NCBI GenBank assembly: GCA_051362555.1
Contig: CM120641.1
Span: 16,492,001-16,556,000 of the forward strand
DNA from: Lingula anatina
Taxonomy: Eukaryota > Animalia > Brachiopoda
Reading direction: 5' to 3'
DNA: 64,000 nt
A model generated the notes under the pieces. It was given only the letters and a program-made list of their open reading frames with translations, ran no database searches and had not been told where the DNA came from. Position numbers and translations under genes: made by a program. Below are positions 1 to 64,000 of the stretch, piece by piece. The first letter of the stretch is position 1; every line of letters begins with the position of its first letter.

Positions 1-282
1 CATTCAAGGAAACACTGTTGATCCTGATTTAAAAAATATAACAATATATACCTGTATAAATCATAGTAATTAATTTAATTTAATTCAATTTACTTCTTAA
101 TACTTTCACCAGTTTTCAGGGGAAAAAAACACATATTTTCAGAAATAAAAATTTCAACTTTTAAAGCTGTATTATTATAATATTACTAGTATGGGATTTG
201 CTGTTATGAAATTACACAAGCAACACGGGTCAGGGGGTACTATTAAGGGGTTTTGTTTAAGTATTGAAATGAAAGTGTCTAT

Positions 283-671
283 TTACTTTTGAGTTATCCT
301 TTTCCAAATCTCCTCCTTCGATTTTTGAGTTACAGTGTTTGACAGTTGGCAAAAAAGAGTAGGATTGGAAGACACCTTGTCCACAATGATATCAATCTCC
401 TCATTGGAAAAACTACTACGCTTTTTCGGGAAATTTGTGTCAGCTGAGCAGACGTTCACGGAGCACGAGCATTTGTTGCTATATTTCTTGCCTTCGCGGT
501 CCGAAGAGCAGGGCTTCGAGATTACAATATTTACTTCCGGGCACAACCTCATGCGCTAATAGCGAAGAAAATTGCGAATGGTTTCGAGAAAGCTACGCAA
601 AAAAAACTAGCGCAAGTGTGCAAAACCATAGCGATTGCGCAAATTGCGAAACGTTTTGTGAAAGCCGGCCC
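283..671 (-). mobile_element. PIF/Harbinger transposon remnant: terminus plus degenerate Myb/SANT-like DNA-binding ORF
   Basis: The minus-strand translation KKRSSFSNEEIDIIVDKVSSNPTLFCQLSNTVTQKSKEEIWKRITQK matches the Myb/SANT-like (NAIF1/MSANTD-type) domain of Harbinger elements. The frame breaks where VN would be expected. The minus strand reads GGGCCGGCTTTCACAAAACG from 671, a Harbinger-like terminal sequence. The other end is not in the window. Confidence 0.6.
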
Positions 672-755
672 TGGGCTTTCTGGAGCCTGGAAAGATATAA
701 TCGCACATAATTATATTGTATCGCGATATCAACATTTAATATCACACTGAAATAT

Positions 756-1494
756 TGTAACGGATTTTATTAAGTCCAGTTTACAGTAATTTAATAAGGA
801 TCTGTCATTGTTTTAAAGGTTCTGATCGAATAAGAAACAAGCAACATAAAGAATAAAGTTTATTAAAATCTATCAAAACAAAATGTTCCAGTAAGTAATA
901 GTCTTGTGTGTGCATTGATGTCCAAAATGAAACATCTGTTCCGAGTACTGCCGATGATGGAGTCGTAGGAACACGGGTCGACGCTCAGGTACGGTATGGT
1001 CTGCGACGAAGGGTTCCGACATGGCGCAACCCTGTGCACTGTACCTGCGAGAATCAAGACGGTAGATTCCCCGAGTGCTGCCCACCAACGGTAACCTTAG
1101 GTTCCGACACGGCGCAAACCCTGTACTGGCGTGAACAGAAACAACTAACCTCCCCAGTACACCTGCCAGAGAGAGTGAAATTCTCTCAATCAGAGCCTCG
1201 AGCTGAAAGCGTCTCCTGAATCCAATGTCTTCAGCTCAGCGTGAGGTGAGCGCACTGAAAGACAAAGAGGCCGACGTTGTTCTTACCCAGGGGGCATGAG
1301 AGGGAGGGTATGGACATTTTCTTACTCTCGCTGATTCCCCTCGGAGCTTATTGATACTGCAAATGTCCATAGAAATGGTACACTGATCACATACATTAAA
1401 TAAATGGTGAGGCACATAAATCTCCCCCAACAATCACATGAACATTTATCAACTTAAAACAACTGTCCACGTGGTAACTAAAATTTTCATTACA
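756..1494 (-). mobile_element. 3' LTR of a Ty3/Gypsy retrotransposon (~739 bp)
   Basis: The minus strand starts TGTAAT at 1494 and ends GTTACA at 756 (TG..CA termini). It directly follows a polypurine tract, and there is a minus-strand AATAAA near 859-864. Confidence 0.75.
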
Positions 1495-1516
1495 ATGCCC
1501 TCCCCTCTACGAGTCC
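1495..1516 (-). other. Polypurine tract of the Gypsy element
   Basis: Minus-strand GGACTCGTAGAGGGGAGGGCAT abuts the LTR TG. Confidence 0.7.
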
Positions 1517-1717
1517 TGTCCTCATGGCTCAAGTAACATCAAAAGAAAGAAAACTTTTCAAACAACTGCTGAAATATTACAACTATTAACAATATAAAAG
1601 TGAACTAACAATAGACTAATAATCTAACTCCGAACTTTGAAAAAATCCAGCAATAGCGAGTGACGTTCTCAGTTGAGCCAAGGGTATCAAATGACTTGAA
1701 CCAATGCATTTTTATAC

Positions 1718-3480
1718 TTAAACATAGTCTTTAAACCTCGGGGGAGGCCGTCGGTTGCGCCGCGGTCTCCTCGGGACTGGAGCTAGAGCATCGACAGTAC
1801 TGTTTGGGACGGGCTCACTCTTACCATCTTCTTCTCTAGCAGGTGGAACGGAATCGGTTTGAGTCTCAGTTGGGCTTTTCCTTTTATCACCATCCGTCTG
1901 TTCATTTATAACCTCTTTTTCATTAGTAAGTGGAGCAAGATCAATATCAGTCTCAGGAGGTATCTCTATACTTCCGTCACCATCCGTCTGTTCTTTTGTA
2001 CCCTCTTCTTCAATGGCAGGGGGAACGGGATCAGTTTGAGTCCTAGGATATGCCTACATGCTTTGTCACCATCCGTCTGTGTTGCTACCGTTTTGTGTCG
2101 ATCTACCGGTACAAACCAGGGAGCCACTGCACTGCCATGATATTTCTTCAGACAATCTCCATTTATAATCTTCACGTCAGATCTAGCATTCTTCTGTAAC
2201 TTGTACACCACATCACTCAACTTGTCAACAATAGTGAATGGTCCCACCCATTGACATTGTAGTTTCGGGCTCAGTCCCTTCTTCCTAAGTGGGGAGTATA
2301 ACCACACCATGTCTCCAACACAGAATTTTTCCTCATCCAAACACAGATCGTAATACTTCTTTTGTCTCTTGGCTGCCTGTCCAAGCTCATGCCTGGCTAT
2401 GTTAAAGGCCTCTTCCATCTTCATCTGCATTTCAACGGCATACTCTAGAGTGGTCTTTTCTTCGTCCGCTGGTGACCCGATCATGACATTTATTGGCAAG
2501 TTGATAAGACGATTTGGAGACAGAGTTGTACTTTCATGCACGGTCGCTCGGTACGCCATCATTAAATATGGTATATAGTCATCCTAATCTGTCTGATGCT
2601 TAGAGGTAAAGATCTTTAACATAACACCAATCGTCCTATTAAATCGCTCCACCATACCATTACTCTGGGGATGATAGGCTGTGGTGACAGTTTTCTTCAC
2701 ACCAGAAGTTTGCACATCTCTCCAAATAGCTTCGACTCAAAGTTCCTCCCTCTATCGGTATGAATTTTGTGTGGGGCACCAAATCTACAAATAAATTCTT
2801 CCATGAACTTCTTGGCGACAGTTTCAGATTCTTGGTTTGGAATGGCATATGCTTCTGTCCATTTGCTGAAATAATCACTTACAACCATGACAAATCGATT
2901 GTTTGCATCTGTCATATGGAAAGGTCCTTTGATATCTATTCCAATTCTTTCCAATACAGCACCAACTGCCAACTTCAATTTAGGTTGCCTCTTTTTGTTA
3001 GGACTCTTTGCAGCCCCACACTCATCACATTGTTGTACCCATAGTCTAATTTGAGTGTCCATACCTGACCAATGACATCTTTCTTTAAGGGCCAAGATAG
3101 TGCGATGTACTCCAAAATGTGGGATTGGCATGAAGGTGTTCAAACATTGTTCTCCTCAACGGTTCAGGGGTCAACAATTGCCAATGGAAACTTTTATCTT
3201 GCTTCTTAAATGGCCATTTTCGGTAGAGCACCCCATTCTTCAATTCTAGTTGGTCAAACTGACTCCAATAGCACTTAAGTGACTCACTTTGATCACGTAT
3301 CGTTTCAAAAGATGGCCGCTGTCCACATCTCTTCCATTTAAATGAATTAATTTGCCAAACACCAAATCGTCTTCCTGTAATTTACTCAGGTTCTTGGGCG
3401 AAATGAAAGGCAACCAATTCATTTCAGCTAGTCATTATTTCCTCAGCCTTTCTGTACACTGACATGAGAGTTTGACACAT
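1718..3480 (-). pseudogene. Frameshifted Gypsy pol remnant (integrase zinc finger, rve core, GPF motif, C-terminal tail)
   Basis: Visible motifs are HFGVHRT..CHWSGM..CDEC, ERIGIDIKGPF..VVSDYFSKWTEAYAIPNQ..IHTDRGRNFES, YRATVHEST, SPKLQCQWVGPF and a terminal PRRPRRNRRPPPRFKDYV*. They are split across frames. The left (5') boundary is approximate and RT/gag are absent. Confidence 0.9.
1850..2085. repeat. ~90-bp degenerate tandem repeat (about 3 copies) in the integrase tail
   Basis: TCACCATCCGTCTG(T) recurs at ~1887, ~1977 and ~2066. Confidence 0.6.
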
Positions 3481-4561
3481 TTGACTTAACTTATTACCAC
3501 TGAAGTAAGGTCTCACTGCTTTTAAACAAAACAACTTAAGTGATCCCAGACATCACTGCGGGTATTAAATTCCATCAGATTTCAGTTCTGCACGAAATTT
3601 GGCCATACAGTAAGTAAAAGTATGGATATTTGACAAACCATGGTAAAATTTTTATTTTAGACTTTTATGTAATGGGTTCAATTTTAGCCAGAACTCACTT
3701 TGATTGCATCTCTTCAAAATATTGATTTTCAGTCATCTGATCACTCTTGTGGACATATTACTATGTAGTTCAATAAAAAATCAAGGCGCTGCATTAAAAT
3801 CTGTAAGATAACATGTTGGATATGTACTCTGTATGAAACATTAGGGCATTGTTACAAAAAATACACCTATATGACAAATAAATGAAATAAGCAAGAGATT
3901 AAGTTTTTTGGCATTTTTATTTTATAAAAGTACTGTTTGTCCTGTGTTTGTTAAAAAATAATTATTAATTTGACCAATGCAGCCAAAGCAATTCTGCAAT
4001 GAAATTCTTACCATTGGCGATTGTTGTAACCTCTTACAATTTTCTGGGATTCATTACACACTGAAACACAAAATGACCCACTCTCCCCTCCTCTCTTACA
4101 TTACTCCATTTACCCAAAATTTCAAAAAGCTGGAGGATCACTAGACATCTCTCTAGTTGCCTTTTATTATTAAAGGTAAAGCACCAATAAATATATTTGC
4201 TCTGCTCACATTAAAACTGAAACTGCATTCATTTTGCAGTAAAAGTCTGTGGTAAATTTGATGGTTTCACAACACCTTGCTATGCTGCATCAAATGTTGT
4301 CAATTATTTTCTCTTATTTAACCTTTAAAGACATTAAAGACCCTAAATTATATCATAGTTACTGTAATATTCAAAATTTGACACGAGTACAAATGTAATA
4401 CATGGCAGTTCAGACTCCATCTTTTTTTCTTTTTTGGCGAATTGTTTAGTTGACTTCATCTCTTACTTGTTAGTTCAAGTAAACTGAAAAACAATAACAG
4501 TGGTTATTCTTCCCAAAGGGATTGTAAAAATTAAAACCATGCTCCTCCATATCTTCTCCTG

Positions 4562-6101
4562 CTATACACTTATTGTTTTGAATATATTAAATCCACTATG
4601 AGCAGTACTCAATATTAGTCCAGGAATCTGAGGATGCCAGTGTAATTCCTTAATATCTGTCTGTCCCATATGTATAAACAATAACTGAGGAGGCACCTCT
4701 GGCTCTTCCATTTTACTCCCTCCAGGTGCTTCAGAGTCTCTTTCCACAGCTAAATCCCACAGCGTAATCTGATCATCAGATCCCGAGGCTGCAAACACTG
4801 AGAAGTCTGCCTGGTGCCATTCCACTGATGTGATTGGAGCAGTATGGTGCTTGAACAAGGCTACAGATTTTCCATTCTGAAATTGATGTGTAACGCTGTT
4901 ATCAATTTAACTTACATCAATATTTAGTTATATTATTCTAGTAGGTAGATCTATCAAAATAATGGAAGGTATTGAGAATTCATTGAATTACTGATCTTGT
5001 TGTTAAATACAAAGTCATACTGAAGACCTTCCAAAGTGAGCTACAGGCTAAGAAAAATTCACCTTCATATTTTGACATCCCATCTCACATCTAGCAGATT
5101 TTTACAGCATTATTTTCAAAAACTTGAAAGTGCAATTCCTTAATACCGAAAATGAATAACAAACCATGAATCCAAAATAATAACAGTAATAAAAAACTCA
5201 CTTGAAATTGTCTCAGATCCCAGATTTTTAAGATGCCATCATCTCCCCCAGATACAATGAAAGGTTCTTTTCTGTTCCAACTGATCACATTGACATCTCT
5301 TTCATGTGCACTTTCAGTAGTTAACATACATGCTTTACTTGGTGCTGCTCTAGCATCCCATATCCGTATTGATCTGTCCACTGAGCATGACGCAAATACC
5401 TAAAACACACAGTGGGTTGATTATCGAGGTTTTGGTCTAAATTTAAATCACCCTTTCAAACAATATAAATTAATGAACCAAAAATATCCAAAAACTTTTT
5501 TCAATCCCCACAAACTTTTTTCAGTGTTTTCACCATTGATTCCATTTTCAAAGCCGTTTCTTTATAATTACTAAGTTATGATCTACTTAAAAGACACACA
5601 TTTGATTTTTCTTATTACAACTTACATTGGGTTCATTTGGTGACCACTGTATGTCCTCTACTGAGGCTGTGTGTGCAGCATAGGGTCTCTGGTCAACATG
5701 CCATGTTCCCCCTTCTTTAGGTGTCCAGATGTGGATATTCTTATTGCAATCTCCTGTGGCCAGCTTTCCTGGGAAAAAAAGCAAAATCATGAAATGATGT
5801 ATAATTCTTTAAGTTAAATATACCATTTCTGATAATTATTACTGCTTACCTACTCTGCCATATTTTTGCAGTGACTGAGCTCATATTTCTGTGCCTTTAT
5901 ATTGTACTGGAAAATCTGGCTGGTTTGAGAAAAGACCCCCCCCCCCCCACCACCACAGTAAACAAGATTTTAAAAACCTTCAGAATCACACGTTCAAGTT
6001 CAACATATATTTCATTTCATTTCTCAATATCTTTACATCTGAGACAATATTGCAGTACATCTATGGATTATCAATGTTCAATAAAAACTACAAATTCTTC
6101 T

Positions 6102-6154
<53 letters not shown>

Positions 6155-7803
6155 GGTTCTGTAGATGACCAATCCATGGCAAATCCCTCCACCTGGTGCC
6201 CACCAAATGTGTACAATGGCGGAGGAGATTCCTGGTTCCTGGTGTATATACTCATCACACTGGAGTCATTGACTGCACTTAGAGGCCTGGACAAATCCCA
6301 GATGTGCACCTTCCCCATTTCTGACCATGATGCTGCTATGGATTTGTCTCCAACAGTTGTTGCCTAAAAATACCAGAGGCAAAAGTGCACAACATAGAAT
6401 CTTCTATAAAATCATTCTTTGGGGTTTATAATCAAAGTACCAATCTATATTCTTATGAATTCTTTGTATTTTAACTAATTACATTTCAGAACACTTTATT
6501 CAATATATTCTGCCTACCAGTTTTAACTTTTTGAGTTGTTATAGTTGATAAAATTCAGGGCATACATGTACAATGTATTAACATTTAATTTCTCAGCAGG
6601 CTGAGACTCCATGTAATAGAATAACTCCCAGCACAAGTCATACTGAACTGAAAGGTCGCTAAAAAAAGAATTCATGTAGTCACTTCAAAACTGCATACCC
6701 TAACTCTGTTGACACCACCATTATGTTTTATCATGGCAGCTTCTAGCTCCGGCTTTTCATCTTCATCTTCGCTGTCCGACTCTGATCCAGCATCATTGTC
6801 CTCTTCGTCTTTATTTGTCTTATGAAGATTGGACATCTTCATCACAATCACATGATTAGCATGTGACCTTTCAGCTTGTGTACCACAGACAATATAGGTT
6901 GTCATAGGGAAGTCTTCCCTGCTGGCACCCAAACTGTCCTGAAGGATATCAAAGCTGAGGCATGGGGCACCTGAAAACAAAAAAATATATGACCCCATTC
7001 CCATAGATTTTAGATCGATCTATCCCTGTGGGGAATCTCACTAGATTACTGTCAGCTTAGCCGGCTTAAGCCTCTGTCCTGCCTACTAAAAGCTGTAAGA
7101 GGGTAATTAACTATGGTGCGCGCTCGGCTGACTGCAATTTAGCGTGCACCCCCAGGGAGTTAGGTCGATCTAAATCTAAATCTCTGGATCGATCTAAATC
7201 TCTGGGAATGCACCCTTAGATAAAGGTGTACACACACACATACATACGTCAGTTAAGTCCAAGATGTCAAGACCATGTCAAAATAAAAGGGGTTACTTAA
7301 AAAAAGATGACATCTTCTTTGCAGTCTCAGGAACAGCTGGCAGTTTGCGTTTTAACATATTATTAATTCGTGGCTACTTCATTTATTTCTTTTCTTTTTC
7401 ATGTTTTATTATGAACGCAGCCATAAATAAATGTTTATGTTAATTAAATTTTTTGTCTACTTTTAGGCTTATCCAAGTGTTTAAGGTGCACTTTTAATAA
7501 CAATTTCTGTCAATCCAACAGTGATAAGGAACCAAGTACGTTCTGACACTAATAACAGCAATACACCAAGGACCGGACAAGGTTTACCAAATTATTACAT
7601 TTACCCGTGTGAGCTTGGTGATACATAACATATGCACTTTCATCGTGAACTAGTTCTTCCCCGTCATCAAGTTGAGTTCCTGGAAGGTAAGCTTTGGGTT
7701 CCGATTTTTCTTCGGTCATTTCTTCTTCATCTGGTTCATCCTCATCTACGGGAACATATTCCATTTCACCATCCTCTCCTGAACCCATGCCTTCGTCGGA
7801 CAT
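4562..7803 (-). CDS. GRWD1: Glutamate-rich WD repeat-containing protein 1 (Rrb1 orthologue); exons 7803-7605, 6970-6699, 6363-6153, 5768-5626, 5399-5202, 4876-4562
   Basis: Acidic N-terminus, then [68 protein letters not shown] and the C-terminal [34 protein letters not shown]. All introns are GT-AG with consistent phases. Confidence 0.96.
6105..6152. repeat. (AC)24 microsatellite forming the 5' end of GRWD1 intron 3
   Basis: Read directly; on the minus strand the junction is CCAG|GTGTGTGT... Confidence 0.95.
6991..7215. mobile_element. Degenerate MITE (Harbinger-like TIRs) in GRWD1 intron 1
   Basis: Left CATTCCCATAGATTTTAGATCGATC is an imperfect inverted copy of right GATCGATCTAAATCTCTGGGAATGCACCC. 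Confidence 0.55.
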
Positions 7804-8132
7804 CTTGACTCTCATGTGGTGGAGGTCAGAGTTCAAGTATACAGAGCTAGTTATTGGTTACAATCTTTATAGCGTTACATCTTTTGCTCTTTATCTTTTA
7901 ATGTTGTATTTTTAGAAAAAAAGATGTAATTGAATGTTGAATTCAATCTCACTTATATTACATGTAACTATCCAAATCAATTACAAAGCATAAATATTTT
8001 AAGACAAAACTAAATTAAGACTAACAGTGTTACTGAGCTTAACATATCACATGACTGAATTAGCCAATCATATTTTATTGGACTTCGATACCCTACAACA
8101 AATGGTTGACCTTCGGGAAGCTGAAAGTGGAG
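7804..8132. promoter_or_regulatory. Probable bidirectional promoter for GRWD1 and the CCDC154-like gene
   Basis: The genes are divergent. CCAAT boxes lie at ~7854 (reverse), ~8064 and ~8077 (reverse). A strong plus-strand donor GAG|GTAAGT at ~8132 suggests a non-coding first exon. Confidence 0.5.
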
Positions 8133-8723
8133 GTAAGTATTAAAAACTTCGACAGTCAATACAAACTAATTCTAAGTACAATTTAACATCATCAGAAGTG
8201 ATCTAACTGAAGATTTGGTTTCTACTGGCCATTTTGCTGTTGACAAGTACCTATTAGATTAGTTAGAACTCATTTAAAATGAGTAGGTAGTGTACTGATT
8301 TAGATTTCAAAACCCTTTTACTATATATACTACTGGAGTAGAGTCAGACACTAAGTTACTATTCTAGATCGAAGTTCTTCTGAATAACAGGTGGGATGTC
8401 AAAGTTCCCCCTTGGCTTTTAAGAAAAACTCTTTCTTTGTCCATCTTTTTACTGGATCGTAAAGTAGTTTATTTCTTTTATTCATTGCTCTACTGTATGC
8501 AATCACTTTATATACATGTGTATTACTGTTATCAGCATTTATTTATTAAAATTATTATTTTAATTATTATTATCATAATTATTATTGTTGCAATTATGGC
8601 CTCCTTATTTATAAATGATTGTTTTGCAAAGAACTGCATTGTACCAGGTACGGTAGTGTTGCAGTCCAATTGCAGTTCTGAGTTTTGAAATTTTGATTAG
8701 AGTGTTGGAAAACTACATAATTT

Positions 8724-8867
8724 TTCAAATTATTGTTTTTCTTTTTATCAAGAGCTTGTAAAATATGTGGGTATTACCTCCAATATTTCTGTGACTGTCA
8801 TTAAATATTGGAGGTAATACCCACATATTTTACAAGCTCTTGATAAAAAGAAAAACAATAATTTGAA
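8724..8867. repeat. Perfect 65-bp inverted repeat with 14-nt spacer
   Basis: 8724-8788 is the exact reverse complement of 8803-8867. Confidence 0.95.
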
Positions 8868-9863
8868 TTTATACATACAGAGCTAATGAAACTGTTCTCT
8901 CATTTACATAATTTTTATTCAATTTAACAATCTAACAAGTGAAAGATGACTTTCACTAATTTTTTATGAAGAATCCTAATATCCCCATATACCCTATATC
9001 ATCATGTTGTGGTTTACAGGTACAAACAGTAATTTGTATCTACCTGTCCCTTTAAGTATTAAGATTGTTCACACGTTTTGTTTAAACTTATTTTCAATTC
9101 AACTGTTTTACTTTTTAATTATTTAACTTTTCATTTTTCTTGTTCAGAATATTTCTTATAAAGCTATATAATAACTAGTCTAGTATGTATAATTATGAAA
9201 TTGCATTTTGTTCTATTATGATTTTCATTGGATGCATTGCAGTTAATTTTATCTTCCTTTGTTTTGGATATAGGTTTTTATTCAAGTTTTTCCTTATTTA
9301 GCACAAATAATATGAAGGTATGTTCTATATGTTAGGGTTCAGTGTCTATTTCTATTTATTTTTGGTGTCTGTTAATCATTAAATATATATTTTTTGTTTC
9401 TCTGTATTTTCATATGTCATTTTTTCAAATTTCGTTTTTTTTTTCAATTTTTTATTCATCTTCACACTATTAGTATTTTAATATAGTATCTTTATATTTG
9501 TTGTTAATTGGTTTTTAGGCCCTTAGCTTTAATGTGAATTACACAATGATCATGACTCCAGTAGGTGGCAGTCATATCAGTAATGTGTTGACAATTAATT
9601 CATTATGCTAACATGAGTATTGTATTGATTTGTGATGAGGCATATTGTTTGTTGTTTCAAACATTTGCTTGCTAGTCAATAGTGAGCAATTTAGTTTTAC
9701 ATTTGATTCTCTCAGGTAGGCAGAAAAAAGATCAATAATGACAAGGTTTTAAGTGACAAAAGGTATTATTGATTATACAGAAACAATGGTAGTATAATGG
9801 AGTCACCTGTATGTTCTTTTTTTTTGTGCAGGAAATTAATTTTGATGAGGAGTTTGGGATGAA

Positions 9864-12800
9864 ATGGAGAAAAGCAAGTATCCTCATAGCCAGAGAGTAA
9901 ATCCCATAACCATGCAGTCGTGAGTATTTTCAATGAAAATTTCAACGTATATGTAACTGCATGTTAAATAATAAAAAAAAAAAGAAATGGCTTTTTCCAT
10001 GTCTTTCCCATGTAAGATATTGTTGGAACATATTATATTCCTGATCCTAGAACCATTGGTGCTTGTGAAGTGACATTTTTACAAAGCCATTGTTATTTTC
10101 TTGTTTTTTATATCTTTATTATTAGTACCCCTTTTTCACTTATTTTAATGAGGTGTGACTTCTCACAGGTTGAAGAGTTCTGTCTTTACTCACAAGTTTC
10201 ATACATCAGAAATGAAATGCAATGTTTGGCTAAATATCAAATCTTTAAAAAATTTCCAGGTATTTCACCTTAGTTGACTCCACATATATATATATATATA
10301 TGTTTCATCTCTTTAAAAATCACTTTTCTCTTGCATTTTTGTGTAAGATAAGGATGATTTAAAGCTTCTACAAGTAAAAGAAAAGTTGAGATTTTTTCCA
10401 GTTTGTCATGTGTCATTGCTTATCTTGTAACATATTTCTTTCTTTTTGTTTGTAATATATTATACTGGTAGCTGAATAACGCAACCCAAAAGCATCCAAA
10501 AAAAAAATTAAAAAAAACAAACAAACAAACAAAAAGACTAGAAATGACTCGGAAAATTCATACCTGTGCCAAGACAGCACAGCTCTCATTGTAAAATAAT
10601 TAATCAATGAAACACCACCAAAATCTAATTGATTCTAAGTTGGTGCACTTCTGACCTGTCCTGAAAATTTCATCAAATCTGTCCATAATTATTTCCATAA
10701 TGTTGCTAACAGTCAACCAGACAAACAGAACCAAAGGCACACAAGGCATAGAAGAAGTAAAAAGCATCTTTGGAATTTAAGATAAAGGTTAAGTAAAGGC
10801 TGTATATTTTATGAAAAAGAAAAATCAAAGTCCTCTTTAGCCTTGGGAAATTTATTGATCAAGGTTTTATTTATCTGTCAGTTTGCAAGCTGAATAAAGT
10901 TTGCACACAAAAGAAATCTTGACAGTTGGCTTATTTTGAATGTTATTCTCAAATAACAATGAATAGTTCTCCCATTGTTTAATGGATGAATACAAATGAT
11001 AAAATAACCTTCTGTCAGTGCTTTTTAGTATGAGCAGCAACAGCATCCCAAAGGAACAGTCCATTAAATTTGTATGTGTAGCACAAACAAATACCATTCC
11101 CCCTGGGCCCAATGATCAGCAGTGTGATATGTGTTGACAATTCACATGGAACAGGTTTCTGTATCCAGTAGGGAATTTTATTGAAAATGGCATTATTGTC
11201 TGTATATGGCATTGTCAGTTCCGGGAAAGGAGCATGCGATGGTTACATTGTTCTTGGAGCATTGTAGGGAAGTGTATTTTGTACATTTGGCATTCAGCAA
11301 ATAATGATTCGTATATGCAACACACCTTATTAAGACGTAAGATGTAAAATTTGATATTTGGGAACTGAAGTTTTCATTCTACATTATGTTTATTGGAAGG
11401 ACATATTCAGCATGTCTTATTGGCTAAGATATTCAAGGTATATAATCTTTTGAGTTAAATGTATTATGGGAATTATGATATCACTTGGTTATTTGTTTAA
11501 AATTTCATTACTCTGTAAAACAGAATTGCAACTTTTTAGAAGTACTAATTGCACTGATAGGTGTGTATGGAATGTCTTTTTTATATACTAATTTTTCTGA
11601 CCAAACATAAGGTATGCAAGTATGTATACGTATGTATACATTATATTCCTGAGCTGATTTCGTTTTATTCCAGGCCTGGGCCTCAGTTTCCATCCAAATA
11701 TGGTGCTCTGCCCAGTATCCAGAACAGAAACTCCCCTATCCCAACAAAAGACAATCAGGTAGTCCCAATGGACCACAGTTTTGATGCAGAGCCAGAGGAG
11801 AGATTACGCCATCTGGAAACCAGAGTGAATGTCACTGAAAAATCCAACCGAGCCTTGTTGGAAGAAGTAGTCCGGTTGCAGAGTGAACTGAAAACCAATG
11901 TGCGTAGAAGTGAGGATGTATTACGAGAGGAGAGACAAACAAGACTTCAGCTTGAGAACTCTTTACGAGCAAGCAATGATTTGATAGCACAGTTGAGCAG
12001 CAGGTTAAAAAGAACAGAGGATAAAATAGCAGAGGAGAGAATGGCCATCTCAGCCCTGGTCAATCATACTAAAAGTGTGGAGCAGGCAGTGCTGGGCAGT
12101 CAGCAGGAGCTGGTCAGTAGGAAGGAGGCACAGACGGCCAGGTAAACCATGTTCACACAAGAGCCAACTTGGACCAAAACACACTTACTGATGTCACCCA
12201 ATAACCAAAATTTTAAGTCAATCCTTTAGCCTATATAATTTGGTTGTCTATTGATGTCAGATGGCAGGTTTTATTTGTCTTTTTTTGTCCGAGTTCATCC
12301 TGGTGTGAACATGACTTTATTTACATCATCATGACTTTGATTTTCACTTCGCCTATATGACTAGGCTTGTCTTCTAATTGTTTTCATATTCAGTGTAAAA
12401 CTAAAAATACAGCTTCTCTTTGAAATTGTATAAAAGATCTCAGTTTTTAATTAATTGCTTGAATTTTAATTAACATTTATAATTTTGCCATAAAAAAGGG
12501 TAAAGGGAACAAAAGAAAGAAAGGAAGAATAAATGTATAGCTGAAAAATATAATGAAGGGACAAAGGGTTTTATCACTATAGATTTTAGTCTACTGTAAA
12601 GACAATGCTTTGATTCTTAATGTCCAAGTATTTATAACAGGTTGCAGGAAATGAAGGAAGAGTTGGAGGAGGTGTCCAGGGCAAAAGACCAGTTAGAAAG
12701 ACTGACCTTTAACTTGGTGGACGAAATGAGACAGCTTAAGGGCAGGATGGATAATCAAAACATGGACTTTGCATCAGTGGCCAACGATTTAAAAAATAAA

Positions 12801-15800
12801 AACAAAAGACTAGAGGAGGAAAACAGGCAAACGGTATGTGACCACCACTTTGTCTAGAACTGAGGCAGCATGCTGGTGATGAATTTAATGCATTCATATG
12901 TTTTAAGCAGTTTTGAGTAGTCGCATATATAGTACTAGATTGGTGCATATTGATATAGAATTGTTCTGTAGTTGAAAACCTTTCCTGTCTAGAGATTTCA
13001 ATTTTGAGAAAATTTTATTACACTGTCATAGATATACTAGTATATTTTCAAGGAAATGCTGGCAATTAGGCAATTCAACCAGTTTTTCATTTCTTTTCTG
13101 TAGAATCCTTAGACCATTGAGTTAGTTTAATTAGTACTAGATTTGTGATTTTTCATATGCTTATATTTTCTGTAAATGCTTCTGGAAAATAGAGGGTAAG
13201 TATTTTGTGTCATGCAATTGTAATTGCATGCTGTTCCCTGCAAAAATTTTGGAAATGTCCAGTTCTTCATGTTTGGTGTCACATTTTATTATCATGGCAA
13301 ACAGCCATTGAGATAAATATTTCCCTGTGTTGCTTAACACAAGAACCATTTGGCTGTAATGCATGTAGCTACACTTTGTAAATTGGCATGTTTGAGAAAA
13401 TGCCATCTTTGCATGTTCTGTGTTTTATTTTATGTGCTTTATTGATTGGTTTCCGTTGAAAATGTGTTGCTGATGAATTCATTGTCATGGTGACATTTTA
13501 GTTGTGAAAATGCATGTAAAAAGGCCATAGATTTACTAAGTGGCATCTCTTAGTCTCCATTACAAAGAAAACCAGTAAGTTGCCATATAAATAAAGACGT
13601 TACTGAAGGGGCATGCACTGATGTTAAGTACTCGAAGTAGATTATCAAGTTTTATGGTATTCATGTGATCACAATACATTGTTTTTTAGTTGTTCATAGA
13701 TACTGATATTGATCCATTTTTCTTAAAATGTAATCTATGTTGTGATGTTTTCTTAATCGGTTTCTCTCGTCACTTTTGTGAAGGCATTGATTTTTTTCTG
13801 TTGTATACTTCATGCTGTATATTTGCTGGCTGTTGATTTAACCCCATAGAGCCTGGCAGCATCTGACCTAGAAAGTGCCCTTGGTCCTGAGCCCTCTACC
13901 CAGATGCACTCAATTTTACAGGCGGCCTCATTTAATCAATGATAATGTATTTACTTGTCTAGAAAATACCTAAAAACTGTACATTTTAAAAAAGCCAAGA
14001 ATGTAAGCTTTAAAGTCATATCAGTTTTATTCACATTTGTTAACTTAGGTAGATATAGCAGGAGTTTAAATATGAGACTTGCTTTTCTCGAAGAGAAGTA
14101 AAAAACAAAAACTTTAATTTCAGCATGCACATTCTTTTTCACTTTACCAAATAATTTGTTGAAATTTTCTCATAAACATCCGAAATATGTCTTAAACAAT
14201 GTCAGAAAATTTCAGAAAGATATCTTATTTAGTTTTTGAGATATAATAAATTTTCTGGGATGCGTACTGTACCTAAAAACCTGCATCACGTCAGAAAGTT
14301 GCACAATATACAGGCAGGCTAGCTGACTAGAAGACTTCCACCTAATTACTTTTATAATTATAAAAAGATTGTAAATTGAGTGCTTTTTACGAAAGTTTTT
14401 CATAGTTTTTTTTTAATCAACTGAACCACGATACTCATAAAATTTTGTTTAGCACTCAAACCATATACAAGAATACAAACATTATCATGAGCAAATATTA
14501 CACTTTCGTGAATAAAAATTGCATCATAAAAATACAAGTAAACGTGGCATTTGTACTTATACACAAGCAGGAAAAGACATGTTGATACAGCGCACTAGTA
14601 AACATATTACATCTGTATTTAAATACACAAGCAGGAAAAGACATATGTTGATGCAGCACACAAGTAAACATATGTCATTGGTACTTAGACATAAGCAGGA
14701 AAAGACATGCTGATGCAGTACAACGTAACATATGACATTTGTGTTTATGCACAAGCAGGAAAAGACATGTTGATGCAGCACACAAGGCAACATTTAGCCT
14801 GACTTGCCACGGTTACAGTCATTTTATCAGCGATATAGCCATTCCAATTACTATTGTCGTCTGCTTGGTTACTGCCCTTAGTATCATCAGCGTTTTTCAT
14901 AAATCAAGCCCCACGTCCGAATCTGCTCTCTGACAACTCATACTAGGCAAGGTACATCATCTTTGAAGTTACCGGAGTATCAAAATCTATCAAGGACTCT
15001 TCCCCGAAGTCTGAATTTTCTAACAAATCTAAAACATTTCTCAACCCATAACTTCGTCTGACTTCTGGCCGCCATTATGACTTCATAGCGCCTCGACAAT
15101 GGTTGAAATAAACCGTTTTTTCATCATCTATTTCTCGCTACACGTCTTTCAAAAGCCGGTAGTAAACAAAAAACTAACATTAAGTTAGTCTTGTGATAGA
15201 AGCATGAATTGTTACAAAAGACAGGGGACAGTACAAGCATGTAAACACAGAAACCGCGTATATGCGGTTCCCGGCACTGAGGACTTTTTAAAACGAACCG
15301 CATATGTGCGGTTCCCGGCGCTATGGGGTTAAAGAGCATAATTAACTACATATAGGTTTATGTTTCCACAGCATAATGTCTGGTGATACACTGAATCAGT
15401 AAATATCCTAATACTACAGTGCATGTTAAAAATACAACATTATTTGTTTGAGCAGGATGGTGTATATTAATTTTTTTTTGTACTTGTATTATACCTGCTT
15501 GAATCTTCTCACTGACTGTGTCTTCGATTTTTGTCATAGCTGCAGTATATCTGTACCTCATAAAATCATGTAATATTATCACCAGTTCTGCATATAATCT
15601 CTTGGATTAGAAACTGTTTCCATCTAAATTCCAGATCTTTCTTCAGTGAAATTATATTTGGTAGACTGTACATGAGATAGGTACAATAAACTAGTGTAGC
15701 ACTTGTAATGGCACTTAATACATATGTTTGTATAACCACAAAACATAGACTTTCACTCTTTATTACACAATTACAAAGAAATGAACTTCACGAACAATTT

Positions 15801-18800
15801 TTTTTGTTACAGTTGGAGTCAGTGAGAAAGCATGCTGAGGTGCAGAGCCTGTCAGACAGCACCTCCTCCCAGCTGAGACAGCAGATAGAGAGCAGGCTGT
15901 CTGAGCTCAGGGACGTCCTGGTGGACCTGAGGGGGAAACAGGAGGGAGAGACGCAAGAGAGGAGAATGCTGGAACAAGCAGTGCAGAAAAAGTAAGAAAA
16001 GCTGACATAAAGGAAGGGTGTTTTTTTTTGTTTGTTTGTGATGTGTTTTTGATCACTATAACCAGCAAGGAGTATTTTTGTCCAACATGACTGATGCCTT
16101 GATTTGTGGTTTAGTGTTTTAGAGTCTTTGAGGTGTATGTCAAGTTGATATGACAAAATTAGCTATAATTATTCCCCTTAGAGTCTATCAAAAAATCACA
16201 TACTAAAGCAATAATAAATAGTTGTTCAATACTGAAATTTTGTAACAGTGTAGGTTGTAACAAAGGGAAAAAAGTTGTACCAAAAATAAGAGACCAATTT
16301 CTTCAAGTTCTTACATCTCCTGGATTAAATAATTTGATCATGTTTTGCATTCAGGATTTCAGAGCTGATGTCCAACATTGCTGAACAGAACAGAAAGCGG
16401 GAGGAGGCCATGCATGCACTGGATTCCATTCAGAGAGAGCGCGAACATGCAGCAGAAACTGAGAGAATCAAGCTCCAGGGCAAAATAGCAGAAACAGCTG
16501 AGGAAGTTAGCAAGAAAATACTCCAGAAAGAGATTAAGTTAAGGGAAGAATCACAGGAAAAATTTAATATGGTGGAAAAGGTATTTTAAGCCAAAATGCA
16601 ATTGAAATGATACTTTCAGCATTGAATTTATTTTATTTATTTTTTATTTTAAAACATAAGTACAACATAATCAAAGAAATTATAATTTCCTTAATAAACA
16701 AGAATAAAATGACTATGTTCTTCATATTTAGCACCATTATTTTTTTTAACTTTCTGTATTTTGTTCTTAGACTTCATTAGTGTTATAGCATTTCAAACAC
16801 ACTGAAATCTCTGTTATATAATCCTGATTGATCAACATATTTGTGCATATAAAAGAATCAATATATGTGCTCAAACTTCAGCTGATCTCCAATGAGCAGT
16901 CAGCCAGGATGGCATTTGAGAGTGATCTCAGGAGAGAGCTGGACAAGAGATGGGACTCAGTCAAGAAAAGCAATGAAGGAGATCTGCAGGCTGTCAAACA
17001 AGCTCAGAAAGTAAGTATATGTGATAATATGCAGAGGACTTTGGTTTTAGGTTGCATAAACCAGTCGTTTTTTTATTCTTACACAATTCTTTTGATCATA
17101 TATTAAGTGCAAAAATACACATTTGCTTATGTTATTATTTTTGTTTTAAATTTTTCTTGTTTACAAAACATCCCAGTAAATAGAAAAATGTCTTGTAGTT
17201 TTTGCAGACATAGTCTTTCATTTTCATTGTGTTAAAAAATTATACGTTGGGAAGAGTTCTTAAAGAAAAGTTTTTATTTTCAATGCTTTTGTACAAGAGT
17301 TTATTTTACATAATAGAGAGCAGTCAGTACAGTAAAAGTAAGTCATTGCATGTTGTGCATTGCCAATTTTCTTTATCTCTGGCTTAGGAGTCAGTATATT
17401 GTAAATATGGGAAAAATGGCTTTGTTTAAGTTACTGATCAAAGTGTATCGATTCCGTGATTATGTAAGTGAATGTTGAATTTTAGTTTGAGCCATAATTA
17501 ACCCAGTGACTAGGTGGATACATTTAACCAAGGGAAAAATTAGTGATTAACAATCAGCATGCATGTTGTTTTAGCATTACAGTTTTTGTTTCCATTTTTA
17601 TTTTGAATAGTTAAAGTGTACTAGCTTATTTCATTTATGCCCCAGTTTTAGAATGGTCCAGGGCAGAGAAGCAATTGCATGACAGCAGTGACAGAATTAA
17701 TCACTTTCCTTTCCTACTTTTGGTCAAAATGAAGATATTCCTTATTCAGCCAGGAACATTATGCCAGAAGCATAATACACTGATTCTCTCAGAGCAAAAC
17801 TTTTGTATCAGTTGCCTTATGAGTACATTAGATACATGAATCCTTTTGTTTTTTTATAAGCAATTTTGATTTAACGATACATGTATAAACTGATAATGTG
17901 TGGCTAGATTCTTGTCTTGATGAAAAATGTGTATTGTACAACTTCACAGTTGGAGCGTGCTAAGACCAGTGAAACCCTGCACAAGCTAGATGAGGCAGTG
18001 GACCTGTTGCAGGGACAGATTGAGCAGTATAAGAAACAACAAGAGAAACTGCTCTCTGCTGAGATCAAGTCAAGGTATATTACTGATGATAAGTATGATG
18101 ATGAAAACCTCTTATCACTTGCTTATTTTATTATTAATTATTCGATGTTTTAATTCAGAGTGAAAAAAGTGACTCAGATATTATTATTATTATTATTGTA
18201 GTCTGCTCAAGTTTTTTTTTCCTGTAAACACAAATGTCCAATATATATTATGTCTCACATAATTTCAGGAAAACACATGAGCGTGACACAAGGGAAAAGG
18301 TGGAGAATCTCCAGGAGAAGTTGGGTATTGCTACTTCTACACTGCAGGCAGCTGTGGGTGGAATTATGACCAAGTTGCAGACCGAATCAGATAGGGTGAG
18401 TATGTCTGGAAGGACTGCCCTGTCCTCTGTTTTACATTGTATTAACTTCTAAATTAGCCAAACATTAGTGAAATAATGACCCATGCCTAGAAAGCAGGAT
18501 GATGAGATGAAATTTGACTATGTATATATATATATATATATGAAATGTGTAATTTTTGTAAGACTTTTGGTCTGAGGCCATTTATAGAAATGTTTTACTT
18601 TTTTAACTTTTTTCATAGATGTCGCTTTTACTTGCAAATCATATTTATAGATATGATGTTCTCTTAAGTCCCTGGTCCCTGAAAAAAAAAGAAAGAAAGA
18701 AAGAAAGAAAGAAAAACTAATGAATTTTTGTTATTTGTTAGTTCCATTTTCTGCATTTTGTATCCACTTTTGTATGACCCTTTTCAGGTACATAAGAATT

Positions 18801-21800
18801 TTCAAAATATATGCATTAGTTACACAGTTTCTTAAATTTTTAATTAAGAAATAACACCAAATAAATTATTAGCATTAAGTGATACTAACCAAAATAGCAT
18901 TGTGCTCATTATAGATGTGTATTTGACATTCTTAGATGTGAAATGTATTCTTATAAATGTTGAATTTCAGCTGAAAGCTCAGATTGAAGAGCTTGAAGCC
19001 AGCCGAGGAAGAGAGTCTCAGCTCTCTCATCAAGTAATATGCATAATACATATAGGCTGCATGGTGTCTGATGCATTAATTTTTCATTTATTTTGCCTAC
19101 TGCATGCACATTAATGAATTATTTCATATTCACTTTCAGTGATAAAGTATATAATGTATCTAATGACAAGAGCATGTCATATATTGCTTGGAGTTCATAA
19201 TCATTGTTACGTTTATTGTATATATATAATATAACAAAGAATATAGTATGAGGAGGTGGATCCTCTCTATGATGTTGAATTAATTTCTTTATTGGCTGTC
19301 ATATTTTCTTTTTTTGCTGATGCTTATGATCTGGGAGAAGTTTATGTTACAACTGTGTATTAGTGTGCATATTGGTTACCTACTGGCTTTGCTTTTCGCT
19401 TCCTTTGCATTATTGCTTTTAAAAAAAGTGACATATTTAAGATGAATACAGTTTCACATGGGAACATGCCTTGTAACTTATCTCACCTGCTGTTGACATG
19501 AAGCATATTTGACAATAAGAATTGAAATACAGTTGCTCGTTTTTCCTCCAGTGGATTTTTTTTCAGTATTTTGAATACTTAATGCTTTTAGGCAGAAAGT
19601 TTTTATTTTTATAAAGAGAAGTATATTACTGCTTGGCCATATAAAATAAGGAAATAAAAATCCAAGAGCATGCAAGAGCTTAAATACTGTAATTTTACAT
19701 AAATATTTATTTAGGTTTTATCACATTAGTTTTTTCTAATGAGTGCTTATTACCATTTGTTGAGTTAGTTGATCATCAAGTTTACTGAAATCCTGACATG
19801 CCTTGATATAATCATTTAATACACAATGCCAGTCAATGCAAGTCCTGTTCATAATTAAATGTATACCCTCAATGTTTTAGTGTGTAAGGTCTGGTTTTGA
19901 GCTTTTGATTTTGAAAATCAAAGTGTTTTAAATTATATGGTTATTTGTAAAGATTCATTTTTGGTTTGTTATGTTGATAAGTCTGTGTGTTTACATGAAT
20001 GTTGATTAATATATGTTTCAACGTACAATTTTCTAGGGCAATACAGCTGCTGAGGAAAAGATAGAAGAGCTAAAACATGCTTTGCAAGAAGTGGAAGAAA
20101 AAGTAAAGTTTTGATGTTTTTTAACACATTTTTTCTTTTTTTCATATTAACATTGGATTTCTAGATGTCTTAGTTGTTGTATTTTAAAGATAGAAGTGAC
20201 ATTTATGGTAGAGGTGTTTTTCAGATACTGGAATTTTTAAACCAGGTAAAACAGTGGCTCATGGCCAGATATTAATAGATGGTATTATTTGTTGATTTGA
20301 GAGGTGCATGTAAATATTGGGGGGAGGGGGGTAAGTTCCTAAATTGTGCAAACATGAAAGTTGAAATAGACATATCTTAAGATGTACCTAAGATAAAGGA
20401 GTTTCAAAGCTGTTCCTAGATATTTTATCCTTGTCACACACAGCTAAAGCAGGAGGTGCAACAGGCTGCTATGAGTGAGGAGGAGAGGCATAGTAAGGCC
20501 CTGTCTGATATGCACTCTGAAATCTCACAGCTAAGAGAGAAACAGACACTCATTGAGGCTGCAGAGAAAGAGAAAGAGAAACAAAGCAAGATGCTTTCAG
20601 ATCTGCAAGATGAAATTGTACAGCTTAGGGAAAAATTGTTAAAACAGGTGCACCCTGGATTGCAGCATGCATGATTTAGTAATGATGATTTTTTTTCTAA
20701 GCATGTCTAGGGAATGTAGTCATCTAATTCTCATTAAAAAATACTCAATTATAAAACAGGAGTGAGGTTTTACATCTGTGTGTGGATTTGTCACAAGGTT
20801 GGTCAGTTATACTGTCCTATATTCAGACTTCAGTTCCATTTACTATCAATTTTTCAAATAATTTGAGCGATATTATTCTATTTTAAAGACATTATAATTT
20901 TCTGTGATTTATATTTAAAGTTTTAGAGCTTTTGTTTTAAGTTTTTTTTCCTATTTTATTTCAGACATTACTCTTTTCTCTCACATCACACTCAGACTTT
21001 ACTACATGTAGTAGATAGATTTGAGAGATTGACCAGATTGGCATGCATTTGAAGTGATGAAGTTGAAATGAGAACAATATAGAGTTATGATATATTAATG
21101 AAATAAAAAAAGATAATAACTATGTATGAAACTTAGAAATTTGATTAGATAAATATAGTGATTATTTTACATAATATGTTTTAAAATAATGTAACAATTT
21201 TAGACATTATTCAGTGATTTCATTATAACTGGGTTTGCAATCATCATGTAAACTTTATCAAATTAATGATTAAAGTTAAAAAAGGGTCACTGTATAACGT
21301 AAAGGTAACTTGTAGAAATATTAATGTAAGAATCTTTCAATCAGATGAGAAAGGAATTGACTAAGGTAGCAGAGGATGAGCAAGAGAGGAGCACTAAAAC
21401 TTTGCTAGGTATCCATGATAAAATCTCCAGGCTGGAGGAACATTTAGAAGGAAAGGTGTGTGAATGTGCTTCTGGAATTTATGCAATGGTTCTTCAGCAG
21501 CTTGAAATTAATGGCGTAGCATAAAGTAACAGTAGCATAATGAAAATACGGCTTGGGGGGGGGGGGGGGGGAGGGTTTAAGTTAGGTTTTTAGATTTTAC
21601 AAGTAAAATGTGGTTAGGAGTTACAAAAAACAATTGAAGTAGAACACCCTGAGTAGAATCAGTGCCTAGAAGTTACTATACTTTGGTTTATGGGTTTTTT
21701 ATTGGGACTTTTTATAGATGACAGAGATGACAAAAATGTCTGAGGATGAACAAGAAAAGAGCAATAATACTTTACAAGAGAAAATTGCAGAACTGGAGAA

Positions 21801-24800
21801 AAAATTGGAAGGAAAGGTGTATATAGATATACTTTGTTTATATGAGTGGTGTGGTGTGTTTTTGATATGTTTCTTTTAAGGAATGAAGATAAATTTAACT
21901 TGACAACTTTCAGAATCAGTGCCCCATCTTTGGATATTTTCATGACTTTTTTATGATATACTGTATGAATTATTTTATGGTGATGCCTGAAGCTTAGAAT
22001 ATTTCTCATTTCACTCAAAAGTTACATTACAACCAGTGAATGCATTTGTTACATATATATAATTTGTGTTTATGTGTTTTGAAAATAAACTTTACATTTA
22101 CAGCAAAATAAAGAGAGTTTTGACATTCAAATTTAAGAAAAAAGATGATATTTAAGCTGTATTTATTTATTAGCTTAATCGAGAGATATCAAAGATAACT
22201 GAAGATGAGCAGGAGAGAAGTGGTAAAGCCTTATCAGACCTTCATGATAAGATTTCACAACTTGAAGGAAATCTTAAGGCTAAGGCTGCAGTAAGTTAAT
22301 TCTGAAGTCAAATTGAGACACATTAGTTGAGTGATAGTACCCATGGGCATTGTCAACTGATTTTAATTTTTAAATAGTCAGTGAATTATAGTGTGCCCAG
22401 TTCCATATTTTATAGCATATAGGCAGATACATGTATGTCTTAGAGTATGCCTTGCTTGATAATAATGATAATCATAATCAGTATGCAGACAGGGAGCAAA
22501 ATAAAAGTATTGTTTGTTTTTATAGTTAACTTGGCTGTCAGAGTTTTTAAAAAAGCTGAACATATTAAGCTCAGTAGGTGGTGATATTTAGACCAGGTAT
22601 CTGTTCTGTTCCCAGGCTGAAATGATTGAGGAAATGAAGAAGACTATTGAGAGAGTGGACAAGAAAGTAATTAAGTTGGAGTACATTCTTGTGTTGTTTT
22701 TACACCTCTCTCTGTAATTACATGAGAATATAGTGAATTGAAATTTTGTTTACTGTAACATTTTAACCATTATTCACCTGTGTGACAATTTTATTCTGTA
22801 TTAGTTTGTTTCATGGTTATCTTCTTACTTTTCTTTTTCAGGTCCTTTATTATTGCATGCTGCTCCTATAAGAAAGTGCATTCTGGTCTTGATCATTTGT
22901 GAAATTTCAGACTTATTGCATGAAAGTTTTGTACTGTCATCTTTTCCAGTTTGTTTATCGACTTTTTACATTTCTAGATTCTTAGTATTATATCTATATG
23001 TGTGTCAGCAGTTCAGCTGAAATTCTGTGCAACGTTTATTTGCCTCAGTACTATTTTTCTGTTTCTCTTTTTACTCATTTTATTCTTTTGGTGAAAAATT
23101 GAAGGTCAGAATCTCTTCTGTAATTTCAACCCAACTTTCAACAAGTACTATGATTCACAATAGAAATTTTTACAGCCTTGCATATACAATCTTATTAGTG
23201 ATACTGAGGCCTTCATATATTTTTAGGTTAAAATTAAGTTATTTGAAATGGCCTGTTTTCATATTGGTAAATGTGTTGTGCATTCTTCTCACAGTTAAAG
23301 AAAGAAATGAAGAGCATAGCAGAAGAGGAGGCCCAGAAAAACACCCGTCTAATGGCTGACCTTGACACCAGGGTCACAGGCCTTAACTCCAAGATCTCCA
23401 ATGTAGAGGATTCACTTGAAGCTAAAATCACAGGCGTAAGTTGGTGAATGACAGGGTTTCTGGAGTGATTATGACTAACATTACTTTTTCATTAGGTCTG
23501 GTTGCAGTGGTGGTTTTCCGTTTCAGGTGATTGACATTGCCAAGTGTGCATGTGGCTGTTCTACATGGACAGTGATTTGGGCATGGTAAATGTCTCCAGT
23601 GTGCTGCAGTACAATTGTAACTCCATAAGTTTTATAGGGCTGATGACTGTTAATGTACACAAGCATATCTTGTGGCAAAAGATTTATTAATACAAATTTG
23701 GAAACCTGCTTGTACATTAACATGCCTACAACTTATAGAATTTATGGAGTAATTGCTGTGATATACATGTAAACTACAAAAACATAATTTGTAACTGTTT
23801 TGTTCAAAGATTAACCGTGTCTTATTTGAATTTTTTCTGCTGTCATAAAGGAGGAACTTGATAAACAGGTAGATTGATAAATTTAATATTTTTTTTAACT
23901 TCCTGCATGGTACTTTGTGGGTTCCATCTTTCCTGTTATTTAAACCCTGTAATATCTGTTTGAGATCCAAGTGAAATTGTCCAAACCATTTGCAATTGAA
24001 CTGAAAATATTGAATTGATTTTCATATTACATAAAACCAAGAAGAAGGTAAAGTACATGTTGTTTTCAAATGGTTTGAAAATCCAAACCAACACTTATGG
24101 ATAATGAACACACTGTAGTATATAATAAAAGCTGCACTTTAAATTATATCTAGGAGGTTTGGACAAATTTCACATTGTATCATAGTTGATGTTTTTTCCT
24201 TTCTTTTTTCCTGTGGTTATTTGTTGTCGATATCTGAAACATTTTGCCATATGTACTTTCTAAAGACAACAAGGATTGTTCTCTGTTTAAAAAAATGTAT
24301 CTCATTGAAGATAACCCCCCCTGGCAACCGCAACTCTGTTTTATGTTTCAGACAGTTTCTACACAATTTGAATTTTGTTCTAGAATGTGTGGCAAAATGT
24401 TTTGAACTTTTCAATTTTCTCCTTATTTCATTTATCATGTGTCCTTTACCCTGTGTGCTTAACTTTCCTCTTCTCCCTGTAGTCTTCTGCTGCTCAGGCT
24501 CAAAACATGAGAGAGAAGGTTGAGTCCATTTCTTTATGGCAAGACGTCACCTCTCAGAGCATAAGAGATATCCAGTATAAAGTACAGGAATTACCAATGG
24601 AAGTGAGTTGGGCAAATTGGGTTGAGCTTTCGATACCATGATGCTTGAATACAAGTCTCTAGAAATTTTCAGGCATTGGCTTCAGTCAAGTTGTCAGCTC
24701 ATTCTTTTTTCTATACAACTGCCATATTCCTATAACTTAGCTTCACCCTGCAATCTTATTACAGCCACTTTAGATTTTAGACATACTGGTTTTTGTACCC

Positions 24801-27800
24801 TTTTTATTTGTGTTAAACTATTAATAGCAGGAATGTTCATATTTAGCATCATGATTTACCATGCATTTTGCTTTTCTCTTGTAATTTCCAACTGCATTAA
24901 AACTTTTTTGATGCACATGCAATTGATTGTAAAAAGGGCTGAATGGAATTTTTTTCCTAGATATTTACCTGTATTTAACTTTTTTCTAAATGTGATACTA
25001 CACAACTAAATTGAAAATCCATTTGGAAAGACTTGGATTGTAAACTCATTGCCTATATTCAGGTGTACCAGCTCCAGGAAAAACATGAACTGCTGAAGTC
25101 TGACTTGACAGGGAAAGTGACTGCAGAGGCAGAGTCCAGGTACAGTATTAATGTGACAACACAGAAATTCATTATATACAAGCAATGGAGGTGTGTGAGG
25201 AAAAAAATACGTTTAGAGTCTAGTGTTGGTTTTTATGGAGAAAATTGGAATGAAGAATTATTAACACTGACATTAAGACGAAAACAGTGGAATTAATTTT
25301 TCAAAGTATGTCAACATTATGGAGAAAACTGGTAGAATTTTTTTCTTGAGAAAAAGAAAATAGGTATGGCATTATGAAATTGAAAATATTTGCTGTCATT
25401 ACGTATTTCAGGAAGCGAGATGTTGAAAACCTTAGGCGTGACCTGTCCAGGCTAGTGGCTGCCCCAGGTAAAGGTCTGGCTGGAGACAAGACTGCCACCA
25501 AGAGTGACTTTGATGCAGTGAGTACTCACTTTTGTAATAGTTCATTAAATATTACTTATGGCCTGAATTAAAGGAATGGAAAATATGAAAAAATGATTTT
25601 ATGATATAGAGTTGAGGTCTGTAGATTGATGTTACTGTATGACCACAGAAATTGATCACAGAATTAAGATCTTGAGATATTAGTATTAGTATGCAGTTGA
25701 ACTTCTTTAGTAAGAGAAACATGGATGTTGCATTTATTTGAATGTTTTTTAAAGTACAAGCTGAGAGAGGATATTGATGAGGTTTGTGGACTGTGATCAT
25801 TGTTCACTTTATTTTCATTTTATTAATTGTTGTACAATATACTTTTGTTCTATACTATTTGATAATTATGAATGTAACCTGTTAATAGTGATTTTTTTTT
25901 TATTATTATTTACCATTATTATTATTTTTTCATCTTTTGTTCTTTTTGTTTGTAACAGCCTCTATAAGTGTGTATACTCAATGCTTTACCTGGAAATAAA
26001 TTTACCTGCTAAGATCATCTAGTTTATCAGAATGACGATTGCTTTTATGCTCTGTCTTACTTCATATATTTTATGGTTTGCCTGGTGTAGTGTTGACTTG
26101 ATTCTCATTATCATTACCTTTCTTGAGGTTTTTGTTTTTAAAAGGACTTTGTTGAATTATTGAGACACATTAAAAATAAAATATATTGGAACTAATGCAC
26201 AATTGTAAAAAATCTTAATTTAACCACTCTCACTTTCATGTACACAAATATTCAGTTAATCAAATCCTGGTATAAAAAGAAATATTTTGACCAGATAAAT
26301 TTATATGAACTGAAATATTTCTGAACTATCATTTCTCACCGTTTGTTCCCACAGTGCCAGGAGAGTCTTCACAAGCTGGCAGAGTCAGTTCAGACCATTA
26401 AGACAGTCCTTGGCATGAAGATAGCCACAGAGTCTAAACTGGTATGTTGATTTACAATCCATCTGAGGACAAAGTTATTTAGGATGAAGGTGAAATTGTA
26501 CATTTTACTTTTATCAAAGATGTATGGGAAGAATAGAAATCTATTAACTGCATATGACTTATCATCCATTTATTTGTATATTAATATATGTCATCAGATT
26601 TATTATTATTATAAAAGGAATTTATTGGACAGGTACTATTCTCTTTTATGTATCATTTGATTTTTGACTCAATTTCAGATGTGATGGATTGATATGTTGT
26701 TAAACGTTGGCATGTTCTTAGCCATTTTTGCAGAGATATTTGAAATTTAACTTGTTTTTATTTACATACATTTTATGAAGTGTGTGATTTACATATGTTT
26801 TATTAAGTACGACAATAAGTTGTTCAAATAGACATTTTCAGATTAAAAGTAATGTTGACAACTTATATAAACTATGTTTCAATTTTAGATATTTTATTAC
26901 TATGTACCATTTTGTTATAACTTTACCACCCTAGAGAGAAACAAGCATAGGTTCTATGGAAAGAGAAATCGATCATCTCAAAGCACAAGTGTACAGATGG
27001 TCTTTGCAAGAAACGCTGAAAGATTCTCCTCAGCCCCACATAGATAGGGTTGAGACACCCCCAGATTGGAATGAGCCATTATTCATCCCACCACCCCCTG
27101 CAAAGGACAGCAGGGAGGGAACTCCTGAGCCCAAACATCAAAATTCTGCTCCACAAAGTCCTGTCCCTCCCTCAAGAGAGCAACCCAAGTCTGTGAGTCA
27201 CACACCCATTCAAAGCAGACAGCACACGCCCCTGCAGCCCACACCACCTCCACCAAAATCTGCAAGTCATGCTGCGACACCTAAACCACCACTAGGTGAT
27301 GCAGGTTCCCAAGCTGCCCCCTCTCCAAAGCCAGCAGAGTCTGTAGCTCCTGAAGAGCCAGAAAAGGATGATGATACTGATGATAATGATGGCAGCAAAA
27401 GTGAAACCAAACCTGATGACGAAAATCAAAACAAAACAGATGGGTCTAATGAAGATAAAACTGATGGTGTAAAAGGTGAAAGTGACCCAGAGGACAAAGA
27501 TAAAAAGGATGAGGATAAAGATAAAGATGAGGATAATGATGAAAATGATAAAGATGAAGGCAAGGATGAGAATGAACCCAGTAAGGACCCAGACTCTGGC
27601 CCAGATGATGCCAGTGGCAAAGATGATAGCAACTTGGATAAAGACAAGAAGGAAGGAGATGATCCACCACTTCAACAGGGAGAAGAAAATAAGCCAGAGG
27701 AACCACCCACTAAGGATGGTGGTGGTGGTGGTAGTCGCCCAGGCTCTGGGCAGGGGCCTGCAGAGGGTGGTGATAATAACAACCCAAGTGGTAACAATAA

Positions 27801-30595
27801 TGCTGGTGGAGGAGACCATAATAAAGCCCAGGAGGATGGGTTTTAGAACTATTATCGTAGGAACTCTGTATAAAGAAGGTGAATAATGCACAGCATGGGC
27901 CCAGTGTTTGAACTGCACAGCCATTCCAGTAGATATTGTTTCTCCACTGCATGGCCAACAGTGTTATATACAGTGTTCCTCACAGAGTGTGTGATGATAA
28001 CTCAGTAACAAATAGATACGTAGCATGATGATGAATTTTACTCCTAGCAACATACTGCACTAGTAGTGCTAGAGACCTTTATAGTTATGGACACTTGACC
28101 CTGTTAGTGTGGCACAGATGACAACTGAAGGACAGCACATCATACCTCACAATTCTCTTGGTTTTACCTTGGAATTATTTGCTGTGCACTAAAACTAATG
28201 TTAGTTTTTTTTTCTAGTTTCTTTTAGGGCAGTTCACACATTGCAGATCAACTATTCTATTTTCAGTGAAGTCACATTAAATTTTACATTTGCAATACTA
28301 ACCCACTGAAGAGTGTTATTTTATCTTTACCAGCACTTGGCAGCTTTAGTCAGTGTGATTATGTTACCATTGTATGATAATATTCACGAATAGTGTGAAA
28401 GCATAATATTCTAAATTACCAGAAGTCGGACAACTGCTGCTTGTTGAACTGCGGATTTTCTGCTAGTTGTTTACATAATGCTACCAAGGAAGAAGGTTAC
28501 AGTTTTGGATCTCCTCATGCTAACTTAAAACAGTATCAACCAAAGATTTGATAAATTGAAAAAAAAAAAGAGAGAAAACATGCAAAGTCTGACTTGTCAC
28601 ATCATCTGAAGCAATTCAACAAAATGGCTTTGTGTGCTGCCTCTGGTAATTTTTGCCCTTTTGCGAAACACTAACATTAATATAGAACTAATACTAACAC
28701 TTGGTTTTTAGAGAGTGGAAGAAGTGAAAAACTTACAAGATGAACTTAACCGACTGCGTGGTTTGGTAGACCCTCTATTAACATCTGGCTCTGAGCCCAA
28801 AGTGTTCGTTAAACCTACGGGGGCTAGTAAAGAGGAGGCGGAAAGCCAGGCCTCATCTGTCAACCGCTGGGGCGTGTATTCTGCGTACAAGTGAGTGATT
28901 CTGTTTTCTTGCTGATAGAATAATTATTTTTTATGATTATGTATGGTGCACATGTTTTTTTTTAATCAGAAAAGTTCACAAACCTTTCACGATGACACAT
29001 GTAAGATATTTTTTTATTATCTTGTAATGTTTACAATTGAAAAAAAAAGTTCTGATGACTTTTGCTGTTTTGATTGAAGGAAACTAAGATGTGTCTTTTG
29101 GACATATTTTATAAGACATTTATTTAAGAGTAAAAATGGTCATATGAACTGTAAAAAAACAGTAATTCTTTAAAGTTATGTGATGTCAGGCAGGCATATT
29201 TAATGAAAATTTCTTTTAAAAAATGTGTGATGCCAGGCAGAAATATTTAATGAAAGTTTCTATAAAAGCTCTCAGCAAATAAAAATGATTTTGATAATCT
29301 CTGTGCCAATGTGCAACTTAACATACAGTGAATGTTTAGCCAAACACAAACATTCCTCTAATGATAGAAACAGTGGGGTTACTCATGACGGATCTAACTG
29401 ATTTGTTCTTCAATATTGGTATTTTGTCAGAATTAATTGATATTGGCAAATGTTAAACTGGGGCATGCTAATCCAATTGTATACTGCAGGTTTTTGTACT
29501 TTAGAGACATTAAAATGTGCTTACGTCATAGACATTGCACAAATTGAAAAGTGGCAATCACAAATGTAAGAAAAATGTTTTTAGATCCTTTTGTTATCTG
29601 CTAAAAAACAAGCAACTATTGGCAACTTTTAACTTAATTGATTTATACAATAAAGACTTGTACTAATTCTTAATTTTCAAGAACCTTTGTGAGAAATATT
29701 TTTAAGTTTGGCATTGAAATATGGTTTATAAAATTCACGTAATACATGTAGCTAAAAAAAGAAGGGGCTGTTATTGCTGATGGTTGTTTTGGGTGTTGAA
29801 ATTTAGGATCATCTTCAAGCAAATGGACCATTTGAACATAAACCATTGTGTGTCAGCTCTCTTCATCACCATACACACCACTTATTTTATGGTGATCTAC
29901 TAACTTATTTATTTCTCACCAAAAACTTTCTTTAACCTTTTTGTTAATTTTTGAATATGTAAGTTATATGTATGTTCATCATTATTGTTTTTGATTATTC
30001 ATTTATGTTGTACATTAATCTTTTTTTTTTAATTTTTTGTTGTTTTATTCTAATTTAAGACTTTTGTGAATTCCACCTGGTTTTATTTTATAGTTATATT
30101 GCTGTATTTGTTTATTTTTGTATTATCTCATGTGATGTCATTATGTGTCTTACTTTCTCTCTTTCTTTCCTGTGTACTCCTGATGTGTCTAGGTGGATGC
30201 AGTGGAAAACCACTCTGTTATATGGCAGGTGGAAAAGAGCATCAGACAGGGACTTATCCAAACCCTTGCCCACAGAAAACAATCCACAACCACAACAAGG
30301 CAAAGAGGGTAGTGAAAATGAGAACAATAACAAAGGAGACCAGTCCCCTCCCTCCTTGTTTAAAGCTCCGTTTGAGGAAGATGATAATAATTCAAGTAGC
30401 CAGAAAGAGCCTGGCACCAATAAAGAGGGTGAACAAGATGGTTCTGCCTCACAACAAAAGACTGACACGTCCCCAGCAGATAGTAGTAATAGTCAGGGTG
30501 TTGACAACACTGGGGCTGATAAGACAGGAAGCAATAATGATAAGACACAGCAGAGTCAACAAGACCCTGCCAAAGACCCAGACCCCCCTTGGTAG
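9864..30595 (+). CDS. CCDC154: CCDC154-like long coiled-coil protein; exons 9864-9919, 11674-12141, 12641-12833, 15813-15991, 16355-16580, 16882-17010, 17950-18074, 18269-18395, 18971-19033, 20037-20102, 20444-20647, 21345-21455, 21718-21816, 22174-22290, 22616-22666, 23295-23435, 24483-24602, 25063-25139, 25412-25517, 26355-26441, 28712-28890, 30193-30595
   Basis: Phase-consistent GT-AG exons encode a heptad-rich E/K/Q/R protein. The C-terminal segment KIATESKL-RVEEV...EPKVFVK...VNRWGVYSAYKWMQWK resembles the C-terminus of vertebrate CCDC154 as I recall it (RVFIK...NCWGVYQAVRWLRWK). Confidence 0.8.
13842..15328. mobile_element. Non-autonomous piggyBac-type element (~1.49 kb) in a CCDC154-like intron
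   Basis: TTAA target duplications at 13838-13841 and 15329-15332. The TIRs are CCCCATAGAGCCTGG and CCCGGCGCTATGGGG (13/15 match). A palindromic subterminal repeat AACCGC(G/A)TAT(A/G)TGCGGTTCCCGGC occurs twice. There is no transposase ORF. Confidence 0.85.
14510..14792. repeat. ~62-bp minisatellite (about 4.5 copies) inside the piggyBac element
   Basis: AAGCAGGAAAAGACAT recurs four times at ~62-64 bp spacing. Confidence 0.85.
26935..27846 (+). CDS. Alternative terminal exon A of the CCDC154-like gene (Pro-rich, then Asp/Glu/Lys-rich, then Gly/Asn-rich disordered tail)
   Basis: Acceptor CCCTAG|AGAGAA is phase 0 after exon 26355-26441. The open frame of ~303 codons begins RETSIGSMEREIDHLK, parallel to RVEEVKNLQDELNRLR of exon 28712. 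Confidence 0.8.
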   Translation, partial: RETSIGSMEREIDHLKAQVYRWSLQETLKDSPQPHIDRVETPPDWNEPLFIPPPPAKDSREGTPEPKHQNSAPQSPVPPSREQPKSVSHTPIQSRQHTPLQPTPPPPKSASHAATPKPPLGDAGSQAAPSPKPAESVAPEEPEKDDDTDDNDGSKSETKPDDENQNKTDGSNEDKTDGVKGESDPEDKDKKDEDKDKDEDNDENDKDEGKDENEPSKDPDSGPDDASGKDDSNLDKDKKEGDDPPLQQGEENKPEEPPTKDGGGGGSRPGSGQGPAEGGDNNNPSGNNNAGGGDHNKAQEDGF

Positions 30596-33077
30596 CAAAA
30601 TCAATTGATTTCATCTGACTAAGTCCACAAACTTGACTTCCATTTCAAATTGTTTCATGTGTGACACGTATCCTAAAGTAACATGCCATGTTTTGTTCTA
30701 ATTGAGACCATGCAGTGAGCTTCCCAAGCGCTAGAAAGTATTGGTGTTATTAAAAGCGCTATGCCCTGTATTTATAACAAAATTGCTTGTGCATAACAAG
30801 TAAGACATTGATATTGCCGTGGTACAGCTTGTCTTATTTATATACTGTATCTGAGTATCTTTGACACTGAAGTCTGTCAAGCTGTGTACATATCAGGCTG
30901 AAAGTGCTGTTAACATATAGTATGTGTACTTACACATAGTGGAGATAATAATGGATTGGGATATGCCAGTCACAACTATGACATTCCTTATTATTTTTAT
31001 CTTTTTTTTCATGTGCCATGGAGATAAACCAAAGAAACAAAATGCACTATTTGAATAATTGACCTTTGACATTTCCTTGTTAATTTAGTTTTTTTTTTTT
31101 TTTTTTTTTACTGAAAAAATAATTACTGCTTCTATAAGTAGAGTAATGTCAATGAACAGAACTAAACTGTTATCATAAACTTAACTTTTGATAAAGTTGT
31201 TTATGGTTGAGAAATCCTTCCAACAATAGACTGTGATGAATTGAAATGGTATTTTTGTCACCATTTAAAAAGTAAGAAATATTACTAATTTGTATATTTG
31301 TAAATATTTGATTCGAAAACCCCATTGGTTTTTGATATGTGGTGCTTTTAGAATTTTGATATCCAGAATGTAATGTTTTTATTTAATTTTTTCTCTATTG
31401 CATTGTGTATGTAAAATTGTATTATTTTTATTCTTTAGTATAAACTCTAGTGATTCCCTTTAGTGAATATAATTTTTATGAAATATAATGAACTTTTATT
31501 TCATTATTCACATTGTTTACATGTATTTCCGTCCATCTATTTTTCTATGCTAATCGTTTTCTAAATTGTGTCAACTGCATTTTGTTGCTTATTTCTTGTC
31601 ATCATTTTTGTTTTGTTTAAAGCTCTTATTCGCTGAATAAACTTTCTCTTATAGTCTCTATTTATTGTTTTGTTTGTATGTGATCATATAGTTGTTTAAA
31701 TTTTCTACACTAGATCAAACAATGAAAATTCTTTAAAATAATATTCAACAAGAGAATACATTCGGATGATTTTTTAAAAATAATTATTGACAAAATTAAA
31801 AATTTAGATTTTCCAAAATTGGTATCATAACGTAAAGGGGATGAGGGATAAAACGGGGATCACACAGTAGATTCCTATCTTGGAAGGAGACTGCGATGTA
31901 TTTTGTTTGGGCAGAATCGAATCCCATGATTAATGTAGGAAATTACTTTAGGTACACTTTGGATTTGGATGAATGGGGAAGTATCAAAAACGTCAAAATA
32001 TATCGCAGAAAGAGCATGCAATATAATTTGTTTGGTCGGAATGGGATACCATAATAAATATAGGAAATTGATGTACATTGCTTTGGATGAATGGGGAAGT
32101 ACCGAAAACGTCTAAATCTTTTAATGGATCATTTTGCACCAAGCACTCACCCCATTGAGACCATCTCAGTGGCAAATTAACTTTAATAGGGACTTTCAAA
32201 ATACCAATCAGATCCGAATATTTTGGTCATTTAAATTACCTACAATTTATATTTTGTTGTAAAATAAACCTGACTGGGAGATGTTGTTTTATAAAATATT
32301 GTGGTAAAAATGCTAATAAAAATATTTATTCATAGAGGGTAATCTGTTAAAGGGTAGCTACTCTTACCCAGTTTGAGTAAAAAATTGAAATTATATTTAT
32401 TAAATGCTTTATGATTTAAAACGAATTTGATATAGTTGAAATGATCTGAACCACAGAAGACAATATCAGATCATGAAAAATGTTGGTTTTCAATGTAGAG
32501 TTCAAGGTGCCAAAGTATTTTGCTTTAAGTGTTGATTTTAAAGTTAAAATCGCAACTTTTAAATAAAAATCAATATTTATTCGCACCATCTTAATTATCA
32601 AGTAAGTACTCTGTACAAAATCTAGGCACTCTTTTGCTCATATCCATAAACCGAATTTCTCGACAAGGGAAAATCACTTTCACTTCCCGTTTAAAATGTT
32701 AGCGCTGGAGGAGTTATTTAGACAATATAGCTCCGAATTACCCTCACATAAGAAATAGGTATTGAATCATGCAAGGTTGTGATAGAAACAGCAAGTCATG
32801 CCATTTACAAAAAGCAATATTTTTATAGGAACAAGTGTGACAACATAGAGGATAGGAAAATACCTTATCTTCATACGTGAAGATAAGTTATATTTGCTCT
32901 CGTTCAACCGTCAAAATTAGTGCTAGGTTTGCAAAAGTGATATACATATGTAATATAGATAGATAGATACATCATCTTAGATAGATAGATAGAATTACCG
33001 TTGTAGATACATTTGAGGCAGATGAATTCATCAAAAATAAACCTTAATGTTACAAATATAATTTTTATTTAACATAG

Positions 33078-34620
33078 GTGGAACAAAATCAAAAACAAGA
33101 TGAAAGGCAAGAAAAAGGCGAGCAAGAAGGAGGCCCGCTCACCTTCGCCGTCAGAGAGCACTACTGTGCCAGTAGATGTTGCGGACGTGGCAGCAGCGGG
33201 TATCGCTGAAGCCGGAGCAAGACGACAAGCCCCGCCCTCAGATGATGAAACTGTATCAGCACCACCCAAAAAGAAAAACAACAAAAAAGCGGAAAATGAG
33301 TCTGAACCAGAAACTGAAGTAACTGAGCCAAAAAAGAACAAGAAAAAGGCAAAAGAACCACCACCAGAAGATTCAGAAGAAGAGACAACTGCCCCAACCA
33401 AAAATAAATCCGATACAAAACCGCCTCCAAAGAAAAAACAACCTCCAGCCGAGTCAGAAGACGAATCAGAAGCCCCACCTCCGAAGAAAAAACAGCCACC
33501 ACCTGATTCAGAAGATGAAGATGACGAATCAGAAGCTCCACCCCCTAAAAAGAAACAACCACCTCCCGAATCAGATGACGAAACAGAAGCACCACCACCA
33601 AAGAAAAAAGGACAAAAGCCTCCACCCGATTCAGAAGACGATGACGAGACAGAAGCGCCTCCTCCTAAGAAGAGCCAAAAACCACCACCCGATTCGGAGG
33701 ACGACGAGTCAGAAGCACCACCGCCAAAGAAAAAACAGCCACCACCCGATTCAGAAGACGATGACGAGACAGAAGCGCCTCCTCCTAAGAAGAAGAGTCA
33801 AAAACCACCACCCGATTCAGAAGATGACGAATCAGAAGCTCCACCCCCTAAAAAGAAACAACCACCTCCCGACTCAGATGACGAAACAGAAGCCCCGCCC
33901 CCAAAGAAAAAAGGGCAAAAACCTCCACCAGATTCAGAAGACGACGACGAAACAGAGGTCCCTCCTCCAAAGAAGAATCAAAAACCACCGCCTGATTCAG
34001 AAGATGACGAGTCAGAAGCACCACCTCCGAAGAAGAAACAACCGCCTCCGGAAGATTCCGAAGAGGATTCAGAAGACGAAGCCCCTCCTCCAAAAAAACA
34101 ACCGGATAATAAAAAGAAACCTCCACCTCCGGCGGATGATGATGAAACTGAATCGGAGGATGAACCCCCTCCACCCAAAAAACAACCGGATAAAAAGAAA
34201 CCTCCACCTCCGGCAGATGATGACGAAACTGAATCGGAGGATGAACCCCCTCCACCTAAAAAACAACCGGACAATAAAAAGAAACCCCCACCTCCGGCGG
34301 ATGATGATGATGAAACTGAATCGGAGGATGAACCCCCTCCACCCAAAAAACAACCAGATAAAAAGAAACCTCCTCCTCCGGCAGATGATGACGAAACTGA
34401 ATCGGAGGATGAACCTCCTCCACCTAAAAAACAACCGGATAAAAAGAAACCCCCACCTCCGGCGGATGACGACGAAACTGAATCGGAAGATGAACCCCCT
34501 CCCCCAAAGAGTAAAGGTAAACCGCCTCCTAAGAAACCCCCGCCGCCTGATGATGATGATGATGACAGTGAAGATGACGATGATCCTCCACCTAGGAAAC
34601 CACCTGCAAAGAGGCGATGA
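33078..34620 (+). CDS. Pro/Lys/acidic tandem-repeat ORF (PPPKKKQPPPDSEDDESEA-type units); probable third alternative terminal exon of the CCDC154-like gene, or a separate gene starting at ATG 33100
   Basis: Stop-free 506-aa ORF whose repeat units differ at synonymous positions. The acceptor ACATAG|G TGG AAC at 33078 is in frame and has the same phase and first Trp codon as exon 30193 (AG|G TGG ATG). Confidence 0.75.
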
Positions 34621-35080
34621 GTAAGTACATGCACCACTAAAACGAACATAAACACCTTTTTGGCATAATTTGTTTAATTTTTTTGTTTGTTCGCATTGTG
34701 TAATCTTTCTTTGGATTTGTAAAAATCACAATGTTGTAATGAAAGGAACATTTTGGTTTTACCATAATATTTTGTATATTTTAACGAAAAATGTTCAAAT
34801 CCACCTTAGAATTTACATTGAGCGCAGAAACAAACTGGATATTTTTACACTGAAAAGATTGCGGTACACTGAGGTTGCTCGTCAAAATTTGAAACAGCGG
34901 GAGATAATCTGTCCTGCCTATAGAAAAAGGGAAATGACTAATTTCCATTAGGGTAGTTTTATTAAATAGCTTTATTATTATTAAGGACTTAAATACATAA
35001 CCACAAGTAATGAGTGGATCACGTAATGTAAAATAATTAAAATTAAACCGGCACATAAAAGTCAATTTATACCTTTAAAA

Positions 35081-38000
35081 CTATAAGACAAACAATACAT
35101 CAAACTCACGCCACACTGGCGGTGGTCCAGTTTCATTACAGTGGGTTGACACACGTACCCAAAGAACATGCTGAGCCGTGTCGTAAGAAAACGCGCACTT
35201 CGGATCTTTATCTACATCTGTATTAACGAGCATGTCCCAGTTTTTTACATGAACAAAGGTATCTGTACCTTCACCGGTTACCATTGCCGACTGAGCATTA
35301 ACTGCTATTTGTAATATCATTAAACGCCCTACTGTGTCTGTAATGTGCACACGTGCACTTACTCTGGTTTTGTTGAAAGGATCACTGGTTGGAACCATCG
35401 AGACCAAAGACTGGTCCCACAGTTCTCCACTGGCCGCATACGTCGAGTTTGGCCACACCCACCAGTGTAGGGGGTTGATACTGTTTGGCGGGGATGTCAA
35501 TGATACTGCGTGGTTTTCTAGTGTCATCACAGACGGATCCAATGTTGGAATAGCAGATCCTAAATATAAAATCGTACAAAGTATAACAGCATGATTAAGC
35601 GCAATACATTCAAAAGAATGGAAATGACCTTACAGGATTCACCAATGTATCTGTACTGTCCAGTATATGTTTGAATAAGTTAAAAGAGGATTAGGTCTTT
35701 TTCTGCTGTTATTCAAACAACTGTTCTGTGCAGTTAAATGCGTTTAAGATCTTGGTTCTTACTAGCATACAGTAGGAATATGCAAGTGGGTTTCACATCT
35801 GTTAGAAAACATAAGGAAACAAAATTAAACTCAATAACTACAGAAAACCATACCTGCTTTAACGAAAAGAGGTATTGTTTCCAAGGGAGCGCTCACTAAC
35901 TTGGTTTGACCACAATCTAGGAATGGCCCTGTACCGATACGGAAACGTCCATTTGTTGCATTGTCATATACTGCATAATTAAAATCTATCCACTCAGTCT
36001 TAGACATCCCTATAGGCGGTTCTCTTGGAAGATAAACGATTTGCGAAATGGCTCGTTCTTTCAGAACGGGGGCCACAAGAAAAGCGTCACCAAACATAAA
36101 CTGTTCATCATGACTGATGGCAACTGGATCATTCGGAAAACTGAGAATGTGGTGCCTCATGATTGGTATGCCACCATCTTGAACAAAGTGTGCCTCTTTG
36201 TAGATATAGGGGAAAAGAGCCATTCTAAGTTTACTCTGCTTTCTCCAGGCAAATTCTCCCTCGGGCCAATCGAAGATTTGAGTTTTAGGTTTTCCAGAGA
36301 GTGAACTCCCCCCTTGCTGGGAGCGCATTAGACCAGAGAACGTTCCCACCTGTGTCCACCTTATCCAGAGCTCCATGCTTGGGGGATCTATCCAGACAAA
36401 GCCTCCAATGTCTGAGCCAATGTAGGGTATGCCTGATAGGCTCCCACTCAACATGGCGTGCACCTGGGCAGGTAGACCTGAGTCTTGGGACCAGTCACAC
36501 ATTGGGTCTCCAGTCCAGTGGGCCCAGGTTGCGGCACCAGAACCAAGGTAACCTGAACGAAAAAATGGTGTATACGGCGGTGCGTAGTAACCTGGTGGCA
36601 AAGCACGAAAGTTTGACTCATTTGATAAGCGGCTGAGGATTGTTTTGACAGCAGTCTGGTAAAGGACTGGGTACAGATTGTGCATTTCTCTTCCTGTCAT
36701 GCCATTGCTAAAACTACATTCTGGATCAACATTTTCTCCATAGTCTACCATAAATCCCACAAACCCTAAATTTAGAGCCACCTGTAACTGTTTTCCGAAC
36801 CAGTCGACAGCCCCAGGTGCTGTGAAATCCAACAGCCCAACTTTTAGAACACGTGTAGTCTTTGTCTTAAAGGTAAAGGTGTACGTATTGTTCCTAAATT
36901 TAACTAAATAGTTGTTAGCAACTGCTTCGTTGTATAATGGACTGTAGTCAGTGACCAACATACTATTGTAGTAAGCCAGGGCATAGATGCCAAGATCACG
37001 AAGAGCTTTGTTGGTAGCAAGAATTTCACTTTCATGTCCTCGTTGTTCCCCAAGAGGAAAGAACCGGATTTCGTCGTATTCGATTGTAAACGGGATGTCG
37101 CGCAATCTTAGGATCTCTGCCGCTCTTATCGTCCTGTTTGGTCCAGATATACGCAGTGCATCAGCAGCTGTTAACCACGGGCCAAACTGAAAGGGCGGCG
37201 GAACAGGTGCCCGCCCTGCAAAATAAGAGTGGATGGACAGAATATCGCTGGGTCTGCCTATATATATTGTAAGGTCAAAGACCGTATTTTCAACATTGAT
37301 GAGGTAATCATTTCTGTGGGTCTCGCACATGTCCCAAGTTGATCTGAACGTAGTATTGAGGTACATGCCATATCCGTAAGCTGATATGAAAAACGGCATG
37401 GGAGCATATGTTTCTGTTGGATTGAGCGTGGGTAGGCGCTCTTTTGGAGCAACACGAAGACTCCAGCCCCCGTCCTCTGCCCATGAGTACAGCGATTTTC
37501 CTCTTTGGTTCACAGCATTATAACGCACACCAAAACCGTAGAAACCCTCGTTTTTATCCCGGGCTTGAAACCCCAGATCTATGCGAAGTTGGCCGGTAAG
37601 TTCGCACGTAGACATGAACGTTTCCTCCAAATTTTGCTTTGGATTCGGTATGAATTCCAAAATAAGTTGTCCAGCTTTGTCAACAGCGCCTACACACAAC
37701 TGACATTGTACTGTCCTGGTGCTGTTCTTTTGACAGAATTTCACCTGTTCACATATGTCCTCTGCTGTTCGATTTTTCAGCAGTAAGTCGTAAACGATAT
37801 CTCCAGCTGCTTTTGCGTCGTCAAGGCATGCTGGGTTCCTTGGTTCTGGAACTATCCGAGAACCATCTTTTTCGAAGAGTTCCACTTTCAGACCAATTTG
37901 AGATAGAGTGAAGTTACCAACTGTGACATGGAATATGTAGCCCTTGATTGAATTGGAGCTGATTTTCATTGTAACTTGGGTTTTGTCCTGTGACAATGTC

Positions 38001-38706
38001 CAAGACAAAAGTTCCTGGGCGACAAACCTTCCTATTTCTTGGGTCAGTCGCCACGAATATCCATTATATATCCGAATATCAATGCCCGTCCAAGTGGTCA
38101 CTCCTAAAACTCCCCAATGCTGATCCACACTTGTCAGTATTCTTTGTGAATTGTTATCCAGCGTCATTTGCCATGTGTGTATGTTGAATACCAATTTCAT
38201 AGGCCCTCCTGTGATAACAATTTGGTCATCATTCTTGCTACACGACAGAGGCTGGTAAGGACGGCCGTAACTTTGACCGCCAAAGGATAATAAGAGAATA
38301 AAAATCATCTGAAAATGAATAAGGAGAGAAAATCCATGAAATGATGTTTACTTCAGATGGAAAAAAATATTTATTTAGAATCTAGAAACCTGATGAGTGT
38401 AAGGAGTTATTATAATCCCCTGGATTGATTTTTGAACTTAGTCAGAAAAAGTCTAATAAATATGCCGATTTGAGAATAAAAAAATATACGTGAGACTGGC
38501 AGTAGTTGCAACCTTCGTAATTTTGTTGTGAAAAGAATTAATGGTAAAATCTCTAATCCCCCCCCCTCCCACTCACACACACCAACGCCACCACCACCGC
38601 TACCGCCACCACCCCTGGGCAACCCTAAAACCTTAATAGCCGTTATCATATTAGGGTTACTCTGAATCCTTACCAGTTCTACAGCGGTCGCCATTGCTTT
38701 TGCCAT
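35081..38706 (-). CDS. Secreted glycoside hydrolase family 31, copy 1, with inserted swaposin domain; exons 38706-38674, 38308-35854, 35559-35081
   Basis: GH31 motifs: FYGFGVRYNAVNQRG, YAPMPFFIS, nucleophile GFMVDYGE (Asp at 36743-36745), MHNLYP, FFRSGY, acid/base HWTGD (Asp at 36506-36508), GSDIGGF, ELWIRWTQ, QFMFGDAFLVAPV, IPLFVKAG. The N-terminus MAKAMATAVEL|MIFILLLSFGG is hydrophobic. The first exon is the least certain. Confidence 0.92.
37604..37828 (-). other. Circularly permuted saposin-B (swaposin) domain inside GH31 copy 1
   Basis: CLDDAKAAGDIVYDLLLKNRTAEDICEQVKFC (saposin C-terminal half, SapB_2 pattern) precedes CQLCVGAVDKAGQLILEFIPNPKQNLEETFMSTC (N-terminal half, SapB_1 pattern); six Cys in total. 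Confidence 0.8.
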
Positions 38707-39702
38707 CTTCGCACTGTAGAAGGACAATGAAGGACAATGAAGTGTCTGTAATGTTATTAAGAGACAACTAATTGTGTCGTGGTACAGACTACTTTCTGAC
38801 CTCTGATTTGATGGTATTCTACGCCGTATCTTTGACCTTACACGGAGATGATATTTACACGTTGCATGGCAGTTGTACCTTGGGACTTTCAATGAGGTTG
38901 TATCGCAAGGTAAGTCCGTCGTACATCAGTCTGAACAAAGTGCATTTCGGAAAGAAGGAAAATGAGAATTAGGCAATTACAGCCTCGTGCGTGGACAATT
39001 CAGTCTTATTGTCATCTCTGTTGGACAGTTATATCTAATAAATGGAATACGGTTCATCGACTGTTGCAGTATTTGCCTCTATTGGTTGAGGTGACACAGC
39101 AGATACAGCTTGTGGTATAGATACAATATCGTTATCAGCCACAGGTAAACATACAGATTTGAGGCACGAAGCCCATGTCAGACCTAAATTAAGAAGGGCT
39201 AGAACATACTTTTGTGTTGATTTCAAAACGGAAAACTCTAAAAAATTGAAAGTTCTTTGAAGTCTATATTTAAATTCGAATTTCGTGTTTTAGCAGAATT
39301 AGAAATAGAGCATTATGCATATAGGACTAGGTTATATTCTTTGGTTGTTAAAGGGCTTAATACTTCTGCTAGTGTTAATTTCAGTTGATTAAGGAAATTG
39401 TATTCTATTAGTGACCTGTATGCATATTTATTCTAATTTAGATCTTTAAATGTGAAGTATAGTCTACCACTGCGACAAAAAAGCAAAACATATTTAAATT
39501 ACTGATATTTATTTTCACGTATATTCTCAAACATTATATAGAGATATTGGGTACATACACACTTCTTTGCTGTCAAAAAACATTTCCTCTCTACAATCTA
39601 TAATTTAACATCAAAAACATTATCTCTTTAATCATTATAGAACATTCTGGGAATTATCAAATGTCTTTAAATCTGCCATCACCCACGAGCATTACAAGAT
39701 TT

Positions 39703-42700
39703 TTAGTTTACTAAAGTGTATTTCATACTGAAAGTACGTCCACTCGGTGCATTTGCACCGTACCCGTGGCAAGACGGAGAGCTGCGTACCCATAGCACGC
39801 TTTTCACTGTGTCATAGGTATAAGCACACGCGGGTTCTGATTTTATATCAACAGACACCAAGGCAGTCCAGTTTTTAACTTGCGTGTACCCATTCACCAC
39901 GGCGTTATTAGCCAGTGAATTGGCGATCTGAAATATCATCAGACGGTTTACAGGATCCTCGATATGAACGGTGGCGGTTAAAGTCTTGTTCTGGGGGTTA
40001 GATGTTGGATACATGGAAACTGTGGTGCCGTCCCACGCCTCCCCAGTCGCACCAAAGGTTGCGTTGGGCCACACCCACCAGTGGAAAAGGTCGGACCTGT
40101 CGCTGTAAGACGTTGCTCGAGGGTCTGCTGATTTTCCTAGTGTCCATACGCTTGGGTCGAGGGTTGGGACTGCAGAACCTTCAGGCAGAAACAAAGACAA
40201 TACATTAAACGATGGCATAAAACTTATTTTCAATTTGTATTTTAAGACTGTTTGATATCCTTAAATATTCTTGAGTCCTACAGAAAATGTTGCGTACATT
40301 AAAAGATGAACGGTCTTTAATGACATAACACTTGATATATAATAGATAAAATTTTCACGCCTTTTACGAAGGAAGACAATGTGTCATACCTGCTCTGACA
40401 AATAGTGGAGTCACCTCTAAAGGTGCGTTCACATGTTTGGTCTGGCTACCTTGCAATAAAGGCCCAGCTCCTATACGGAAGCGTCCGTCTGTGGCTTTAT
40501 CGTACTCGGCAGCGTGATTGAAGTCGATCCATTCAGTTTGCGCCGGGGCCATGCTAGTGTCCTGTGGCAGATACACGTCTTGGGAAGTATCCCCTTTTTT
40601 TAGAACCGGTGCCACCAAGAAGGCTGGTCCAAACATGAACTGTTGGTCTTGTTTTACTGCTGTTTGGTCATTTGGAAAACTAATTATATGATGTCTCATT
40701 ATTGGTATCCCAACCCGCCTTGATATATGTGCTTGGGTGTAGATGTATGGGAAAAGCGCCATTCGAAGTTTACACTGTTTCCTCCATGCAAATTCTCCTT
40801 CGGGCCAGTCAAAGATCTGTGACTTCGGTTGCCCAGCCAGAGAGCCCCCGCCATCCTGTGCTCTCATTATCCCGGAAAAAGTACCAACCTGTGACCAGCG
40901 TATCCACAACTCCAAACTAGGTGGGACAATCCACGCATACCCTCCGATGTCGGATCCTATGAATGGAAATCCCGAGAGGCTTCCGCTCAGCATGGCATGC
41001 ACTTGAGCGGGAAGACCAGAGTCCTGGGACCAATCGGACATAGGGTCCCCAGTCCAGTGGGCCCAGCTAACTGCACCCGATCCTGTGTATCCGGATCGGC
41101 AAAAGAAGATATACGGCGGAGCGTAGTCATCCTTGGGATCGGTGTCGATAGAATCGAAGAATGTCTTCACTGCGCTTTCGTACAGTATTGGGTAATTGTT
41201 ATGAATTTGCCTACCCATCAGGCCGTTATTAAAGCTACATTCAGGGTCAATATTTTCCCCATAGTCTGTCATGAAGCCGGAGTAACCCATGTCAATCGAT
41301 TCCTTTAGTTGGTTTCCGTACCATGCTACGGCTCCAGGAGCCGTAAAATCCAACACGGCAGCCTTTAGGACGATAGAACTCACTGTCCGGAAGGCAATTA
41401 TATCTGTCTTTCCGTTGAACTTCACAAAGTATCCCTTCTTTTCGGCATCTTCGAATACAGGATTGTAGTTCGTGACTACTCTTGTGTTGTAGTAGGCAAG
41501 AGGATTGACACCGAGTTTTTTCAAAGCTTTGTTTCTTGACAGAATTGCACTTTCTTGTCCTCTTTGCTGTCCAAGGGGCAAGAATTGTACTTCGTCGTAT
41601 TCGATGCTATGCGGAATGTCCCTTTTCAGTAAGATATTCGCAGCATCGATTGATCTATTTGTGCCATTTATACGGAGAGCATCGGCAGCTGTGATCCAGA
41701 CGCCGAATTCATAGGGAGGGGGTATGAGAGACCGACCCGTGGAATGAGTGTAAGCACGAACAACGGACGCTGCATCACCAATGTAAACGACGAGATCCAG
41801 CAAAGTGTCTTCAACTTCTACTAAATACCCCTCTTTATGTGTTTTGCACATGTCCCAGTTTGAGCGAAGAGAGGTATTCATGTATATGCCATATCCTGAG
41901 GAGGATACAAAGTAAGGGGATGGTGAATAGGTCTGTGTCGGATTCATATCAGGTAAACGATTTTTTGGAAAGATTGTAAACCCCCAGCCCCCGCCTTCAG
42001 CCCATGAGTACACATATTGTCCTCTTTGGTTTACAGCGTTGTATCGGACACCGAACCCGTAATACCCCTCGTTTTCCTTTGCTAAAAACCCAATGCTCGT
42101 GCGCAGTTGGCCAGACAACGTGCATATTGACATAAATGTTTCTTCTATGTTTTGCTTCGGATATGGAATAAAATCGATGATCAGTTTGCCAGCTTTATCG
42201 AGAACTTCCATGCAAATGTTGCAAATAGTAGCAGTGGGATTACCATGTGTGCAAAAATGTACTTTCTCGCAAATTTCTTTCGCGGTTAAATTCTGGATCA
42301 GCAATCCGTAGACGACATCGCCCACGGCTTTCATGCTATTTAGGCATAAGGGATTGTCAGGTTCTGGCACAACTCCAGAACCACTCTTATCGAACAGCTC
42401 CGCCTTTAACATCACCTGATTCTCTGTCACATTACCTACGACAAATCCAATGGTGTGCCCCTCAGATGAATTTGTCCCTAGTCTTAAAAACGCTTGAGTC
42501 TTGTCCTGGGATAGATTCCAAGATATAAGACTGTTCACTACCATTCGATCTATCTGGTGCATGAAGCGCCACGAATACCCATTATAAATATGGGGTTCCA
42601 TTCCTAACCACTTTGACACCCCCAGTGTACCCCACTGGTCAGGCACACTTAGGAGCACGGTCCTGGTGACACCTTGTGTAGAGAACTCAATAGTAAGCTG

Positions 42701-43110
42701 CCATGTTTCTTTGCTTAATTTCACTGTTAGATGCCCACCGGAGATGACCATGTCATTGTTTTGAAGGCTGCATGACAATATTTCGTATTTGCCATTAACG
42801 CTATTGCTTGATGCTATGCTTAGGGCTATTAACACTGCGTGGCAGGCAATGGCGACCTGAAATGAACGAATGAGACTAACCACTATAAAAGCATGAATGA
42901 TATTAATCACTTTTATAGCAATATTGAAATGTAATAACTTTTAAAATTTTGGATCATTAAACCATATTAACCATTTTGTAAAATATAGTGGAATTATGTA
43001 ACTTTGATAATATGTTAAGATTATAAGATTTAATTTAATAAGAAATATTAAAAAAGGTAACAAATATACTATAGACTAAAAACACGTACCCAAAATTTAG
43101 TTAACGCCAT
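39703..43110 (-). CDS. Secreted glycoside hydrolase family 31, copy 2, with inserted swaposin domain; exons 43110-43090, 42856-40390, 40178-39703
   Basis: Same motifs as copy 1 (GFMTDYGE, HWTGDPMSDWSQDSGL, GSDIGGY, QFMFGPAFLVAPV, PLFVRAG) and the same intron positions. Signal peptide MALTKFW|VAIACHAVLIALSIASS. A TATA-like element lies at ~43171-43180. Confidence 0.93.
42122..42346 (-). other. Circularly permuted saposin-B (swaposin) domain inside GH31 copy 2
   Basis: CLNSMKAVGDVVYGLLIQNLTAKEICEKVHFC-THGNPTATI-CNICMEVLDKAGKLIIDFIPYPKQNIEETFMSIC; all six Cys are conserved at the same spacing as in copy 1. Confidence 0.8.
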
Positions 43111-43768
43111 ATTCCTCCCTCTAATCACTCTTTGGTTACATGCAATATCATTAACCGACAGAAAGGTCCATATATAAATAATATCTGTTAATAAGGTCAG
43201 TGCACTAAATATTTAGTACATTTTGTGCGACGGAATGTATTCACTGCTAGGGCTGACCATTGTAATCAACGTTGATAATACACCATGCCTTTGGAACTTG
43301 TACATCATATGATACCTAAATATAGAGCATTGTTGAACCAACTCTAGTGCTATTATCTTCATGTTTTCACTGGTGTCGAGGTAATGAGTTAGTAGAATTA
43401 ATATGTTCTTTTTATAAACAGTCTTTTTTGCACCCTAATATGTCTTCTTTCTTATTTTTATTATTTTTTCTATCTTCAGCGATACTCTATGCTTATTTTG
43501 CATTTAATTTCATAATTTACTTGTCTGTGCTTGTCTTTTTGTCATTTATATTTATTTATTAGCACTATTAATTTTTTGCTTGCGTTTTATTTATTTATTT
43601 ATTTTTATTCTTCTTCTATCAATTCAACAAAGTCTTCTTTTAGTAGTTTATTCCTTTTTGCTGACTGAAAGAAAAAACGGTATCAGAGTTTTTCACCAAG
43701 TTCTTAACTCTACGGCAAGGCTGAGTATAGAATAAAAAAAAACGCATAGACTTCCCCTCTGAAGCCCG

Positions 43769-43770
<2 letters not shown>

Positions 43771-43814
<44 letters not shown>
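43771..43814. repeat. Poly(T) tract (~44 nt)
   Basis: Read directly. Confidence 0.9.
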
Positions 43815-43817
<3 letters not shown>

Positions 43818-44410
43818 GACATAATGAAGAGCAATGAAATCATTCCATGTGATACTATAACCTTTATTGCTTAAAATGATCGTTAACATTTTAATTGTTG
43901 AGACTGTAATCGTGGAGTTGCTTCAGACATGGATATTTCTGTATTGTTCAGTAATTGATGTATTGATAAGATGGATTTATTTAATGTATCCCAATCAATC
44001 TTCAACTTGATAATACACGGATCTGGAATTAGTTTACATAACCTCAGACGTATAACAACGTTAACTCCGGTGTAGTTTATTCACATACATTTTACTCAAG
44101 TCTAACATTCACAAAAATGTTCATTTTCATAAACGTAAAATAAATCATAAAAATAGCATAGTTGAACAACATTTCATAGTCTTCTTCTATCAATGATTAT
44201 CAGTCTTCATTCAAGCTGCTTCAAAATTTTATCAAAAAAGAAATATTTGAAAATATTAATTCCCGTGAAAATTTCTTTTAAAAATTAACACTTACAAACA
44301 GTTAATAAATTATCACGTCTGTACTTGCTTGTTATAGTTTACATCCTTTCCACATTTTCAGTGAATGCATTTAGCCGTGGATATAAATTTATTACCAAGA
44401 CAATATTGAT

Positions 44411-44484
44411 ATCGCAGGTGGCCTACTAGTTGGTTAAAACGCCTGTGTAATAAACAGAACCTGAGTTCGACTCTCAGCGAGGCT
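44411..44484 (+). pseudogene. tRNA-Thr(AGT)-like pseudogene or tRNA-derived SINE head
   Basis: GTGGCCTACTAGTTGGTTAAAACGCCTGTGTAATAAACAG...CTGAGTTCGACTCTCAGCG has an A-box, a perfect T-arm with B-box and a CTGT/ACAG anticodon stem. It parallels metazoan tRNA-Thr(AGT) but has an insertion, a shortened variable region and an altered anticodon loop. Confidence 0.65.
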
Positions 44485-47400
44485 TTGACAAGAACTTTTT
44501 TCTTCATTTCAGAATCATTCCAGTAACACTGTGCAATTATCTGTTACAACGCACAAATAGTCCAGACGATGAATGGTACCAAGGACGACCCCATTCGTAC
44601 CACGGACACAACGACAAACTCCAAATATGCAGGACTTTAACCAAGACTCCGACCGATCTTCATGTCGTAACCTTTGATTACGTAAAAAGAGATCGTGAAG
44701 TCGGGACAAAAGAAAATTATTTTTGTATTTCACGTCTGAGTTTTGCAGAAACGGGAAACATTGGGGCAAGCATATACATTATAGTCATTCTATTTAAGCT
44801 GTCACTATGCCAGTATCTTCTATTAAGTGATTAACAATCTCACTGAGTTCTTATTGTGCAATGTAAATCTAATTGTTGTAACATTTTATTACACGTAGAT
44901 GTTTTTTGTTAGAATTTATCTATCGATCTCATTGCTTTAAAGTTTATCGTATTTTTATTTTGCTAAGCGTTTTTAGACATCGGACATAATTATAAGAGAT
45001 TTCTCGACCGTTATTTAAAATCTAACACAGAACCCACAACAAACGTCCCCGATGCTAAAAATAAGGGCATATTGAATCAAAATGTAATTTATATGTAAAA
45101 GCATAATTTTATCATTGTAAATAATGTCACATTGATACATCATATCATTTATTTTTTTCATTTGTGTTTTCGTGTAATAGCAGATTTAACGAAATTGTGT
45201 TTATACTTGGAAAGGTACTGAACTAATTTTTATTTTCTAGTGCATCAATGTATAAAACAAAATTAAAAAATTACTTCAGCAAATCAAGCTCTCGATAAAT
45301 TTAAACTTGGTCTTAATATAAATATTCAATACATATGTGGCCAATTTCTTACTTTAGAAAAATCACCCTTATCTGAATGTACGTGATACAGTATGTAAAT
45401 GTGCAATTATGTACTTGGTATATCTAAAGGGAAAAATCACTTCATATCTATGCAGAAAGTTGATTTTGATCTTTTGAGCTATTAAGTGAGTAGATTTATT
45501 TTTATATAGATTCCATATTTATAGTATTCATATGACCATTTTCTCTGAAAATTTGTAACCATATTTTGTCTCTTTTTTAATATTTAAAGCACGGTGGCAA
45601 AAGCTGTTTTAAGGATAATCATTGTAGTGGTAATAATAGATATAAGATTTCGTTTCTTGATAAACATTGTTCTTGTTATTTTAAGCAACACAAGCAAATT
45701 TTATGTGTGGAGATTATCCGTGATTCTAACTCTTCGCTTGACATCACCTTAGTGATGAAATAAGTGGCTACGTTAATGTGCCCTTACAACTGAGAACAAC
45801 TGAGAAATTGTTCAAATCGATATGCACAGTTTCCTTGGGCAAAGCCTTATGCCTATATTTTTAGCTGATATTTTCATATTTCACCTTGACTGTTTTGTTT
45901 GAATGTCTAAATTATTTAATTTATGGAGAACGTATACGGGATTATGGAGCAAGAAAGAAGTACACTTGACAAACATTTCTTGGGTCTGCATTTTTCCAGA
46001 ATTTTTGCACTTCCAAAAGCAAAAGTATTTTATATATAAACATTTTAATAGGACCAACCCAGTCTTCACTCGGCTCCACATGAACGTTTACACATAATTT
46101 GCATTTTAACTTTGAATAAAACGTTCTGAGTAAGAGGAAACAATTTCTTTATATTACATAAAAGGGGATACAGCATGCCTTTGAATAAGTTCAAGACAAT
46201 GGAATCCCCATATTCTGCCCTTCAGCGATCATTTTAATTCTTTTTTCAAAGAATGTGTACAATATTATTTTCTTAACTATCACAGGCCTAATTATTCTAA
46301 AAGCCCTTTTCTCTCGTTGAACATATTTTCATATTTTGTACAGATTTAGCTTTGTGAAATCTTTCACATTTATCACTTTCGATAATATCAGAATCTAGAT
46401 GTCTCAAAGGAAAATTTTCAGTTTCATTGGGAAGCTGTACAGTATGTGTAAACACAGTAGCCACTTTTATGCGTGTTAAGATATTTGCCACTACCAGCTA
46501 AGGTCAGCTGTCTCTGTGATTTTTACTTGTTAAATGTACCCTGAGGTGAAACTGTTCTCATAGTTCAGACTCGTTGCGTATAATCTTTTGAGAGCATTTC
46601 AATTTTAATCCAGGCTGTGATACCTTTTATTGATAAATTTAATTTTTAGGAGCTATGTAGCATGTTTTGCTATTTTTTTGAAGAATTGAAAAACAATAAA
46701 CTGTTCACGTTACACCATACATGTGTACATTGTATATAACTCTATAAACACTGTATTCTGCTCGGTAGGATTTAAATTAAAAGTATTGTCAGACATTCGA
46801 AAAGTAGCAAAAAATACATTTGTGATGTATAATTCAATTACAAAAAGGAAAAATACACTGAGTTAAGATAAACGCCACAGACAACTATTTCGGAAAAAAG
46901 AATAGCCCATAAATGTAGCAAAAAAAATACTTACATGTATCAAGGCAACTGAGAAAGTATGTTACAACTTCCCCTATTATTGCCGGTTGCATTATTAAAG
47001 ATACGCAGGAATTGGGCCGCTATGAACAGAAATATTAACTCGACTTGATTTGCAATTCTTTAAAAAATACAATCGGATTGCATTGTCAAGTAAAAGTGCT
47101 TTCGCTGAAATACACAAATTTGGGTTCACCACCTTATTTGCTCTGCCCAACCTAGTTACCGGCAGTAATTTTAAAAACAACTTTATGATAGGTGAAGTAT
47201 GCGCTGCCACAATGGCCCCTTGAATCAAATCATAAGTAGGAGATAAGAATGAATGAATGACCAATCAATCAGATTTAACATTGGCGGTGACATCCAGTCT
47301 CTGGTGGCAGGGCTCGGGCTACCAGACTTGTCACCAGAAAAGATCTACTGCCATTTTCCATACTTAGTTTTTAGTAAGACATAAGTGATCCAAAGAACCA

Positions 47401-47956
47401 GTTGCGTGGAAAGGGTAACCTGTAGTGCAACATGTGTCTTTGAATTGTAAAATGACCGTAGATAGGTTCAGGCAAAAGCACCACTAGCCTTGTTTACGAT
47501 CTCCAAATTTATTAGCCAAACTAGGCTGCGCCCGGGGAAGTCGTCCAAACCCCCTGTGATGGAGGTGATTTATTCTCTACTTTCCATTTTTGAAGTTATT
47601 AGAAATAGATAGTGTTTTATCCTTCCATTTTTTATTTTCAAATCGACGAATCTGGATCGACCCTAGAGCAAGAAATGATGAATAAATTACTAAAGTTGAC
47701 TAACTAAAAATACGTCAAATGTCTTTCTGAAAAAATCGCTATTAACATTAAGAATCTAAAAGTGAATAAATTTGTGTCACTTCAGAAATCTACATATGTC
47801 TTCGGGGAAGTTTTTAAGGTTGACATTATAGAAGACAAGGACACATACAGTCTGGGATGTAAGAATCTCATAAATTCTGTATTCATTTCTATCCTGTGAT
47901 AACACAGATCTTTCTAAATATAAACTATATATAAATATAAACTAAATGGAAATAGA

Positions 47957-48004
47957 GATGTACACCAATATTTAACATACAGATAAGTGGAATATTTAAC
48001 CTAA
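47957..48004. repeat. 48-bp exact dispersed repeat, copy 1
   Basis: GATGTACACCAATATTTAACATACAGATAAGTGGAATATTTAACCTAA, identical to 50889-50936. Confidence 0.9.
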
Positions 48005-50888
48005 TGAATGTAAATATCTGACATAGTTCATTTTCCCTTGAGCAGCCCGTTTTTTCTCTCGCTGCTATTTTTTAAATTTTCCATTCCTTTCATCAAAGAT
48101 GTCAAATTTTATCACATCATCTTTTACACAGTATCCCCGCAGTCATACAAGTAAATAAATCTATGATCTTGTGTGACTGAACATACATCACGTCACTTGC
48201 CCAACCGTCAGTAAAGTCGTAAATCATGTTTACGTAGTTGCCAGCCTACCGATCTGGCTGTCCCTCCTTAATCTCCCCCAAGTTGTGATAATTTCGTTTA
48301 CCGGACTGCTTACTGGCAAGAGTGGCCACCTTTCCATGAGATAACGCCGCGTGTAGAACTGCCCCAAGCAGAGGCAAACAAGTAAGGAGTATTTTTCAAA
48401 TGATGCATGATCAATCCTATTTTTGGTGATATGGGACTAAGAAAATTTGAAAAATATGTATGAAAGTGCTTTTTGATGAAAAATATTTTTCTTAATATTC
48501 GTGTCGTTTGGCTCAGGAAAAAGTGTAACATATAGAACCGCTACCATAACTAGTTGAAAATCAAATTTCATATTGATTAAATTACCCTTTCACGACAAAT
48601 ATGCATTCGTTCTAAAAATAAATGAAATAAATTGCATTAGTTTCTGCACATTATCAGAAACGCAATTCTCTTTCTTGGTCGAATTTTGAATTAGATGTTT
48701 TTAGAACCGCCATTTCCAGTCTACATATTTCTTTCTTTTGACAGAGGAGACACGTTAAAAATATGAAAATCATTTTAAGAGCTAAAAGTTGAGCCTCAAT
48801 TCATCAAGTCGCCAGTGCAAACTTTCGCGCTTTTTCCGATCGTCGAGTAATCACCGCATTATGCTAATGATGTAACAGAAATTATCCAATCAGATTAAGA
48901 TAAAGCAGCTCTTGCTTCCAGGTGGCAGGTGAGTTCTAGCAAAATATTTCGGGAGAACAAGACGAGAAATTACATCTTACCTGCGCAAGATGCATTTAGA
49001 ATAGAAGACCAAGCAATAAAATATCTATAAAAAGGTTAAAATCCTATTCATACATTGACAGGTTAGCAAAGATTCTCTCCCAGTAGTTACTGCTGAACAG
49101 ACAACATAGGGAATTCTGTAAAAAGAAAACACTTTGCGTACATTTAGCAAACTGAATTGATATTTGAAGCCTCTATATTTGCCAAACACTGCATTTCCTT
49201 GTGCCCTCGACACCATGGTAAAAAAAAAAGCTTGGGATTTTTTTTACAAGTGGCTTTACTTTGAAGGCCCAGCTAAACTGATCAGGGCTGGGAAAACCCC
49301 GTCACGAGTAAATTTTCTCTATCTCCTTATCTTGTCTGTATTAATATTGTTTTATTTAATTTTTCACTATTCGGTACTTTTTCTATATTGTAAATACTTT
49401 CACACGTGGACCAATTACATTATTAGTGCTAGCTCTATACCGATAGAATATTCTAAAATTGCAAAATTATTTTTGAGAGTCTATCCCTTTGCTCCCTCGG
49501 AAACGTAAGTCCGTCTTTCCCCTCCCTCTCCTTGTAAGCATTGGTCTTTATTGATTTTAATTAGAATTATCTGTGATAAATCGCCATGTTATGCTCCATG
49601 TTAGTAAAATAATGTTTTGAAAGAGGCTGAGGTTCCCATTGATAAACACCGAGCAAGGCATGCCTTGATAAGCTTGCCGGTCAGAGGTTAAATCCCTGGA
49701 GATGACCAAGCTACTGGTGTCTAAATTTCAATATTTAGAAACGGTCTAGTTTTGCTGTCAGTGAGAACTACTGCTTTCCTGCGAAGAGAAACACGTAGAC
49801 GTATGCAGTAGATGGACTCGGTCAGTTTGAAGAATTTGTCGACGGAGACGTTGAACTAGTCTTTCTTGAAGCCTATATATCTGTGATATGACATGAATAT
49901 TTAATACCTGAAATAGCGGTTTACACTACGCTTGTGGCAAATCAAACAAATGGAACACGTACATAGCTCACGACACCGCGTACTTCCAGCGTAAGGCTTA
50001 TATATTCAGATCTTGGGGGATCTTCGCACAATTAACGCCGGATTTACGCAAGCTACAACTTAGCGTCGAGGTTTTAAGTGGGATCACAACATATGTCTCC
50101 AGACTACAATGCGTAGTTAATGGAAGAATTGTTTTAAGGAGAGCGTGTACAAACACTTTTAGGTTAGAATACACACGGGATCGCGTAAGAGTGTTGATAG
50201 AAGTTAGGCAAACACCAGGCGTAGCTGGCACGACGAGATTCCATCCGCAGAGCTCCGACACCGTAACTGGGACATTTTGGAACCCGCAGCAGAGAAAAGT
50301 AATTAGCCAGAACAGCAACCGTGGTAAGTGATAGTTTTCTAAGATTTTGCTTCTGAAATTTGTGGTGTCAACCACATGTTTTTGCAGCAGTTACTTTGTT
50401 GGCATAGGATAACGATCGGTTGTCGCAGGGACCTACAATATTTAACTCAAAACAAAATGGCAGCCTCACTCTTTTCGATAATTTTGGTGGACCGATCGTC
50501 TATGACACGGTTCTTATTGTAGGCAGTAACCGCTTGCGGTAAAATGATTTAGATGTTCACCGTTTCCACTAGCGGGGTGGTTAAGTGGATTTTTAAGGAT
50601 ACATCACAGATCCTTCAGGTTCACGGAAACTATCCGACTTAATTATATCCCTTAAGTTATAAACAGAATTAAGATGTTATGACATTCGACCACCATGATG
50701 GCGACAATAAATGACCGGGATAAGATTTTCCTAGAAATTTTATTGCTTAAATCATTGGCGTCGACAACGTTGACACGCAGAATAAGTTAAGTAAAATTTA
50801 ACCGTAATATCTTTGAAGACGACTACTATCTGTGAAAACGACGGCAAAAGGTATACATTCGAGCTACACGATGTCAGTACAGTGCATT

Positions 50889-50936
50889 GATGTACACCAA
50901 TATTTAACATACAGATAAGTGGAATATTTAACCTAA
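50889..50936. repeat. 48-bp exact dispersed repeat, copy 2
   Basis: Identical to 47957-48004. Confidence 0.9.
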
Positions 50937-51971
50937 AAAAGAAGATAGCCACCCCGAAAAAAAATAGACACGCTATCTGGAAAGAATGAATTTAAAGCCC
51001 CCCTTTTCTTTGTGGTTTATCCCTGACTAATACACAAGGAATTGTACAGTATGTTTAATCTTCAGATTAGTCGTGGTTGTTTAAAGCAAATGGAACCTTC
51101 AAAATATATTTTATTCGTATATAAATACACGTTTGACATTTAGAGACTCCCCTCATAAAAAAGCAGCCTTCGACCATGCTCACGAAAATTTGATTTTGCG
51201 CAATTCATCATGTTTAGTTCAAAACATATCGCTTTTTTCATAACTAAGAAAATTTAAATACTGAAATGGGTGACATTGGATTTTTCAACATGGCGTAAAA
51301 ATTATTTATAGGCAGAAAGTAGCTTACGTGATTTATCACTCACAGCTCACAATGTTGAATACAGTTTTAAAAAATCATATATCCAAACATGTTATTATGC
51401 ATACAAAGCCATTTATTATTTCTGTAATTATTTGGTAAGTGCTTCCGTTTAAAAATGTAAGCAATTATATTCTGAATTGTAAAAAATATTTTCTTCAAAA
51501 ATCCTTGAAGTTCTTGAAGTCCTTTTATGCAGTCATATTTCAATCTGTTATTTCGATGCAAATTTTTTAGCGTGCATATTAGGCTTACTTATTTTTTGTG
51601 AATAGATAGATTGAAAATAAGACTGAGCTTCTACTACTTAAGGCAACAAGTATAATTAGAAAAATTCGTGTTCCATTTTTTTAAAGAACAATTCCAATTG
51701 CGTTCCTATTTAGTGGTTTTTAGCTTTCCATTTTCCTAACTTGGCACAAGTGGAAATAGTTGTCAAAGCTATAATGGTTCGATTAATTGCTATTTTGTCA
51801 GGAAATTTTGTTTCTGTCATCCTGTTCACGTAATTGTGTTTAATAATGTTACAAATTGCAAACACAAAAGAAATTATAAGGACATGCATGTACGCCGCAA
51901 GATCATGACATCTTTAAGAAACATACAATGTAAAAATAATGGACCTAATCTAGTGAATGCAACAAAGTAAA

Positions 51972-51974
<3 letters not shown>

Positions 51975-52024
<50 letters not shown>
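51975..52024. repeat. (TAA)n microsatellite
   Basis: Read directly. Confidence 0.95.
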
Positions 52025-54896
52025 GATAAATGAATAAATAAAGTAAATAAATAAAATAAAAAAGTAAAAGAGACAGGTATATGTAGAGGAAATGTGAATT
52101 ATATATTTAGTGAAACAATTTTAAACGATCCAGAAGCTTTGTATAAAAAAATATAAATCGTTTGTTGATGATGTTATGCTGTTTCCTCACTGAAATTTCG
52201 AGTTTCCTTTAATTTGCATTGTATAATAAGCCACAAATTATGTGCTGCTAGTTTTGTGGATATTAATGTATGGAAAAGTAACGACAAAATCATTTCATTA
52301 CGAAGTATTTAAGCTTACATGTATAATGCATTCTGCTGATCTCACTGGAATACATGTACATGTGCAGTGGAAAGTGAAATGCGCAAGGATGCCATTACAC
52401 ATTACGTTGTGTTAATATATTTTTGCTTTTATGTTTATATGAATTAAAAAAGGCTTCGTACCTTTAAGCTCAGGTCAACTTATGTCCAGCGTGTAAGCAC
52501 AACACCTGAATTTTTCTAATCCGTATAAATGCATTGTAGAAGCATAAACAACATAATTCATGCAAGTACATACATTGTTTGAAAGATATTTTTAAACTTT
52601 GTACAATGTTATGATGAAGAATATAATTCTGCGAAACATTTTTTATCACTTTCAATAAGGGTATTTTGCAATTTTTTGTGCATTTTTTCATTTATCTTGT
52701 TTTCGTAATGATGAATCCTTTTTCAATCGCGTTCACACCTACGAAAAAATGCAGATTTTCTTTATTAAAGTAATTTAGTTTTATAGCCTTTTTACACGTA
52801 TATTTTCGTTTGAACAATGATTATTGTTTACGTTGATCTCCACATTCTCTCCAGGTTTAAGTCTGTGGGCAGGATACGAAAATCTTGGCCCTGGTCGAGT
52901 AGTACAAATTAAACAAAGCTGCTTTCTTCAGCAAATGTCAGGGGAAATTACATAGAAACAGAATCTTATGTAGTAAAAGAAAGATAATTAGATTGAAAAA
53001 CATTATTTGGATTTTGATGGTACTTGCATGAAATATATAACATCGGAAATTACTGTGTGTGTTTTATTGATATAATGAAACCAAAAGGCGGATATGGTAT
53101 TTATGATAATAACAAAAGGGGTTTGCATTGATGTCACAGGCACAGTCCCAATCCAAGCATATTCTAAATCCACCAATCCCAATTTGGCATAATGCATTTA
53201 TTGTTAAAAGTTCATTTGTTAGTAAGGCCTGACTGCGATTAAACTTGATCAAAGAAAGCAGATGGAATGGAATAGTCTATTTTAACTACTAGCAAATGAA
53301 TGTCGTTTTGTATATACCAAAGTATACCATTACATACGACACCAACACAAACTGGCCTCTAACCTGTGAATTAATCTTTAACCTGTAAAACCTGTAACCT
53401 GTAGTTACTTGCACCTTACTTATTAACTTCTTTAAGCCTGTAATTTGAAGTGGTTGCTATTGTCAACATGTAAGTGTAGTCTTTTGCATATTCGAAATAT
53501 TTGATATTTTGAATTCGAATTTTGATTAAAAAATACGAAATCATTATGCAAGGTTTCCAAGCACTAAACATTATCTCTAGAGAGCAATAATAGGGAACCT
53601 TGAATTTATATAGCGGAGAAATTATGATTTATCAAATATATGCAATATCGTATTTGGTGGAGCGTATTTCTTTTAGAGAATAGCCAAATTTTAACGCATA
53701 ATAATATTTTGTCAGGAGAAAAACTTTAACGTTCGTATCTATTAGATAAAATTATATTGCCATTATATTTTCTATTAAACATTTATATTGCAATGGGAAC
53801 ACTAGTTGTGATAGTTGGAGTATAGGGATAGAAAAAACTAATTCTGACGTTAGGAACTTACAGGTTTGAAATTGAAGATTTTCATCATCTCAAAGATGAA
53901 ATGTCCAAACAATAGCTCACAATACCAAGTCTTCACTGGAATTTTTTAACAGAACTATCGGCATTAATTTTTTCGGCATTAATTTGCTTTTGATGCTGAT
54001 AAACTTTTTTGGGCAATTAATTAAATACCAGAGTTTTGAAGAATCTTGTTCAAGTTTATATCTGACAGCTGTTGGTAAACAGTGATATAAATGACATTTA
54101 TTTCCCACCAGAAGTGGGACGAAAGAGGTGGGGATGTAAGGGAGCGTATGGGATCTGCTATCTTAGCAATACACGCACAGTTATACACGCGAAAATCAGT
54201 AGCTGGTTCTAATTAACTGAATCCAAAGCACGACAAACTATATGCTCGGTCAAACAATCGAGAATACAAAGACTGCGCACCATTTATTAACACACATTTG
54301 AAATGCCAAAGTCCAACGTTCATTCACCACCCAAACCCATTTCCTGAACTTTGAGGGTTTGAGTCCAATTTTTCTTCCTTATAAATGAGATGCCAAGCGG
54401 CGTAGACATGCCTAGTAACAAGGACTAAACACGTGGTTGGGTGATGATAAGTGTAATTAAATGAGCGGTTTGGGGTTCGAGTATTATACCGACAAAATTT
54501 GAACAAAACGAAAAATGCGTTGTAGTATAAAAACGTAGTTGAATTTTCATGCTATTTTAAAGTCTAACTTTCTTTAATACTATCTTTTTATTACTATTAC
54601 TGTTAGCATATAGGATACATGACATGTTAAACCACTAATTTATAAAAACATGCCTACCATTTAAAGTTCTGCAAATAGCATAACAACGCGGAAAAGTATG
54701 TTGCCACTTCTTGTCAGTAATGAGATTTTTTTAATCTTTTTAAATTCTAGGTCAAGGCTTTTTTGCAGTTGACATCTTAAGACTTTTGTTTGTGCTTAAG
54801 CCAAGAGACATGGGTTGTCCTCGTTGATCAAGAGACAACTTTTGATAAATTGCGGATTAGTTCAGGGGGAGATATTACAACTTATCTGAGAAAAGT

Positions 54897-55832
54897 ATGC
54901 ACAGTAATGACATGTTGACAATGACAGAACAAACAGCTCTTCATCGAGTAGGAACCATCTTTGGGCATCCGGGCCCTCAGGATATCTCAATTCATCCTAA
55001 CCTCAAAGATGCGGTCGTGTCTTCCACCACTATGTCGTCTGCTAATCTGTCAGCTGCTAGAGGTAGCGATTTCGATGAAAGCTTTGACGAAGAAGTAGAC
55101 GAAGAGTTTACAGATGAAGAAGAAGAAACATTTTCAGATGAAGATCTGGAACGCGCATTGAATGCAACTGAACAAAAGAACAATGACGCTGCACAAAAGC
55201 TTTTGAATTTTGCTGAGATGGTGAATAAGGATATCCAAAAATTCTTTGGACAAAAGAAAGACGTAGAGGATGCTTGCGATATTTACCAAGACAAATGGAC
55301 ATCCGGGAAATCCGGCAGAGAGCTTTACTACGCAGATTTACTCAAAATAGCACATGGGTACGATTCCGAAGATAACCCCAAGCCTTCCAAAAAATCAAAA
55401 CGTTCTTCATCAAATGACTTCGTTGAACTTCAGTCGTCCAAAAGTTCCGAGCAGGAATTCACTGGTAAAATGGATAAAAAAATTGGTATGGGACCTCTGA
55501 ACGAGCTTTTTGAGTACGGATTACGGAATTTCCTTACGGATAAAAATGTTCTAAATTCTCATGAAAAGCTAAAACGCATTAAATTTGACGTCAAAAAATT
55601 TGAACACGTGGTACCAATGAATGATCGCCAGTTGCCAGAATCATTTTGGAAAGAACCGGGTTCAGTGCCTAAAAATGATAATAAAACTGGAAATGGGTTG
55701 TCAAACGGCCTTCTACCGGGCAGCAAATTACCAGATTTTGGTGATCTGATTGACAGTTGGATGGGGGTAGAAGATAGGGAATGTGAGGCTGAAAAGTCAG
55801 AAAGAGACGAGCAAGAGCCAGTTATAGGATAA
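54897..55832 (+). CDS. PERCC1: PERCC1-like protein (proline and glutamate rich with coiled coil 1), single coding exon
   Basis: An acidic tract is followed by the family blocks QKLLNFAEMVNKDIQKFFG, CDIY, SGRELYYADLLKIA, MGPLNELFEYGL, VVPMNDRQLPESFWKEP and PDFGDLIDSW. An acceptor TTCTAG at 54750 suggests a 5' UTR intron. Confidence 0.85.
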   Translation: MHSNDMLTMTEQTALHRVGTIFGHPGPQDISIHPNLKDAVVSSTTMSSANLSAARGSDFDESFDEEVDEEFTDEEEETFSDEDLERALNATEQKNNDAAQKLLNFAEMVNKDIQKFFGQKKDVEDACDIYQDKWTSGKSGRELYYADLLKIAHGYDSEDNPKPSKKSKRSSSNDFVELQSSKSSEQEFTGKMDKKIGMGPLNELFEYGLRNFLTDKNVLNSHEKLKRIKFDVKKFEHVVPMNDRQLPESFWKEPGSVPKNDNKTGNGLSNGLLPGSKLPDFGDLIDSWMGVEDRECEAEKSERDEQEPVIG

Positions 55833-58418
55833 TATTTACTTAAAGATAAGTATGAGGGCAGTACCAACGGATTATTTTTTTAATGTTAATGCTAAATTCA
55901 ACCTTATTTTCTATTAAAAATTGGGACATATGATATTCTGCCTCTTAGAGGAAAGTTGACTACCTACTGGTAGCTTGAATTGTATTCTACTTAAGGCTCA
56001 CGTAAGAAATGAATTTATCAAACGTTGTATGTCTTTTTGTAAAGATTTATTTCGAAAATCATCCAGGCACTGGAAATTTGACATAATCTTCCTATTATTC
56101 AGATAGCCTATGTTTTTATTGTTTTTTTTTCTCAAAGGCAAATTATTTAATCAACTCAAAAAAGAATATTCTCACGCGAAGTGAATATGTTATAAGTGCA
56201 TGTAGCCGTTTACTCGGCTTAGGCCACGCGAAGGAAAAAGTCTCCGAAGTGAATGTTTGGATTTTGAGCTCTGCAGATGGATGGTCGAAGTACTAGAAGT
56301 ACTAGAACATCAATGCCGTCAAGAACTTTACTATTTGAATTATTTCTACACATGTCCCATTTACGGTTCATTCATATAAATGTATTCTTAAACAGTTGGT
56401 TGAAGATAATTTGCCCTTTAGAAATTACGAATAATCGTTCCACAAAAGTGATCTGAGTAATTTGAAAGGACGTACATTTATGTTTGGATATAGCAAATAA
56501 TTAGTTTCATATCGCAATAGAATAAACTTTAAACGGAAGAGGGTATCAAGAAAGAGAGAGAGCGAGAATATCAGTCTCCAAAAATTGAATATATATATAA
56601 TAAATATACATAATGACTAGTTCCCAAACGAAAAATTAAAACGAATTATTTATCTCTTTAAAAAGTAATCTAGAGTGACTGCATTGATTTTTAAGTTATA
56701 TATATTCTTCATGTAGTTGAGAGAAGTCTCACAAAATGCTGCTGCTTTTTGTGCTTTTAAGTAATTTGATATTGCTACGTTTATGAACTTTGATATGTGT
56801 TGAATATACAGGGTAAATCGCAGCACCTTACAAATCTGGCTCAGGACAGTAAGTAGCATAGTTTATTTCATTAAATCGTAATATGGCCCAGTATAATACA
56901 ACATATTACTGAATTCATGAACAATGTTGCGTATATTTAAAGGGTAAAAGTCAGCCTCAAGGCGTTGATCTCTTGTTAAATACATGTAGGTATGCTGACA
57001 CACGGCACAAACGGGTAACAATTATGCTTTAGTCAGTACGTTTTATGAAAATGTCACAAAAGTGAATACGTCTGTTGTAACTTATAATAAGATCCGCACG
57101 TAGTTCAAAGCTGTAGGAAACCATTACAGGTTATATTATGGCATAATAAAGTCTGTTTTGTTCGGAAAAGCTTATCACTGCGTTTCTTGTTCATTTCTGG
57201 TTAGAATTTGCTTCCTAAAAGTGACGGAATCGATAGATTAACGTATGGTATTAATTAGTTTGTACACAACACGACATAAAAAAAAATACTTTTAAGAGGT
57301 TAAAAACGCACAACTCAATTTTTTTCGGCGAACAAAAATACTTTTACCTCCCTAGAAATTTTTCGAAGCCTTAGTAAATACATATCGGTCACCTTAAATT
57401 AAAAAGTAATTGTATGATTTAAATGGATTTCGCTTAGAATATTTGGACAGTGAACAAAAACACAGGAATACTTGTCTCTAACGTTATATTTCCACGACAA
57501 AATGCTCAAGTTGGAAGATGGAAGTACAGGTCTACCTAAAAAGAAAACTCCCTTGCTAACAATAGATTATGCAGGGTTCTGAATTAAAATGGGAAATGTT
57601 TCGTTCATTTTTTTTTTTTTTTGGGGGGGGGGGTAAGAAGGAAATTAATGAAAACAAAAAGCCTGAAAATGCCCTTTTTACTGAGCACCCCCCCCCCCCT
57701 TTCAAAAAAAAAATTGTAATCTCAGGATTTCCGTTGCTGTGCTAATCCTACATGCTTGCTTCCGAGGGCTCTCTTTTCACTTGGCATGCTAGCGATATGA
57801 TAATCCTAGCCATGGTTGGGAGTCGGATGTAGCATAAGTGCAAATATATGCAGTAACAATACATTTCAACGGAAGGACTTTTCTTTTATAGAAATATGAA
57901 AAACATGCACCGTCAAATAAAACTGCTGCGATATAAAGACAGCAAATTTCATACTGTTTGGCATATCGTCATAGAAATGAGTTAATTTAACCTAATCTTT
58001 CCAAGCTTTTTTTAAATAATAACGTCTATTACAAGAAAAAAACTTCAGCAATCGCTCTTATCTATCTTTCTTGACATTAAGGCATGTTCAGTATTTTTTT
58101 ATTTTTAGACTATCTCCTAACAATATTGAAATAAATTGATATACTTTATTACAAAATGCTACAGAGCAATTTGTATCTTTTAGTTGCATAGGTTAAAAGA
58201 TCAATAACAGACTGCGACACCTGACTGCAATAAATAAGTCATGTTTGCATTTAGCTGTTGTTGATCGTCGACTCATCCACTTTAAAATCCATGAAATAAC
58301 AAAGACATGAAATAACTTCTTGCGTTCAGTTCTTAAAGAAAATACAAGTTTTTGTCTAGTCTCTGAAGGTATGTGGCATTTGTCAACAGTCCAACGTGTT
58401 AACAAACGTTAATTAACG

Positions 58419-59266
58419 TCATATTCTTTCAGATACCCATATAGCGCCAGTGCATCCCCATTTAATTGTCTGGTACAAAACATTGTATAGAGGAGCCTGA
58501 AAACAGAGAAAAAAATTTGGAACTTATTTTGCAAATGATACCAAACTTAGGCAAAATATAGAATTTTTGCTTTGCATATATCATTTTTACTCTATCATAA
58601 TATTAATAGGAATTATCAAAATCATAATTTTATATAGCATGTTTCAATTTTTCATGTGTCAAAATAAGAATTTACAAAAATTAAAAAAATATATAAAATT
58701 CTCTGCACATTTTTGCAGTTAAAATGTAAGGTGGTAAAGGTTATTTTTAGAGGTCAGGTATGAAACATTTTCTTCTATAACAAATATATCTCATTTAACC
58801 GTATGTCTAGGGATTCTCAACATACTTTCTCCGCTTCAAAGTCTATTCCAGTATCATGATGCTCTTGCTCCTCATCACGAAACTTCTTTAGAGTCTGAAA
58901 TAAATATTAAATAAAATATTTGAAAAATTGCTGAACCAAAAACAAACTAACAAACGAAAACTTAAAATTTAATATGATTATTCAGCAAGACAAAATACTT
59001 GAGGGAAATAGTACAATTTTTAAAACAGTGATACAATGTTTTACCCAGTCAGTTTACCAATATCTGCCCCAGTTTTCTTGTTAAGCATCCATATGACTGA
59101 CTTTTGGTCTTTCCTTTACGTACTATTTTCTTTTATTTTCTTTCCTTTATTTACTATTTTCATCTTATGAAACAATTATTCTAACTTACATCTAACATTT
59201 CTTTATATTCTTCTGGGTCCTCTTCTATGAGCTCTCTTATTTGGCTAAAATATAATAAAAAAACAT

Positions 59267-59317
<51 letters not shown>

Positions 59318-61365
59318 CTAAAAAAATTCAATCTAAACCATTACATATCATAACATGTTTGCACACATAAATAAATAAGAAGAATGGATACACCTGTAAA
59401 TTGCACCAGTTGTGATATTCAACAATCATCACTGTTGCAATCATCTAGAAAAGACCTGACTGACTTGACTCTTTTTCACAAAAAAAAAAAAAAAAAAAAA
59501 TCTTAAAATACAAATGTAACACATAAAAGAGCAAGCAAGGCTTTCCCTAGAGAGCTGTTCAGCTGTCACTTGGATGGCCATAGGCCTCAAAAGATGATCT
59601 ATATTATAAAAGAAAGTTGGATGTTTGGATAAAATAGCAGTGGTGTTATTGAGCAGTGTGATATTGATGTGAGGGAGAAAAGGTTGTCTTATATGAGTGA
59701 ATCTAAGTTAAAAGAATATGAATCTTTAAAAAGATCAAATTTATCGTTTACAATAAAATTACAAATATAATTATTATAAATATGTAAACTCCAAAAAAAT
59801 AAAGGTAATCATTATTAAAAAAAACAATATTTCAATTAATTTTTAATTTATATTTTTTGTCTTTTTTTAAAATACCCTCTCCCCCATGGTTTATATTTGG
59901 GACCTACTTGGGTTGGACTCTGTGTATATCAGTTACAATATATATTACAAATTAACATTTTTGGACTCCCTGTATCCCAAATCCAGGGGAAACCCCTGTT
60001 CACATACAAAATGTTTAAAAATAAAACATTTCAAGATGTTCAATTACACCAACAAATGAAATCCAAAAGAGAAGACAGTGACAGAAGTAACTTACTCATT
60101 ATAGTGTTTAACAATGGCAGTCTCCACTGCTGTTGTACATGCCATGGCACCCTCCTTGCCAAGCAAAGCTGTAGATGCACCTGTCAGGTTGAAACAAAAA
60201 TATTTATAACTGATACCTTGGGAAACCTCAATGGTAATTGTACCTTTAATCCAGATACAATTACCATTGAGGTTTCCCAATGGTAATTGTACCTTTAATC
60301 CAGATATAAACATCAACAGAATACATTTTCTTCATCATTTTATTTAAAAATAGAGCTGATTTTTTTTACAGTTGTTTACTACATAAGTAAATTGTAATCA
60401 TTTTACTAGAGCCAGTATTCATGCAAATGATGAGACTTATACTGCAATTAAAAACCTGTCATATATTTGGTCCATAATAGGTAAAAGTCATTTTAACTAA
60501 AATTTCAATTCTTTGAATCATTACACTCCAAGATGTGCCAAGTATGACTGTTGGCCTCTTCCACTGTTGTCTCTTTTGCTCACCTAAAACAAAACCAGCA
60601 ACATTCCACAATGGCAACATAACTGTGGGCCTAACCCTATGCTTTGGTATTAGCTCTTCAAATTTTTTCAAATGTTCCTTTTCCTGATCCCACATATGCT
60701 GTAAAGAGAAACATACAAACAATCATATGATGTGTGAACACTGTACCTGTAATTCCAATAGTAATTGTATGAGTGTTTCCCAGATAAGAAGATGGCATTG
60801 CCCCAACTTTGGTAAGCCATGCAACCAGCCATTGTTGTGCCAATGTCATTTCACCAACATTAGTATTGAGCTGAAACTTTATGGGAAATACCTAAAAGTG
60901 ACAATGTTTTCGGATTGTCATTTAAAAACTGATGACGGGGAATTTAAGTGCATACAGTACTGGTAGGAGTATCAACCCATGGAGTAATTAATGGCTGGAG
61001 TGGGAGGCAGAGACGACAAAATATACAATATGTACATTCATGAATTACAGCATTACTGAGTGTAAGTTTGGTTTGTGATGACAGTTACATAATACGTGTT
61101 TTAATCACCAGGACCAGCACAGTTTTCGATGAATCACCTGTATCACAGGGCCCACGGGTGAATTACCCAGCACAGCCATCTGCCCCTGGTATATTCTGTT
61201 TGCACCAAGTTCTCCAGCGTGGTCGACTCTAATAATACGGTCTAAAAGTTCCTGTCTTCGCCTTTCCTTAGCTTGTGAACTGGCACATCGCTGACAATGA
61301 ACCAAAACCAGTTGCCGACCACATGAAAGTCTTGATTGAGATAATACTGCCCCCAAGGTAAACAT
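58419..61365 (-). CDS. COQ7: 5-demethoxyubiquinone hydroxylase (COQ7/clk-1); exons 61365-61138, 60698-60584, 60180-60096, 59244-59190, 58894-58826, 58496-58419
   Basis: A mitochondrial-type presequence precedes [96 protein letters not shown] and AIWVSERI*. Confidence 0.96.
59271..59314. repeat. (TA)n microsatellite in a COQ7 intron
   Basis: Read directly. Confidence 0.95.
60218..60306. repeat. Local inverted plus direct duplication in COQ7 intron 2
   Basis: 25-bp arms 60218-60242 and 60256-60280 are exact reverse complements. TGGTAATTGTACCTTTAATCCAGATA is also directly repeated. Confidence 0.9.
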
Positions 61366-61580
61366 TTTCAACAGTTTCACGTGCACATTTATGATGCACG
61401 TTCCTGTGGATTTATGTCAGTCACTTTCACAATTTACACTGTCAATCGATGCTTTCTCTTCTGTAATCCTCTAAAAGACAGGTCTTCTGTTAATACCCTT
61501 TTTGTAACAGTAATTAGGTAATGTATATATATATATATTTTTTTGAACCTATGCGGCAAATATATAACTCACTTATTGCA

Positions 61581-61603
61581 GCAACAATATCCCACAATGC
61601 AAT
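61581..61603 (+). promoter_or_regulatory. ZNF143/Staf-like binding site in the COQ7/PPIP5K bidirectional promoter
   Basis: GCAACAATATCCCACAATGCAAT matches the SBS core (CCCACAATGCA) and lies between divergent genes. Confidence 0.55.
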
Positions 61604-62141
61604 ACTGAGAAAGGGGTGAAGGTCATCAATTAACGAAAGACGAAAAATTGTGAGGTTTTTATGTTCGATGCAAAATTTCTGAAACGCGTGAAAATGAGGA
61701 GTGTTTAAACTATTAAAAATAATCCGTATGGCGTAGGTATTTCAAGTAAGTATAGCTATACGTTTGATGCCATTTATAGTGACTAATAGTTAGCATAAAA
61801 ATAGTGCTTTATCGATGTCATTTTCTAAGTCGTAACATAAAGAAGATTGCAGAAATTAGACAGGTACGATATTTTGGGCTAATTATAGTTAGATGCATTA
61901 TCCTAAGATAAACATTTCATCTTTATAATTTCTGGCGAAAAGAGCTTGCCTTCTTTTAATGTTTTGCCATGATAATTCCATTCACTGTGATAAAGCACCA
62001 CGTCCGAAATTTTTAATTAACTTCAGTCATCATTTATTATTTACCTGTTGTTTTCATATGTCTGACTGCAGTTCCAGTTATTTGCAAATGAAAGAAATAT
62101 TCAAGAATACAGCTATTTAGACCCCCACTAGCCACACCAGG

Positions 62142-63396
62142 ATGGTGGACATGGTGCCTCCCAGCAATGTGGAGTGGTGCTGGGACAGTGGGGAGGACTC
62201 AGACGTGGATGAAGGGGTATAAATTTTCGGTACTTTTGTAGTATACCCCCCCACCCTGTAACTTTCTGTAACTTTCACTTTTCAAACAGTTTTTTACATT
62301 TTCTTGTTCATCTATGTCAAAGCTGTTGAAATAAAATCTTTTTTAATTACCTGTGGACTTTTTATTGGTTTTAATCACGTTTAATCCAGCCCATTGAAAT
62401 ACAATGTTAGAATCTTCAATTTACACCCGCAGTCAATAACTTGCCGCGTTTTCGTTGGCTAACTCTAAGGTAATTTTATGTGAACAAGTAGCTCATAATA
62501 ATTTCATAGAGGAAGTCCAAGTATACAATGTATCAATCCTATGTTCACATAAAATAAGGTAGAGTTAGCCAACTAAAACGCGGCAAGTTATTGACTGCGG
62601 GTGCATTGTAAATTTTCACGTTGTATTTCAAAGGGGTGGATTAAACGTGATTAAAACTAATAAAAAGACCACAGGTAATTACAAAAAAATTTTATTTCAA
62701 CAGCTTTGACATAGGTGAAAAAGACAATTTAAAAAAATGTTTGAAAAATGAAAGTTTCAGGAAGTTACAGGGTGGGGGGGTATACTACAAAAGTACCAAA
62801 TTTTCTGCTCCCAGCAGTTAACATTTACATTGACCTTTGTTTTCAGTATACACACGTGATTAGATATATGAATGTTTTTTTGTGACACTTGTTAAGTGTG
62901 ATGCAACTAACTTTCTTTAAGCATGGAATTTTTATCGTATTTATATTTTTACATTTAACATTGTTATATTAAAAAACAATTTTATAAGCCCAGGGAATTC
63001 AATGCACATGCAGCTTGGTTGAATTGATAATCATTTTTGGCAGACTTGTTAATACCCTTTGTGTCATGTTATCAATACATGAATTTTTGTTGTGTGTTTG
63101 CAGGATGCAGGAGAGGTGAAGAAAATCATAGTTGGAATATGTGCAATGAAGAAAAAATCACACTCCAAACCAATGAGGGAAATTATTGAAAGATTGAAAA
63201 GATTTGAATACATAGAAATACTGATATTTGATGAGCAAGTTATTTTGAATGAGGCTGTGGAGAATTGGCCCCTTTGTGACTGTCTCATTTCTTTCTACTC
63301 CTCTGGCTTCCCACTGGACAAGGCAGTAGCCTATGAGAAACTACGCAAACCTTTTGTGTCCAATGATTTAAGCATGCAGTATGATATACAAGACAG
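62142..63396 (+). CDS. PPIP5K2: Inositol hexakisphosphate and diphosphoinositol-pentakisphosphate kinase (PPIP5K/VIP1), first two coding exons 62142-62216 and 63104-63396; the gene continues past the window
   Basis: [81 protein letters not shown] is the PPIP5K N-terminal domain. The short first exon is less certain, and the paralogue number is nominal for an invertebrate. Confidence 0.92.
62229..62797. mobile_element. Foldback MITE with ~260-bp TIRs and 8-bp TSD (Merlin-like)
   Basis: It begins GGTACTTTTGTAGTATACCCCCCCACCCTGTAACTT and ends with the reverse complement. The arms stay alignable to a ~45-bp spacer. AAATTTTC flanks both ends (62221-62228 and 62798-62805). GGTAC termini with an 8-bp TSD fit the Merlin/IS1016 superfamily. 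Confidence 0.85.
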
Positions 63397-64000
63397 GTAA
63401 TATACACTAAAATCAAAGTAAACGATGTGACGGTTTTGGTTGTTTCTGCTTGCATTTTATAAGTGAGTAAGGTTTTTCTGTGAGTTTGCTGCCATGGTGT
63501 CATACAAATTTGCATTTTGCAGAGCTGTTTAAGATGATGTATATATTATATCTCATGCTTGCATGGTGAATGAGATTTTAAAATCTTGTAGTCAGATAGA
63601 TTTCAACAAATTACCTCATGTTGAGGAAATTTTAAACTATTTAATATCTGTACTAACTGAAAGCATAATAGTAAAAACTTTTGTTCTATTAAGACTTCAT
63701 CAGTCACACTGATGTCATGAGACAGTGTACATAGAGACCACTCTGGCAAGAACTGCTCACTATAACATTGTCCCAGATGCTAGACAGGTTGTGCCTACCC
63801 CTGTCCCTGTTCCATGAAAGTCTCTGGGCCCAAATGTAAAGAGGCTCCTTTAACCCTCGCTTGAACCATGTCACAGTCCAAAAATGTCCATATTGTCCAA
63901 ACTGATGGAATGATTGTGTACCTCAACATCTGGAACAGTGTTGAAGTGAGCAGTTCTCACCACATTGTTTACTATACACTTTCTCTGGACAGTGTGACTG

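Follow-up and report, generated by a model that had tools for sequence, protein, structure and literature searches.

Circular permutation has its textbook first example in the saposins and their swapped counterparts, the swaposins. To our knowledge, glycosidases that depend on saposins rely on an activator supplied as a separate protein, and the known enzymes with a saposin of their own cut phosphodiester or ester bonds. According to the accessible part of PMC3320104, the plant-specific insert (PSI) is "exclusively found in plants", with the swapped form occurring only in plant aspartic proteases. The six cysteines of potato PSI are spaced by 25, 6, 31, 3 and 28 and are joined by the disulfides C6-C99, C31-C71 and C37-C68 (excerpt of PMC5717070). 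Acid sphingomyelinase requires an open saposin domain packed on its catalytic domain (excerpt of PMC4961792), and alpha-galactosidase A has a glycolipid presented to it by saposin B (excerpt of 10.1101/2024.04.04.584535). Here, we describe two animal GH31 glycosidase genes with an insert that resembles the PSI.

Results

The 64,000-nucleotide stretch of Lingula anatina DNA that was analysed (contig CM120641.1, positions 16,492,001 to 16,556,000), hereafter the window, contains two GH31 genes in tandem. Both genes gave open three-exon GT-AG models with matching intron positions, encoding 988 amino acids (gene 1) and 987 amino acids (gene 2). For gene 1, we chose among 4 candidate splicings the one that matches RefSeq XP_013381955.1; for gene 2, which had 6 candidates, we took the splicing homologous to it. 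Positions in the window are as follows.

38674..38706, minus strand: gene 1 exon 1; start codon and first 11 residues of the signal region; GT donor; N-terminus as in RefSeq XP_013381955.1
35854..38308, minus strand: gene 1 exon 2; N-terminal beta-sandwich with the insert, GH31 barrel and proximal C-terminal domain (PF13802, PF01055, PF21365)
35081..35559, minus strand: gene 1 exon 3; distal C-terminal domain and stop
37604..37828, minus strand: gene 1 predicted swapped-saposin insert; residues 172-246 of 988; Cys spacing 25, 6, 10, 3, 30
36743..36745, minus strand: gene 1 nucleophile Asp533; aligned to the Asp mutated in 5f7u and 6jr8
36506..36508, minus strand: gene 1 acid/base Asp612; aligned to the Asp mutated in 5aee and 5ohs
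43090..43110, minus strand: gene 2 exon 1 (predicted); start codon; GT donor, one of two donor choices
40390..42856, minus strand: gene 2 exon 2; domains as in gene 1
39703..40178, minus strand: gene 2 exon 3; distal C-terminal domain and stop; 52% identity with gene 1 over the region
42122..42346, minus strand: gene 2 predicted swapped-saposin insert; Cys spacing as in gene 1; 55% identity with the gene 1 insert
41264..41266, minus strand: gene 2 nucleophile Asp538, by sequence alignment
41045..41047, minus strand: gene 2 acid/base Asp611, by sequence alignment

Exon 2 of gene 1 differs from XP_013381955.1 by 7 substitutions in 819 residues. Both Lingula proteins and their relative from the annelid Owenia fusiformis start with a hydrophobic stretch, and no Rfam match was found within positions 30000-56000 of the window. 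Contamination, or a lineage-specific transfer from bacteria, was considered as a source of the two genes and rejected, because each has two GT-AG introns in matching places. This rejection is further supported by GC3 values of 0.43-0.48 in the GH31 genes, compared to 0.32-0.46 in four neighbouring ORFs, and by eukaryotic relatives with 35-48% identity. Word-based searches returned either bacterial relatives only, with 24-30% identity, or only the gene itself. Of the 7 runs (out of 9) checked for expression, 4 had few reads on the GH31 exons and 3 had none, and no spliced joints were seen; a control exon was almost uncovered as well, so that these counts give no verdict on expression.

PF01055 and PF21365 matched both proteins far over the cut-off, as expected for members of GH31, and PF13802, representing the N-terminal beta-sandwich, scored 41.7 bits in gene 1 and 26.5 bits in gene 2 at a cut-off of 27. 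Both genes retain the GH31 nucleophile and acid/base Asp, which line up with residues that were mutated in the solved structures 5f7u, 6jr8, 5aee and 5ohs, which confirms the two intact catalytic Asp motifs noted in the preliminary description. In glucosidase II, a His binds O4 of glucose and a Trp is located two residues before the nucleophile (excerpt of PMC9491548). As judged from sequence alignment, these positions are occupied by Gln675 and Met531 in gene 1, and by the same residues in gene 2. Ordinary alpha-glucoside recognition is doubtful for both enzymes, because the O4-binding His is replaced by Gln.

The preliminary description had also named SQDG as a possible substrate. The sulfoquinovosidase YihQ cleaves SQDG and binds the sulfonate through a Q/E-R-W-Y motif (excerpt of PMC12780224). 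However, the 8r56 loop that bears Q, R and W has no counterpart in either gene, and the Tyr position is a Phe in gene 1 and a Tyr in gene 2. Moreover, the NCBIfam YihQ profile (PRK10426) scored 204-230 bits against a cut-off of 553. Cleavage of SQDG by the known sulfoquinovosidase mechanism is therefore unsupported. In a search with a profile of the GH31 group, 6jr6 (Dex31A), YicI, YihQ and Lmo2446 matched about equally well (E 1e-82 to 1e-68).

Both inserts are 75 amino acids long, have Cys residues at positions 1, 26, 32, 42, 45 and 75, and end about 20 residues upstream of the FYGFG motif; the 75-residue, six-cysteine inserts previously placed at 37604-37828 and 42122-42346 were thus recovered exactly, on the minus strand. 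The insertion site is a loop of the N-terminal beta-sandwich that measures 23-38 residues in 24 of 26 insert-less relatives. Four sequences carry the insert at an identical site, namely the two Lingula genes, a gene of Owenia fusiformis and a fragment from a third lineage. Their six cysteines follow a saposin pattern, with spacings of 24-25, 6, 8-35, 3 and 30, and, compared to potato PSI, length varies only in the segment that joins the swapped halves. Shuffling each protein 20,000 times never reproduced the pattern, which was defined after the insert had been seen, whereas 30,000 shuffles of 150 relatives reproduced it once.

The swapped order of the halves, as proposed earlier from the sequence, is supported by several lines of evidence: the half resembling SapB_2 comes first, the six cysteines are arranged as in potato PSI, and the PSI structure 3rfi is the top fold match. 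The predicted helix order is 3-4-1-2 with a variable linker between the halves (8, 10, 10 and 35 residues in the four carriers), and a swapped match was obtained to 5w78. Of the expected profile succession, SapB_2 before SapB_1, only the first part was found. Pfam SapB_2 matched the first half of the two Lingula inserts when these were scanned alone (24.4 and 26.7 bits; cut-off 21), but remained below the cut-off in the whole ORFs (16.8 and 18.4 bits) and did not match the inserts of Owenia or the third-carrier fragment scanned alone. SapB_1 matched the second half of neither Lingula insert, nor the other two carriers. The CxxC and the third Cys of this half are spaced in a way that agrees with a saposin N-terminal half. 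By analogy with C6-C99 of potato PSI, the first and last Cys would clamp the insert at its base, as had been suggested, and three disulfides are predicted. In the strict sense the insert is not a PSI, as its host is a GH31 enzyme of a brachiopod and an annelid.

We compared the insert with PDB sequences and structures. A profile built from four inserts matched 9 of 177,635 PDB sequences, all of which have the saposin fold, with a best E-value of 0.0016. The best match was acyloxyacyl hydrolase, in swapped order: profile positions 6-49 aligned with chain positions 69-111 and positions 43-63 with 26-46, the latter N-half match to the second half of the insert being weak (2.3 bits). A two-row profile gave a single match, to prophytepsin (E 0.66), and a single insert gave one unrelated match (E 0.39). 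The insert is predicted to adopt a four-helix saposin fold, albeit with weak fold scores; the model has four helices and a pLDDT of 69.5. Foldseek ranked 3rfi first (probability 0.87, TM 0.45), with nothing at an E-value of 0.001 or better. VIA-align also ranked 3rfi first, in both runs and among 48,161 chains, with 78 residues aligned, an rmsd of 5.8-6.0 and a Z of 6.5, which lies within the range that this tool calls common for helical bundles; normal-order saposins reached a Z of 3.1-3.7. An ESM Atlas search with the insert yielded no usable match, and a full-length single-sequence model, with a pLDDT of 31, was too poor to show how the insert and the active site are arranged.

The four carriers form one clade (support 100/100) within a GH31 group that is spread patchily across eukaryotes and is uncharacterised. 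Three IQ-TREE runs united them; FastTree set the fragment, which fills 23% of the columns, apart from the others with a support of 0.116. Abalone members of the group bear the automatic name "sulfoquinovosidase-like". Among the matches listed, 3 of the 107 relatives that reach the site have the insert. Most of the group thus functions without it, which implies that the group substrate need not be a lipid. To judge from this distribution, the insert is not special to the Lingula genome and is old, since it also occurs in an annelid and in the third-carrier fragment. The enzyme group itself extends far beyond the members that have the insert. No further carriers were found in 80 metagenome loci or in viral contigs, and two earlier scans gave no loci; these collections are mostly prokaryotic or viral. 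A lipid-degradation theme was absent from the bacterial neighbourhoods in the 30 ORFs taken from the first 29 of the 80 loci, and these ORFs shared no other theme. At the level of the paralogue comparison, the insert is shown to be under purifying selection, with pS 0.94 and pN 0.28 within it and a pN of 0.27 for the whole protein.

Discussion

We propose, with a probability of roughly 0.5 and by analogy with the systems described above, that the insert acts as a built-in activator, presenting a glycolipid from a membrane to the active site of the enzyme in which it lies. In the lysosome, a food vacuole or the gut lumen, the insert would open and bind lipid chains. It would then pack on the enzyme, like the saposin domain of acid sphingomyelinase, and the barrel would remove a terminal alpha-linked sugar by the retaining double displacement of GH31. 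As a first guess made with low confidence, the substrate might be an alpha-galactosyl lipid of algal or bacterial food.

It is also conceivable, though rather unlikely, that the insert, as a true swaposin, acts like the PSI, i.e. in sorting to the lysosome or vacuole, in docking to membranes or food particles, or in membrane disruption after clipping of the linker, and that catalysis concerns soluble or protein-bound glycans. The insert-less relatives do retain the same catalytic motifs, and the Owenia linker, with 35 Lys/Arg-rich residues, resembles the long PSI linker. However, the linker has just 8-10 residues in the other three carriers. In addition, the second half of the insert contains a conserved F-x-P-x-P-x-Q-N motif, which suggests fixed packing on a protein surface. 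Lytic saposins are cationic, unlike the four inserts, whose net charge ranges from -3 to +1, near neutral or acidic, yet potato PSI is acidic too, with a pI of 4.6 (excerpt of PMC5717070).

We consider it improbable that the insert, though descended from a saposin, now has no lipid role and instead shapes the aglycone site, either as a structural lid or through an oligomer contact. This idea could account for a second half that lies beyond the reach of Pfam SapB_1 and nevertheless exceeds the first half in conservation in 5 of 6 carrier pairs, and loops of the GH31 N-terminal domain can complete the active site of a neighbour (excerpt of PMC9061262). Against it stands the retention, in all four carriers, of the six cysteines and of an amphipathic, heptad-like hydrophobic pattern, as do the functions of saposin-like proteins, "all involving lipid interactions" in the available text of PMC5717070.

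There is very little chance that the insert is no whole swapped saposin but either a saposin in normal order whose cysteines have shifted, or a saposin C-terminal half followed by helices of unrelated origin: despite the lack of a SapB_1 match and a normal-order alignment of profile positions 19-65 with positions 18-63 of the saposin C chain (11.3 bits), which superimposes the N-x-T sequon of three of the four carriers on that of saposin C, that alignment leaves two cysteines unmatched and a 27-residue length difference in the core, the swapped alignment fits all six cysteines and scores higher (15.7 bits for saposin C, 17.9 for acyloxyacyl hydrolase), and the second half of the Owenia insert weakly resembles positions 2-39 of ARMET_N (E 0.08-0.16), which we take to be a saposin-like N-terminal half. 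Saposins have an internal pseudo-symmetry, which would explain the normal-order alignment.

Returning to the built-in activator, we tentatively suggest a wider scenario in which the insert represents a second natural swaposin family, with an origin separate from that of the plant insert and dating back at least to the brachiopod-annelid split. It would have made one GH31 branch a self-activating alpha-glycolipid hydrolase of undescribed sugar specificity, with which marine suspension and deposit feeders could digest the membrane glycolipids of algae and bacteria. No description of a GH31 enzyme with a swapped saposin was found in the literature searched, and the earlier statement that no such enzyme has been characterised agrees with this; it should be noted that the 2023 GH31 subfamily classification lay outside the search and may number the clade or list the architecture.

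A conserved swaposin in an animal glycosidase means that the swapped unit is used outside plant aspartic proteases, and the carriers make it possible to test whether permutation from tandem saposin repeats arose more than once. A glycosidase with a built-in activator, if true, would offer a natural model for cleaving glycolipids without detergent. The GH31 group supplies its own control in the form of close relatives with and without the insert, and has a pocket that lacks the usual glucose and sulfoquinovose residues.

Comparison with known systems

With respect to the catalytic part, YihQ (GH31_13) is the best solved match to the barrel alone, with an E-value of 8e-21 compared to 1e-14 for the first chain neither named YihQ nor clustering with it, and its nucleophile and acid/base motifs are similar. 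The Lingula enzymes differ in the absence of the Q/E-R-W loop and in the replacement of the His by Gln. Like the Lingula enzymes, the GH31 alpha-galactosidase MYORG is metazoan and lacks the glucose-binding His arrangement of glucosidase II (excerpt of PMC9491548), but it is a distant relative (E 1e-11), its Lys461, two residues before the nucleophile, corresponds to Met in Lingula, and it has no saposin module.

Acid sphingomyelinase and acyloxyacyl hydrolase are likewise hydrolases with a saposin domain of their own. In these enzymes, however, the saposin is N-terminal and in normal order, the catalysis is not that of a glycosidase, and the lipid function is proven, whereas it is inferred for Lingula. 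Closer to the proposed reaction are the pairs of saposin B with alpha-galactosidase A and saposin A with galactosylceramidase, where a saposin offers a glycolipid head group to a glycosidase, as we propose for Lingula; there, the activator is a separate protein. Neither alpha-galactosidase A nor galactosylceramidase is known to belong to GH31.

Lastly, the insert differs from the PSI (3rfi, 1qdm) in that the Lingula and Owenia hosts are animal GH31 glycosidases, the linker is mostly short (8-10 residues) and identity to 3rfi is 18-21%. Nevertheless, the PSI is the top fold match, and the two share swapped halves, a matching spacing of six cysteines and a position inside a hydrolase of the secretory route.

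Gene structures and conservation of the insert

The two long minus-strand open reading frames in the window each form the middle exon of a gene; the two genes lie in tandem, and both encode GH31 domains and a hydrophobic stretch at the N-terminus. The genes and their 75-residue, six-cysteine inserts are located as follows.

35081-38706, minus strand: GH31 gene 1
37604-37828, minus strand: insert of gene 1
39703-43110, minus strand: GH31 gene 2
42122-42346, minus strand: insert of gene 2

A search based on GT-AG splicing yielded four open models for gene 1 and six for gene 2. We chose the RefSeq-matching model of gene 1 (988 residues) and its homologue for gene 2 (987 residues), and the intron places match between the two. 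Since gene 1 is 99% identical to the Lingula anatina record XP_013381955.1, with 7 substitutions in 819 residues, the window probably represents another haplotype or assembly than the RefSeq source. A near-identical record for gene 2 was absent from the protein collection searched, and this gene may therefore be unannotated in RefSeq. The insert positions of the preliminary description were confirmed, with cysteines at residues 1, 26, 32, 42, 45 and 75 in both genes. The catalytic Asp motifs are intact, as it had stated: both Asp residues align with those mutated in solved structures. The paralogues are 57% identical and their synonymous sites are saturated (pS 0.81). The insert is maintained by purifying selection, with pN 0.28 and pS 0.94 between the paralogues; the corresponding pN is 0.27 for the protein average and 0.20 for the barrel.

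Relationship of the insert to swapped saposins

The insert is very likely a whole swapped saposin, because its cysteine spacing, its profile and its predicted fold agree on one family. The spacing is 25,6,10,3,30 in both Lingula genes, 24,6,35,3,30 in a protein of Owenia fusiformis and 25,6,8,3,30 in an ENA fragment, and the disulfides of the potato plant-specific insert (PSI), C6-C99, C31-C71 and C37-C68, correspond to 25,6,31,3,28 (PMC5717070). Length variation is confined to the segment joining the two halves, as expected of a linker. In the Owenia protein (P0020, residues 194-227) this 35-residue linker is rich in Lys and Arg and resembles a cationic helix or a processing site.

A profile built from the four inserts matched 9 of 177,635 PDB sequences at E-values up to 10, and all 9 have the saposin fold (including acyloxyacyl hydrolase, E 0.0016, saposin C, prophytepsin, granulysin and potato PSI). 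Acyloxyacyl hydrolase was matched in the swapped half order, with a weak second half (2.3 bits). The preliminary description had led us to expect the Pfam half domain SapB_2 ahead of SapB_1. The first part of this expectation stood, as SapB_2 scored above the cut-off on the first halves of the two Lingula inserts; it had no match above the cut-off in the Owenia and ENA inserts, and SapB_1 had none in any of the four carriers. The two-row AlphaFold model of the insert has four helices (pLDDT 69.5, pTM 0.47). Foldseek ranked the plant swaposin 3rfi first (E 0.58, probability 0.87, TM 0.45), and 3rfi also came top of 205 realigned chains and of 48,161 in a wide search (Z 6.5, runner-up 5.2), scores that are individually weak, a Z of this size being common for helical bundles according to the tool's warning. 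The ends of normal-order saposins are likewise tied by disulfides, and a clamp at the base of the insert therefore does not account for capture of the swapped form.

Insertion site, distribution and age

The insertion site corresponds to a short loop between two strands in the N-terminal domain of solved GH31 structures (8r56, 8t7z). Relatives at 35-48% identity, which word-based searches had missed, were found among 1.84 billion representatives; the 20 of 149 whose names were looked up include Owenia, Haliotis, Branchiostoma, Rotaria, Pigoraptor, Phalansterium, Gefionella, Pharyngomonas, Pycnococcus and the bacterium Ca. Lernaella. The gap between the flanking strands is 23-38 residues in 24 of 26 insert-less relatives (62 and 63 in the other two) and 112-137 residues in the four carriers. 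The site is covered in 107 of the 150 proteins listed, three of which have the six-cysteine arrangement, namely the Lingula record, Owenia fusiformis CAH1786813.1 and the 292-residue ENA fragment.

After exclusion of the insert columns, all four carriers grouped in a single clade (bootstrap 98 with 186 columns and 30 rows, 100 with 18 rows, 100/100 under a mixture model); FastTree placed the ENA fragment apart, with a support of 0.116. A single gain is the simplest reading, and if the insert was inherited vertically it is older than the brachiopod-annelid split, which is Cambrian.

Catalytic specificity

The enzyme matched none of the characterised GH31 subfamilies tested, and the group profile scored 6jr6 (which we take to be Dex31A), YicI, YihQ and Lmo2446 about equally. 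The Atlas model of the RefSeq protein (pTM 0.82) has bacterial GH31 proteins as its nearest clusters. For the barrel alone, YihQ sulfoquinovosidases were nearest. Cleavage of SQDG, a substrate suggested in the preliminary description, is not borne out by way of the known sulfoquinovosidase motif: the loop bearing the YihQ residues Q, R and W (PMC12780224) has no counterpart in the Lingula enzymes, and the NCBIfam YihQ model scores 204-230 against a cut-off of 553. A sulfoquinovosidase without this motif has also been described (PMC12780224), so SQDG may still be a substrate.

As judged from sequence alignment only, the glucose-O4-binding His of glucosidase II is Gln in the Lingula enzymes, Met stands two positions ahead of the nucleophile (Trp in glucosidase II, Lys in MYORG; for their roles see PMC9491548), and the two Lingula enzymes have Arg and Gln in place of a His that most of the group has in a different loop. 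At likely pocket loops (37030-37080 and 36860-36890, minus strand, and the gene 2 equivalents) both enzymes diverge from the clade: Arg or Gln takes the place of the His preceding F-F-P, and the Y-K-G-A-G loop, retained in Owenia, has been replaced. The Lingula and Owenia enzymes may differ in specificity.

Four Haliotis proteins (P0026, P0170-P0172) are automatically named 'sulfoquinovosidase-like', and P0026 has the short loop of the clade without the Q/E-R-W motif; the name is probably wrong. The clade member P0169 (MMETSP) carries an additional cyclic nucleotide phosphodiesterase domain and may be a chimeric transcript. A distant relative, P0040 (4269 residues, JGI/IMG), fuses GH1, GH31 (in two stretches) and GH5 with Glyco_hydro_5_C, a domain typical of endoglycoceramidases, which hints faintly at action on glycolipids among members of the wider group.

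Other features of the window

26935-27846 and 30059-30595, plus strand: exons resembling the repeats at 33073-34620
33073-34620, plus strand: long coding repeats rich in Pro, Lys, Asp and Glu, with periods of 60, 81 and 123 bases
54861-55832, plus strand: 323-residue open reading frame, PERCC1- or FAM181-like, that matches the TEAD-interacting omega loop (PF15238, E 3.6e-8)
1966-3155, minus strand: LTR retrotransposon integrase fragments (rve, Integrase_H2C2, SH3_Tf2-1)

The long repeats have no Pfam match. They run tail to tail with GH31 gene 1, ending some 460 bases away from its stop codon, and are possibly the end of a coiled-coil gene at 11561-12145.

Novelty and possible role of the insert

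The swapped saposin within the N-terminal domain of a GH31 glycosidase is a genuine feature, both ancient and conserved. GH31 enzymes and swaposins are each known, as is the concept of an enzyme with its own saposin domain; within the literature searched, no publication was found that describes GH31 and swaposin in combination or reports a swaposin in an animal enzyme. In agreement with the preliminary description, no characterised GH31 with such an insert was found, nor was a GH31-saposin fusion, as judged by title or start of abstract. The literature searches likewise returned no paper on a saposin fused to a glycoside hydrolase as a domain architecture and none on saposin in Owenia fusiformis. 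By title, the swaposin literature concerns mostly plant proteases or permutation methods and no glycosidase. The words 'saposin', 'glycosid' and 'glucosidase' are absent from the main text of the Lingula genome paper (PMC4595640), and swaposins appear only as a known example in the accessible text of a 2026 survey of circular permutation (PMC13552848). The precomputed Pfam list for XP_013381955.1 has no saposin domain, which may explain why the architecture was overlooked.

By analogy, the insert would serve as a built-in activator of its own GH31 enzyme, a reading to which we assign a probability of about 0.5. Its main rival, a PSI-like role in sorting, in membrane docking or as a released membrane-active piece, appears less probable, and a purely structural insert is unlikely. 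The insert is missing from most of the group, so the substrate is not necessarily a lipid. A partial or normal-order saposin is very improbable: saposin C does align in normal order (11.3 bits), but that reading leaves two cysteines without any counterpart. For a built-in activator, the model would be acid sphingomyelinase, likewise a hydrolase containing a saposin domain, in which this domain, in its open form and packed against the catalytic domain, is required for activity (PMC4961792). The proposed logic of activation would also resemble the way in which saposin B assists alpha-galactosidase A (10.1101/2024.04.04.584535).
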